This document shows, one piece after another, positions 1-64,000 of a DNA stretch of 64,000 nt. The stretch covers positions 2,356,001-2,420,000 of the forward strand of contig JBLDXI010000033.1 of assembly GCA_047495785.1 (NCBI GenBank). The letters run 5' to 3'. A program made the position numbers and the translations under genes. The notes beneath the pieces are model-generated. The model saw nothing but the letters and a program-made list of their open reading frames with translations, was not told where the DNA came from and did not search any database. The first letter of the stretch is position 1; the number at the start of each line of letters is the position of its first letter. This stretch comes from Lepidodermella squamata. Its lineage: Eukaryota; Animalia; Gastrotricha.

Positions 1-1265
1 CCCCCTTTTTCGTAACCAGTCTCTTCTTGACCTCAAAATTTGCGACTGTGTTCGAGAGACAAAGATCGAGGAATTGTTGGTACTTGGGACTGGTAGGTCC
101 CTGCCAAATCCCCAGGAGGAGCATATTCTCCGGCTTGTACCTGAAACATAATTAACACACTAATCACCGTTTTCTTCTTCTATGTTTTTAAATACCTTGC
201 ATATTCAGGCAGATTCTTGATGGTTGCCAGCAAAGGCCACACGTTTGTTCCAGTTCCCGCTCGCTTTGACAAGGTAGTACCATCAAAATTTATTTGTAGC
301 TGAAGATCGAGATTGTGAACATCAGTGAGAGGTACAACGCCAGCGTCGATGAAGTCACTCAATATTACCAATAGTTGCCAGGCTAACGAGGGCACGATGA
401 TCTCCCCCATACTAGCCGTTGATAATGTTGTTCCACATTGCCCGCATTTCTTTGCAGCATCAACTTGCACAAAACATGACGGGCATAAACTTTGCAAAAT
501 TTGAGGAAGAACCACGTCACCCATGCCAGTCAGCATTTTTCTGTAAGATTTCAACGAGGACGGAATCGAGGCCAGCTTCGCAGCATCACCTTTGGCAAGC
601 TCCCGAAAGCCCTTCGTTACAAGATCCAAGCCTGCCTGCGCAAGGCCATGATCAATTTCAAGCGCACGAAGAACCGACATGGGCGAATAGCTGTTGATCT
701 TCGGGTCTGGATTGGGCTGTTTTACTATTTCAGCATGAACAAAACGATCCGCCGTGTCAGTGATGTTTGTTTTCGCGCCGGCTGGAACTGAAGTTCGTGG
801 GGCTTCGTCGGCCTCATCGGCCTCGTCCATTTCGAAATCAGACTGGTTTACCTCCCAATCACTTGGGAATGAGTCGCAAGATGACTGTGAAAGCACTTCG
901 TACTCATCGTCCATCCCTGATTGACCAGGCAGGTCGATTTCATCTGATTCTTCCTCACTGATGGGCCATTGTTCACCATGCGCCGTATAGGATGCTTCAG
1001 CAAACTCAGGAGCAGGCTCATACGACTCGGATGAGGTAGACGGCCTATCAGCAATTACCGAATGCGTGGTTTGAACGTTTGTTGGCCTCTCACCACATTC
1101 CAACGACCTAATTAACGTAGCTGAAGCTATTCTTCGTTGAGTAGCCGACAACCCAACGTCCGATTCGGATTCTTCTTCTTCTTCTTCTTCTTCTTCTTCT
1201 TCTTCAGCTCCGCCGAGCTGTTGGAGTAACAAATCGATCTCTTTTCGAGCCTCTTTCGGCGGCAT
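1..1265 (-). CDS. EnSpm-like transposase-domain protein, N-terminal part
   Basis: CxxC-x9-CxxC (CPSC..CGQC) followed by LQLQINFDG..VWPLLATIKNLP. A GT-AG intron at 141-195 continues the frame as RYKPENMLLLGIWQGPTSPK, typical of EnSpm/Transposase_21-type proteins. Acidic N-terminus with (GAA)n poly-Glu. Confidence 0.7.
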
Positions 1266-1373
1266 AAGCAAACGCACAGGGTACAGTTGAACAATGAAAA
1301 GTAATTTCCTAAAACATATTAAGTAATCAATAAGACAAATGGTTCAATGTATCGTTCGTGGCAAGAAATCATA

Positions 1374-1791
1374 TCAATCCTTTATATGTCCCTTTGCGGA
1401 TTTTTTGGATTTTTCCTTAGGTTTCTTAGGTTTTGGCGGGAATGCTAGCGGATGTCGCTTAGTTTCATGCTTCTCAAGCTCATACTTGGACTTGAAACTC
1501 ATATCGCATACAGGGCACACAAAACTACTATTATGTTCTTTTCGCTCATGTGCCTGCACCGTCAACCATTCGTCGGAGTAAAAATCGCATGACTGACATG
1601 AGAAACAGTCTGCGGGTATCAACCGCCCCTTAGCCGGAACTTTGCTAGAATAAACGTAAGACTACTCTCAATCTTATAGACATTTGAAAATAGTTTGCTA
1701 ACCGTTTTTTAATGGGTGGCTGAGGAGCCTCGGAGCTTGAACTGCTTGAGGTCACATCTTCAGCGTCAGAGTCAGACGACTTTGAGCTCAT
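1374..1791 (-). CDS. Small C2H2 zinc-finger protein (two fingers), probably the transposon accessory gene
   Basis: Exons 1791-1703 and 1644-1374 (intron 1645-1702, GT..AG). Fingers CQSC..H..H and CPVC..H..H, with a Lys-rich tail. Confidence 0.65.
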
Positions 1792-2257
1792 GAAGATTTT
1801 AACAAAATAGATGGTAAATGAGACGCGCCTTTGAAAAAGCTGCACTTAAAGGCATAAAGCATGCAATATGGGTAGATGAACATATGGACATAGGTACAGA
1901 GCAATCATAAACACTAGGCGTGAACGATCATAATAACTAGAAACTAATTTTTTCAACTTAAAACATGAAGCAACCTGCATGTAATCAACTAAGTTAGCAG
2001 TGAAAGGTTAAGGCGGCTGTCAGCAGTTCATATGCATCGCGGACTTAGCAGATTTTCAAACAAAGCACATCCCCAAAAGCTGCGAAATTAATTATTTATT
2101 AAATTATTTATCATAATCTTCAAAATATAATCAAAATAGCTCGTACAACAATTTTACCAAGTCGGCCGAAAAGCAGGCGTGAGAATTTTCGGTAAGCGGA
2201 GGTTTGGTCAATTTTTGTAATTTTTTCAACCAAACTAACCGGAAACTGTCTGTTTCA

Positions 2258-2351
2258 GGCGTTCAAACGGACAGGAGACTGCATGTTTCCGAACAGTTGA
2301 TCTAACAGTGCACAGTGCGGAAACTGAACGAAAACTGTCCGTTTGAACGCC
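2258..2351. repeat. 17-bp perfect inverted repeat near the transposon end
   Basis: GGCGTTCAAACGGACAG (2258-2274) / CTGTCCGTTTGAACGCC (2335-2351). Confidence 0.85.
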
Positions 2352-2387
2352 GGACGGGTTTGCTAGGGAAAGCATGCTGCAAACGGG

Positions 2388-2399
2388 TGTCACGTGACA
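2388..2399. promoter_or_regulatory. Palindromic E-box/CLEAR-like site upstream of the MRLC gene
   Basis: TGTCACGTGACA, a perfect 12-bp palindrome; function is inferred only. Confidence 0.25.
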
Positions 2400-3571
2400 A
2401 AGGTGATACATTTGTTTTTGACATTTATTTTAAAATGTGATTTATTCGTCTAAGTATTAAATGATGTTTTCTTAACAGTCTTTGATCAGTAATATTCCAC
2501 AATAATTAAGTTTTTATGAGGGGTTAGTGTTGGTTATCGAAATCTATGAAAAAATGAACCGAATACGGCTTTTTTCTTGAAAAAAGAAGGAATGAGTGTG
2601 TATGCGCGTGAGTTGTTGGATGCTTTTGCGTAAGCTTTCATACCTTCCGCGACCGTGACTGATAGATGAATGTTCCGAGTCGAAGCACTTCTCATGGCTG
2701 TGAATCAGTATTCTAGATACACTATGATCTCATGTATAATGTGTTGGTGCCCTGACTTTGACTTGGATTTGACTAATGACTTGGATGGATTGGATGGAGT
2801 TCAGATGCTGAAAGATGCTTTCAGGGCAAAGCTTTTACCGAGGAAGCGCCTCACAGTAATATGTTTTATATCGCCGTCTCTAGTGAGAATGGGCAAGCAA
2901 CGTTTTTTATGATAAGTATTCATCGATTCATCGAATAAGTATAGGAATATATCAGCTGTTACGTCTTCGCTTGCATTCAATTGATAGACTGGTTTATCGG
3001 TGCTTATTAGGTTACTCTTTATACTGTAGTGTGGAGATTTGTCGCGTTTTATCCTTTTCCTGTCATTCCAGCCGAGCTCCTTTGGTGCTTTGCCAAACAC
3101 CAAATAATTACTTACCTCTCTTAAGTCTTAAGATTGAAATCTTTCATTATTTCGCAACATGCAACATTAATACGTGTATTGAGTCACTAGTCGGTAATAG
3201 TGGTCAATAATTGTTTTATTACCATGATAGTGAGTTTTGGTAGTTTATCCACTTGTTTGCATTATTGCACTACCATGAAATGAGGAGTGGCGCTAAGTTA
3301 TAGCATCAATTCGAACTCTGAAATGCGGAGCAGTCATTGAAATCTATCATATCTAGATGCGTTTTCATGTATTTTTCCACTTGCTTTTTGCTTAGTTGCT
3401 GTGTTATGAAGGTTTTCCTCATTTACTGCCACCTACGATATGCGGGTTAACTTCAGTTTGAACCTTTTCAGCTTCATATACGACCTGAGTTATCTTTACT
3501 TAGCATTGCCCGTAACTCTGTTTTGTATTGACTATCTTGAAATTCTAGGTTAACATTGTTTTCTGTTATAA

Positions 3572-4195
3572 ATGGCTCAAAGGAAATTGGCTGGCAAGCC
3601 AGCCCCGCGGAAACGCGCTCAACGTGCGACATCCAACGTCTTTGCCATGTTTGACCAGGCTCAAATCCAAGAGTTCAAAGAGGCGTTTAACATGATTGAT
3701 CAGAACCATGATGGGTTCATTGATAAAGAAGATTTACACGAAATGCTTGCTTCTATGGGTTCGCAACCGTTATATTAAAACAATACAAACAATATTAGTG
3801 CTTTTTGCAGGTAAAAATCCCCAAGACGATCAGCTCGAGCAGATGCTCTCTGAAGCGCCAGGTCAAATCAATTTCACCATGTTTTTGACCATGTTTGGTG
3901 AAAAACTAAATGGAACTGACCCTGAGGATGTGATAAAGAACGCCTTTGCGTGCTTTGATGAAGACGGATCTGGGCGAATATCCGAAGAAAAGCTACGAGA
4001 AGTTCTCACTTCCATGGGTGATCGCTGGAGCGATGAGCAGGTATATCAATATATCCAGCTTTGACTGTTTGATCGCGTTTCATTTTCTAGGTTGACGAAA
4101 TGTTCCGCGATGCTCCCATTCGCGACGGCAAGTTCAATTACATGGAATTCGTCAAGATTCTCAAGTACGGAAAGAAGGATGCCGATGACCAATAA
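3572..4195 (+). CDS. MYL12: Non-muscle myosin II regulatory light chain (sqh/MYL12-like)
   Basis: [34 protein letters not shown]-hand signature. Exons 3572-3758, 3811-4040, 4091-4195. Confidence 0.95.
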
Positions 4196-5033
4196 AACAC
4201 ATACTTTGAATTTTGCTATCAATTTTTATTACCAATGATTTCGCTGCAAAACAACGTTTATTACCGATGTGTTAAATTGCTGTTTGTCTCTTTTCTAGTT
4301 TACGTGCCCTAGGCTACTGTAAAATTGTGCTTGGTGCTTTACCTTCGGTGGCTCTTCTGTGGCAGTCATTAAATTACATTTTCCCATTGGAAATCGTGTT
4401 GCCATTATTTGGCCAAACTTGTATCCCTTCGTTGCAATGTGCGCGCCATGCCTGAACGCTAATTTCACCCGTCTGTGTCTGTATCTTTACGCTGGCTTGC
4501 ATTGAGTTTCATGGTTCACGCATTCCAACTATTACTTATTCATACTTAGGTCTCCTCATACATCTCGGTATTTGCATGGTAGCAATGATATAAAATGTGC
4601 TTGTTTAAGCGTATGCTATGCGTCGAAAAGGTGGTCATAATCATCAACTATAAACCTACTATATTTATGTGTATGTATGTGTGTACAAATAGCGTCGAAG
4701 TGTTGATGTGTGATTAATGATGAAATTGATAGATTCTCTTCATGATAGTTTGTAAACGATGCAGTGAATATCTGAATCTGCTATTTTTTATGCCAATACC
4801 CGATTCGTCTATACCGGAAAAATGCGAAGCGAAAAATATGCGTTGGCCAAATTTGATGATCTTGTGAGACTTTCTTGTCTTCCAAGTCGCTCTTGCATTC
4901 AGTGCAATCGGTGTAAACTGCTAAATCTGCTGCATCAATTATTTCAACTACTGCATGTCATTGCTTGGATTTGGAAATAAACTACGGCTTTTTATTGCGA
5001 CAAATATTCATCTGTACTATTCGTGTTATTTAG

Positions 5034-8000
5034 ATGGCCAAGTTATTTGGTGCATTCAAAGCTTCGCTATCCTTTCAACCACCCACAATCACCCTTGGTT
5101 CAGAACCTAAGAAACCAGTGGTCGAAAGGTTGGTATATTCTTGGCTCTCATATCCAAATAATCGAATATATTCATACCTGACAGATCGCGCAAGGAAAAA
5201 GAGGCGTATTGCAGCAATGCAGAGAAAACAATTGTTGAAATTTTTGGAGCAAAGTTAGTTTGACCTAAAAATATTTATATGGGTGTTGTGTCGTCCAAAT
5301 ATAACATAGTGTAACTTGACTCTAAACTATTTATAGGACTGAAGAAGATTTGAATCGCGGAGCCGATGAGGTTTTTCTTTCGCTGGCAACTTGGTGTGCC
5401 GACGATGAACAAGACATCCGAATTCTTGCCGATGAAACTCTGAACAAAGTTTTAAAAGTATTGCACTCTACATTTAATTGACCTTCGAAAGCAAATCATA
5501 TTTTTCCTAAGGTGATTCAGCTTAACTGGCCCGGCAGATTGCTAAGTCTGCTGATGAAACAGCTTTCAAGGCCGACTCTTCCTTCACGCAGCCTCAAAGC
5601 TGTCATGTATAAAATAGCGAATGTCTCGCACCTGGTCAAACCTTCGAAAGCGCGATTTCATGCACAAAATTTGGTTGAAATATTACCTGGACTGGTCGAT
5701 TTAAATGATGACGTCGTTCAGGAGGCTCTGGGGCATATGGTATGCCGCTTATCACCCGCGTTGTTTTACTACGCTTCAGACGCTGAAGTGAAAGTACGCT
5801 TGATTCTCAATTTTGAGCGTCCGAAAATTGAATTTAAATTTAGACGGTTATTCGATTGTTCATGCGACCGTTGGTTCGACCTTCAGCAGGGCAACAAAGA
5901 GCCTCAGCCTCTGCTATCGCCGCTGTTTGCCAATCAGCTAGAAAACCGATTTTAACAACCAGCTGGATTTTATCAGGCATACTGCGGATGCTCTTGCCCA
6001 TAGATTTGAACGAGGCTGAAACTGCGTCAATTGGTACTAATATTTCATCACCGAACCACGACCGGCAGGTTGGCCTTATGATGGCTATAAAAGTGCTGCT
6101 AGTGACATTATCGAGCAACCGAGTGAATGATTTACACGAAGCAGCTGCCAACGAACTGGCAAGGTCCGGCCAGGGTGTTCGCAGTTTGAACTCGTCCATT
6201 TCTTCCGTTTCTTCAGGACCAAAGCCTGTAGTTTCTTGCGAACATTTGATTATCGTAAGTGGCCGGATCTGAATTTTCGTTTTGTTTTTTCACACTGTTT
6301 ATTCCAGATTTTTGAGCTTTGCATTCATTTCTGTTGCAACACGGGTCAAGTTTCTCTGGTAACCGTTTCGCTGGAAACTCTGGCCTGCCTCTTCCAGATT
6401 CGCTCGAAACCGTTCAGTAATTACTTGACCACTCCAAATAGCGCCAAAAGCTACTGGAGAATATTTCCCGACGATGTGCACAACGTCGACGAATTTCTCG
6501 CTGAGCTCGACGAAGATTCTGGGCTGAAAACAGCGACTGAAATTGAAGACAGAGTGTCTGTTTCAGACTTACCAGCGGCTGATAGTAATGCTCTTCTTGG
6601 CACTCTGACCAGCTCTGCTTCTCGACTCGCTGTAGACCGCGCTGATTGCCAATCGACTGATTCCTTGACGCTGCTACCTGTTTCAGGCGGGTCTTCGCTA
6701 ACTTCCGGCGTGATTGTTAGTGAATCAGCGAATTCTCGCCGGCCGTCTGTGGCATCGAGCGCCGGAGTCTTAGTCGCAGGTTCAGCTGAATTGGACGAGG
6801 TTGAGCGGGATGTCCGGCAAGAACGTATGACCCATTCGAAATCAGACGACGCTTTCGCCGCAGATTCGGAGAGCGTAACAGCGGACCAGGATGAAGATGC
6901 GAGGTCGATTTCGACGAAACGAAGCGGTCATTCTCGGACTAATACCATGACATCGGCTGCTTCGTTTAACGTCGCCTCCACACCCGGCGGTGACCCATCT
7001 GCTTACTCGAATGACGCGACTATCGGCCAACTGACTGACCCGGGTGGTGTGCCTTTAGTTTTCGCCGTTCGTTTGCTGTCCAAACGCTTTTTGTTGAGTG
7101 GCTATAACGGCGTGCTCCTTTCTGACCGGCTTTCCCGGATCAGTTTCAAAGGCCTGGCGCTTAGTGCTTTGTCCGGAATGCTCTCATCGCACCCATCTGT
7201 TGTCCTGAATAAATTATTCCCTAACGAAATGGTCAACCAGCCTTTGACTGATATTTTCCTATACGCCACGCATCAAGATTCCCATTTAAAAAGCGCTCTT
7301 GTTGCTTTGATCGGTAATTTCATAAATGCAGTACTGATTTCAACACAAAAAACGCCGAGCCTGTGGACGAAAGAGCACGGAGATGTGCTGCCGATTTCTC
7401 AACTGGTCGGAATTTTAGAGACAATAATAACAACATCTAACGAGCAACATTTGCTGAAATCGACAGTGACATCCGTCGGAATTTTCTTGCCGCTTCTCCT
7501 GCAGTCATCCGAGGCTCAGCTTGGTCTATCACTGATTCGGCAGTTATTGGCTTTGAAATCGAAAACCTACTGGCTGCTGAAAGTCGAAATTTTAGATGTG
7601 ATATCAAAATTGGACTTGATGGTGATCTGCCATCTAGACCAATCGTATTGCGACATTCTTCAACAAATTCTCTCGCTTTGCATTCAATTTATGGGCGATG
7701 ATGATCTACGAGTGAGAAACGCGGCTGCGAAATCTTTGACCTCACTGTGTGTTTTCGGGAATTTACCCGCCCAACAGGAGGCGGTTCAGGATATTTTGTT
7801 ATCAAGAGCTCGCTGCTTAATCTTGCCGGTTACAGGCGATGCGGCTAACATCCAGCAAATAAACGGCTGTGCATCGTGGCTGCCCGTCGTATTCGGTGTT
7901 AATTCTTCATTTACTGTTCCACTACCGATTCAGCAGTTGCAATCGATGAGCGTTGTGAATGCAACTGCGATAGACTTGCTGCTGAAGCAAATCTACCTCG

Positions 8001-11000
8001 AGACAATAACGCGAAATAACGTCAACTTCATTTCCGGTGCGATTGCGTTCTTTCTGCAGCTGTCAGAACTACACCGCCCAGCGCTGAATCTGCAGTCGTG
8101 GTCCAATATGAGTGTACCAATATTAAACCTCGTACTATCTCTTGCATCGTCCACTACTTACGGCGTTGATTTGGTTAACCATGCTGAGATGCTGAAATTA
8201 GCCTCAAATTTGCTAGCAGGAGCAATCGTGAAAGACTTGCGTAAAGTCGAGATGATAACTTACACGAAACCTCGCGATAAGTGGTTGCATGTAGCCGGGC
8301 CGAATGCTGAACAGAACCGTCGCATGATTGAGTCACTGTTCGTCCACTGCCTGCGCATGCTGAACGTGTTCAGTCATGTTTTTCAAACAGTTGCGAGCGG
8401 CAATTCAACTTTGCTGCATTTGATCCGTGGGCCTGTTCGAAGTATCACGTCAAGTGCTCAACAGGCCATTAATCGCGGCCGTGCTGCGGTTGAATCGAAC
8501 TCGGCTGCCGGAATTCCTCCATCCGGCGCAAATTCCTCCACAGGGCCTGCAGCGGCTATGCAAGCTGAGTTTGACAGGTTATTCCGGGGAAATACGCTCG
8601 GCGATTGCATGAACATTCCACATTTCAACCGAATTCATAAGCAGTTGCTGAAAGCTTTCGCTTCATATCGTCTTTCATCGGAGCTGAGTTTATCAAACGA
8701 AAAATTCGGCCAGTTACTATCGGCCGTCCTCCAACTTTTGTCTACCATTTTCGAACTGTCGACGTTGAATGAAATGAAGCCGATGCTGGAGGAAACGGTC
8801 GCGTATCTAAAAGCGGCACTCCTCTTCCAACCAAATGGCGTTATCGAGTCTGTATATCAGCTGTTGAAAGCACTGTTCGGCTGCTCTATTGTAGCTCATT
8901 GGGATCCGAACACAATGTTGGGTGGAAGTGCCCAGTCGAGTTCGAACAGCGATTTCCAGTCGCCGAGAATCGGACAAAGCCTAGATGTGAGGTCATCCTC
9001 ATCAATGCACGGCTTTTACCACGCCTGCTTCCTCACGCCTTACACAATGCATACCCAGTTGTTAGCCGGAATGTCGACGAATATGACTGCGAGTTCTTCG
9101 CAATTGTTTTCGAGCTTCAACGCCGGTCATGGCGAGGATAATTATTCGCTGCTAGATGATTTGAGAATGTGTGTCCGCCGCCGATCCGCCTTAATTTTTG
9201 AGCAGCGGGCTGCTACAGGCCAGCCTATTACTCGCGCCGATCGCGAACTGGTCGAATCTTTGATTCACCCATTTGAAGCGATTGTCATCCAGTCAATCAA
9301 ACTGTACACGTTATCATCTTCCGATCTTGACACACAAAGAGCAGTTTTGCGCTTGTTAACTCAGCTGATTTATTTGAGGGCCAACTACTCATTGCTAGAC
9401 AGCAACGGAGCTTTTATGCAATGCGTGATTCGTCAATTAGAAGATCTCGATCACCCTTCTGATTTACGCAGGCAATTGTGGCTCGATGATGCTTTCCATT
9501 TCCTATCCGCGGTCGGTTTGAACCCGATTGGCGCGAAACAGCCTCCTCTTTCGTTTGCTGATTTGCTGACGTTGACCGATTCAATTGTCGCAAATACGTT
9601 GCATCTCGATAAACTCATTGCACTGCCGTGCTTGAAGCGAATTGTTGTTGATTTGTTCGTCTGCCACTCGCCCTCTCGCCCGTCCTCTTCGCAACAAATT
9701 ACCAGCGAAGTGTTGGCCCAAATGGAATTTGTTGTCCTCAAGCTGTGTAAATTGACCCACCCTAGGGTGTACCCGTGTTTGATCGTTGTGCTTCAAAGCA
9801 GCCGCATGCAGGGCGAAGATCGCTGGAAACGCGTTTCGCGTCAGATTTCTGATATCGTATTGCCATCGCTGGAAAATCGCGAGACCCCGTTCACCTGCCG
9901 CGCCGATTTCGAGAACTTTGTTTCGCTGCTTTCAAATTTAACGGCAAGTGTTTTCCGCCCGGTCGATTTCATCTTCCGCGTTTTCTATCGCCAGCCTGTG
10001 ACCAACAGCGCCCCAACTTCCATCACAATTTCAACCAATTTAGCAACTATTGTTGGCTTAACTTGCGTCCTGCTAGTTCATACCAAGGAGGATATGCTCC
10101 TTGCAAGAATTCGGGAATTTTTCAAAGAGCCAGCGGGTCAAGAATCACCATACGCTAGTTTGGCCTCTTCATCTGAACCGGAAAATGCTTTCATTTCATT
10201 CCAACTGGACACCATTGTCGATTCTGTGAAGTTTCTTGTCGATAAAATGTCTGACTTGTCAGCTGCTCGAAATGCGGCTTCCAATGCAGATTTTGACTTT
10301 CTCGCGTTCTTGGTATCTAAAAGCCTGCTTAATATACTTCACGTGGTTCATTCTGGTCATTTCCCCCGGTGTATCAAATCACTCAAGTCCTATATTGAGT
10401 CACTCCGGTTGGACACGTTGTGGTCTACCTTCGGAATTTCATACCCGTTACCCACGCTGCTGTGGTACCAATTGGTTGTTTTGGTGACTGGCGGAGTTGG
10501 CCTCCCCTGGAACGACCTTTGCCAATCGCTGGTTGCGAATAGCGCATCTTGGTCTTCTTCATTCATGCTATCGACTCTGTTATCTCTAGCTGCTGATCAC
10601 TTGTGCGAGCGGACGGATGACGTTGAGCGGCTGTCTTGGCTGCTAACCTGCCATTCTACCACGATTTTGTCGTTGATTTCAGAAGCTACGCTCCGCGATT
10701 TAATCGCATCGTGTCACCGCCAAGCACCTGCGAGTGGTTTGCTAGTTCAAGCCGTTGTGGGGGCATTGGAAAAAGTAGCTGAATCGCAATCAACCACCAT
10801 TTCGCCGCATTTGATCTGCCGAGGATTGCACGCTCTAGACAACGTTCATCCTGATCAACAGGTCGTCGCGCTTCAGCTTGTCATCGAAAAACTGTTACCA
10901 ACTTGCAGACAGTGGCCTCAGGTCAAACGCCGAATAGCTGACTTGATCATCAATCTGGCGAGCGAGCTGCATCACAGGAAAGCTCAACTCCCAGCCGAAA

Positions 11001-14000
11001 TCGGCCCTCATTGGATCCAGCAAACTCTGAGCAGCCTACCGCCTCTCATCAGTAACCGGCCCGTGAAAAAGCTCAGGGAGCTGTTCGAAATACCCGATCC
11101 AAGTTCGCTGGACCCGATCAGAGGCAATGAACAGGCCTTGATGGCCGTGACTCCTCTGCAGTTTTTCAAACAACTGAGCTCATTACCGTGTTCAGTCAAC
11201 AGCGCATCGCCTGTTTTGACCGTAAATTTGGCAGAACTCGTTTTATCTCAACCCAGCAGCGACTGGCCGAATTACGTCAACGAATGTTCGAACCCTGCCA
11301 TTTTGGAGCAGCTAATTGTCAGTGCGGCTACTCATTGCCAATTTGCGGGTTTCGAGCGAATGTTGGCGGATGTCAATGCGACTGAAAGCGATTTGACTTT
11401 TGAGATGAACTCGGCATCTCAGTCAATTTTATTCGCATCAAGCGGTGGAAGTGACGTGAACACTAATGTCTACGCCAAACTCGTGAAATCGATTGCTGAA
11501 CGTTGTTACTTACTCGGCAAAGAAGCGACCACCCATTTCCCATTCCCAATTGCCGAAGCAGTTTGTATCGATCGGTTCCCCGAAGATGTCGAAGAGTCGG
11601 CAATTTACACTTGCCCATCAACGGCAAATCGCAGCCGACTATTGGCTTTGATTGCTTATGTCGAATCACTTCACGAGACGTATGCCGATAACTTGAACTC
11701 GCTAGTATTGCTGAGCCAGGTTATGTGCAAGCTGCTGGATATTTGCAGCGGACAACATCGGCATTTGCTTGAAGAAATAGCCGGGTTTGCTGAAATAACG
11801 TGGCTTGCTTCGTATATCCTTGTTCAATATTGCCGTTGGCATATGACGGTTATCAAGTGTTTGCCTGAATCGGATGTGCTAGTTGCGTGTCTCCGTTTGG
11901 CTTGTTACACCCTAGCGACGCCAAACTCTCCAGATGCGAGCTCTTCCGCGAGTTGGATCGCGAATTTTCAGTGGACACAACTGGTTTCACTACTGAGTTT
12001 ATTGCTGCGTTGTTCCGGTATTGCGCCAACAATACCCGACCCGCAGACCAGCCACGCCCGGGTAGTGGTCAACGCGGCGATCGAAGTTTTCCTCCAGCAA
12101 AACGACCGTCCGAGTTTATCTGAGCCGGTATCACTGATGCGAGCGTTATGCTTTTTGTTATCTCGGTTGTCGCCAATCTACGAGTACGCCCTGTTACCTC
12201 GCGAGGCGATTGCGTCCCTAACAGCTCCTGATGCCGAGCCTGGGTTGCATCAGGACGCCATCTCGCCTTACATGTTATTCGAACCAGAAACGCTGTCTGA
12301 TTTCTTGCGGCGCCTCGCTTTCGTCGGTTGGGTGTCGCGGCTTGATTTCGAAGAGATTTGGTCGCGTCTTCTCGGGGTTGTCAATCACTATATTGCTGAT
12401 GGCGATGGCGACCGGCCGAGGGAGGAGCGCATCGAAGCTGCTCATTGTTGCTGTCTAGCTATCCGAGGCTTGACCTCGCTCCTTTGCCGCACCAGGCGAA
12501 TGGCACCGAAGCGACCTTCACAGTGGATAGCGGCTTCTTCGAGTAGCTACGCCAGAAACGGCAAGGTCAATTTGTACTCGCAAATGACCCCGCTTGCCCT
12601 CCTACAGTCGCCGTCATACCGGCAGTACGCGGTTGTGAGAGCCAGGCTCGGTGAGCAGTTCAATTCGATGAATAACTGCCGAAGTCCTGCTCAGTTATTC
12701 TGCGCATTCCTCGACGAAGTTGTGTTGAACTCTTGTGATACCGAAACGTTGATCCGAAATTCAGGCCTCGAACAGTACGCGACTGATGACAGCGACACCG
12801 CCTCTGAATCGTGCACTTCCTCCGTGATGCTGACTGATATGACGACTCTTGGCGATGACCTCTTCGTCGGAGCTTCGCTAGACGTCAATTCGTGCATCCA
12901 ATTTTTGCTCGACCTGTACACGAGATGGCTAGTGCCGTCACTCCGAGCTGTGCCTAACCAAATACCGCCTCGCTGTTTGATTCTCGAATGTGTCACGTCC
13001 CTCGTGTTGATTTCCGACCTATTCACAACAGCCGCGCATTGGGAGACCATGTCATCGGCCCTTTTTGCGGCACAGGGTGAAGTCGGCGTTGAGGACGAGC
13101 AATTGCTACCGATTTTGACGGTCGGCCTCGCCAAAGTTGCCGCCGTCCATCAGCTGCCGGCTAATCAGTTGACCCAAGTCACCAATTTAGTTGCTAACGG
13201 TCTTGCGTCAAAATTGTTGCCGATTCGGATGGCTGGGCTTCATGCTTCGATTTTCCTGATGCAGTCAAGGCATCAGTCTCTTGTCAAGCCAATCATCGAC
13301 AAGATCTTTGCTGATCGGCTTGTTCTTCAGGTCCAGCAACCCGTCATGAGACCTATTGTCAGTGCAATTCTGAATTATTCTGCCGCGTTTTACATCTTGG
13401 AAAATTTCACAAATATTGCCGATTCGAATAATCAACAATTTTTAATCCAGGTACGTAATATTAATTAATTTTCTGTTGGACTAATATATTATTTTTTCTT
13501 CAGTCGATTCATACATTTTTCTCCAACGCACCCGTTGATGAGAACGAGCACCCCGAAGTGTATTGTTTCGTATGCCGCGGCGTTGAACGTTTGGTTCTAA
13601 CCGATTGCATCCAAACGCCAGCTGCCGTTTCTGCCCTGATCACAGCGATTCAAAGCAATTTGAGCCAACTGCTCGACACGAAACGGTGGATTGCTGCGAT
13701 CGGTCTGTTGATCACATGCCTATACCGGCTTGCAGCAACAGCGCAGCGGCCTGCTAGCGTTTCTTCGAGCGGTGTTGTCAACGTTCAACAGCAGCAACAA
13801 GTGGCTGATGCCACGCGATTCGCAAATCTGGAACGCGTTGCTACGTTCGCCGAAAAAGCGCGTTCGTCTGCTATCGATTCCCAGCGCCAGTTGCTTCCAG
13901 GTATTATTTCATCATTTTCCAATTATTAGCACCAAATATCTATATCTAAATTGGAAGCTCTTTGCTTATAAACAATTTTAGACCTGTCGGAAAAATTATA

Positions 14001-14665
14001 CCTAGGAACAATGAATAGGAGAGGGGAATTGTTTCATTATTTTTAAGACGGTTTTTTTCATATTTTTTTCAATTTCAGCTCAACTGGTTTTGTTCGCCCA
14101 AACTGTTGGTGATGTCATGTTTGACCTAATCGCCCCAGCCGATTTGCTGTCACGTGTGATCGGTGACCTTTCGACTTGCCCACTGCCCGGCCCACAGCTC
14201 ACATTCACTGCGGCGTTAGTCGAGCGGGTTTTCTCGCGGCTTCTCGGCTGTGACCAGCGTCAGACCCTGTTCGACTGGGCCTTGCCATCTCTGACCAGTT
14301 TGATTCAACGACAGCCGCAACAAATGGCTGTTTTGACCCAAATAGCCCTTCTCGCCCCGTTGGCTGAAAAGCCGATCTTACGACGGGGTTTGGCGCTGTA
14401 CCTGCCAACTGTCTACGCTGTCCCAACAGTCGAACAAATCGATGTAATCACTTTGCCGATCTCCAACTTGCACATTGCCGGCGCCTCTGTTGTGCAGCTC
14501 TCTGTTTTCGACATGTTGAAACTCATCGTTGGTGATTTCAACGTGCAGCTGAACGCGAGCCAGCGTAAACTGCTGTTAGCTACTTACACCAGTGCGGCAA
14601 CACTAGACTCCGTCTATTCAAGCATCGTGCAAAATTTATCAGCTTCCGCCGAATCGACGTCTTGA
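5034..14665 (+). CDS. HTT: Huntingtin
   Basis: N17-like MAKLFGAFKASLSFQ. Spliced exons give CADDEQDIRILADETLNKVLK, YWLLKVEILDVI, GDDDLRVRNAAA, WKRVSRQISD and GWVSRLDFEEIW, all huntingtin motifs. Includes a ~7.1-kb exon (~6309-13450). Confidence 0.93.
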
Positions 14666-15180
14666 AATTCTACTCACATCGATACAATTCGTTTCAAATT
14701 CCACGTATAAAACAGTAATTTTTTCGTGCTGCTTTATTTTTTTCCTGTCAGTTCGTGATTCGCGCCTTGATAAAAACAGGTCGAGTGCAATATGTAAATA
14801 ACTGCAAAAAGACATCGTCTCTTGACTCGTGATGAATGAATAATGCGGTCGCTTGGTTTTTCGCACTATTTCGCTATTTTATTTTTTCTTTTATCTATGC
14901 GTAATGCGAACATGAAAATGCTTAACCATAACTTGGCATTTCGTGATCCAGTTGAACTAATAAATTGCGATGCGTCAAAATCTAATCCTATGGTATAATT
15001 GTGAATCTGGATCTATGTGACAGATGTAAAAAAATATTGATAATTTCATTTTCGATTCATTATTTCTATTATATAATATGAATGTTGGTGACTGTCAAGT
15101 TATCATGAAAAGCAATAAAGGCAAAAGAATCTGCGAAATCAGATGGTGTATTATTTTTTGTATGCATCGGTAGGAGTTTT

Positions 15181-16424
15181 ATGAAAATGGCAGCGGCTGT
15201 GAAGCTAAGGCAAACGTTCAACTTTGTTGCAAAAGATGCATTCCGACTGTTCCCGCAACACATGCATAAGGCTATGGTCGAGCTTCAGACGAAACTCAGG
15301 TTAACGGATGCAATAATTGAAGTTCACGATGCAAGGGTACTTTAAAATGTCGAAGCCTAGGATCGGATTCCTTATATACCAAACTCATTATCTTAGATTC
15401 CTTTCACTGGTAGAAATCGCAAGTTCGATGAGCAGCTAGCAATTCGGCCGAGAATTGTGGTTTTCAATAAGGTGGATCTTGCCGATTTGACCGAGAAACA
15501 GAAAGATGTTGTTATTCACCGGATAAATAGTGGTTCTAATATTGCCGGTGTCGTTTTCGCGGCGTGCGCGGATGAAAAAGACAAGCAGCTGAAGCAGGTA
15601 GGCGATATTATTTTCGATAAAATGAGTAATTGCTATTGATAATAAAATTTGAACCCAGTTGATGCCGAAACTTGCCGACCTAGCGACGACTGCACCTCGT
15701 TTTCATCGCACTATGGTATCGTTAATATATCTAAAATTCACATCTAAAATTAAAATTAAAACGATCCTTCATACTATTTTCACATGTAGAAAGAGGAAAT
15801 CAATATATTGGTTGTTGGAATTCCGAATGTTGGAAAATCGACTCTCATCAACTACCTCAGATCACGCCATACGGACAGGAAGGGTCGGGCGACCCAAGTT
15901 GGAGGCGTCCCGGGTGTTACGCGATCAGTTTCCGGAAAAATTATGATTTCTCAACGTCCCCCGATTTTCGTTTTCGACTCGCCCGGCATTCTACAGCCCA
16001 CTATCGGCAACCCAGAAATCGGCATGAAACTAGCACTTTGTGGTAAGTATACATCGTAACATGTTTCACATTTAATTATACCATTTTGGCATTATTCGAA
16101 GGTACTATGGCTGATCATTTAGTTGGCGAGGAAAGTTTGGTTGACTACATGCTATTTGTTCTGAATAAACAGCGAAATTTTCAATACGTCGACTTTCTAA
16201 AGCTACCCGATGGCAAACCAATCGACAATGTGTGGCAACTGTTGCGAACCGTTGCGAAACAAGAAAATTTTGTTCATGACGCGCGAAATATGGTGACGGG
16301 CAAACTGGACCCTACCCTCGATGTCAATAGAACTGCGCGATACCTCATCGGTTTATTCCGACAGGGAAAATTCGGAAAAGTTATGCTAGATTCAGAGCTA
16401 TTTGACAAAGAAGATTCACTTTGA
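15181..16424 (+). CDS. MTG1: Mitochondrial ribosome-associated GTPase 1 (RbgA/YlqF family)
   Basis: Circularly permuted GTPase motifs EVHDAR-IPF, NKVDL, GIPNVGKSTLIN, PGVTR, DSPGI across several short introns. Confidence 0.92.
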
Positions 16425-16535
16425 TAATAAAATTTTATTTTTCTCCGAAATCTTCGTTTTTAACGTGAAGAAAATAGTTCCAGGTGCTGGCGAGAACGAA
16501 TTCGATTTCGTTCTCGCCAGCACCTGCGCTATGAA
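16340..16535 (+). repeat. Direct repeat copy 1 (MTG1 3' end plus remnant of ankyrin-gene 3' end)
   Basis: Aligns by eye with 25440-25655, e.g. TGCTAGATTCAGAGCT-TTTG-CAAAGAAGATTCACTTTGAT. Confidence 0.85.
16481..16526. repeat. Palindrome with 20-bp perfect arms
   Basis: CAGGTGCTGGCGAGAACGAA-ttcgat-TTCGTTCTCGCCAGCACCTG. Confidence 0.9.
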
Positions 16536-17327
16536 GTTCAACGCTGCAGAAGAAAAGGTGAAAGAAAAAATTGTGATCTTATAATGAAATGGTTGTAAAT
16601 ACATAATATCGCTAAAATTCCTTTGATCTGCATGCAGAACTATCTAAAAACAAGGGCAATGTTATTGAAAAGCGATGCCACCAAGTCGCAAGTAAAAATT
16701 TCATAGAAACCATGCATTCATGAGTGTAATGCAAAGAAAAATATCCAAGGGACATGATGTGTTGGTATGGGCCGTTCTTCAGTACGGAACGCTGAAAACT
16801 TCGAAAGGGCGCAAACCGAGCCCCAAAGGTTTCATCACCAGGATTCGACATTGCTGGGCTACGTAGGTATGAATGAATCGAATTTAGTAAAAAATAAAGG
16901 CGTGGTCATTAGTCGCCTCTGTGTATTGCTGGTTGCTGGTACGATGCAGCAGCATTGCCCGCCGACATTGACTGCTAGCTAGTCTCAATGAGTTCATCCA
17001 GGCTGCAAGCAATTCGCTGCCAGCCTGCCATGACAACACCGCAACTATTCGAGCCGAAGTTGCGTGTGACATGCAGCATGTGAAGAGTGCCGAGAAATTA
17101 TTGACCGTCTGCAAGGCAGCCAATACCTATCAAGATTTGTCGCTCGCGTACGGTCTATTCTAGTCTCCAAGTCTGATTGTGAGCGATGGTTCAGCTTTGT
17201 TGGCCAAGAGGTGTTCAATGGCCTAAGAAACTCGCTTAACTCGATTAACTCGCGCTTTCTCCTCTGGCTTTTTAAATTTTTCCAAAGGACCAGCTTTTTC
17301 GCGTAAAGCCGTATATTTTCGGTCTTT

Positions 17328-17805
17328 TCACCGGTTTCTAGTGCCGTAAATTGGGGTGACTTTGGCCTATCAAAAATCGAAAGTTGAAAGGTAAAGACCC
17401 CATTAGTGGGGTACCGTTGGATAGTAGAAAAACGGGTTCTCCGAAAAATGGCTTATGATTTCAATTTATATTAGGCGGATTCGGTTGAGCAGCGACGGAA
17501 GTTTACCGGAAATAAAATTCGGCATTTTTACCCAAACCTTGCCTCTTATTTCTTGTCCCGAAATAGGTTGCATTGATGTGAAGATTCCAGGCGAGCCTTT
17601 TCTTGGGCTCAAAAAGGCTTGTGTTCGGCCTCATCGTTGAGGTAAATCGTATTTCATTGCATTTTCTTGCGTACGGTCTCAAATAAACACGAGTCGTTTG
17701 GGAATCGAAGTCATTATCTGAGTATAAATTCCGAACACTGAGCCGAGAGACGGGTAATTTCGAAAGAATTGGGAGTTTCGATACTAACGATCTACCTCCT
17801 AACAT
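17328..17805 (-). CDS. Uncharacterised ~128-aa protein with a mitochondrial presequence-like N-terminus
   Basis: Exons 17805-17507, 17451-17415, 17366-17328 joined by 55- and 48-nt GT-AG introns in frame. Arg/Ser/Leu-rich, acid-free N-terminus. Confidence 0.55.
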
Positions 17806-17993
17806 TACAAAAATATACGCAGCACAAAGAAGCCGCTATCTACTAGCCTATTCGCAACTCATAAGCGTTCCAAATAATTAAATGAAAAAATAATATGATC
17901 CATGTTCATTCCTTTTATTCTGCTCAATCTTTCTCACCGCCTTTCATCGAAAGCTCTCATGGGCACCATAAAACGTAAATATTTATTTCGAAG

Positions 17994-19222
17994 TTAATCG
18001 AACAAGCTCAATGACATTTCCTCCTCTTCCTCGGGTTCTTCCTTCTTAGGCTCCTCCTTCTTCTTGCCAGCGTCAGCGGCAGGAGCTGAAAACAGTGAAT
18101 TATATAATGAAGTTAATTGAAATATGCCGATGAACTAACCAGCTGCGGCAGGCGCAGCAGCAGCGGTCAACGCTGCCAATTTGCTAGGATCAGACAACAA
18201 ATCCTTCAGCTTGTCAGCGGCCGGGAAGCTGATATCGGTAGCGAGGGCAAGTGCCAAGATCTTCTTGTAAGCACCAGCAATCATATGCGGGGCGGAGGCC
18301 AAGCATGGGTAGTTGACAGCCAAGCAAACAGCGGCCAGATCGGCAACACCCTATAACGGCAACAAACCACGATTCAAATATAGAACAACATTTAACAATT
18401 GTTCTCTTACGTGGCAGAACTTGCTCTTCAGCTCAGCATCGGTGATGTCCAAAACTTCGGGGTCGAACAAAGTTCCGTTGTCGTAGACTATTCAAGGGGG
18501 ATATTAACTGAAATCAATGGCAAAATGGAATAAAGCCAACCTTTGCGGATGACAAGACCGTATGAGAAGGGGTGAATCTTCAACATGTTGAGGAGCGTAG
18601 CCTCGCTGGCACCGACCTTTTCACCTTCCTTGATGAGCTTGACGTCATTCTGGAAGAAGAAGAGCAAGCGATATAAGTATTCATCGTTAGAAAGTTATGT
18701 TACCAAGATTTCAATTGTTCCCTTGCTGATCTTGGTTTGGATTTGCAGAGCCTGGAAGAAAGAAGTCTTTTCAGGGCCCAGACCAGTGTTCTGGGCTGGA
18801 ACGATGACATCACAAGGGGCGATAGCGCCGGCCTTCGCAGGGGCGGAAATCTTGTTGGCAACAATTTTCTCCTTGATGTCGCAGGCGTCTTCGCGGGTGA
18901 AAACGAGGCCAACGTTGCCCTTCAGATGGGTCATGATCCTGAAAAAAAACGAGTGTCAAATTAGTACTAAAACTCGAGATATTAGTGCTAACTTTTCGAG
19001 ATTGGGGTTCTTCTGAATATGACCCCTCATCGCCTTCTTCATCATGGTGTTCTTGCCCATGAGGAGCTCAGCTTGACCACGCAGAGACTTGCGGATTTGC
19101 TGCATTTGGTTAGAGCGGACGTTGTCAATACCGACAACGAAGCACTTGGGATAGTCGTCGAAAAGTCGAACGACGCGGATAAAATAGTTAGCCTTCCATG
19201 TTGATCTGTCTTCCTTGACCAT
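17994..19222 (-). CDS. RPLP0: 60S acidic ribosomal protein P0 (uL10)
   Basis: [35 protein letters not shown], Ala-rich hinge and acidic tail ending LFD; multiple ~50-nt introns. Confidence 0.97.
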
Positions 19223-19466
19223 CTTTGTGATTCAGGGATTTCCCGACGGGTTTAAAGACGGATAATTTTATGAACAAATGATTAAGGTAATAAAACCTAT
19301 GAAGGAAAATAAAAACATGCATTATGATTAGCCAATTTATTTTTAGCCAGGCAAAAAAAAACGAACGAATTAATAAAGAGGGTAGTAGACTGCTACAAGT
19401 TCATTTTCAAAGGAAACATCAGCTACTGTTATCAAATAAAATAATCGAGTTCAAGTTAGTAACTCC

Positions 19467-20286
19467 TCACTTGGCAGGGATACGAGTGTTTTTATTCCAA
19501 GCGAAATTAGCAGCGTAAGACTTGGGCTTTAGGTGCGGCTGATGACGCTGCTCAACATTGTATTTATATCCCATCCGCTTGCAATATGCAACAGCATCTT
19601 CCAGAGATGAGAATTCGATGTGTAATCCTGAAAGTGGATCAGCGCTGAAAGGAAATAAACTCATGACGCAGACGTCTTAAGCAAAGCAGAAATTCTAACC
19701 TCGAAGTCCAGCCCATTGTCGGATTTTCCCATCGTTCTTGGGCATCAAACTGGACTCTCCATTTGCGGGTTGCGAAAGATCCAGATTGCATGGCGTTTCT
19801 AGCAGGAGAAAAGATGCGCGCTTCTCGAAGCGTGATTTGTTCAGTCGGAACGCCACTCAACATAGAAAAGTCCTAAAACGACAATATAATGCTACAGTTT
19901 TACCATTTGAAATGTGAATTTACTTGGAGAATCGGAACATCAACCAGCTTTTGAGTCTTGGAGCTCTCCGATTTAATCTGATCGAGTAGAGGATCGCAAC
20001 CTTGATTGCGGTTTTCTTTCCATTCACTTTCCAATCTATTACGATGATCTTTAAAGCGATGGCGAGTGTCGTCCTTCTTTTCGAATTCAGGGACATCGGG
20101 ATGGGTAACTTTGAGTTGAGCGTGCTCATACTCCTTGTTGTAATTCCGTGTCCTAAGAAAGGCATCGTTTAAAAAATACTCGGAACAAATAGAGGCCTAA
20201 AGCTCAACTCACTGAATTAAAGCCGGCAGACCGGTCCTTTGAGATCCAAAAACAAATCTGCATATTTGTGTGGATCGAATCATCAT
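19467..20286 (-). CDS. NDUFS4: NADH dehydrogenase iron-sulfur protein 4
   Basis: ARIFSPARNAMQSG, ERWENPTMGWTS-SADPLS, KPKSYAANFAWNK; multi-exon. Confidence 0.93.
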
Positions 20287-20499
20287 TGCACGATGAAATA
20301 TCAACTGCGCTCTTGTATGACAGACGATAAAACTGAAAAAAGCAACGCAAAAAACGAAGCATGGCAAATGCGGTCACCTGAATGAAGGGATTTTTCTAAA
20401 ACTCTATATGTTCTTTTAATTATAGAATATGTAGACTTTGATTAAGTAATAAATATGAATTCGATCGACTATTGTTGAAAAATAATTGAAGCCGGGGCT

Positions 20500-20507
20500 T
20501 GACGTCA
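20500..20507. promoter_or_regulatory. CRE palindrome in the divergent NDUFS4/COPB2 promoter
   Basis: TGACGTCA between head-to-head genes; function is inferred only. Confidence 0.25.
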
Positions 20508-21236
20508 CCGTTCAGCGGCTGTTTCATGTCCACATCACCGGCATCTCTCTTTTGGCTCCAGGCTCCAAGTGGCTGTCATGGTTGTATTTTGGATGTATCC
20601 TCTAGCGGTCGTTAGCCGTAATCCGGAAATTGAAACTATCTTAAACTTCGTAGTTATGGCATTTTTGCTCATGATTACTTAACTAGAAAGGAGGCGTCCT
20701 GCGTCCCGTTGATATCTGAAATCCAATCAAGCAGTGTTGCGATGTGCAACGCGGACCATCTAACATTTCCCTATTCGAGAGCTCACTTGTTCTTGGCGTT
20801 TTAAGTAAGTATCCGTAACAACATAGATGTTGTTTTGTGTTTTATTCCATTTTCCGTTGCTTCTAAACATTCGAGAGCCTGAAGAAACGTGATTCGTGAT
20901 TTTCCAAGAATATCTCCGCTGTTTCATTATACTATTGACTTTTGTTTTGCATTGGCGCCACAGACTTTGTTTTCCTTTCTTAATTCTACTGGTTTACCGT
21001 GGCAGTGATCTAGGATCTCCAGCTGGAATGACTAATAAATATGTTTAGCCCTAATCAGTATACTCATACTCTCTCTCTCTCTCTCTCATTTATAAAATTA
21101 TCTAACTGTAGTCCAAGCATATCGTCGGGCGACTGGCGATTGGGCTGATGAATCCATCCATTCATCATTTTTGCCTGTTGATAGCGTTGGTAATACGTTC
21201 TGTGTGCTTAGATATATTGATTACTGAAAATCAAGT

Positions 21237-24161
21237 ATGCCTCTTCGATTGGACGTCCGCCGCAAATTGTCTGCCAGGTCTGACAGAGTTAAATGCATTG
21301 AGCTTCATCCTACCGAGTCCTGGCTTCTTGCGTCTCTATACAACGGAAGTGTCCATATTTGGAATCACGAAACTCAACAGCTTATCAAATCGTTTGAAGT
21401 TTGCGATGTTCCGGTGCGATCAGCCAAATTTGTTGTTAGAAAAAATTGGGTTGTCACAGGTTCAGATGATATGCAAATCAGAGTGTACAATTACAACACA
21501 TTCGAGCGTGTCCATCAATTTGAAGCTCACTCTGACTATATCCGTTCTATCTGCGTTCATCCGACACAATCCTTCATCTTGACGAGCAGTGATGACATGA
21601 CGGTGAAACTTTGGGATTGGGATAAGAAATGGTCATGCGTTCAAGTGTTTGAGGGACACACACATTACGTCATGCAAATCGTGATTAATCCTAAAGATAA
21701 CAACACATTTGCTACTGCATCGCTTGACCGAACTATCAAAGTTTGGCAATTGGGCTCTCAAACCGCCAACTTCACATTGGAAGGCCACGAGAAAGGTGTG
21801 AATTGCGTTGACTACTACCACGCTGGCGACAAGCCTTATCTTATTTCTGGCGCTGACGATCGACTTGTTAAGGTGCGTGGAATTGATTTTATTTTTCTTA
21901 ATTATCGTAACATGGCTTTGCTCACAGATCTGGGACTATCAAACCAAAGCCTGCGTTATCACTTTGGACGGACATGGCCAAAACGTTTCTGCCGTTTGTT
22001 TTCATCCGGAGCTCCCCATCATTTTGAGTGGCTCTGAAGATGGAACTGTACGCATCTGGCATGCGAACACGTTTAGACTTGAATCAACTTTGAATTATGG
22101 CATGGAGCGAGTCTGGGCTATCCATGCTCAGCGTGGTTCCAACAACGTGGCCATTGGCTACGATGAAGGATCTGTCGTAATTAAGCTTGGTCGCGAGGAG
22201 CCGGCAGTTTCGATGGACTCGACTGGAAAAATTGTGTGGGCCCGTCAGATGGAAATTCAGCAGGCTAATATCAAGACTTTGGGCCCCGATCAGGAAATTA
22301 AGGATGGCGAGAAGTTGGCTCTTGCTGTCAAAGATCTAGGAGCCTGTGAAATTTACCCGCAATCAGTGCAACACAACCCAAATGGGCGTTTCGTTGTCGT
22401 TTGCGGTGACGGCGAATACATCATCTACACAGCCATGGCGCTGCGCAACAAAAGTTACGGATCTGCTCAAGAATTCGTCTGGGCAGCCGATTCGTCAATT
22501 TACGCCATTCGTGATGGCACGACTCTTGTAAAAATTTACAAAAACTTCAAAGAGTCCCGCACTTTCAAGCCAGAACTTGGCGTTGAAAATATTTTCGGAG
22601 GATTCTTGCTCGGTGTCCGCACCGTCGGTGGTCTGTGCTTCTACGGCTGGGATACCCCTGATCTCATCCGCCGAATTGAAATCATGCCGAAAGCTATTCA
22701 CTGGAATGAAAGCGGCAACCTAGTCGCTATTGTTACCGAGGATTCCTACTATGTCCTGCGGTACAAGCCAGAAAACCAAGTGAAGGACCAGTGGACAGAA
22801 GACGGCTATGAAAGTGCCTTCGAAGTCATCGGTGAAATTGAAGAGTGTGTCAAGACAGCGTGCTGGGTGGGCGACTGCTTCATGTACACTTCGTCCGTGA
22901 ACCGTTTGAACTATTTCGTCGGTGGCGAGGTTGTCACTGTGGCTCATTTAGACCGAACTATGTACCTGCTCGGTTACATTCCCGCCGACAACCGCATTTA
23001 CCTGGCCGACAAGGATCTAGCCGTCGTTTCTTTCTCGCTCCTCGTTTCAGTCCTCGAATACCAAACCGCGGTGATGCGGAAAGACTTTGACACCGCTGAC
23101 AAGGTCTTACCATCGATTCCCCGTGAACAGCGCACCCGAGTCGCCCATTTCTTGGAAAAGCAAGGCTTCAAACGCCAGGCTCTGGCCGTTACCACCGATT
23201 TGGAGCATAAATTTGAGCTTGCCGTTCAGCTTGGCGAGCTGAATACGGCCTACGAGATTGCCCAGCAGAGCGATAACGACCAAAAGTGGCGAGTTTTGGC
23301 TGAATTGGCCACTGGACGGTTAGTTTCTTGTTCTAAATAATGTTTGAACCGTTTTATGGTGGTTTTTTTAGGGGCGATCTGACTCTGGCAGAAGACTGCT
23401 TGCGCCGTGCTAACGATTCTTCTGCCCTCATTCTGCTGGCAAGTTGCACCGGCAATCGAGAGTTGATGGCATTTGCCGGTGATCAAGCCGCCTCGGCTGG
23501 CCAGAATAACGCCGCTTTCTTATCAGCTTTCGCTCTCGGTGATCTGGACAAATGCCTGCAACTGCTTACTTCAACCGGTCGTCTCGCCGAGGCTGCCTTT
23601 TTCGCCCATTCATATCGACCATCCGCTATCCCGCGCATTGTTTCGGCGTGGAGGGCTAGCGTCACGAATACAGCGGCCTCGACTGCGTCTGAGCAGCCAG
23701 GTGCTGAAAAAGCAGCCGCGGTTTCCGGAGGCGCCCGGGTTGCCGAAATGTTGGCCGATCCCACACAATACGACAATCTGTTCCCGCAGTTCCGCGAACA
23801 CATCAAGCTGGAGGAAGATTCCGCCGAAAGAAAGACGCTGATCGAGCAGCTTCCCGCCCGGCTATACGGTCGGATTCAGCGTGAAGGCTTGTTCGATGAC
23901 ACTGACGTTGAGAAGTTGAAACATGTGCTCCATGCTTCGGATTCGCATTCAGCGCACGTCTTCAAAGCAACACCCAAGCCGGTGCCTGTAGCAGCGGCGG
24001 CGGCTGCAACGGTCGAATCATCCCTGGCAACCGAAATCGAGAGGGAGCTCGAGGCTGAAATCGCAGATCTTGACCTGGACGACGATCCGACCGAGAAAAA
24101 GGCGGCGGCGGCTGGATCTGGCTTCGACGACGAGGATGACTTCTTGGACACGGACGCATAG
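21237..24161 (+). CDS. COPB2: Coatomer subunit beta-prime
   Basis: [29 protein letters not shown]40 repeats, [16 protein letters not shown]; two introns (~21873-21927, ~23319-23371). Confidence 0.97.
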
Positions 24162-25439
24162 TCCTTTGAAAAAATAGCTCATGAACTAATTGACGTTCAA
24201 ATTATTGAAAAACCAGTCGCAAATATTTCCTTTGTTTCTACCAATACGAGTTGCGTGTTCTCAAGCCGCTTTCTTATGCGTTGGCTTCTGGAAATATATT
24301 GAAAAGATAATTAATTGACGATATATTATTTCAACATTCAATGTTATAGTTATTTATTTTCGGGCTGGTGTGCAAGTTTCGGAATTTAGTTACTACTAAA
24401 CAGAGTAAACTGAGCGTGTTGTGTCGACTCGAGTCATAAAAAGTGAAATCTTGTTGTTGTCGCCGTTGTGTCCATGGTTGGTCGCGACATGTGGCCATCG
24501 CGGCACGTTAAATCGACCGACTTGTGCTTTATCTATTCTTTTGGGGCGTTTTTGATCGCGCACTTACATTCTGTCATAACTAACTTTATTTATTCTGGAA
24601 GCATCGGCGGGACCTATTTTAGAAGTCGCAATACTGCGTGTAAGACTGGTGACTGGTGGTAATATTTATCAAGAAGTGCATGCTGCTTTAAGGTGATTCA
24701 GTGTCAAGCCTGATCTTCGATGGCGATGCACTGTAACGTTTGTGGATATTCGAACGACTGCTTACTTGTGCGTTGTGAGTGCTCAGGTATATCTGTAATA
24801 TCATTAATATCAGCTAATATTTCCATGCGATCAACCGAATAAAATAATTGATGGACTAGTTCAGCTGACTTTTCAGGAATAATTTCGTTACGCTATAAAT
24901 GTAGCCGAACCTCGACTGACAGCCGAGGACGAAGATTCTTTGCCTTACAAGATGGCTTGCTAATATTTTTGCGGGCTGTCTTTGCGAGTCTTGGCCAGTT
25001 TACGTAAATAAGTAGCTAAAATCTATTGGCAATCAAATTCAATCAAATTCTGTATTCAAATTAAAAATTATTGGAATTCAACGAAAAAAACCAAAATTTT
25101 AAAGTTGACGACAACAAACACATTCAAGGGAATAGGCAAAAGGCAAAAGGCGAGGGAAATTAGTGTTTTAGCCATTTTAGAGAGGATTTGAGACCATTTT
25201 TAGTGGAAAATCCCGAAATTCGCTCGAATTAATGGGTTCAAATTACATGCAATTTCCACCAAGGCGACAAAGAAGTTTTTCTGTTACAAAAACCTAACAG
25301 CAGTGGTCTGACTCGGCCCAGCTCTGAGGGGTTCTATCGAGCCATTATACGATTATACGAGTCTACGAAGATGGTGATTGCCTTGGGTCGCGGAAAAATT
25401 CCAACTGGGAAAATCCGGCACTGGGCTGTGTGTGCATGC

Positions 25440-25655
25440 ATACCCCATCGGTTGATTCCGTCAGGGAAGTTCGGGAAAGCTGTGCTAGATTCAGAGCTCT
25501 TTGGCAAAGAAGATTCACTTTGATCATACAATTTTATTTTTCTGCGTAATCCTGGTTTTCAACGTAAAGAGAGTTGTTCCTAATTTCGAGCTTATCGTAA
25601 AGATATTCAACTATCTCAAGGTAGTCTTTCGATCTCGCCAGAACTTCCGCAGTTT
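25440..25655 (+). repeat. Direct repeat copy 2 (MTG1 3'-end remnant plus 3' end of the ankyrin gene)
   Basis: Translates as IGLIPSGKFGKAVLDSELFGKEDSL* allowing for mutation, matching the MTG1 end RQGKFGKVMLDSELFDKEDSL*. Confidence 0.8.
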
Positions 25656-26331
25656 TGTCGTCGCTGTTTTTCAAAGATTTATCGGCTCCTTTTTCGCAAA
25701 GTAATTTCACAATCTCGAAATGACCTTGAAGAGCGGCAAAATGTAGCGCCGTTGAATTGGTAGAATTTGTTCCATTAATATCGGCACCGCGTTCAATCAA
25801 AATAGACACGACTTCGCAATGGCCGTTATTTGCGGCCAGGTGGAGCGGGGTGACTTTTTCAACGCTGTTGTGAATAGGTTCGTCCAACAGGGCACCGCTT
25901 TCGCAAAGAAGTCTGACAATTTTTGTCATGCCTTGCGCAGCCGCGACGTGTAGGGCTGAACCTTGCCGGCGGCCCTGATGGTTCAAATCAACGCATCGAG
26001 TTGTGAGTTGTTCTACAACCTTGTATTGATTGTTTTCGGTAGCGACCAGCAGGGGCGTTACTTTCTCCTCACTCGAATTTACGCAGTTAACATTTGCATT
26101 CAGCAGTAGCAGGTAATTTATCACTTCGACTCGTCCATTAGCAGCTGCCGGATATAAAAGGCTATCTGTTAAGGAGAGAGCGGATCCGATGGGTTTTGAA
26201 TGAAAATTCAGCTGCTCTTTTCGCTTGATCTGCGCCAGCTCTTCTGGTCTGCCCTCTTTAGCAGCCTCGAACAACTGCAGGTATACTGGGCTGTTGATAG
26301 TGATGAATCGTTTTGACTCGCCATTCCCCAT
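25534..26331 (-). CDS. Intronless ankyrin-repeat protein with a predicted N-myristoylation motif
   Basis: About five ankyrin repeats (TPLLVA, SALHVAA, TPLHLAA, TALHFAA). ATG at 26331 gives MGNGES (MGxxxS). Confidence 0.85.
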   Translation of the reverse strand: MGNGESKRFITINSPVYLQLFEAAKEGRPEELAQIKRKEQLNFHSKPIGSALSLTDSLLYPAAANGRVEVINYLLLLNANVNCVNSSEEKVTPLLVATENNQYKVVEQLTTRCVDLNHQGRRQGSALHVAAAQGMTKIVRLLCESGALLDEPIHNSVEKVTPLHLAANNGHCEVVSILIERGADINGTNSTNSTALHFAALQGHFEIVKLLCEKGADKSLKNSDDKTAEVLARSKDYLEIVEYLYDKLEIRNNSLYVENQDYAEK

Positions 26332-26754
26332 CTCAGCGTTGAAGCCTAACAAGGTTCTGGAAATTAACTAGCTTTAGAGCCGCATCAATCTTAAAATTTC
26401 TTTTTCTGCTGACTAAGGCAAAAAATCAACAAAGTTGTACGCCACTGGCCATGACTCCTGTGGAGCATTTCGTGGCGTATGACGACGGCGTTCGTGAAAT
26501 CTCATTATTTACGTTCCGACGTGGCAAGGGAGCTAGTCATAACACTTGAGTTCTGCATTATACGTTTGTGATGCGAGGTGATTAACACGACGGGGCCGGA
26601 TCATCACTGTGTTCCCACCGGCTTTTCCCTAAATCCTTTCGTACGAAAGTCAGCGATGCAATAGACTGGCGTCAACGTTCTCAGAATTGTGTAGCTGAGT
26701 AGTAAAAATAGACTAGAGGGCACGGTGAATATGGAGTGATGTGGGCTGGTTATA

Positions 26755-27875
26755 CAGTGTGTCCGTCAAATAATATGAGCCTATATATAGCATTTTAATT
26801 GCGCCTGTTTACGAGTCGTGCACGAGGCAAAAAAAACGCAGCACTGAATGATAGTACAGCTATTGTTGTTCATTGCTGGAAAAATATCAATTATTGCTCC
26901 GCCAAAATTTGTATTATTTAATCAAGATAAAGAACATTCTTCGGAACGAAAGCATTAGCTTCGGGATTTTCACCTGCAAGCTTTGTACATTGCTAAAGTT
27001 TTGGGGACAACGAGTTGCCCTGAATATTCATGCAATAAGATCAAACGCGCAACAATGTCAACCTAATATCTGGAAAAAATATAACCATTTAAATAGCAAA
27101 TTTTCTTATCCAATTCAGTTAAAACTGTTTGTACTAGCCATTGGACGTATTCTTGCGGGTATGTGAAATTCACGTATATAACGGTTAGCCGATAGCGCCC
27201 CGGATGCTACACAAATTGGCGAAAGCGACATTGCCCCTTTATTTCAAAACGCGGAACTCATTTCAAACAGATTACCAGGTCGTAATGGAAACTGCTTTAG
27301 TTGCTTTCATTGCATTTGTTGCATTTGTTGCTTTTGTTGCATTTTATGCTTCAACGGCAGTTATTAAATTAGACATGTAAGATTACGAAAAAATTTAGAA
27401 AATGTCCCGCGGCTGTTGAAGACCCAAGTCGATGGGCAAGTCGATGTAAGCGAAAAAGGGGAAACCCGATTCCAAAAAAGCGGTTTGTAAAACTGGCCAT
27501 GGCCGAATTCAAAATGGCCCTTGCAAAACAAAAAACTGAAACGGCTCAGGGAGAAGATGGTGATGACGGAGATGAACCTGATAATTAAGATAATTTTTAA
27601 AGGCGCGGCTCGTTAAGAGGAAAATATAAGCATTCCTGATGGTCAGAACATCACCTTCTCTATCACCTGAAAGAATTAAGACGAAGAAAGTTTAATCATC
27701 AACACTAGCTGATGCATACAAATTTTAACTAGCAGTAGTAAATAAAGCTTTCGATTTCATTGACGTATTATTTTTTGCATCTCATGAAAAAAATGAGACG
27801 CCAGATCTGGCACGCGCCACGCTTGCTGTTGCTTTTGGACTATAAATAGCCTCATATTATTTGACGGACACACTG
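26755..27875. mobile_element. Non-autonomous Tc1/mariner-type DNA transposon (1121 bp)
   Basis: 25-bp perfect TIR CAGTGTGTCCGTCAAATAATATGAG (26755-26779 / 27851-27875), extendable to ~36 bp imperfectly. TA on both flanks. No transposase ORF. Confidence 0.9.
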
Positions 27876-28313
27876 TAGTGCTGCAACATTTAAAAGGTCG
27901 CTGACGAAGGATTTCAGCTTGGTGCATTGAGTACGCCGAGGTTTTTTTAACATGAAGGGATCCTGTATAATAATCCTCTAAATTAGAAACGAATACTCGA
28001 ACTTCGAAAAGTTCGATAGTAGTAACCTGCTGCACTTATATCATTCACTTTAAGGTCGAGCGGAACGGCGCACTTTGTATTCATATTATGTTAGGAATCT
28101 TAAAACCCGATCCGTGATAGCTGATCATATTAACTTACCAAGTGTAAAAAGACTGAGACAACATTATTTCACTCACTTTTTGTTTCATTGTCACGTTCGG
28201 TTGCACATCCTATCAGTTCAGGTACATCGTCCTCAGCTGCATCGGCTTATTATGACGCACTATTCTTGTTTTCAACTTAAACTGGCTTGTACCTAGTACA
28301 TAGTAATAAGGCT

Positions 28314-30064
28314 ATGCTTTTGGCGCACGAGACACGTTCCGGGCGAACTTTTTTTGCGACTTGCACCACGCTTATTTACCTTTCGGCAGCGACGGAAGCG
28401 AGCGCATATCCTTGCAATGCATGCACGGTAATTTCCAACAATGTACTTTGTTAAATTAGCAATTTTCAAACTGATTTTAGTCGCGGAATCTTACTCGCAA
28501 AGCAAGTTTTCGAAGATCTTCATGAAGTTGTTATTTGAAAATTCGATAATATTTGATCAGCGACGACTGAATGCCCGTTTACAAGACCCGTTCCGCTGCC
28601 TGAACCAGTAACAATTAAAGTTGCTGATGCGGCGACAACGACCGCCTGGTCGATCGCATATTCGACAGATGCTCCTAAAAACTCTACAGTTGGGGTAGAG
28701 TAAGTTAAAAAATGTCAATATTTCTTCTTCATTCCAGATTTAATTAGCCAAGGGTTCACCTACACACCAATCGATATTTTTGGTTATGAAATGAAGATGG
28801 GTAAGCGGTGTGTTTTCGATGAGTACTTTCTGCCATTCCGCTATCTCACCGAACCAATGGTTTGCGCTGACTGGTGCCGCCGCGAGCCCAGTTGCTTAGG
28901 TTTCATGGCTTCGATGTACAGCGGGGCCTGCGAGGCTTTCACAAAATGCACAGAAATCGAAGACGAAGGATGGGTGATATTCTACCGCAGGCTAACACCA
29001 ACTACAACCCGGCTATGGGCTGGAACGTCTCCTACACCAGGGAATTTTATAGACTTGGCCACTGTTCCTGATGTTTTCGCTCTCGTCAAGCCGATACAAG
29101 AACATTTTTCGTCATACGGCAGCCTATTGAAAACAATTTTTGCGGCTGTCAATGCATCAGGATTTCCCACCGACACCGCGGCCAAATACAAGTACACAAA
29201 GTTATCACTTGCGCAGACTATTGTTTTCGAGAGAAGCTTGGAAATGGCGTGGAAGGCGAGAATAATCTTCGCCTATCAACCAGTTGAAGGCTGGCAGGTC
29301 GAAGTGCCGACTGAACCAATTGACGCCACGCCTCTTTCCACAACAAAAGCGTCGGCTAGTGGTAGGAAATACAAATGCAACCAAGGCACAGTCGACGCAG
29401 CTTGCAAACTGTTAAAAATGAACAACGAAGGAAAAATGTTCTTGATGCCGTGGAACTGGGAAGGTTTTCATAACAAAGACCTTGCGAAATCACCAGAACC
29501 TGACTCAGTCTCACCCTTATTCTCCATCGTTACGTTGTGCTACGGTGAAGCTCCGTAAGTTTTTTTAAAAGTAAGTTGAGCTGATGAAATCTAAATCTCG
29601 CAGGCCAACTTATTCGAACGAACTAATTTGTCCCGACCCTGCCATGCTCAATGCAATTGGTGCACTGGCAACTTCGGTGTTCAACACATACTCAATGCCA
29701 TTATACGTCAGTTTTTTTAATTTTGGCGCGTTCGTTGTCAAGGCAAGTATTATCTTATTAGGTCGCTTCAATTTTGGGCACTCCGGTTTATGAAGATGAA
29801 GAAGGGCGACCATCAGTTACGCATTTCTACGGCAGCGGCGTCGACTTTTTGTGCGGCGTTGGCGTTTACGGAACCGCCGAGCGCGGCTTCGACGAATCGT
29901 GTAATTTGATGATGCGATACCTTCGAAAGCCGCAATTCGGCGCCGCGATGCCTTGCGACGACTCTTACGTACCTGCTCGCGACGGCAACGTAGGTTGCGG
30001 GGAGACCTGGTGGCCTGTTCCTACAGTGCACTGCGACCGTACGATTGTCGGCAGTAAAAAATAG
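28314..30064 (+). CDS. Putative secreted Cys-rich protein with a PAN/apple-like motif
   Basis: Signal-like first exon (MLLAHETRSGRTFFATCTTLIYLSAATEASAYPC). CADWCRREPSCLGFMASMYSGAC matches the PAN CxxxC..C.(A/G)F pattern. Further exons at ~29604-29706 and ~29762-30064. The 5' exon structure is tentative. Confidence 0.6.
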
Positions 30065-30465
30065 ATCTTTCCTCCTCTTCAAATATCTAAAACTTGCCTA
30101 CTCCATGTTCCACTCTTTCCGTAATTTTTTTCTCCCGAATTCTCCCAAACTATAAATAAATCTTCTTCGTTAATGTTTTAAAGCCGTGAGTCATAGACGT
30201 CACCGCGCATGCTTAATGTTCAAAACAGATAAAAAACATGTCGATATCGATCTCGAACGAAATAAATAATTGATCATGAATGAAAGCATGCTTGTAGATC
30301 ACCTGAGTTGAGGGTGGTGTTTGTTGCCTGGGAGCCATTTTTTTGTTGAATCGAATTGTTTTATCCATCTCGCTCCGGGAATCGATAATTGCGTGCATTC
30401 TAAGCTCCGCCTTAAAAAAGGATGCTCTAAGTGAATTGGTTTATATGCCTGAATTGAATTTCAAG

Positions 30466-33400
30466 ATGCGGAAATTTGTGGCCATTTTGTCCACACTCTT
30501 GATCGGCTATTCGGTAGCTCAATCGGACAGTAACTCAGGTGGATTCGATGCCAGCTTGTCATTTGTTGACATCAATTTGAATGTTGCGGCGGAAGCAATG
30601 CCGGTGTTCTTGGCCGAAAATACTGCCGTCAGAAAAGCATCGCCTCTTTTGGTCAGATTAGCCTACGTCGGACCATCTGCCAACGCACTCGATGCTCAAC
30701 CGTTGACTTTAAAGCCAGGCGAAACAACATTTCAAAACCTGTTGCGGCAAATAAGCGTTTGTGTTATAAGAGTTCAGCCTGTTTTCGTTGAAAAAAATAT
30801 GACATATAGGTGACGGTTTCGATTGTGGATGGTGAAATTGACACAACAGAAGACTCAGCGATGTCGGCAGTTTTCGTATACTTGACTCGGCCTCTTCTGG
30901 ACGAACCTTTCCCAGGGCAAAGCCTGGTAGACGGGCCGAACGGTGAGCCCCTTTGGTCACCAGAGACTCTTTACGTTGGCGAGCATTCTCTGATCGGCAT
31001 GAAGAAAGGCGAGACTAAAACGTTGACCTTCGAGTCATACTTGCTGAATTTCGCAACTGAACCTGCTATGTGCGGCGAGGCTGTCTTGGTGTGGCGATTC
31101 GACCCTCTGGGCACGTCTGGAGATGAAAGCTCTGCGAACAAAACAATTGCCGTCAATGTCGATATCGACTGTTCGTCGTTGACTGGCCCGACGAAGCAAT
31201 TTGTCGAGATAATACCGGATTTTCAAGCTGGCGGCCACCGAGCAGCTGTTCTTGTTTACGACGGAGGGCGTATGACTAAATCATTGGCTTATCTTGGCTA
31301 CCCCACGGATGAATGGGGTGACTTTTTCTCAGTGGCAGATCCAGACACCATGTCTTATGTCGGTCGGATGCGGCTATTAACAGGCCGAGAACGTCGTCAA
31401 TCTCGAGTGTTAAATGGTGACGACTGTCTCTACCAAAGCTCTGTCTCTCAACTGGATCCGCAAGAACTGGACGTGTTGGCTGACATGCTTGAATATGCTC
31501 TGGAAAACAACGGCTCAGCTGATGCCAGCCGGGTCAAACGTGACACTCCAGGTGGTGTCAGCGTCGGTTTACGACCCGGTTCTCTACCGGATGGGATATT
31601 GCAAAATCTCGGCAATCAGCTGATCGATATCATTCCTGAGGCGCCGCTGCTGGATAATGGAGCTGACTTTTCCGGATCTTCGGGTTCCGGTAACTGGAAC
31701 TCGTTGGCTGATATGCCCGATGAGTTGAAAGAGGTGATTCGCTTCATCCGCTTGATTGGACGTAGGGATTCTAGGCTCGATGAAGTGTTGTTCAACCGTA
31801 TCAACGATCCGTATACTCTAACTCAACTAATTAGGGGTCAGTTGGAAATTCTGTTTTTAATCCTTATATTCCATGATTTATTTATACAGTTGCACAAGAC
31901 ATTGACGCCGTGAGCAAACGACGCGATATTATTTCGGGATTATTCGGCGGGGCTGCTCCAGCTTCATGCCCCGGAAAGTGGGCCCTGCGATTGATGGCAT
32001 TCATCCGAGATATTAGCCAATTTATCGCGCATTCGCGATTTCCAGTGAAAGATAAATCCATGTCAAGTGCGATGAGTACCAGCGATAATGGCGCCTACAA
32101 AGCTCTATGCTGGGTCATGCAGAATCTTATCGACGAAGAGAATGACCTGCTAGTTCTGAATGATGGCATTCTCGACTGGAACGAAAGGATGGGCTTCGAT
32201 AAGGTCATCCAAACTGCGCTTCTTCAAAAACAACTTGAAGTAGCTTTGATGTCGGCTGACAATACTACTACTGGAAATTCGAGTGGAATTCGAACGAAGC
32301 GAGATGCCGAGTTTAATTCATCGGCTGACGCAGGATTCGACAGCCCAGTGCCTGATATGTTTATTGAAGCTGGGTCGAGTTTGGCCGCAATGGCCGAAGC
32401 GTTAACATCAGATGCCAATGGGACAATGCCGGAATTTCTCACCAGCGCTGACGATACTGTCGACCCAATTGTAACTTGCGACTTTGATGTGAAGAATCTT
32501 TTGAAGGTCTCAGCGCCGTATTGGATTTACTGGACAGGTAAATTATTCGAATTATATCAAACCTGTGTTGCTTATTATTACATTTTTCTAGAGAGAGACG
32601 GGCGAATTTTTCAGGGTGTCCGATCACCTTGGACAGCTGCTTACAATCGGCGAATGAATTGGCGACAAGTGGCTACTGTAAAATGCTCCAGCTGCACAAC
32701 TGGCGATGTGAAAGACGATTGGGAGGTAAAAGGCACCATAGCTCATCAGTTCATTGATTGATCATTAACAACTTTCCAGACACCTGAAGATCCTATTGTA
32801 GACATTGCTTACAGTGATGACGACTATGCGGGCAGTATTATGACGGGAAATAATGCCGGAATCACGCAAAAATATCCACAGGTCCTAAACAACTACGCGT
32901 CTCTGCTGCAAGAAATAACTGGCTTTCAAAATCCGGGCCAAAAGGGCAAAGACTGGTCAACTGGGAACCTCCAGTCAGATGACGATTTTGAGAGGGACAA
33001 CCAGATTGCCTCGAATATCTATTACCAGCAGTGGGTCAGGAACAACCAACAGGGATCAAGTGGAAACTCTGATCAAGGGCAGATACGCAATGGAAATAAT
33101 AACCAAGTGAACAATCAGCAGCAGCAGCAGGGTCCGATGAACACCGGCGGACAGCAGCAGGGAACCATGAATTACCAAAACCGAGTGGTAAATCAGCAAA
33201 CAATCTATCAGTCATCGCAGACGATCTATCGCTCTTCAAATACCTACTATCGACCTGGCTACTCGTCTTCATACTCTTTGCCGCTGGGTTTGATGGCAAT
33301 GGCTGCTTTAGGCGGTTCAACATACTACCGGCCTGCTACAACCTACTACTACCAGCCGGCATATGTTGTGCCGACCTATTCCATTAACTATTACAGACCC

Positions 33401-34747
33401 GCGTATTCCGTCAACTACGCATACGCTGCCCGACCAACCTATTCCGCCAGCTATGTTGCCCCTCGTACCTCGTATGGCGTTTCTTACGGCTACCAACCTG
33501 CCGCTTCTTATGGATATGGGTATGCGGGGGCGATGGGCAGTTCGCCTTATAACACCGGGTACAGCGCATATCAGCAGAATAACTACGGGACGGCTGGACT
33601 TCGAACTTCAGCCAGCTATGGTAACGGAATGTCTAATGTCAATAATGTTCCCCGAACTAATGTCCAATATGGTCCTAATACTGGAATCGCTGGAAACTAC
33701 AGACAGCCCGCCGTCGCTAGTGTTAGCGGTATGTATAACACAGGTTTAAATACCGGACTAGCCACGGGCACGGCTGGTAGTTACGGAACAGCTACTCGCA
33801 ACCAGGGAACCAATAACGCAGTTCCTACTCGACAAGCAGGCAGTAACGGAGCGGCCCGACCAACTGGGTCGGTGTCTGGCTCTGCTGGCATGGCTTCAAA
33901 TCAAGTTCGAACCAACAATTTGAATGGGTTCCTGAGCGAAGGTCGCGTGTCAACTGGCAACTCAGCGTCCTCCGTCAATGTAGCTGTTAGAACTCAGACC
34001 GGTGGAAATACAGCAAATGTTGGGCTGAACAGCCAGCAAAGACCAACCGGTTCGGTCTCAAGCTCAAACAGTGGCTCAATGAATAACCGACCATCTAACA
34101 CAGCTTCGTCGGGAGTTTACATCAACAGTAACAATAACCAGCGTCCCTCGGGTACTGTCAACACGGGTTCAGCTTCTGGATCTGGTTCAATCGGCTCAAG
34201 TTCCGGGACTTCGAATTCTAGACCGACTGGACTGATGTCGTCCGGCTCATATAGCGGCTCTGGTTCACTGAGCTCTTCAAACAACTACCGGCCGATATCA
34301 CCATCAGGTTCAAACATTGGCTATCCTAGCAACAATAGGCCGATTACAGCTGGGTCATCTTCGGGCTCTTCAGGCAGCAGGCCCTCTGGAACGGTATATT
34401 CAGGGTCTAACTCAAATAGCAGACCTGTTCAAGGCAGCTACTACGGCGGGAGTGTTGTCTCAGGAGGTGCTGTTGCATCAAGCAGTGGCAATAGCCGACC
34501 CTCCTCGAGCTCGAGCTATGTTTACGGTTCATCGTCCTCTAATAACAACTATCGCCCGTCTTCATCTGGATCATCATCAGGGTCGTTATTCGGAGGCATC
34601 AGCTACAGCAGTGGAGGCAGTAGCAGTGGTACCCGCTTGTCATCTTCGAGCCTGGGCGGCAGTAATACCCGTCAATCATCGGGCTCATCCAGCAGCCGCA
34701 ATTCGGGATCTTCAAGCAGCGGCACTCGGACCAGAACACGATCCTGA
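30466..34747 (+). CDS. Novel secreted proprotein, paralogue A, with a Q/Y/G/S/N low-complexity tail
   Basis: Signal peptide MRKFVAILSTLLIGYSVA. Exons 30466-30756, 30810-31836, 31890-32537, 32592-32725, 32780-34747 splice in frame. Clear homology to 35311-37917. Confidence 0.85.
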
Positions 34748-35310
34748 ACATATTAACGCTCTATTTTCTTCATTTTAAATGCTCCGATAACCTTATATTA
34801 TACAATTTGAATCTCCGGAAACTCTGTATGATAAGAATTTTCGACTTTATTTTATCACCACGTAGTCTGAATAAAATCGCATGCTGTTATAACGCACGAA
34901 GACGAGGTGTTTGTTTTGAAGGTTACCGAGTTCGAAGGATAGAACATCACCCCCGCTTTATTAATTATTTCTTAGACAACATTAGTCTGAGAGCTTTCTA
35001 GGCACGTGCATGTCTTCAGTTCGCTGACAATGACTCAGAATTGAGAATATCGTTAGGGTTAAGGTATAAACAAAAAGCGGCTTCAATAATTAATAAACAT
35101 TTGTTGCTAAGCTTTCACGTCACGTTTTGTTTCGACGTGCGCGCGGGAGGGGAAAAAACGAAAGGCGATCGATACGCATGGAACAAACTCGTCCACAATC
35201 GATCGAATGCAGTTTCGATACGTCTAAACCCAAGCAGCAGGGTTACCATCACGTACTACTCAAAAATAGCAAGGCATTGTGAAAAGCTCCGTTATTAATA
35301 GATACAGGTG

Positions 35311-38300
35311 ATGTATCAGCAACTTTTGCTGACTGTGGCAACCCTTGGTCATGTTGCCAGTCTCGGCACGACCCCAGGCAGTAATGACTTTGGCCTGCCA
35401 ACAATGGCACCGCAGAATATTCCGCTGCCGGAAAGCGCTGTCGATGTTAGACTTGTCTTGAGCAGTGGCCCGGCAAAGAATCAGCAGTTGACAATTAACC
35501 CAAATGCTCCACTAGCTTCGCAATTGTCGAAAATATCGGTACATCGAGAAGGATCAAATCGCCTAATTTATTGTGTAAAATTGTATTTTTAAGATTCGCG
35601 TCCTCGTTAACAATGGTTCAATCCGAACCGACGCTGATCCTGCTCTGTCGTCAGTCTTCGTCTATTTAACAAGGTTACCTGGCATTAACTTGACTGACTT
35701 GGAAGACCCGACTGGCAAGATTATCTGGTCCCCGGAAACTCTCTACATCGGAGAGCATTCTCTGCAAGGTTCGAGTGTGCCAGAACGTTATCACCTAACA
35801 TTAAGCCCCTTTCTTATATAGGAATGAAGAAAGGCGACACAAAATCTCTGACCTATGAATCATATTCGTTAAACGTTCAGTCAGAACCAGTTCTTTGTGG
35901 CGATGCTATTTTAGTTTGGCGTTTCGACCCATTCGGATCGTCACGAGACTACAACGCGACTAATCATACGCTGGCATTCAACGTAACCATCTCTTGCTCA
36001 GACTCCCAGCTAAAGAGCCCGAGATCTGTTGAGATCATACCTGATTTTCAATCTGCAGGCCATCGTGCGGCGGCGTTGATCTACGGCGGTGGCCAGCTGA
36101 AGCGTGCCATTGTTTACATGGTAAACTTTTTCATTTTCTCAATTGCTTGAGGTGACATTTTTCGCACAAAAGGGCTATCCTCAAGATACATGGGCCCAAT
36201 TGGAGGCAGTAGGTGACCCTAATGTGCTGGCCTACATCGGCCGCATGAGACTCCTGACTGGCCGAGAGCGGCGGCTGAAGAAATCGACAGAAGGCTGCAT
36301 GTATGAATCTTCGGTCTCGAAACTGGATTCTTCTAGCTTGTCCCAACTCGCTGATGCACTTGAGTCTTACTACAGTTGGGTTAGTAGTTCAGCGAGTAGT
36401 AAGCGCGCGAAGCGCCAAACATCACCGATTTCGCTTAACACTGGCCTTCGACCGGGCGCCCTTATCTCTGGCAGTATTGTAGCACCTGTAGCGCCAGTGG
36501 CACCCGTTGCAGCTTTCTCACCTTCAGTTGCGCCCGTCGCGCCCGTTGCGCCCGTTGCGCCCATTGCTCCCGTTGCTCCCGTTGCACCCGTTGCACCCGT
36601 TGCGCCCGTTGCGCCCGTTGCGCCTGTAGCACCAGTGGCAGCTGTTACTCCCGTTGCTCCCATTGGAGCATTCGTTCTACCCACGGTCGGGGTATCTGGA
36701 CTGTCTGCATCCATGAACCCTTCTGATATGATTAACATGATGTGGGGCATGTTACCCAATGGTATGGACGCCTCATTTTCGGGTACCATCAATTCGTCTA
36801 GCATTTCACCGGACATGATTCCTGATGAGTTGAAAATGGTGATTCGCTTCATTCGTCTAATTGCTGATAGCGACGAGCGACTTCAAGCTGACCTGTTCAG
36901 CAAGCTGGACAGCACAACAACAAAACAACTTATCAGAGGTAAATTAAAAGGCAGATTTTGGTGAAATAACTTTAAAATCATCTTTCAGTTGCGACAATCG
37001 TGTCAAGGATAAGCATGGATCCCACTATTTTCGGGCAGCTCATGCTCACGAAACAAAACTGCCCAGCAAAGTGGCTCAACAAATATGCTAGATTTGTCAC
37101 TGAGATGTACGGACTGATGACAAGTATCAGATTTCCTGTGAAAGATGTCGCTCCTCTAATGGCCAACTCCTCGGATGACGGTGCCGTTCGACGCACTCTG
37201 TGCTGGGTCTTCAACAATCTGGCTAACCAAGAAAACGATATGTTAACATCGTACGATGCCAGTATGACTTGGACGTCGAACTTGGGCTTTGACACGTTGT
37301 TTGACATTGCTTCAAGCTGGGCGCAGTCAAATTCGAAAGGGGATGCGGCGAATAAATCAGTCCCTGTAAGCGGTAGCAACATAAACTTTGCTGCTAACAT
37401 CGGCTCTGGATCTTCGGCAACATTCGGACTGCCGTCCTCCTCAGTCAATGTCAACATGCAACCAGGCAGTAGCGGCGCTGACGTAAAAGTAGGCAGCCAA
37501 CAACAAGGTGACCTTGGAACCAGCATGTCATGGTCAGCTGGCTTGGGCAGCCTCGGAAGTATCGGATTAGGTACCAGTGTAAACTTCAATCTACCAATGC
37601 TTAGCATGAACGTCAACGGAATCGGACGGAAACGTCGACAAGCCTCGGCTGCAGGCTGCAGTGTTGATATCAATCAGTTTATCTCTTGGACACAGCCATT
37701 CCCAATCTTTTGGATGGGTATGAATATTGTTTTATCCAAAATAAAATACTGACTGAATTTGTAACTTTTTTCAGAACGAAGAGGGAAAATCTATCAAGGT
37801 GTACGTTCGCCGCTGACTAGCAAGTCAGATCAGAGAGTCAACTGGCGATCTGTTGCCTCGCTCCAATGCTCCGGTGGCTGTGGGTACGGGACAGGTTATG
37901 GCGAAGACGATTGGGATGTAAGTATTACATTTAAAATTTTGGTTGCACATTACTCTCTGTCAAATTATAGCTTATGATTGACCCTTTCATCGAAGTATTC
38001 ATTATGAGCTTCTACGGATATGGCACTCGTTACGGATACGGTTATGGAGCCAATTCATACGGTTATGGAAACAGAGGTAGTTCGGGTTCTGATAAAAAGC
38101 AGAATAACGGCGGTGCGTTGTTCCGCGATGTCTCTGGGGTCGGAGGGGGCTCTGTCACAAACCAATCAGGTGGCAAGCAGAACCCCGGTTCAAACGGGGC
38201 TGGTGGTCAGGGGCCCAGTGGAACTGGTAATAACGGCGGGTCTACTAGCGGTTCCGGAAATTCAAGGCCAAGTGGAGGTAACGTTACGCCTGGGAATGTT

Positions 38301-41196
38301 GGCAGTGGTTCCAACAATAACAAGGGCCCAAGTGGTTCGAGTAATGGAGGATTCACGCAAAATAACAATCAGGGACGTGTTGATCTGTTTGGCAAAACCC
38401 AAGGAAGCCAAACTCAGTTCAACTACAACGTGAAATACCAGTATCAAATCTACTACAAAATCTATTATGGCTACAATAATAAGCAGCCCAGCAATGGTGG
38501 TAATCAAAATGGTGGTTCCTCATCTGGCCGTCCTGGGACCGGTACTGCAAAACCAAATATTAAAGTGGTGCGCCAACGGCAAAACATGCAGCAGCAGATT
38601 TTGTTAACCTACGTCGTGAAAAATAGCGCTAACAACATCCTACTAAGTGGCGGCATGGATTCAAACGGTAGAATTCGAGTTCCGATCGGTGGCTCGGTTG
38701 GAACAGGCAGCATTCAATTCCGAACGCCAGCGCCAAACAATATGAACACTCGCGGCAACGGGATAGATGGCGGGATGGTCAATGGTCAGTGGGTTAATGG
38801 ACAATGGGTGGCGTGGAACTCTACCAATTGGAGCACCAGGTCATACACAGATCGCAACCCTGCTTCCTCATCAACCACAAGCCAGAGAAGCTCTACGACA
38901 ATCCGAACATCTCCAGTTGCTTCGAGCTCGACGACTCAGCGAACCAATAGTCCAGGGAATGGAGCTTCATCGACTACTTCGAACCGGCCTTCATCGTCAA
39001 CTACAGCCATGCGAACCAGTTCCGTTAATGCAGCCGCCTCATCATCCACAACTAGACAAAGCAGTCCGAGTTCTACTATTTCAACCAGTGGAACAACATC
39101 AACTTCTAAACCTCCGAGCGCGTCGCCATCATCGTCTTCTACAATTTCGACAACAAAAACACCACAAGCCGCAACAGCAACAACAACGACAACAATCAAA
39201 GCCACTTCGTCATCGACTGTTTCGCAATCAGCTTCAACTTCGACTGCTAAGCCATCATCGTCTTCTACAATTTCGACTTCTACTTCTTCGACAACAAAAA
39301 CTCCACAAGCCGCAACAGCAACAACAACGACAACAATCAAAGCCACTTCGTCATCAACCGTTTCGCTATCAGCTTCAACCTCGACTGCTAAGCCGTCATC
39401 GACCGCAGCTACTGCTTCAGCTACCCTGTATGACTGCAACGCTAGCTCAAAGTATTTCAACCTGACTGGCTCAATGACGTGGGATGAGGGCAGCCAAAAA
39501 TGCAAGGCGGCTGGTGGCAGAATGGCCAGAGTTCGCTCAGCCGAGGAGCAAGCTGCAGTCGCCATCTTAGCTAGTGAGCTTGAGCCATGCTATTGAGTAT
39601 TGTCTTCAAATTATGTATTTTTAACAGAGCTGGGAAGTTCGACGTGGGGCTGCAACGGTTACTGGATCGGTGGCAGAGCGGCTGCTGGGAATTCGTCATA
39701 CTTCTGGGAGGAAGGCACGCCTTTCACCTACACAAACTGGGCATCGACGCCGGACAAGCAGCCTGACGGTTCTGGCTGCACCGCGGGCACTCCAACAGGT
39801 GTTTGTCTTCGAATCGCCTACGGAGGCGTTTGGGATGATATTTATTGCGCTACTGCTAACAAGATGCAAGGTGTCATTTGTGAAAAGTTCTGCAACAATG
39901 ATGCAGTTACTGCATCCAGTGCATCGACCAGTTCGACCGTTAAGGCCAGCTCGGCTACAACTACAACAACGACAACAACGAAATCATCCAGCCCTGTAAC
40001 ATCAACAAAACCAATCGAGACGACAACGAAGGCTTCTAGCTCAACCACTACTACTACTGCTACCACTACAAAAATTACTACGACTACCCCTACTACCACT
40101 ACAAGTACTACTTCTACTACCACCCCTACTACCACAACGAGAACAACTTCTACTACTACCCCGTCTACCACTACAAGAGCTACTTCTACTACTACTGCTA
40201 CCCCTACTACGACCACAAAAACAACCTCCACCACAACTAGCCCAACGACCACTACAACTACAACCACTACCCCTACTACGACCACAAAAACAACGTCAAC
40301 CACAACTAGCCCAACGACCACTACAACTACCGCTAAAGCGACGTCTACAACTACGACAACAGCACCAAAGACATCTAGCTCAACTACGACGAAGAGTTCG
40401 GGAAGTTCGACGACCAAGAAAAAATCGGGTGGATCTGATGATAATTCGAAAGAAGACAACTCAAAGGACGACAACTCCGGTGAGAGCAAGTCAAAGACCA
40501 CAGCAAAATCAGCAACTACTACTACGACAACAACAGCGAAGACTAGTACTGCGAGCACTGCGAAGTCAACAGCTGCAACTACTACAACGAAAGCAACCAC
40601 TGCTGCGCCAACAACGACAACTACGACCAAAGCAGCGACTACGACTACGACAGCTGCTACGGTTACGCTGTACGACTGCAACCCGAGCACCAAGTATTTC
40701 AACCTGACTGGTTCAATGACGTGGGACGAGGGCAGTCAGAAGTGCAAAGCTGCCGGCGGTCGCATGGCGCGGGTGTTGACGGCAGATGAGCAAACCGCAG
40801 TCGCTAATTTAGCTAGTAAGTCTTAGCTGAAAATATCTATTCTGTGATTTACATTTCGCTATTTCAGAACTCGGAAGTTCAACTTGGGGCTGTAACGGTT
40901 ACTGGATTGGTGGAAAGGCGACGTCGACTAACGCGACTTTCTTCTGGGAAGACGGCACGGCTTTCAGTTACACCAATTGGGCATCGACGCCTGACAAGCA
41001 GCCGTCGTACTCGGGCTGCAACTCCGGGAGTCCATCGGGTGTTTGCACCCGTATCGCCTACGGAGGCGTTTGGGACGACATTTACTGCGCGACCACCAAT
41101 AAAATGCAGGGAGTGATCTGCGAGAAGTACTGCAACAGTAGCGCAACGACGGCGAAGAGCTCTGGCACTACCACTACCCTGAGAACTCGCAGCTAA
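35311..41196 (+). CDS. Novel secreted proprotein, paralogue B, with (VAP)n insert, Gly/Asn-rich region, mucin tracts and two C-type lectin domains
   Basis: Signal peptide [17 protein letters not shown]. Shared core blocks with paralogue A. CTLDs with YWIGG, YTNW, WDD, GVICEK, each split by an intron at the same position. Ends TTTTLRTRS* at 41196. Confidence 0.85.
36478..36665 (+). repeat. 9-bp coding tandem repeat, (Val-Ala-Pro)n
   Basis: GTTGCGCCC-type units, about 18 copies. Confidence 0.9.
39125..39400 (+). repeat. Internal tandem duplication in the Ser/Thr mucin tract
   Basis: [44 protein letters not shown] occurs twice, nearly identical at DNA level. Confidence 0.85.
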
Positions 41197-42098
41197 TTCA
41201 AGACCCGGTTTCAAATTATTTAGATGGACTTTTTCGATATTACCCGATGCACTTTCTTTTTCTGCTGTTCTTGGCTGAAGAATAAAATTTAAAAAAAAAT
41301 AGACATTTCGTATTGTTTCATTTATTTTTTGCAGCATTGATTGACAAAACTGGCAGCACAAATGCAGTCACATACTCGAAAACGTACTCCATTATATTAT
41401 AATTAATTCTGAAAAGAACAGAAAAGTTATATCAACGACGACAAGAAGACGTGTAACATGAATCCGCGCAACGATTGCCCCAGCTCAATCACAAATAGAA
41501 GGGTTCGTATTGATCACGACAAAGAGAAACCAAAGCAAGTCATCTCTCGAGAGCAGTTCATAGACACATTCGTTAAATTTTTCACTAGAAGTCCGCTATA
41601 TAATAATACTATAGTATTTTTGCCTACGCTATATCGTTAGGCCATTCTCAGACACCAGACAATAATACGATTATTTCAGTGAATTCAGGCACATTATGTA
41701 ATAAGCCCATTTTTCATCATTACAGGGTTGCGAAAGACGACATACGATAAAATATAATATTCAGGCGGGTGGGTGGGTGGACAAAAATTGCACAAGCCAG
41801 GGTACACGGAGAGGCAGGTTTTCAGATACGCCCGGTCATGGTAGTTCTTTAATTTGATCGCACTCACTTCACAATTTGTTCGACGCGTTTTCAGTTCTAA
41901 AATCTGACTTGAAAAAGTAATTTGTTATAGTGCGAAAAAAATCATATCAAGGTTACATAGAATTCGAAGTAAAAAAACAAGCGTGGCCTAGCGTATAACG
42001 AAGATAAGCGGGCAAAAAACAAAATTCGATTTTTTGGATTTTAGTGGTGAAATCTCAACTCTTGGTTTTTTACGCATGACGTGAGTAGAAAAGAATCG

Positions 42099-45037
42099 TT
42101 ATTTGCGAACTGCCCAGGCATCGTCATCGTCGAACCCGGACGAAGCGGCGGCCGAACTGCCGAATGCACTCGCGAAACCGTCGTCTGAGAACGGATCGGG
42201 GCCGCTGCTCTTGAACGGGTCGGCGGCGGTACTCGAGGCGAATGGATCGTTCTTGGCAGTCGGAAAGGTCGCGGCGAAAGGGTCGGCTTTCCCTTGCGCA
42301 GGCGATTGGTAGTGCCCGGCCGAGTTCGGAATGGGGGTCATCGCCTTTTTGGGAGGTGGCGGCCGGGCCGGGGGAGGAGCGCCGCCTTTAGCAGCGGCCG
42401 CGGCGAGAGCTTCGAATGAGGCGTTGACAGGGGGTGCAGACACAGACCGAATGTGAGGATCCTGAAAAATCGGAAATGGTGAAATGAAAAAAGTTAAGGT
42501 GGGTACTTACGGCAGCAGCTGCATTGCCCCAGAAGAGATCGGTGATGAAGTCATCGCCGCCTGCAGTGGCGGTGGGAGGAGATTGGGGGGTCGAGGCTAG
42601 ATTACTGGAAGAGCCAGGGGCAGGGGGTCGCATCGGCGGAACTTTCGTCGCCGAGGGCACAGGGGCAGTCGAGGCGAACGGGTCGGGCTGAGGTTTCATC
42701 ACCAGCACCTGTAATAGCTGAGCGACACTGACGTCTGGGTCGAAGTTAGGCTCTGGCGCCGAGGCATCGTCGTTTAGAAGGCGATCATACGAATCAGTCG
42801 CATCCTGCAGCAATGTGCCCAATCTTTCCAAACACTTCAGCCGGTTTTGCAGCTCCTCGCACTGCCGGTTCAGATTCGCGGTTTCCGCCGCTTCTGCCTC
42901 GGCTAATTGACGCTGTTGCGCTACACTGGCCTCCATCTGCCTCTCCTGATTGCGAATCTGATCGACCTGCTGCCTCAACTCGACAAGGTCTTGTTGCTTT
43001 TCCTGAAAAATTATTGAAAAAACATTCAAAACCAGGCTGAAATTCGGAAAAATACATGCAATTAGTGTTAAGAAATGATATACTGACAACTACCATTTTT
43101 AGTCAATATGCTAAAGGGGGCATCTCAAACTCAAGGTATTATGTCAGTATTATTTAAATAAATACCAAATATTCCGCACTCTTTTCCTCTTCCTAGTATC
43201 ACGTCAAGTAAATTGCGAGCTCACGCGTATTATAGCAGGCGATTTGCAAGTAACTCACCTGAGATTTCGTTTGATAGTCGGTTATATTCTGTTGAATTTG
43301 CGCCGTTTCTTCCGCTTCTTGCTGCTTCTTTTCACGAACATCGTCGATGGCTCGTTGACAGCGATTCCTCTGCGCAAAGAGATAGAATGCAAGCATTTAA
43401 TCAAGCGCATAGCTTTATAAAATATTAAAATATGCGATATTTAAGAAGCTCAGTAAATTAGTTTTCGATCAAGTTAGATCAGCTGGATTAACAAAACCAT
43501 CATAGCAGAAACAACTAGCGCCCTGGTTCGAAAATTACCTGTTCATCTAAATCGTCCAGTCGCTTTTGGGCCTCTACTCGTTGTTGCTCAAGTTGTTGCA
43601 GAAGGTTTGTAAGCTGGTCAACTTCCCGCTGCAGCTGAGAGAGATCTGCATGGCACCTGTTAACTTCCGTTTGGTTCTGATCGATTTCACTCTCGGCCGC
43701 CAGGCGCTCCTTCCGAATGCCGTCGACTTCGGAGGAAAGTTCTTGCAACTCCTTGTTTTCAGGAAATTCAGACGAGGCAGCGGAGACGGGCGCAATGCCG
43801 GCAACGGGTGGCCGCATACTAGGCGGTATCATCTCAGGTGTCAGTTGAACAGGCAAATCGACCCCGCGAAGTCTCGCATTTGTCAAATACATTGCTAGGG
43901 CAAACTGTTCCGTATTCAATTTTCCAGCCCCGGTCGAATCACACAACTGCCAGATGTGGGCTAAAATAGCAGGGGGAAGTCCGGACTTCATGAAAATGTC
44001 ACGTGCTTCAGCCCCAGTGAGAAAGCCGGTTTTGTTGACGTCGGCCGCTAGGAATAACGCGTCATATTGCGCCTTTTCGGCCGGGGTGACAACCCATGGA
44101 ATTGCGACTGGTTGCACAGGAGCGGCTAGAACGGGAGCAAGGACAGGCGTTGGCATCAAAGCACCCAGATCTTGTTGACTAGACGTGGCCGGCATACCAC
44201 TTCCCGCCAGCACGACATTGACTTTTGACGGCGGAATGAGAGATGCCCCCAACACAGCTGGCAATGGCTGTTTTTCCATGGAAACTTTGTAGACCAGGTG
44301 CATGGCAAGGATGAACTCCTCCCGGTCGAGCGCGCCATCTCGGTCGATATCGGACAAATCCCAGATTTTGCCAAGAATGTCGACTGGCAGTCGAGATTTC
44401 ATGAAAACCTGCCGGCAAAGCGCGCCGGGTAGCACGCCATTGACCGGGCCGAGTGAATCGAAAACCTGGTTGTATTTGGCCTGCTCGCTGGATGAAACCT
44501 CCCAAGTACCAGACACGCCCACAGCATTGGACTCGGCAATTCTAGACGCCTCACCGAGATTCGGAGGCAGCACGTCGACACCCAAGTTCTCAACTGATGG
44601 CTCCAAACCCAACGAGCTTTGCGCGATTGCGATCAACTTTAAAGCCACGCAAAAATCATGGTAGTCCAGATAGCCTTTGGCGCCCTTGTCTGACTTGTCC
44701 CAGATCGCTGCCAGGACGTCTTGGCCGAGGTTTGACTGCTTAAGGAAAACAACGGCATCGATAGCCATCACCGTTCCAGTTTTCTTCGTATCGGCTTGCT
44801 GGAAGAGAGATTCGTATATGGCTCGATGAGACCCCACAATCTGCAAAGACATGATTAATATTAAAATCAGAATGCCTCAAATGAAGTCAGCTTAAAAATT
44901 TGACATGAAAGAATCAGCAGAATAATAAGTTGCATCATCAAAATTCAAATGGATTAACAAGAGCATCATTTTCAATTACAATTAACAAAATTTAAACTGA
45001 AGTCAATTACCGTGTTAATTGCTGGCCGTTCTGCCAT
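42099..45037 (-). CDS. EPS15: Epidermal growth factor receptor substrate 15-like (EPS15/EPS15L1)
   Basis: Three EH domains (LGKIWDLSDIDRDGALDREEF etc.), coiled coil, DPF repeats. First exon MAERPAINT (45037-45011). A further last exon ending ~41869 (SDFRTENASNKL*) is possible. Confidence 0.9.
43447..43507 (-). ncRNA. Intronic C/D-box snoRNA, copy 1 (LSU rRNA guide)
   Basis: ATGATG(G)-TTTTGTTAATCCAG-CTGA(D')...CTGA(D) in a 169-nt EPS15 intron; box D ~80 nt from the acceptor. Confidence 0.75.
44911..44974 (-). ncRNA. Intronic C/D-box snoRNA, copy 2
   Basis: ATGATG(C)-TCTTGTTAATCCAT-TTGA..TGATGA..CTGA with a GAA/TTC terminal stem, in the 170-nt EPS15 intron 1; box D ~73 nt from the acceptor. 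Confidence 0.75.
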
Positions 45038-45110
45038 GGTCAAATGAAAATAAATAACCCCTATATCGAAGAAAGAAGAACGGATTTAATAATTTAAATC
45101 ATAAAATCAA

Positions 45111-46081
45111 CTAAGCATGTTTCGCAATGTTCTCTGAGTGAACGTTTATCACAGCATCAACGATATATTTCTCGATTGGAGCAGAATTCTCGCGTTCAAT
45201 CGTGAGTTCGTAGCCACTGGGTGAGATCAAATATGCACGGTCGTAACGAGAAACCAGTTCATTTGCTACTACTCCATCGTGGTTGTAGCGAGAAAGAGCT
45301 CGGCGAGCTTTCTCCAATAACCGATTGTGATCAGTTTCCAACTTGAAAGAAATCAAAGTGCCACGCGCGCAGTACGCCGCCTTAATAAAGCCAAGAGGTT
45401 TAGGTACCTAAAAATGGGTTTTCAATACCATTACGTAGTAAGATAAGGGTAAACCTGGGAAAGAGTCAGAGTTAGCTTGCTATCGTCTGATGAAATTTTG
45501 TGCTCTGACATTTCACGCCACGGAACATAGTAATCGGACACCGCAGCGGCCAAATATAGCATTACCCTGCTCTCAAGTGACTGCGTCAATCGCGCCACTT
45601 CGATAAGGAGATACAAATATTCGGTCACAGTATTAAATGTAATCTCTAACAGCCTCGACTTGTATTTTTGGGCATTTTCCAAGGCAGCTTTTAGGGAAGA
45701 ATTGGGACAGAGGTCGCTATCAAAATTAGCCGCCATGAAATCGGTATCGACATTTTCAGTATCAATCGCCCGTATAAATGGCCGCTTGGAGCCCTTTCGG
45801 TGCAGAAATATCACATGGTATCGCCCAGTTTCGAGGAAATATTCGGTAGACAAGGCACCGCGAAGACCTGTTGAGAAGTTGTCGAGAAACCGAACTGATT
45901 TTTGCTCGAGGGGAACCAAAGTTCCGCCGGAAGTGACCACAACCAACCGAGCATCTGAAGTTTGGCTCAACATTTGAATGAATTCTCTGACTCGAGACAA
46001 CTCGGACGTCATATCAGTCTGAGCCACACCCCATCCGCTCGATGCGAAAAATTCGACCAACTCGCCGTTAGACTGATCCAT
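45111..46081 (-). CDS. PPCS: Phosphopantothenate--cysteine ligase
   Basis: [56 protein letters not shown]; one intron ~45408-45455. Confidence 0.93.
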
Positions 46082-46178
46082 CGGTTAAAAAAAAATAAAA
46101 CTCTATAAACGATGAGCATTATTTCGATGATGGAATATGTTAGATTTCATTATTTGTCATGAATTGCACAAAGTTTTA

Positions 46179-47564
46179 TCACTTCTCGAATTTTTCAATG
46201 AGAGGCAACGCGAATTTGGACCAGTTGCCGCGCCACCGGAATGTCGGCTCGTTGGAATGCTCACGAAGATGCCGTCGCATTTTATCGAAATCGCTCGGAT
46301 TAATTGAGACGTGGCACAGGTGACTGAAGAGATCGTCGGCCGAACGGAAAACCAGCCCGTTTTCTTCGTTGACCAACTCTGGCAGAGATTCGTAATCGCC
46401 GCGTGCTAAAACAGGCAGGCCAGCGCCAATCATGTCAACAACTTTCATCGGCAGGTCGAGACCGGAGGACGAATAGTGGCAGCAGACTCCAATATCAGCA
46501 GATCCCAACATCAGGGCGTAATCAGCAACGCTCAGCCAAGGGGCGATGAAGCTGATATGGCTCCATTCAGCTTTATCAGCCCGTTCTAGAAATTTCTCGC
46601 GAAGAGGACCTTTGCCAGTTACTACGACGACCAGGTTGGCGAGAGAAGCCGGTGAGGATTCTATGGCTTTATCGTACCGGTCGAGGGCATCGAAAAACTG
46701 CGTGAAATCTTCATCAGGGGTCCAAGATGTCGAGCTCACAACCAGCAGAGGCCGATTTTTCAATAAAACAGCATCCTTTGCGCCTGATGAAGCGGTGAAA
46801 GCTGTCTCCTTGGATGACTAGAAATAAATAATATTAAACTTGAGGAATTTTCAAGAAGGAACGTCTCACAATACCTTTCCGCGAAAGCAGGGATATTCTT
46901 TGCCCATTCGAGTGAAAAGGTCATGTTTCTGAGAAATTGTGGCTGGTTTGAAAACCTCCCGAGGTCTGTCATACACTGTGACTGCATCAATGCCCCAACG
47001 ATTCTTCAAATCACGTGCCATGGCCTCCGAAACGCAAAAACTAGCCGAGGCCAGATACCTGCCACAAAGCCGCTCAAGTAGTTTAGTAAACCATACGAAA
47101 GGATGGTATTTTGACACCGCCAGCGCGAGAAGCGAGTACGCATAGTTATGAAAATCAACGATAAGATAAATACGAAAAATCAAGGCGAAAAGGCCGCAAA
47201 TAGGCAGTGTCGGAAGAGCCGGCGGGTTTTGAACCAGGATCAACGAACATTTCCTAGCATTAACAACGAGCGACCACAACAGTAACCAAGCCAGCCAGAA
47301 AAATTTGAAAACATAGCCGATGAATCGCGGAACTTTTGACATCCAAGGCGGGGCCTCGGAAAGCGGGCAGATGTCGATGTTGACCTGAGATGAAAAATCC
47401 GCGGGTCTTTTGCCGTCTGGTAGGTAGGCTATGACTTTGACATTGTAGCCGGCCTCAGCTAAGCAAACGCAGTGATACCGCATACGCGGGCTGTGATTGA
47501 TATCGCCGAGAACTACGACGCAGACCGAGCAAGCTCGGACTCGTGAGCGAAAAAAATCCAGCAT
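46179..47564 (-). CDS. ALG1: Chitobiosyldiphosphodolichol beta-mannosyltransferase
   Basis: VVVLGDINHSPRMRYH, VQNPPALP, VSSTSWTPDEDF, SSSGLDLPMKVVDM. Start codon uncertain. Confidence 0.92.
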
Positions 47565-48678
47565 AAATTGATAAATTAAAAGCCTAAAAAAAGAAAAATA
47601 TGACAAATTTGTTAAAATTTTCTCGATTTGTTTTACTTTTCGCTGTGCAAACTTGCAACAGATAGATGTTACAATGAGAAAAAGAAAGCGAGAGGAAGAT
47701 TCGAGAGCGACAGGAAGCTGCGCCCGTAACAGCAAGAATACGATAGTCATCATCAGATTGATAGAATATAAGCTTTCATTACGACAATATGATTATTATA
47801 TTCTTACGATAATGTAGATAATGTTAATAAATGTTCATCTCATCTTCGATTTTACAACCAGAGCAGACACAAGAAAAACTTGCTGATTTGACTGCGACCG
47901 AGCTTTTGCACTTCAACAAAACAATGAATTTATTACAGCTCCAAGATGATGACGGTGACTGTATTTACATATCTCATGCACAACACTAAAAGAGATTACG
48001 ATCCAGCTAAAACTAATTTCAAATAGATAGATGTTCCAGCTTTGCAACAGCATGATTCATTATTGAAAGGAAAAAGCTACAGATCGAACAATATCCGGCT
48101 GAGAGAAGATGATGGCCAAAAACATAGAGGTATAAGCCTTGCGTGCTTGAATGTGTGACTATCGGAGTTATCACGAAATGATAATGAAATGGTACATTAA
48201 CGCGCGGAAGGTAAAATAAATAAGTAAATAGTAAGTCCAATATATATGTGTGTAAGTAATTGATATATATGGTTATTCAGAATGCTCAATGATGACAACG
48301 ATTCGGCTTTTTAATTATTCATTATTCCCGCAATAAAATAAAAAATATGTTACGTAGGGGCGGGCGCAGTGAAAAACGCAGGAGCACCTTGCTTGCTACT
48401 GATTATTACCAATATAACCGCCAATATTTTATCATTTTTTTAATGTTTTGTAACAAAACTCGAGAAGCCGTGTAATAAACAAGTGAGAAAGGTTGCCTGC
48501 TCCACCTTCTCCATAAATAATAGTTATATAACATTACGCCAAACAGAAACATATCAAGAGAGCTTTTGAATCATCGTTCGTTTTTTCCACAATTTTATGT
48601 CGAATATAAAGGTTTGGGTAGCAAAGTTTGTATTCTTCTGCAGTCGAGATTTAGGTAAATGGTTAGATTTCCTCGTAG

Positions 48679-51600
48679 TTAAACGTAAGCGAGTTGAGAT
48701 GGTCCATCCGGTTCGACATCGTACCGCCCAGACTTGAAGAGCTTGCGAAAGAGCGACATGCGATAGTGCGCGATGGAGACGAGGTCGAATTTGAGAGCAC
48801 TGAATAAATGGCCCTCGCCATCGAAGGTGACGCTGAGCGGAAGGTGCGGCGGGAACGACCGGGTAGTGTCTTTGAAGCGCAGATCAGCGTTGATGAGGAA
48901 GTCGGGTGACGACGCCGTCAGGTCGGGCAGTTGCCATGAGATTCGTCCTGACGCCGCGTCGAACTGGGTCGAGGTCGGCGTGGCAGTCACGCCTTCGAGA
49001 TTGTCGACGGTGAGAGAGACTGAAGGGTTTTTCAGAGGCACGGGGCACAACGATACGCCGCGGTGTCGCACGACCAGGTGCAGCGCCGCCGCTTTGCCAG
49101 GCGGGGCTTCACTGCCGACCGCCTGTTGCCACCGGTAAGACACGGCTAGAGGCGATGCGTGCATACAGTTTTCCGGGCGCAGTTCGTACTTCAGGATATC
49201 GATGTTAAAATGAGAATTATTGCGGTGAGCTTCGAACTGCTTAGCTAAATGCTCGGCTAAGGCGGTCATTTCGAAGCGATATGCTAGGGAATCTGCAAGC
49301 GGTGAGCTGCAAAAAATAAGAAAAATTAATTCAATAAAAATAAGTATAATTGATTTAGCTTACGGAATTTGAGCAACTAATTGGCGATAGTGGTGGACTT
49401 GATGTAATCCGCGAACGGGAGAGACGCGGAACATAAGCGGGTGGGGCAGCGTTTTAGAAGCATCGTTGCCGCGAGCGATGTCAGTCATCATGCGCGCGAA
49501 GCCGGCCGGAAATGACACAGTCAGTCGACCAGCCACTTTCAGCCCGCAGCACTGAGAGCTCTCCAGACCACGACACACTGCGTCGATTGTCTCTGAGAAA
49601 GATACAGCGATCGGAATTGCGGCGTTTTCGTTTTGCAAGTGGAGAGCTGCGTCGAAAGGGCTCGGCCCACGAGAAGTCGCAGTTATCACCACACTGTTAT
49701 TGCTTCCCATCAATTCGTTCGCCGGTGTTTGGCGCGATGGTGTGTTGTTAGCGAAGGACGGTGACGAAGCCTCTGTGCTAATGACCGGAATATTTGAAGT
49801 GGTCATCGGCGATTGTGAGACCGAAGTTTCGTCGCCTGAACTGCTGTGCGGTGGAGAAATAAACGCAGTCCCACTCGACGTGGCCTGCGGGGTGTGTGAC
49901 CTCGGCCTGATTATCGGCAGCGCACTGGTGCTCTGACTCATCTGCAGCGGCTTTTTCGGCATTGCTTCCTGAATTTCGTCGACTTCATCGTTAGAGGACG
50001 AAGCAGCAGCTCCATTGCTACCATTCCCATTCACCACTGTAGCTGGAGATGCGGCAAGATTTGACGTTATAGAGTTCGAGGTTGTTATCGAAACTTCCGG
50101 AATCGATGCCAATACAACCGACGCACTTTCAGGCTGACGACGTAAGGTAACTTTTTCCGTATTGGTTTGCGGATCTACCATAGTGAAACGAGTCCTGGCC
50201 GGCGGTGGTGGCGGCGGGCCTGTTCGCACCGCTGGGGGTGGTATGACTGGCGGGGTGGCCTTAGGAGGAGGAGATGCGACGCGGTCTCCCACTGGTGGGA
50301 AATTCAACGGCGACACCGGAGGCGAGGGAGGTTTCGGGGTTTGAGTTCGACGCTCAGCAACCGGGGGCGGCACATTCGATGAAGAAGGAGCAGGCAGAGG
50401 CAGGTCGGGGAAAGCAGAAAATAATGCTTGGATTTCTTGAGAGGTGGCTGGTGTAGTGGGCCTCATGGTACTAGGCACATTCGATGACATTGAAGTCGGG
50501 GTTGGAGAAACGTATAAAGGGTCGAAAGCTTTATTGATGTCTTCAGGAGTCATCGATGTCGATAAGGGAGATCGGTTGAGTTCGAACGATGACTGACTTC
50601 CAGTAACAAAAAAATGATTGTTCGAGCCGCTAGAAAAAATACATTGAACTATCTATCATATACCATCTCTTAAATAAATACCCCATTGAGACGGATTTCT
50701 TCATGGTCCTCTTTTGCTTCGGCTCGACCTGACCAACCGGGTTTAATGTAACATTGCGCATTATTTGTGTTATGTCTTCAACGGTGCCATATCCATTGTT
50801 GTTGGCTTCGTCCTTCTCTTTGATTTTAAGCTGCCGAAACGCTTGAACGCCATCGTCCGAGTCTGAATCGAAGCTATCGTCGTCGTCGTTTGCTGGCGCT
50901 CCAGCCTCACCGTTGTGATGGCCATTTGAGTCGAGATTCTGAAAACCTCCCGAGCTTGCTAAAGCATCCGTGCCTGGTTCAGGAGTTTCATTAGATATAG
51001 AGTCCCCATCGATGCCGGCGGGGTCAGACGGATTTTCGGCTTCGCTTGCTGCCGGCACGTCTTTCGAGGCACGCTTGTTCTGTTTACCCTTGCTCCGTGG
51101 TTTCACGATATTCCAAAAATCTAAGCGGCGTCGAGGTAACATGTTAGCACTAAATAAAAATGTAATTCAGCATAAACTTGCTGTTTAATGACGACGTGGT
51201 AGCGGCTGATGTTACTGCGGCCGCAGACTGGCGGTTTGGCGTTTCGAACGGAATTAAATCGGGCTGGGATAAAGCACCAGGTAGCGCTGGAGCTGCTAAC
51301 GGCGGTAGTTGTGAAAAGTCTGGTTCCTCAAATTCAACAGCAGCTGCAGGTACAAAACATAGAAAAACAACGGTTTAATAAGCCAGCCAATATATGCAAA
51401 TCGCCAAGCCATCGCCGCGTACGCTACGGTCTCGTAATGGCAGTAGGAAATGCAAGTAGAACAAACATAAATACACCATTTACAGGTTATGAAATAGTTT
51501 CTTCAATTTATGAATATGAGTGGTAAAACGTAGAAGCGTTACAGTCTTGGCCCAGAAAAAAAGCAACAGACACACAGATCGGTCAAAATTTACCTGGGAA

Positions 51601-52822
51601 TTCTGGATAATGCAGCATCCCAATTTACAACAAACGGTAAAATTCAACGTAAAATCCACGTATCACCAATTACACAAGCGAACGAAAATATCTACTCACT
51701 AACGATGCATATTTTTTTCTATTACAAACCTGGCCTGTCTGATCCCGTTGTTCTGGTTTTTATGAATATTTCAAGAAGTTTTTCCCGACTGAGCTCGGCA
51801 ATATTGGCTCGAGAATCTTCTTCTGCTTTCATTATTAGCCGCCTCGCATTTTCGATCACTTCGAAATAAGCGGCGATGAATGACTTCATTTGATCTAGAT
51901 GTGCTTCTTCGATCTCTTGAAGGCGCTGTAAGGAACATGTGAATGAGCATGTCAGCTTGCTTTTGTTACAATATAACTTACAATGCAGGAGTCTTTCATT
52001 TTTCTCTCAAAATCTTCCCGAGTAGAATTGAAGCGCTCTATGATTTGCCGGTAATCTTCGCGAGATTTTCTCACTCTTGCTTCCAGCTGCGCATTAATGA
52101 TAATAACTGTTTACAAATTGACATTATAAAAGAATTACCCTATCCAGCTCCTTTTGTTGTGGTTGCGTTTCAGCGCGCCGAGCTTTTTCAAACTCAATGC
52201 TTCGCCGATGATATTCTTCTTTGCAGCGTTGCAAATTTACGCTCAATTCACGAACAGTTTTCATGAGCTGCTCAGTGGGAGCTTCGGTGTCTCGTACTTG
52301 TTTCTGCCTTTCCTTTTGCTGTTCACCATATTTGTGAACACGGCCCATCAAATCCTGCAACCGCTTAGCGGTTTCGCCGTAGTGATTCGACATGTGCTCC
52401 GCATAGGTTTTCAATAGTAAGGATAAAGGCGTGAAAGAACTGGAAGAAATTCTAAATCGTCAGAAACGCAATGAATATTTCAACAAATAAACTTTACCCG
52501 ACAGAGGGTGCAGTAGCAGCAGACGTTGCCTTGGTCGATATGAGCTTTTTGAAATTATTGCTAGCCAATTCATTTATAGCAAATCTAACAGCATAAATCA
52601 CACAATAATAGCAATACATCACTCTACTCAAAAAACTTACACAGCTTGCACGAAATCACCGAACTCCTTCGACGCCAAAACACCCTCCTTGAAGTTGTGA
52701 TAAATTATCTCAAACCCATTATTTTTGTCGCCCTGAAAGAACGAATGGATGGATACATTTCAAAATTTCGCCGCATGAACATTTCAACATACCCAGAAAC
52801 TTTCCGCAAATGAAAGTGTCAT
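48679..52822 (-). CDS. FCHO: F-BAR domain only protein (muniscin)
   Basis: [27 protein letters not shown] F-BAR start, Pro-rich linker, SRGPSP motif, IPIAVSFSETI mu-homology domain ending RKLFKSGRY. Confidence 0.9.
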
Positions 52823-53118
52823 AACAATTTACGTCAATCCTTCATCGAATGTAATTTAACGCCTAAAATATCGGAGTGTGCTATTTTTGAAGAAACCGAT
52901 AAAGAAAGGGGCAAAATGCAAGATCGCTCCCATCGAAGATTTGACATTCTCTCAATCAAGTAGAGCGCAGTGGTTCGCTGTGAATATCTCGGCCAATCCA
53001 AGAGGTGACGACCATTGCAGCCGAAATTAGTAATCGTTCAAGGCAGATCTGAAACATAAAAAATTGAAAATGATTTGTTGACCTAATGCGTTCGAGAGGA
53101 TATCTCTCTATTTTAAGC

Positions 53119-53185
53119 GATTGCTCAGTATTAGAAAAATTGCATCAATTTGATTCAAATGGATTAACAAAGCATCATGGCATCG
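53119..53185 (-). ncRNA. C/D-box snoRNA, copy 3, in a non-coding intron upstream of FCHO
   Basis: ATGATG(C)-TTTGTTAATCCAT-TTGA..TTGATG..CTGA with a terminal stem. Intron ~53481 (GTAAAT) to 53049 (TTTCAG); box D ~76 nt from the acceptor. Confidence 0.75.
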
Positions 53186-54139
53186 TATTACTTTTGATGT
53201 AAAAAATGTGGCTTACATAGTGGCTTACATATTTCTTGTGATGAAGTCCAGAATCCATAACAGCCAACAGAACAGGGTAACGGCTAACACATAATTTGGC
53301 GCTAATGATATCCAGCCTTGAGCAATACCCAAAGTGGAAGTTTTCCATAAGCCATAAGCCACGTGACAAAAAGCGAATAAACGGCGTATCGTAGATTAAG
53401 ATGAAACTCCAAACCACAAGTATTCGATCGACAGAACATCTTTCACTCGAGTAATCTAATACCTTCGAGAGCCAGATTTACCTGACGCGACTGGTCGAAT
53501 AATTTATGATGAGGTTGATTCTTGCCGGCAAGTGATCAAATCCTCAGTCCCCAGAGATGCATAAACACATCATGGCATCAATAAACAACAATAAGAATTG
53601 TTGTAAGTCTGTAGATGTAATACGTCAACAAGAGAAGCTCGTCGATTTAGCGAGGTTTATTACCCTTGCTGCAGGGTGCAAGATATTGTCCGTTAAATGT
53701 ATATGTAGAAGCCTTGCAGCGGAATAGTAACGTTCAGAGTTAACCTTTGAAATGCTTTGAAAGCATGAAGCATGAGGCATGCGTCGACGGGGTGTAGCGG
53801 AGTCCTGCGAGGCGAGCGGAACCCCGCGCGGCTTCTAATGATATTTAACCTTGCCACATATTAATTTTCCTCATTTTTGTAAATTAAATACTTTGAGCAA
53901 CGAAAAGTCATATTGCATATCGTACAATCGAATGGATGCGTTATTCAAGAGATAAATGAGCAAAAAGAAAAAATACGTGGTTGAAAGTCAAGTCTGTGGT
54001 CAGTCAGTCGGTTTACAGCGGGTCCCATACAGCGGTCAATATGATCGAAACCTAACTGTCAGTTGTCAGTTGACTCTGCTAGTTAATCACCAGTCGAGAA
54101 GACCGGCAGCAGTAGTTATCGGTAGCGAGTAGTTTGAGT

Positions 54140-54159
54140 TTAGGGTTAGGGTTAGGGTT
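54140..54159 (+). repeat. (TTAGGG)3 telomere-like tract
   Basis: TTAGGGTTAGGGTTAGGGTT. Confidence 0.8.
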
Positions 54160-54664
54160 GGAGTAAATGTTAAAACTCGTAGCTCCAAGATTCAGTTTGG
54201 TATGATTGATGGTTATTGATTATTATACCTTGGATTGGCTATTTAGCGGCCTTCCGGCAAACGGGCGCAGATATTCGCACCGAGTTATAGTGGCAAGCTA
54301 GCTCGTCTTGACCACGATGAATTCGCTTTCTTGTTCTGCCTTTAACATAGGTCCTCGGGGATCTTCGTAAGATTCTGTTTGGGATCTGTTTGATGGCAAG
54401 TCGTCCTATTTGGTTGTACGAGGTTTGCAGGCAGCCCTTTTTTGTCCATCAATCTTGCGAAAATAGACTCTATGCTGATCTTTATAATTTTCTATGTTAC
54501 AAAGAACTGTAAGGTGTAAGGAACATGGAATTGCACTCTTAAGTGAACTTGATATTAGCTTATTTTGGAATTCATGTAGCAAATAATTCAATAGCTCTGA
54601 ATATAATGTATAACGTGTATCTCTTACCATTCTTATCAATCTTAGAGGCATTCGGTGAATTTTA

Positions 54665-55417
54665 ATGTATCGTTTGAAAAGTGTTACCAACCTTGTCCAT
54701 TTCGAATGTCTCGAACAATTTTGGTTCCAATCTATTCCGAAGCGCGGTGCTCATTCTGTGATTGATCCATGCATTCTGGTCGATGAAAATGACAAAAATA
54801 TTGGCATTATATCCAAAACTGACTGCCATTTGTTAACTAACATCCACCGGGGAATGCTGCATAGGGCTTTCAGCGTGTTCCTGTTTTCTTCGGATCGAAA
54901 AACCATGCTGCTTCAAAAGCGAGCTGCTTCGAAGGTAACATTCCCTAACATGACTTCGAATACTTGCTGCAGTCATCCTCAAGCTAATTTCGACGGCGAG
55001 GCGGATGAAAACGAAGCTACTGGCGTCAAGAGAGCAGCGTCTCGCAGGCTGTCGTTTGAGCTCGCATTGCCCTCTAATATTGTGAAACCAGATGATATGC
55101 ACTACATAACGCGAATTCATTATTACGTGCGAAACGTTCCAGAAGATGGGAAGTTTGGCGAGCACGAGATAGATTATATATTATTTGCATTTGCGGACTT
55201 GCCAACGAGCTCTCCCAATCCTGATGAAGTTTCCAAGTGCTGGTATGTGAATCGTGAGGAGCTTCAATCTATGCTGAACAAAAGGCCTCAAGATTTTACG
55301 CCGTGGTTTCGACTAATCGCCGATAACTTTCTATTCGATTGGTGGTCTAGTATTCATAAATTACAAAGTATTGTTGATCATAAGAAAATTCACAATTTTT
55401 GTATTTTGAAGTCATAA
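54665..55417 (+). CDS. IDI1: Isopentenyl-diphosphate delta-isomerase (type 1)
   Basis: CILVDENDK, LHRAFSVFLF, TNTCCSHP-like SNTCCSHP, GEHEIDYILF, FTPWF. Start uncertain. Confidence 0.93.
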   Translation: MYRLKSVTNLVHFECLEQFWFQSIPKRGAHSVIDPCILVDENDKNIGIISKTDCHLLTNIHRGMLHRAFSVFLFSSDRKTMLLQKRAASKVTFPNMTSNTCCSHPQANFDGEADENEATGVKRAASRRLSFELALPSNIVKPDDMHYITRIHYYVRNVPEDGKFGEHEIDYILFAFADLPTSSPNPDEVSKCWYVNREELQSMLNKRPQDFTPWFRLIADNFLFDWWSSIHKLQSIVDHKKIHNFCILKS

Positions 55418-55523
55418 TGCAATGTTTATCGAGGTGCTTCCACAGTCATCAGCTTCCTGGTCAAAAATGTTGGTCTCGATCACATTAATTGATGCATCTA
55501 TGTTTTTATTTAGATATTACGTA

Positions 55524-56227
55524 ATGTCTTCCTCGATAATAACACCTAAACATCGTGTGCAGCAATGGATGACGTTTGCACGATCATGGTGGCTTTATGA
55601 TGCGCGTTGGCAATGCGCTATGAAATCAGCGGAGCGTGTAGGAATTTACCTGGAGGGTCGACACAAACCAATTTATTCGCCGTTAAGTGAGTGACATCAT
55701 TTACATGAGAATGTGACTATGAGTAACAGCTTGCTTATGCGATAGCTGACTGCGGTGACTACGTTGTTGTTATGAATGCGCGCCACATTGCTATGGAAGG
55801 CGAGCTATGGAAGCATTGGGCCTATTTCTGGCATACTGGGTACCCTGGGCGGCTGCACAAATGGCGTGCGTGGCAGCTGCACGAAGAAGACCCGACGAGA
55901 ATCATAAAAAAAGAAATCTATCGCCGCTTGCCAAAAAATTGGAGCCGCCAGCGTGCAATGGCTCGGTTGTTTGTCTTTCCAGACGCTGAAATTCCAGAGG
56001 ACGTCATGAAAAACATCAGCGATCAAATTCGTCAGATTCAACCGGTTCCCAAGCGTCTTGACGAATATTCTCAAGAAGAGATCAATTCCTTCCCGCAAAT
56101 CGCTAATGTGTATGTTTCCGTTTTATCTGTCACGAAGTCATCAATTGAGTTTGTATTTTTTAGGCCCGATGATCACACCGAAAAATATATTGTTGTCGAT
56201 GAAAGTGGTGCTACGAAGAAAAAATAG
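55524..56227 (+). CDS. MRPL13: Mitochondrial ribosomal protein uL13m
   Basis: RVQQWMTFARSWWLYDA, GRHKPIY, DCGDYVVVMN, HTGYPG, PVPKRLDEYS; two introns. Confidence 0.93.
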
Positions 56228-56373
56228 TCAAACATTTCGGAAACTTAATTTGTGCTCAAAATAATGTAGTTTTATCGATATAAGTGATGATGATAATAAT
56301 AAAAAATTCTGGATTACGTTATTGTTATCGTTTATTTAAAACAGCAGCTGTCTCAATTGTAACAAAAGATAAA

Positions 56374-59300
56374 TCAAACCCGAGTTTGATGTTCTAATTC
56401 CTGGACAAGTAAAAGCCGGTCGCGCTGACGTTTAACCTCCTCTAACTGACGAACCAAGTCGTAAACGGTTTGTTCGAGCCGAGACTTACCTTCGACAACC
56501 TTGTCCATCTCTTCCTTGTAAACGTGAAGCATGCGAGCTCGCTTGGCCTTAGCCTTTTTAGTGCTCAGTTGGGTCCGTAGCCAGTGCCAACGCATGGCCG
56601 GTTGCATATCGGAAATCGTGTCAAGTTTGGGCGGCTGCGAGGCCCATCTCGTTATAGAAGATGTACCAGAAGTGGATGCTTTGAATTTATCTGTGAGATC
56701 CGATTTCCGCAGCTTTGGAGAGTGCGAATGCTTCGCGGTGTCGAAGCTAACCCGTTTACTGAAGGGTTGCTTTAGTTGAAGCTCATGCTTTAAAGACGAG
56801 AGAGAATGAGACGACGTCGAGGCTAGTTGGTACTGAACGCTTCGAAGGCGGGATCGCGGGTCGGATTGACCACCCTCCATCCTATCGTCATCTTGAACAG
56901 ACGAAGTTTTCGCTTTCCGGTAATGTGGGCCGCTTGAAGAGGTTTCCTCCATGGAATGATGATGAGAAGGGGAATTTTTCAGTGGAGCTTTCCAAGCTTT
57001 CCGAGCTCGATTTATGCTGATGACAATACAATTACGAAAATATTTTATACAAATTGCGATATTGCTAATTACCCTTTTGTTTGAACTACGATGTCCGGAA
57101 GGGTCTTATCCTTCTCGTCTTTGACTTGTTGCACGAATTCAGCAATTGTGATTTTTCGGAAGCGTTTCTGAAAATTGGCTGTTACTACAAAATCCAAGCA
57201 GGTTATTAATTGTACCTTTCTCGCACTTTTCTGAAACATGCGACTGAATTCCAGCCGTTTTACAACTTCAAGCATTTCCTTGAGAATTTGCGTAGGGCGA
57301 AGTAGCTCCTCGCTGTTTAATATGCGGTACAAGCGTTGGCTGAAGTACATCAATTTGAAGCCGCGCCAGAAACTAGTTCGCTTCGTAAGACGCAGTTTAG
57401 GAACAGCCCAGTAATAGACCAAATGTTCACCGATTAGAATGAAGATGCATATCACCACACCAGCGGCCAAAGCCAGGAATAAACCATTGGCATGGCTCAA
57501 TGTCAATTGGGTTTCGGCTGCTTGCTGAAGATCGCCGCCAAGTGGTTCGACTTGATGTCCGCATGTCGTAGAACCACCTTGTAAAGACATTCTCACGAAC
57601 CTGTTTTTACTGACGAGCTGTTCGAATTCACCGGCTGCTTTGTATTCCTTCATTTTACCAGCAACCATCGCCTAAAATCGCAAAATATCACTCGAAGCTA
57701 AATTAACGAATCGATGACCTTACGCGAAATTGCGAGTCAACCAACAAAGCTGGTGCTAGATCACGATCAGCGAAGGTTCTTGATAGAAGCTTCGTAGAGC
57801 AAGTATTTGCATCGTCGATTAATTGCCAATATCGCAGAGTAGCCAGCTCTCCAAGCACAACATCGAACTCATAAGAACGGAGCCGACGAACAGCCTCATC
57901 CAGAGTGTCCACAACGATAATCCTTTTCGCAAAGCTTTCCAAGGCCATTTTCAGCCACGCTAAAATTGGGTCATCACGCACAACCGCCACTTTGACCTTA
58001 TTACCGGATTCCTGTAACGCGCACCAGTTTCGTTAAGCGGATTCAACTTAACAAAAATATATTACCGCTAAATCATAAATGCTGTCGAATTCGAGAGATT
58101 CGTGCTGCTTAGCCAAGAAACTAGCTAGATTACCGGTATAACTAGCAATAACAAATATCGCGAATCCCTGTTTAGATCAGTTTAAAAGTAAACTTTGGTA
58201 GCGTAAGTAGGTGTAAACTTACAGCCCAAAAATTTTGAGTCCATTTCGAAGGCCACGCTTTAGGACACTTGGTTTTCACAGTATGACCGAATAGCAACGC
58301 GTAAACCATGTTCAAAGCTGAACCAAGAGTGTAATTAGTCGAACGTTTTCGTCCCCACGGATTTAGGCCGAAGGGGCTGTGCCATTCGAATTGAGACAAC
58401 GCAATAGCGGTAAAAGGTGACAAGAACACAATTATTCCGATCCAAACGGTAAATGGGAAAGGTGATAGAAAAGCAAAAAGCTCCGGATCTCGCCGGCGGT
58501 TCGCAACCAGCATAGCGTAGCTCGACGTGAAGAATGGATCGGTAACGTAATACCGATTAACCAGTCGGTGACCCACGTAAGGATCGGCCGTGAAAACCAT
58601 ATCCACGACTCTACGATTCAAAAGATCTGCAAACATTTGTAAAAGAGCCTGATATTTTATGCCGTGATTTCCCTACCTAGAGCTATCGTCGTGTTGGCTA
58701 TTGTGTCGCCGCCAGTAGCCGAAACTAAGATCCTGGCGTTAACTTTGAGGTCCTTGGAAATTGTCCTCACTAAATCTGGTACAAGGCCACTACAGCATCT
58801 TCGGTCAGGATAAGAATCCCCAGGTCCATGTTCCGACGACCCAGGCACAATTAGGTCACAAATGACACTAGAAGGGCTAGCTGTAAATGTGTAAAAGAGA
58901 TTTTTAATTCCGAATGAAAATATAAGGTTTAAAGTATGATCACCTGAGCAATCTTGGGTTAGCGGCTTTTCAAACAAAAACGGTGGTCCCAGTGAGATGA
59001 ACGTTTGAAGCAGATGAGGAATTACGTCGTCAGGCGATGGTCCATCAGAAACGACTAGATCCGTCGCATCCGAAGGCGGCCTGGTCACTGTTGCGTTAGT
59101 CGTCGTTCCACTTGTCGACGGCATTGTGCTAGTCTCTGACTGCATTTTCTCAGTTGTAGCAACATTATGACCGCTCCTTAGGCTCAACCTATCAACCCGT
59201 AATAGGCCATTGTGATCGATTGATACACTCACTGGTAACACATAACGGCCATCGTCTGAATAGCGACTTCCTCGGCTGCTCCTGATAATTGAGCCATCGC

Positions 59301-60471
59301 CATGAAACATGTGGGCGAAGGCTAAATCGAACGACTTTGTTATCGACTTGGCAGAGCGCGGGTGCAGTTTTCGCGGCGACATTGTAGCTTTCGATCGAGA
59401 CAAGTTTGACGCAAAAGATTTCGCGAGGCCGTTTAGCAGCCGGGTCATCATGACCTCGAACAACATCCGCCGATCTGTATCCAACGCTATCAAATTCTGC
59501 GGCATTAAATGCGCTCTGACCGGCGATTTGAGGTAATTTTCATCAGTTATTTTTCGATTCGCATCTCGGGTTTTGCCGATGAAGACGCTCCTATCTGTAA
59601 CAATCCATACGAACTTGTGACCGAGAAGGTTCAATCGACTTCCAGCTGCAAAAACCTTGGCTATGCTTCGACTGCTTGCGACATGAATGACAAAAGTTGC
59701 GGCCGGAATGGTTTGGGTCAGCAATACATTGCTCAAAATCGGCGCAATCTCATTTTTCAAATTAGCCGCAATAACATCTTCGTTTTGCTCGTCGCTGACG
59801 AGAACAAGAGTGTTGCAAAGCTCCAAAACGTCGATGTAAAGTTGATCACTAGCTAGCGTAGCATCATGAATTAAAACGACTAAACCACCTTTCGGATTCG
59901 ATTTGTGTAAGATAATCGATGTTAACAACGGTGGAATTAAAGCTCGTCGATCCTGGTTGAGTTGGTATACTGAACCTGTGATGTTAGCGTGATTGAAAAA
60001 ATTCACGTCGTAGGCCAAAATTGTCAAGGGTTGACGATTGTAATCGGAACCTTCAAACGCTGTTCGAACTGCTACAATTGCCTTTTGAATGGCAGCCCCA
60101 TCGCCTACGAGAACTACGAATCGACGGCGTAAAAGCGGACTCTTTTCTGTGAAATTTTCAGATTTCAACGCCGAATACAGGCCGACTATGCCCAGCGGGT
60201 TGGGTTTTGGGTTAACAATAGTATAGGTTACGCGAAATGTTAATGCGCTAGTAGATCGTGTGGCCTGGTCGAAAACTCGTGTCGAAACTTTGCTAAAAGC
60301 CGCCAAATTATCGGCGCCGATATTCGTGTCGTCGTCGGGCGAAGAATAGGCGAACACGACGAAAAAATGAAGAGTTGAAGAATTACTGCTGGTAATCGGT
60401 GACAATGCCTGGTAGGTTTTGTGCGTTGCTGAGAAAACAATAACGATTGCAACAAAGAGCAATGTGCTCAT
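56374..60471 (-). CDS. Divergent NMDA-type ionotropic glutamate receptor subunit, GluN3-like
   Basis: Signal peptide, ATD, RCCSG, PFFTSS, M1, EWHSPFGLNPWGRKR, SALNMVYALLFGHTV..CPKAW, spliced SYTGNLASFL, S2, M4, GEHLVY; multi-exon. Confidence 0.85.
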
Positions 60472-61457
60472 TGACGAGCAAATAAAAAGTGGTCTAGCGG
60501 GGCCTTTTTGCGGGCGGGCTGCTTTTCACGGACGAAAATTTTTTTAGACGGAAACGGGCGGAAGACAGCAGCAGCAGCATCGGTGTCCATCAGCGGTGGC
60601 GAGGCATATTGTTGGCTCACGGCGTTTTTGCCGATGCGCGTTCATGATGAAGACAAGAGCCAACCGACATTGATCACCACACGTATAGAAGTGAATAAGT
60701 ATCTTCGTCCAAGTCTACACGATCGCGAAATTGTGCGTTAAAACAATAGGAGATGCGCCGACGCAAAAAATGACGACGGGCTATTGAAAAGACGCGCGAT
60801 TATGAGAAATCAATACTAAATAGAGCGTTGGGCAGGCCGCGCGACATGATGTTACACGCACCCAAGGGGCGCCGCGCATGTGCCGGCATCGGCGCCATAC
60901 CATTTTATCGCAACAGTTTGTTATCATTTTGGCATCTAAGCGCTATATAATGCACAATGAAATGACAAAGGCTGGTGATAGATGATCGCAGACGACGGGC
61001 CAGCGGAAACGGCTAGTTCTCGAAGAAAATCTAAAACGCCGATTTGAGTCTCGGTCACGGCTAAATTGCATGCTATATTCGTCATTCAGACTGCTGCGAT
61101 AACAACAAATACGCCGTGAATGTGCCCGAAAATTACGTTAAAGATCCACTGCCGACTACAGATAGCCATTTCCGCCCCGCCTCCCGCTGTATCATCACCC
61201 ATTGCGATCGCGCCGGCTTTCTTATCACCGCAGTACAGTGATCAAATCGCTTTTACACGCCACGACTTATCGGATTGAACAAACTATGTACGCCCGTATA
61301 GAAAATTAGAGCAATTTTTTGTAACCGGAGATACTGTTTTTTATTGCTTATAATAAAACTGGCATAGCAATAATCGGTAACGATAATGGCAATAATAATA
61401 ATAAAAAAGGCTGCGTATAAACTGAGCGAACCGAAACAAATTGAAACCGGAATAATT

Positions 61458-63621
61458 TTAGTCAATGAGTCGAATGCCAAGTTCTTTGGCGAGTCGTTTG
61501 TAGTATTTGAGCACTTCCTGATCGGCTGAGATCGAAGATGGCGAGATGTCGAGAACGCGAAGGCCGGCAAGTGATCGAGCACGAGATAGGGCGACGTAGG
61601 CCTGGCCGGCCTCGAAAACACGAGCGAGGCTGATTTCTACGCAATCAAGAGACATTCCTTGCGACCGATGAATTGAGAAAGCCCAGGCTAGTCGCAAGGG
61701 TAGTTGACGGCGCTGGAAGATCTGACCGCCGCAACGCATGATGAATCGCTCCGGCTGCAACGTGATTGTTCGGCCAGTTGTGAGGCGGACAATAGGAGCA
61801 TCTTCGAGGCTTCGTTCGAACCCAATCACAACACCCCGAGCACCATTTACCAGACCTTCCTGCACGTTGAGGTTTTTCGATAGCATCACTTGAGCACCGA
61901 CTTTGAGTCGAAGTGTGCTCGGAACATGGCAGGATTTAGCGAAACGTTGAGATAGGGTCTGGTCGCTGTCAATCGCGCTGAAAATAATTATGTTATTTAT
62001 TGAAAAATATTCGAGATAAGGCTCACTTGAATATTTTCGCATCAGTGGGCAATGAGTCAAGTTGCTTCGAGTTGATGAACTCGGCGTCTGCGTTGTGCGT
62101 ACAAAGTCGGGTGGCTGAAATGCCAGAGTCGGAATTGAGCTGATTCGACTGCGTCTTGCGAAGAGCCTGAATCACAGCCTCGTTACATTTTCCAATGCGG
62201 ATGAGTCGCAGTAATTTCACAAAATCAGCATCGCTTTGTCGATAGACAGTTCTCAGAAACATCACATTTTGCATCGCGTCGCCAAAACAAGCGTCCCAAG
62301 CAGGCGACTGGAAGGCGAATCGCTTAGATAAACCCAGTGTATTGCTACCCTCAGTCGCAGCCGGCTCAGAACCATCATTCACAGGAGGCAATTGCAGGAA
62401 ATCACCACTGCAAATGACCTGCATACCGCCGAACGGTCGGTCAGTCGCACGAATATGCCGGGCGATCTGGTCGAGTTTTGTGAAGAAATTTGCGTCGACC
62501 ATGGAAATTTCGTCAATTATCAAATGTTTACAACGCCGCCATTGACCGGCAACAGCCGGCCGTTGTGCCATTTCCAACTCCCGGGTCAAATCACCTTGGC
62601 CTGAACCGATCCCGGCGAATGAATGCAAAGTTATTCCGCCGATTTGACTAGCCGCGACACCGGTAGAGGCAGTTACGAAAGTATCTTCGGGCGATAGCAT
62701 TCCAATAATCCGCTTCAGAAGAAAACTTTTACCCGTTCCGGCGCAGCCTGTGAGGAAGACGTTAATTCCGGACTTGATCGCTGACAAAACACGTTGCTGC
62801 TCGTCTCCAAGAGTGAATAGCGATATTTTAGTCGAAGGAGGTGCCATTGTGACAGGCCGTCGACCAGCTGGGAGAAGAGACTTGTCACTCGAATGGCGAA
62901 CGAGAGCTTTAGTCGAAGGCGTCGAGAGCGTCGTGAGGGAGCCAGCACTCTCTACCCGGCATAACTTTGCCGCTTTTTGGTTCTCCTTACTTTCCTCCGG
63001 GGTGTAAATTTGTCGCTTTAGAGGCACTTTCGCTTTCTGCTCAGGTGCTCGGGCGCTGGGGGTTTGTAGCGGGAGCTTACTCGGTTGACGCAATACACGC
63101 GAATTCGGTGATATGTACGCTCCAGATTTCATCTCATTCATTTGAAGAGGGCTGATGTCAACAAGAGTTCGAGCTTTCATCGAAAACATCCGCTCACTCT
63201 GAGACGGAACTTTCCCGGCATTTCCTGCAAAATTTGAATGAAATCATAATCTTCAATAAAAGAAATCAAAATAGGACTAACCTTTGATTTTGGACTTGCA
63301 TACCAAAGCTTTCAAAAACGTTTTCAGCTGGTCTGTTGGTGCATTTTTCAACATTATTGTTTGATTGGTAGGACTGAGTTGAATGCTCAGCTTCCCGTCA
63401 GCGATGAATCGCTGGAAAATGCGAATTTGAGTAGGGTCTGTCACTGGAAACGGAGTCGATCTTTCAGTTCTCTCGTCAATGACATTGATGACCATGATGC
63501 CGAATTCGTCGCGGCAAAGGTCAATGCATGCAGTCTTTATTTCTTCCTGACTTATAGGCATGCCTGCAGAATTTGCTCGCTGCAACGTCACCGCACATGA
63601 TACCCTTTGCACAGAAACCAT
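61458..63621 (-). CDS. PIF1: ATP-dependent DNA helicase PIF1
   Basis: PINT-like N-terminus, FLTGCAGTGKSFLL, LIIDEISM, GDFLQLPPV, LKVGAQVML, AWAFSIHRSQG, GQAYVALSRAR. Confidence 0.95.
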
Positions 63622-64000
63622 AAATTCTAAAGAAAAACGAAAACACAAGTCAACCAACCGGAACAACAAGGTAGAAGTGTATTTTATTTAGTTTGAATAA
63701 ATTTTTGTTATAGTGATATAATTAATAGCTATCAACTAGTACTTCATCGAGGCAATAATTTGTAGAATATTCATAATAAACGTATTATTACTTTGAGCAG
63801 GCTGATAAGTTTAACAGTTTGTTAATAAAGAGTTTTCCACAGTATGAAAAAGCGAAAGACGCCGCAAAATTGGCAACTTGACCAGCAGAACCGGCGAGTT
63901 TTTTTACAAGGCATGAATTTGAAAAGATCAGCAAAAGCAGCTTATAAAACGATGAAAAACGAAAAGAGATACCAGGAAGTCGCATCGTTTGAGCTTGATG

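What the first reader, a model, noticed from the sequence alone, without database searches (positions are those of the whole stretch)
19228..19262. Apparently deeply conserved RNA element in the RPLP0 5'UTR
The minus strand reads CGTCTTTAAACCCGTCGGGAAATCCCTGA, 9 nt before the ATG. From memory, the human RPLP0 leader has CGTCTTTAAACCC-N8-AATCCCTGA at a similar distance. Such UTR conservation in a fast-evolving compact genome implies function. Bacterial and archaeal uL10 autoregulate through mRNA leaders, so this could be an undescribed eukaryotic uL10 feedback element. The human match is recalled, not searched.
Basis: partly seen in the sequence, partly recalled or inferred. Interest (0 to 1): 0.7.

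Follow-up and report, generated by a model that had tools for sequence, protein, structure and literature searches.

The report
Ancient RNA element before RPLP0 start
The messenger RNA for ribosomal stalk protein P0 carries, just before its start codon, a short two-box signal with a small hairpin that is kept from insects to fish and mammals. It looks like an undescribed partner of the ancient signals already known in the other two stalk genes, and what it binds is still unknown.

Summary
The minus strand at 19260-19232 reads exactly as reported and ends 9 nt before the ATG of an RPLP0 (uL10) gene. The only correction is that the spacer is 7 nt here, not 8.

The recalled human match is backed by two published human RPLP0 primers. 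About 80 independent P0 mRNAs or genes also carry the same layout. They include a rodent-like mRNA, teleost fish (hake), thrips, diamondback moth and three relatives of the window species. The layout is: box A GUCYUUAAA, a variable hairpin (0-40 nt) with compensatory changes, box B AUCCYURA, NN-CAC, then AAG-AUG.

The element acts in RNA, not as a promoter. In this genome the mRNA is trans-spliced about 37 nt upstream of box A. In insects and fish an intron acceptor lies 0-11 nt upstream, and the TOP-like tract sits in a separate exon.

Rfam has no match. I found no paper describing the element. The closest known things are the deeply conserved 5'UTR elements of RPLP1 and RPLP2 (Davies 2015), which do not include RPLP0.

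The uL10-feedback idea is untested, and I saw no sequence mimicry of the 28S stalk-base rRNA. My verdict is a genuine, probably new member of a known kind. Earlier notes of this scan reported spliced-leader trans-splicing in this genome, and I confirm it at this gene.

The parts
19297..19298 (-). AG of the spliced-leader acceptor (pyrimidine tract, then TAG). The mature P0 mRNA body starts at 19296-19298; 2 nt are ambiguous because the leader also ends in AG.
   Evidence: contigs of runs X1 and X10 follow the genome up to 19298. They then continue with foreign letters, which in mRNA sense read ...AATATTAAATTTTCTG. The X2 contig also ends there. Depth is 0 at 19310-19330.
19260..19296 (-). Upstream, poorly conserved part of the 5'UTR, between the leader junction and box A.
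   Evidence: this stretch diverges among the window, L001 and L177/L178, while the element downstream is nearly invariant.
19251..19259 (-). Box A, GTCTTTAAA (consensus G-T-C-Y-T-T-A-A-A).
   Evidence: the column counts are G54/72, T66/72, C67/73, Y74/74, T72/74, T71/74, A72/74, A74/74 and A72/74.
19242..19250 (-). Hairpin P1: CCC (19250-19248), loop GTC, GGG (19244-19242). It is followed by the linker AA (19241-19240).
   Evidence: Searches show covariation and excess folding. Relatives change only the loop. An alternative pairing of GGG with the CCC of box B is also possible in this species.
19232..19239 (-). Box B, ATCCCTGA (consensus A-T-C-C-Y-T-R-A).
   Evidence: the column counts are A55/68, T62/70, C71/71, C64/71, C57/72 (T15), T70/72, G38 or A29 of 72, and A55/70.
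19227..19229 (-). The CAC triplet, two bases after box B.
   Evidence: C50/60 and A54/62 at the aligned columns.
19223..19225 (-). AAG directly before the start codon (-3 to -1). Together with A(+1) and U(+2) it can pair with box A.
   Evidence: A75/76, A69/76 and G73/76. The predicted closing helix is shown.
18992..19222 (-). RPLP0 exon 1, from the ATG at 19222-19220. The gene runs on through five short introns to the stop TAA at 17996-17994.
   Evidence: PF00466 and PF17777; relatives carry PF00466.

Best explanation
This is a gene-specific cis-regulatory RNA element in the mature 5'UTR of RPLP0 mRNA, conserved at least across Bilateria. Its layout is box A (GUCYUUAAA), a hairpin of variable length and sequence, box B (AUCCYURA), two bases and CAC, a 5-18 nt tail, then AAG and the AUG.

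Shown:
- Both boxes are conserved.
- The hairpin covaries.
- The position is fixed relative to the AUG rather than to the 5' end of the mRNA.
- The element is retained after trans-splicing or cis-splicing.

Inferred:
- The two pyrimidine-rich boxes, brought side by side by the hairpin, form the docking platform for a conserved trans-acting factor.
- Binding this close to the AUG tunes translation initiation of P0. It may work by stabilising a pairing of box A with AAG-AU that buries the start codon.
- The element probably belongs to the same ancient regulatory layer as the RPLP1 and RPLP2 5'UTR elements, which would keep the three stalk proteins in balance.

The factor is unknown. I put the stalk protein or complex itself at about 0.2, and another RNA-binding protein at about 0.5.
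For: - **Breadth:** Unbiased retrieval of P0 loci by protein returned 80 loci, and essentially all of them carry the element just before the ATG.
- **Model search:** Model R1 finds 75 leader sites among the 79 loci searched, plus the window site. In 159 kb searched on both strands there is one weak off-target hit. In 45 kb of named hake, moth and thrips loci it finds only the pre-ATG site.
- **Hairpin:** On a sequence-only alignment of 63 leaders the covariation score is 0.315 against 0.115 for shuffles (0 of 500 reach it) and at most 0.099 for slid controls. In per-sequence folding, 40% reach p<0.05, with Fisher p = 5.5e-12.
- **RNA level, this genome:** Spliced-leader junction at 19296-19298, about 37 nt upstream of box A.
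- **RNA level, other taxa:** The intron acceptor abuts box A in thrips and moth. In hake the acceptor is 11 nt upstream, and the TOP-like tract lies in exon 1. Seven contigs carry a common leader joined just before box A.
- **Close relatives:** They keep the boxes and stem but change the loop, the tail and the upstream UTR.
- **Start-codon pairing:** An 8-bp helix is predicted in the window leader (z = -2.0). The pairing is predicted in 17 of 72 leaders against 2 of 72 controls with box A shuffled.
- **Precedent:** The RPLP1 and RPLP2 5'UTR elements (PMC4613772).
Against: - No binding factor or effect on translation has been shown.
- RNAalifold finds no consensus structure on the plain alignment. 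The hairpin is only 3-5 bp, and it is absent where the spacer is 2-4 nt, as in the leader-spliced (copepod-like) group.
- The pairing of box A with the AUG is weak or needs a bulge in the GUCCUU class. It cannot be tested by covariation, because its 3' strand is fixed by the start codon.
- The link between box A position 4 and base -4 (p = 4e-4) is not corrected for phylogeny.
- AAGAUGG could simply be a favoured start context (TISU-like).
- Taxon labels exist for only a few loci. Most are unnamed metatranscriptome contigs.
Confidence: 0.75

Rival explanations
1. Autogenous feedback. Free P0, or the P0-(P1-P2)2 complex, binds its own leader and blocks initiation. This would be a eukaryotic counterpart of bacterial L10(L12)4 control of rplJL.
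For: - The element sits in the uL10 leader right at the AUG.
- P0 is an rRNA-binding protein.
- Only the stalk genes are reported to have such ancient 5'UTR elements (PMC4613772), which suggests stalk-specific control.
- Start-codon occlusion is predicted in many leaders.
Against: - There is no Rfam L10-leader match.
- The best matches of box A and box B in eukaryotic rDNA lie outside the stalk-base helices H42-H44.
- The RPLP1 and RPLP2 motifs differ from the P0 boxes. One protein binding all three leaders is therefore not obvious.
- No experimental report was found.
Confidence: 0.2
2. A generic pyrimidine-tract control element. It would act as an internal TOP-like or PRTE-type site, or as sites for PTB/PCBP/LARP-type proteins, shared with other ribosomal protein mRNAs.
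For: Both boxes have a UCYYU pyrimidine core followed by purines. Variants such as UCUCU and UCCUU occur. The gene belongs to the translation apparatus.
Against: - The element is not at the cap.
- Conservation extends to AAA, the hairpin, CAC and AAG. That is far more specific than a pyrimidine tract.
- The 2015 screen found such depth only for stalk genes.
- The model hits nothing else in 64 kb of this genome.
Confidence: 0.15
3. A DNA-level core-promoter element, either a TCT/polypyrimidine initiator at the transcription start or a downstream promoter element.
For: GTCTTT resembles the TCT initiator consensus of ribosomal protein genes (my own knowledge).
Against: - In this genome the mRNA starts by trans-splicing about 37 nt upstream.
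- In thrips, moth and hake an intron separates the element from the promoter.
- The hairpin covaries at the RNA level.
Confidence: 0.03
4. Chance resemblance or compositional artefact.
For: None beyond the shortness of the motifs.
Against: Shuffles expect 0 matches. About 80 independent loci carry the element. The window site scores E 9e-6 with a model not trained on it.
Confidence: 0.01

Closest known systems
[quoted passage not shown]
   Same: - The element lies in the 5'UTR close to the start codon of a stalk-protein gene.
- It is built from several short, nearly invariant motifs with variable spacing.
- It is shared by protostomes and deuterostomes.
- The RPLP1 element also seems to hold a GCN...NGC hairpin between its motifs. 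That is my reading of their supplement.
- RPLP2 motif 1 (GACTTAAAAG) shares CTTAAA with box A.
   Different: - It is a different gene: RPLP0 is absent from their table of 322 elements.
- The motif sequences differ.
- The shared 6-mer is near chance by my rough estimate, about 0.05 after counting the comparisons made.
- Presence in non-bilaterians is shown for RPLP1 and RPLP2 but was not tested for RPLP0.
Bacterial L10 leader (Rfam RF00557) and other autoregulatory ribosomal-protein leaders
   Same: The position in the leader of the uL10 gene next to the start site. Start-site occlusion is a plausible mechanism in both.
   Different: There is no sequence or structure match, no rRNA mimicry was detected, and binding by uL10 is not shown.
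5' terminal oligopyrimidine (TOP) motif and TCT initiator of ribosomal protein genes
   Same: A pyrimidine core (CTTT or CCTT) in a ribosomal protein gene leader.
   Different: The element is not at the cap or the transcription start. It lies downstream of a trans-splice or intron junction. In hake a separate TOP-like tract sits in exon 1.
TISU (translation initiator of short 5'UTR, SAASATGGCGGC; my own knowledge)
   Same: CAAGATGG before and across the start codon matches the first half of TISU.
   Different: The 5'UTR is not short. The second half (CGGC) is absent. Vertebrate P0 has GTGATGCCC instead.

Membership tests
Stalk-gene 5'UTR conserved elements (Davies 2015 kind) | Lies in the 5'UTR within about 150 bp of the start codon of a ribosomal stalk gene | tested here: met
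   Box A starts 37 nt before the ATG of RPLP0 and lies inside the mature mRNA.
Stalk-gene 5'UTR conserved elements (Davies 2015 kind) | Conserved between protostomes and deuterostomes | tested here: met
   Found in hake, a teleost-cluster mRNA L024, rodent-like L010, human primers, Thrips palmi and Plutella xylostella, and the window invertebrate.
Stalk-gene 5'UTR conserved elements (Davies 2015 kind) | Several short invariant motifs separated by variable spacers | tested here: met
   Box A, box B, CAC and AAG. The spacer is 2-29 nt (up to about 40) and the tail is 5-18 nt.
Stalk-gene 5'UTR conserved elements (Davies 2015 kind) | Present in non-bilaterian animals (Cnidaria, Placozoa, Porifera, Ctenophora) | not tested
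Bacterial-type uL10 autoregulatory leader | Match to the described leader RNA family | tested here: not met
   Rfam 15 at E up to 10 on 17000-21000, and at gathering threshold on the whole window, gave nothing relevant.
Bacterial-type uL10 autoregulatory leader | Leader mimics the uL10 binding site on large-subunit rRNA (H42-H44) | tested here: not met
   Tested at sequence level only. PWM scans of 14 eukaryotic rDNA contigs put the best box A and box B matches outside the stalk-base region (rRNA context). Structural mimicry was not tested.
Bacterial-type uL10 autoregulatory leader | uL10 (complex) binds the leader and represses its own synthesis | not testable with these tools
   This needs binding and reporter experiments.
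5' TOP motif / TCT initiator | The pyrimidine tract begins at the capped first nucleotide or transcription start | tested here: not met
   A leader junction lies about 37 nt upstream in this genome. Introns lie between the promoter and the element in thrips, moth and hake.
Structured RNA element (general) | Base pairs supported by compensatory changes | tested here: met
   The three core pairs of P1 show all four Watson-Crick types. Covariation exceeds 500 of 500 shuffles and all slid controls on an alignment not fitted to the structure. The model-fitted alignment agrees.
Structured RNA element (general) | A single consensus fold predicted from the alignment | tested here: not met
   RNAalifold on the plain alignment gives no pairs. 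The helix register differs between lineages, and some lineages lack the hairpin.

The most novel reading that the evidence does not exclude
The RPLP0 element and the RPLP1 and RPLP2 5'UTR elements together form one ancient, stalk-specific post-transcriptional regulon. In this reading a single factor, possibly the free P0-P1-P2 complex itself, reads all three leaders next to their start codons and sets stalk stoichiometry. That would be the long-missing eukaryotic analogue of bacterial L10(L12)4 autoregulation.
Probability: 0.15. Interest if true: 0.85.

Novelty: new member of a known kind. Interest (0 to 1): 0.65.

Why it matters
Non-coding sequence shared by insects and vertebrates is very rare. 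The best published cases sit in the 5'UTRs of RPLP1 and RPLP2. Finding a third such element, with a covarying hairpin, in RPLP0 completes the trio of stalk genes. It points to a dedicated and very old control of stalk-protein synthesis that nobody has explained.

It also gives a compact RNA of about 45 nt for pull-down, CLIP mining and reporter tests. That makes the question of whether eukaryotes have stalk autoregulation directly testable.

Tried and rejected
- **Fixed N8 pattern:** no match, because the spacer is 7 nt.
- **Rfam:** nothing at any threshold.
- **RNAalifold on the plain alignment:** no consensus, so I used a named helix with controls instead.
- **Promoter, TOP or TCT reading:** rejected by splice and leader junctions.
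- **rRNA mimicry:** I recalled CCCUGAA in 28S H42 and confirmed that the string exists in eukaryotic large-subunit rRNA. PWM scans show it is not the best or a specific match, so I dropped it.
- **Pairing of box B with the 18S 3' end:** the commonest variant, AUCCCU, has a mismatch. I judged this by eye only and dropped it.
- **Upstream CUG start or frameshift site (UUUAAAC):** not conserved across variants, and there is no upstream reading frame.
- **Taxon labelling through 90% clusters:** only the teleost cluster carried names.
- **Paper searches for the motif in RNA letters:** 0 hits. DNA-letter hits were qPCR primers.
- **Word search with exon 1:** it found only 8 fragments because of its length window.
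- I did not build the joined full-length protein of the window gene.

Full report
**1. What is in the window**

On the minus strand, 19260..19232 reads CGTCTTTAAACCC GTCGGGA AATCCCTGA. It is followed by ATCACAAAG and an ATG at 19222. The ORF behind the ATG is RPLP0/uL10. Exon 1 (18992-19222) matches PF00466 and the next exon matches PF17777. The gene has five introns of about 50-60 nt and ends ...MSLSLFD, with the stop at 17996-17994. The upstream gene on the same strand is NDUFS4-like (PF04800).

The spacer between the two halves is 7 nt, not 8. Rfam finds nothing relevant, either locally at E up to 10 or at gathering threshold across the window.

**2. The human recall**

I fetched no human contig. 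Two papers print human RPLP0 primers that together cover the recalled string: TCGTCTTTAAACCCTGCGTG (PMC3689658) and TGGCAATCCCTGACGCACCG for NM_001002.3 (bioRxiv 10.1101/2020.07.13.200022).

A metatranscriptome contig, L010, carries the same layout with an 8-nt spacer. I take it for rodent rather than human. The basis is its C-terminus ...AEAKEES and one base in the spacer, compared with my memory of mouse and human.

**3. Breadth of conservation**

An exon-1 word search gave 8 fragments. An alignment of these was used to fetch P0 loci from metagenome and metatranscriptome contigs by protein only, so the sample is not biased towards the motif. This returned 80 loci, mostly full-length mRNAs of about 1.1 kb with 40-130 nt of leader.

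Printing the leaders shows the same design in essentially all of them:
- Box A is G-T-C-Y-T-T-A-A-A.
- A variable spacer follows.
- Box B is A-T-C-C-Y-T-R-A.
- Two bases and CAC follow.
- A tail of 5-18 nt (median 9) comes next, then AAG and the ATG.

Column counts in the model alignment are near-invariant. For example, A is 74/74 at box A position 8, C is 71/71 at box B position 3, and G is 73/76 at -1. The spacer ranges from 2 to 29 nt, with a median of 12 and about 40 nt in L077.

Labelled taxa are:
- the teleost cluster of L024;
- the hake genome;
- Thrips palmi mRNA and genome;
- Plutella xylostella.

Three relatives of the window species also carry the element. L001 has 95% amino-acid identity and the same NDUFS4 neighbour. 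L177 and L178 have 77% identity. All three keep the boxes and the stem while the loop, the tail and the upstream UTR change.

**4. The hairpin**

The spacer usually forms a 3-5 bp hairpin whose sequence differs between lineages. Examples are TTGC/GCAA, CAC/GTG, CACTA/TAGTG, CTAC/GTAG, CCG/CGG, GCT/AGC and CCC/GGG.

- In per-sequence folding against shuffles, 40% of 55 distinct spacers reach p<0.05, with Fisher p = 5.5e-12.
- On the plain MAFFT alignment of 63 leaders, which is not fitted to any structure, the named helix has a covariation score of 0.315. Shuffles give 0.115 (0 of 500 reach the observed value) and slid partners give at most 0.099. All four Watson-Crick types occur at the three core pairs.
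- The model-fitted alignment agrees.

There are limits. RNAalifold alone predicts nothing. The register differs between lineages. A leader-spliced group has only 2-4 nt between the boxes and no hairpin. This fits a hairpin that serves as a variable insert bringing the two boxes together.

**5. Specificity**

Model R1 was built from 23 leaders, not including the window.
- It finds 75 leader sites among the 79 loci searched.
- It finds the window site at E 9e-6.
- It gives one weak off-target hit (E 0.63) in 159 kb on both strands.
- In 45 kb of hake, moth and thrips genomic loci, the only hits are the pre-ATG sites.

**6. RNA level, not promoter**

Read laying did not refuse the stretch. Contigs of X1 and X10 follow the genome to 19298 and then carry foreign letters, which in mRNA sense read ...AATATTAAATTTTCTG. 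X2 also ends there, and depth is 0 at 19310-19330. A pyrimidine tract and TAG precede this point. So P0 mRNA is spliced-leader trans-spliced about 37 nt upstream of box A. This agrees with earlier notes on this genome.

Other taxa give the same answer:
- L177 and L178 show two different leader-like 5' ends joined at one point.
- Seven marine contigs share a common 5' leader joined 0-6 nt before box A.
- In thrips and moth the acceptor ...gcag abuts TCCTTAAA.
- In hake the acceptor lies 11 nt upstream, and exon 1 holds a TOP-like CTCTCTCTTC.

The element is therefore positioned relative to the AUG and not relative to the cap. It is neither the TOP motif nor a TCT initiator.

**7. Mechanism**

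The window leader folds with an 8-bp helix between CCGUCUUU and AAAGAUGG, which buries the AUG (-16.3 kcal/mol, z = -2.0). Across 72 leaders, G(-1) pairs with box A at P>0.5 in 17, against 2 when box A is shuffled. The mean probability is 0.28 against 0.10, with Wilcoxon p = 0.009. Box A position 4 (U or C) goes with base -4 (A or not), with Fisher p = 4e-4, uncorrected for phylogeny.

This is a lead and not proof. The GUCCUU class would need a bulge. The 3' strand cannot covary. AAGAUGG may simply be a good start context.

My best reading is that a factor binds the two UCYYU-RAA boxes beside the AUG and tunes initiation. Its identity is open.

**8. The uL10-feedback idea**

I obtained a tool-derived eukaryotic large-subunit stalk-base sequence and structure. 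It came from the Rfam alignment on L091, a contaminant rDNA contig in a cyanobacterial assembly. PWMs of box A and box B were scanned over 14 such rDNA contigs, and the best matches lie outside H42-H44. There is therefore no sequence mimicry. Structural mimicry and binding remain untested.

I did not determine the origin of these contaminant contigs. I took none of them for human, and I made no further use of them.

**9. What is known**

Davies et al. 2015 (PMC4613772) described the oldest animal non-coding elements then reported, in the 5'UTRs of RPLP1 and RPLP2. RPLP0 is mentioned there only as the binding partner, and it is absent from their table of 322 elements. Their supplement gives the motifs, and these differ from the P0 boxes apart from a shared CTTAAA with RPLP2 motif 1.

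Other searches, by keyword and by motif string, found nothing on an RPLP0 element. The library holds open-access papers only, so an earlier description elsewhere cannot be excluded.

**10. Verdict**

The element is best filed as a new member of the known kind "ancient stalk-gene 5'UTR element", with a covarying hairpin as an added feature.

Noticed in passing
window 19296-19298 (minus strand); L177:1-19, L178:1-9: The P0 mRNA of this genome receives a spliced leader ending ...AATATTAAATTTTCTG(AG). A freshwater metatranscriptome relative has the variant ...TATTTCTG. Relatives L177 and L178 show two different leader-like 5' ends (...TTGTCTAAG and ...ATATTTGAG) joined at the same point.
   Followed up: partly
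window 19341-19441: Run X1 has a discrete 92-nt contig at 19341-19432 and a loose end of A's 'behind' 19441, which is the orientation of a plus-strand poly(A) tail. It lies between the NDUFS4-like stop and the P0 acceptor. Rfam gives only a sub-threshold snoR113-like match at 19344-19426 (+) with E 0.81. It may just be the NDUFS4 3'UTR plus a priming artefact.
   Followed up: no
L082:2460-2500, L174:2960-3000, L021, L069, L074 (acceptors just before box A): In several arthropod-like P0 genes the 3' splice site of a 5'UTR intron lies directly at the first base of TCCTTAAA. Box A is therefore the very start of exon 2.
   Followed up: partly
PMC4613772 supplementary file 3, against the Rfam LSU_rRNA_eukarya consensus shown on L091:3880-4200: RPLP1 motif 1 reads GAGCTAAGGC in mRNA sense. 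It shares the 7-mer GCUAAGG with the 28S stalk-base sequence CCGCUAAGGAGUG. The RPLP1 element also seems to hold a covarying GCN...NGC hairpin between its motifs. Either could be chance.
   Followed up: no
This indicates widespread eukaryotic rDNA contamination of those assemblies.
   Followed up: no
L172:2590-2630: Hake RPLP0 exon 1 begins with a TOP-like CTCTCTCTTC tract and ends at ...GCGAG|GTAAC. The TOP tract and the P0 element are therefore on separate exons.
   Followed up: partly

Follow-up and report, generated by a model that had tools for sequence, protein, structure and literature searches.

A window of 64,000 nucleotides (64 kb, the whole stretch of DNA analyzed here) from the gastrotrich Lepidodermella squamata carries two genes, A and B, that are tandem paralogs with a common N-terminal core and entirely different C-terminal tails. 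Our favored reading, to which we assign a probability of roughly 0.55, is that the two genes represent a lineage-restricted family of large secreted, convertase-processed glycoprotein or matrix precursors.

Two tandem paralogs and their shared core

Gene A occupies positions 30466-34747 of the forward strand, on which all features described here lie, and encodes 1355 amino acids without an internal stop. Its five exons (30466-30756, 30810-31836, 31890-32537, 32592-32725 and 32780-34747, stop included) were delimited by splice sites read from the sequence, and the four intervening introns (30757-30809, 31837-31889, 32538-32591 and 32726-32779; 53, 53, 54 and 54 nt, all GT..AG) are joined across in spliced contigs of run X1. 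Among the 40 gene A variants listed, 31 are synonymous and 9 non-synonymous, which over 980 synonymous and 3085 non-synonymous sites corresponds to a pN/pS of ~0.09 and indicates that the gene is under purifying selection. Gene B follows at 35311-41196 and encodes 1826 amino acids, likewise without an internal stop, in nine exons whose splice sites were also read from the sequence (35311-35538, 35594-35768, 35822-36120, 36152-36938, 36989-37717, 37775-37917, 37971-39573, 39628-40815 and 40868-41196); the original prediction had ended the locus at 37920, well short of the end of this gene. The first two introns of B are backed by loose ends of X1 contigs, and these contigs show both genes to be transcribed. 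A putative third intron of only 31 nt (36121-36151) is the sole canonical in-frame solution at its location and has no junction among the X1 contig joins listed.

Several features tie the two genes together. The proteins are 45% identical over 367 trimmed alignment columns, and all of the conserved blocks originally listed as shared are present in the spliced products, as seen by pairwise alignment and tblastn. The eight cysteines of one core each align with a counterpart in the other (A 185/218/303/466/513/636/687/690; B 160/193/283/521/568/720/771/775), which bears out the common spacing first proposed. The four shared intron positions proposed earlier hold as well: each of the introns of gene A is matched in B at the same position and phase, and the core of B contains two more (35769-35821 and 36121-36151). 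A shared core thus exists, although its predicted size of ~550 residues was too small, since with signal peptide and linkers it spans 700 residues in A and 787 in B. No third copy was found in the window by tblastn.

Within the core of A, the N-terminal conserved domain (aa 98-289; 30810-31385) is predicted to be all-beta, appearing as strands in a low-confidence AlphaFold model, and contains the VFVYLTR, WSPETLY, CG..LVWRFDP and VEIIPDF..GHRAA blocks together with Cys185 and Cys218. The central region (aa 392-545; 31692-32206, crossing intron 31837-31889) is predicted to be helical, again from low-confidence AlphaFold models, and holds a conserved 23-residue block and an LCWV..N block. A C-terminal conserved block (aa 636-700; 32477-32725, crossing intron 32538-32591) follows the pattern C....P..I.W.ER.G.I.QG.+.P....NWR.VA..CS..C...W, with three cysteines. 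In gene B, the linker between the second basic site described below and the helical region is encoded in part by a 9-nt tandem repeat that specifies (Ala-Pro-Val)n (36527-36665; detected by Tandem Repeats Finder and evident on translation), which gene A lacks.

An exhaustive phmmer search of 1.84 billion proteins with exon 2 of gene A recovered a single relative, the environmental-metagenome protein P0001, which is 41% identical to A over aa 98-289. Contigs L001-L003 of this relative carry the same tandem pair (hereafter species-2 gene 1 and gene 2); an orthology quartet preferred the pairing of A with gene 1 and B with gene 2, albeit not significantly (RELL 0.79). The putative 31-nt intron lies at a position common to gene B and species-2 gene 2, A having no intron there, and the C-terminal block retains 12 invariant columns across the four proteins (alignment A4). 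A literature search on the metagenome accessions returned no paper.

All searches and structure predictions used single exons. Against a 5.8-billion-protein collection, a profile of the N-terminal domain returned P0001 alone; the C-terminal alignment returned nothing, under a length filter that shuts out the known 449-aa relative; and a 610-aa open reading frame of the relative gave chiefly low-complexity word matches, the query itself not being returned. Pfam searches at E<=1 covered the core exons of both genes and those of the relative and yielded only noise, with no vitellogenin/large lipid transfer, ZP or collagen domain among them; PDB sequence profile searches based on alignments A2 and A3 (E<=10) likewise gave noise. 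ESM Atlas feature searches with A exon 2, P0001 and the 610-aa frame found no match, nor did N-domain patterns in JGI metagenomes; two short JGI matches to the NWR.VA pattern were discarded as chance hits on bacterial-looking contigs. An Rfam scan of 28000-42000 found nothing. The core therefore matches no known family by the sequence searches run, in agreement with the first reading of this DNA, and the family is probably lineage-restricted, being represented so far by this genome and one uncultured relative.

Predicted secretion and candidate convertase sites

Both proteins, like P0001, begin with a signal-peptide-like hydrophobic stretch that has small residues at the likely cut. In A (30466-30522), the sequence reads as MRK, 14 hydrophobic residues and SVA-QS. 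A hydrophobic 19-mer scan detected no membrane span in either protein; beyond the putative signal peptide, a hydrophobic run occurs only in B, at its (APV)n repeat, and A has none. These properties agree with the secretion proposed at the outset.

Three R-X-K/R-R sites lie in each core. Site 1 (RERR; A aa 290-293, 31386-31397; B aa 272-275, 36263-36274) ends a conserved 12-residue block, and is kept in species-2 gene 1 and lost in gene 2. In A, site 2 (RVKR, aa 338-341, 31530-31541), followed by a conserved ..GLRPG.L motif, aligns with RAKR in B (aa 319-322, 36404-36415) and RKKR in species-2 gene 1, while gene 2 has RRRR within the equivalent linker. The variable linker ahead of the C-terminal block contains site 3, which in A is RTKR (aa 574-577, 32291-32302); the equivalent linkers hold RKRR in B (aa 710-713, 37627-37638, seven residues before the first cysteine of the block), RGKR in species-2 gene 1 and RFKR in gene 2. 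The sites originally listed are thus all present; their placement in variable linkers stands except for RERR, which belongs to a conserved block.

Shuffled sequences would give 0.17 sites in the core of A and 0.11 in that of B, where each in fact has three (P<=0.0004), and the motif is absent from the 1694 tail residues (655 in A and 1039 in B). Across four proteins and two species it is kept at 11 of 12 positions, the second species retaining five of six within surrounding linkers that cannot be aligned. Furin-type cleavage at these sites is plausible on such grounds, although site 1, which one of the four family members lacks, may not be cut. One cysteine lies in the 48 residues between sites 1 and 2 and three lie in the last fragment; going by these counts, disulfide-linked subunits are plausible.

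We doubt that the motifs are uncut and serve instead as basic elements, for example in glycosaminoglycan binding, of single-chain proteins such as a mucin-like lectin of the gut or body surface together with a partner. The location of site 1 inside a conserved block and its loss from one member would fit such proteins, as would the shift of site 3 by tens of residues among members. Exact retention of the motif within otherwise unalignable linkers, together with its absence from long tails that contain 3-5% Arg, argues against them and is a pattern typical of maintained convertase sites.

Under the processed-precursor reading, each protein would enter the secretory pathway through its N-terminal signal peptide, and the conserved core would fold into a beta-rich N-terminal domain (~190 aa), a region of helices and a small C-terminal block with cysteines. 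A furin-type proprotein convertase would then cut the core at up to three sites, with the 48-residue piece remaining disulfide-bonded to the last fragment, which would bear the tail.

Divergent tails and the lectin domains of B

The tail of A (32780-34744; 655 aa, no cysteine) passes in order through Gln/Asn-rich, Tyr-rich (24% in aa 861-940) and Ser/Gly/Asn-rich zones, with repeated N/S-R-P-S/T-G motifs. Two short islands of it recur, in collinear order, in the species-2 gene 1 tail (E 0.006 and 0.054). The tail of B opens with a region (37971-39425) that is Gly/Tyr/Asn-rich, with YGYGYG motifs, and then Ser/Thr-rich and mucin-like with a 141-nt repeat. Two C-type lectin domains (Pfam Lectin_C) follow, the first at aa 1273-1408 (39426-39887, split by intron 39574-39627) and the second at aa 1669-1804 (40668-41127, split by intron 40816-40867), separated by a mucin-like spacer (39888-40667) in which Thr makes up ~60% of residues and repeats of 36 and 69 nt occur. 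The halves of the first domain match the Lectin_C profile over positions 2-32 (E 7e-4) and 41-107 (E 5e-3); the C-terminal half of the second, matching from 40/41 to 107 (E 9.8e-5), by itself passes the gathering cutoff (23.5 bits versus 22.6). Where sugar-binding, calcium-dependent lectins would have EPN or QPD together with WND, the first domain shows QPD and WDD and the second QPS and WDD; the QPD motif goes with galactose-type binding.

The predominant tail residues are S/G/N/Y in A and T/S/G/A in B, both tails are mildly basic, and both proteins end in RTRS. The tails are completely different, as the idea of differing tails on a common core had supposed, and it is solely their composition that would point to a structural matrix. 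They may supply the material properties of the product: the A tail could be cohesive and cross-linkable because it is Gln/Asn-, Tyr- and Ser/Gly-rich, and the B tail could be hydrated and glycan-binding because it combines a Gly/Tyr stretch with two lectin domains and with mucin regions open to O-glycosylation. Together, A and B would most likely build an extracellular structure, the candidates being cuticle or scale material, the eggshell, an adhesive and mucus.

Alternatives, known systems and implications

Might the core be a known domain family, such as a beta-sandwich joined to a helical extracellular matrix module, too far diverged for sequence searches to recognize in a phylum that evolves fast and is poorly sampled? 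We regard this as unlikely. In its favor, profile searches and AlphaFold were weak because only four sequences were at hand, and gastrotrich proteins seem nearly absent from the collections, which gave no self-match for this genome. AlphaFold2 models were unusable both for A exon 2 (6 alignment rows, pLDDT 39.6) and for the C-terminal half of species-2 gene 2 (7 rows, pLDDT 41.3), and the structural neighbors (TM<=0.39) of an ESM Atlas model of P0001 (pLDDT 0.38) were set aside as meaningless. Against such divergence stand the empty Pfam, PDB profile, Atlas feature and exhaustive phmmer searches, and Foldseek found no PDB match to the A exon 2 model (best probability <0.5), albeit on a poor model.

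A two-component temporary adhesive made in adhesive-tube glands, with A as the cohesive or surface-binding partner and B linking to glycans through its lectin domains, is suggested by analogy with flatworm duo-gland adhesives but appears rather improbable. Gastrotrichs do have duo-gland adhesive tubes, the tandem pair is conserved in a second species, and the first lectin domain of B bears QPD. The closest comparison is the Mlig-ap1/Mlig-ap2 pair, which functions in temporary adhesion of the flatworm Macrostomum lignano (Wunderer et al., 2019; PMC6410801); flatworms have been proposed as the sister phylum of gastrotrichs (PMC6468455). Both pairs consist of very large proteins, secreted in the flatworm and predicted to be so here, in which low-complexity or repetitive sequence takes up long regions. 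In each pair one member, Mlig-ap1 in the flatworm, joins such regions to a C-type lectin domain, and the Macrostomum adhesive is glycosylated (PMC6410801), as the mucin-like regions of B might be. The two pairs are nevertheless unrelated in sequence. Pfam finds no vWD, C8, TIL, EGF, LDLa or TSP1 domain in A or B, which also have no extreme Lys/Arg repeats and only mildly basic tails; the flatworm proteins lack the A/B core, and furin sites are not mentioned in their description (PMC6410801). Tyr/Gly-rich and mucin-like tails would suit cuticle, eggshell or mucus equally well. The two-component bioadhesive envisaged in the original prediction thus gained no supporting evidence, with cuticle or scale, eggshell and mucus equally open.

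Other known systems resemble A and B in part. Among convertase-processed structural precursors, nematode cuticle collagens are cut by BLI-4, ZP-domain proteins carry a consensus furin site, and two insect proteins, vitellogenin and apolipophorin, are cut at RXXR sequences adjoining poly-Ser tracts. A and B have in common with these precursors a signal-peptide-like N-terminus, R-X-K/R-R motifs that separate folded modules or adjoin low-complexity sequence and, by inference, assembly into extracellular material; they differ in having three sites each, a distinct core and no detected collagen, ZP or Vitellogenin_N domain. As in mucin-like C-type lectin proteins (PF00059), Ser/Thr repeats in the tail of B flank lectin domains with the usual cysteine pattern; here, however, that portion is a C-terminal appendage of B that A lacks, and the core bears no relation to any family of lectins or mucins. 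Gly/Tyr-rich tanned proteins, among them trematode eggshell precursors and insect chorion and cuticle proteins, offer a likeness of composition only: the Tyr-rich zone of A (80 aa) and the YGYGYG-type sequence of B could cross-link through tyrosine, but the tanned proteins are small, and nothing in them corresponds to a large conserved pro-core bearing convertase sites.

A bolder extension, which we consider quite unlikely, is that the core is a new fold and a convertase-triggered assembly module, whose disulfide-held C-terminal piece would, after cleavage, present the cross-linkable Tyr/Gln/Ser tail of A or the mucin-lectin tail of B, the two co-assembling into a gastrotrich-specific material, be it the tube adhesive or the cuticular scales. 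If true, it would constitute a two-component secretion system without counterpart in other phyla. More soberly, A and B are one case among many lineage-specific secreted orphans, and their value is moderate. The gastrotrich cuticle, scales, eggshell and duo-gland adhesive have almost no molecular description, and the pair provides a handle for localization and knock-down that may add a new extracellular domain family. As secreted, convertase-processed precursors, A and B would exemplify modular matrix proteins in a neglected lineage, in which a conserved processed core is combined with swappable low-complexity, mucin or lectin tails.

Gene models, transcription and surroundings of the A/B pair

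Genes A and B, neighboring paralogs for large secreted-type proteins with a common core and different tails, lie head-to-tail on the forward strand and are interrupted by short introns (GT..AG, 52-57 nt). Gene A comprises five exons (30466-30756, 30810-31836, 31890-32537, 32592-32725 and 32780-34747) encoding 1355 amino acids, and gene B nine (35311-35538, 35594-35768, 35822-36120, 36152-36938, 36989-37717, 37775-37917, 37971-39573, 39628-40815 and 40868-41196) encoding 1826; the original prediction, which closed the pair at 37920, set the end of B too early, as the gene continues 3.3 kb past that point. A tblastn search with both cores as queries found no third copy in the window, the GC content of which is about 45%.

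Two public sequencing runs cover the stretch, one of which (X1) is labelled merely as a guessed RNA run. Inspection of the X1 contigs revealed that they skip the four A introns exactly (30756>30810, 31836>31890, 32537>32592 and 32725>32780), leave the A-B spacer at zero depth (34822-35223), and join B exons 1-2 and 2-3 through loose contig ends. These features indicate that X1 is cDNA, and hence that A and B are both expressed and spliced as modelled, the third intron of B excepted. This putative intron (36121-36151) is just 31 nt long, represents the sole canonical in-frame solution, and has no joint listed in X1; its position is common to g2, a family gene from an environmental metagenome. 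X1 contigs also display four low-depth 'opposite strands' joints in the 5' portion of gene B (35292-35935), which are probably assembly artefacts. Comparison of the window with the two runs, confined to the best-supported 40 of 112 variants, gave 31 synonymous and 9 non-synonymous changes in gene A (pN/pS ~0.09, for 980 synonymous and 3085 non-synonymous sites), with 21 and 4, respectively, in its core. An X1 cDNA contig additionally differs from the window by three in-frame 3-nt indels (33116, 33343 and 33616) in the Gln/Asn/Tyr-rich tail of A, which suggests length polymorphism in this low-complexity part.

Other genes accompany the pair. An unbroken 2410-codon ORF (6236-13468, forward strand) matches the N-HEAT, bridge and C-HEAT domains of huntingtin; the huntingtin gene is normally intron-rich, and the huntingtin-type gene seen here is near-intronless. 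Also on the forward strand, COPA/B beta-propeller and TPR domains are recognizable in two ORFs (21808-23340 and 23340-24161), which identifies the region 21237-24161 as a gene of coatomer beta-prime or alpha type. An ankyrin-repeat ORF occupies the minus strand at 25534-26352. Directly upstream of gene A, a 255-aa ORF (28791-29558, forward strand) with a Cys-rich start, PAN/Apple-type loop in appearance, had no Pfam match at E<=1 and possibly represents one exon of a gene for a different secreted protein. A further minus-strand ORF (62023-63189) encodes a helicase domain of PIF1 type (E 8e-44) and could be either the cellular PIF1 itself or a component of an element of Helitron type.

Organization and relatives of the core

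Alignment of the spliced cores (A residues 1-700, B residues 1-787) recovered every conserved block that had been listed for the pair, at 45% identity over 367 trimmed columns. The common cysteine spacing and intron positions noted from the genomic sequence are likewise evident: the eight core cysteines of A and B match one to one, and all four A introns have a counterpart in B of identical position and phase, with B possessing two more. Overall, the original observation on the A/B pair is real and was accurately described. Both N-termini are signal-peptide-like, and no membrane span occurs in either protein; past its N-terminus, B contains a single hydrophobic run, made up of (Ala-Pro-Val)n units that a 9-nt tandem repeat (36527-36665) specifies.

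Three R-X-K/R-R (furin-type) motifs, sites 1-3 from N- to C-terminus, subdivide the core. A ~190-aa N-domain with two cysteines, beta-rich in low-confidence models, precedes site 1, which is followed by a 48-residue piece with one cysteine, site 2 with a ..GLRPG.L motif after it, a variable linker, a region with two cysteines that the same low-confidence models depict as helical, site 3 within a variable linker, and a ~65-aa block with three cysteines and DDW at its end. With single exons as input to all searches and folds, no part of the core gave a credible match in Pfam (E<=1), PDB sequence profiles (E<=10) or ESM Atlas features, in agreement with the earlier failure to recognize a domain there. 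Two AlphaFold2 models were of low confidence (pLDDT 39.6 and 41.3), the underlying alignments being too shallow, and Foldseek with the first of them returned noise only. Accordingly, the core lacks a known domain as far as sequence can tell, and at that level the A/B family is also new. Orphan families of secreted proteins are frequent in phyla with sparse sampling, and our literature search for secreted, cuticle or adhesive proteins of gastrotrichs turned up no paper.

An exhaustive phmmer search of 1.84 billion representative proteins with the large exon of A yielded a single match, the environmental metagenome protein P0001 (224 aa, 41% identity, E 7e-13); because the exon found no self-match, proteins of this genome must be absent from that collection. 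Profile searches of a 5.8-billion collection returned P0001 alone or no match, and scans of JGI metagenome contigs gave no genuine family match. P0001 is located on four environmental contigs, on which two short-intron genes of the family stand in tandem: g1 upstream, partial at its 5' end, and g2, the gene of P0001 itself. A quartet test favors the grouping (A,g1)(B,g2), albeit not significantly (RELL 0.79), and the tails of A and g1 have two short collinear islands in common (E 0.006 and 0.054), with no such island found for the tail of B. The A/B-type duplication is probably older than the split of the two species. Both metagenome genes encode a small two-Cys motif, CNHGLH.GQDDPNG.LCENPGQG (about 1850-1950 and about 5880-5960 of contig L003), which g1 has in the linker ahead of site 3 and g2 in the tail, and which is absent from A and B.

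Candidate convertase sites

The R-X-K/R-R motifs originally listed are all present and all fall in the core: RERR 290, RVKR 338 and RTKR 574 in A, and RERR 272, RAKR 319 and RKRR 710 in B. Their assignment to variable linkers stands apart from RERR, which instead terminates a conserved block. Three motifs per core compare with 0.17 (A) and 0.11 (B) expected (P<=0.0004, shuffling), and the tails contain none (655 aa in A, 1039 aa in B; Arg content 3-5%). All three sites are kept in g1 (RERR, RKKR, RGKR); g2 retains two (RRRR, RFKR) and has lost site 1. Site positions are thereby maintained in 11 of 12 cases across the four genes, amid linkers that are otherwise unalignable. Strong enrichment, confinement to the core and conservation across species together support cleavage, and we infer that cutting of these sites by a convertase is plausible. 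If all sites were cut and all cysteines paired, the odd cysteine counts could be reconciled only by a disulfide linking the 48-residue piece to the final, tail-bearing fragment.

Tails and the likely nature of the proteins

The tail of A, which has no cysteine, proceeds from a Gln/Asn-rich zone through a Tyr-rich one (24%) to a Ser/Gly/Asn-rich one. That of B begins Gly/Tyr/Asn-rich, has Ser/Thr mucin-like regions in which Thr reaches ~60%, and bears two intron-split C-type lectin domains, the halves of each matching complementary stretches of Pfam Lectin_C and the first domain having a QPD motif. Both proteins end in RTRS (34736-34744 and 41185-41193); the tails are otherwise unrelated.

These compositions suit cuticle or scales, eggshell, adhesive and mucus about equally. 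A two-component adhesive, as originally suggested, is possible, given that the flatworm adhesive Mlig-ap1 also joins a C-type lectin domain to long low-complexity regions (PMC6410801), but the other domains of flatworm adhesive proteins are all missing from A and B. The best-supported reading is that A and B belong to a lineage-restricted family of secreted, convertase-processed precursors of extracellular material. By this plausible mechanism, which we infer from the sequence, a conserved folded core would serve as the carrier of interchangeable tails, and A and B would take their place among convertase-processed modular matrix proteins.
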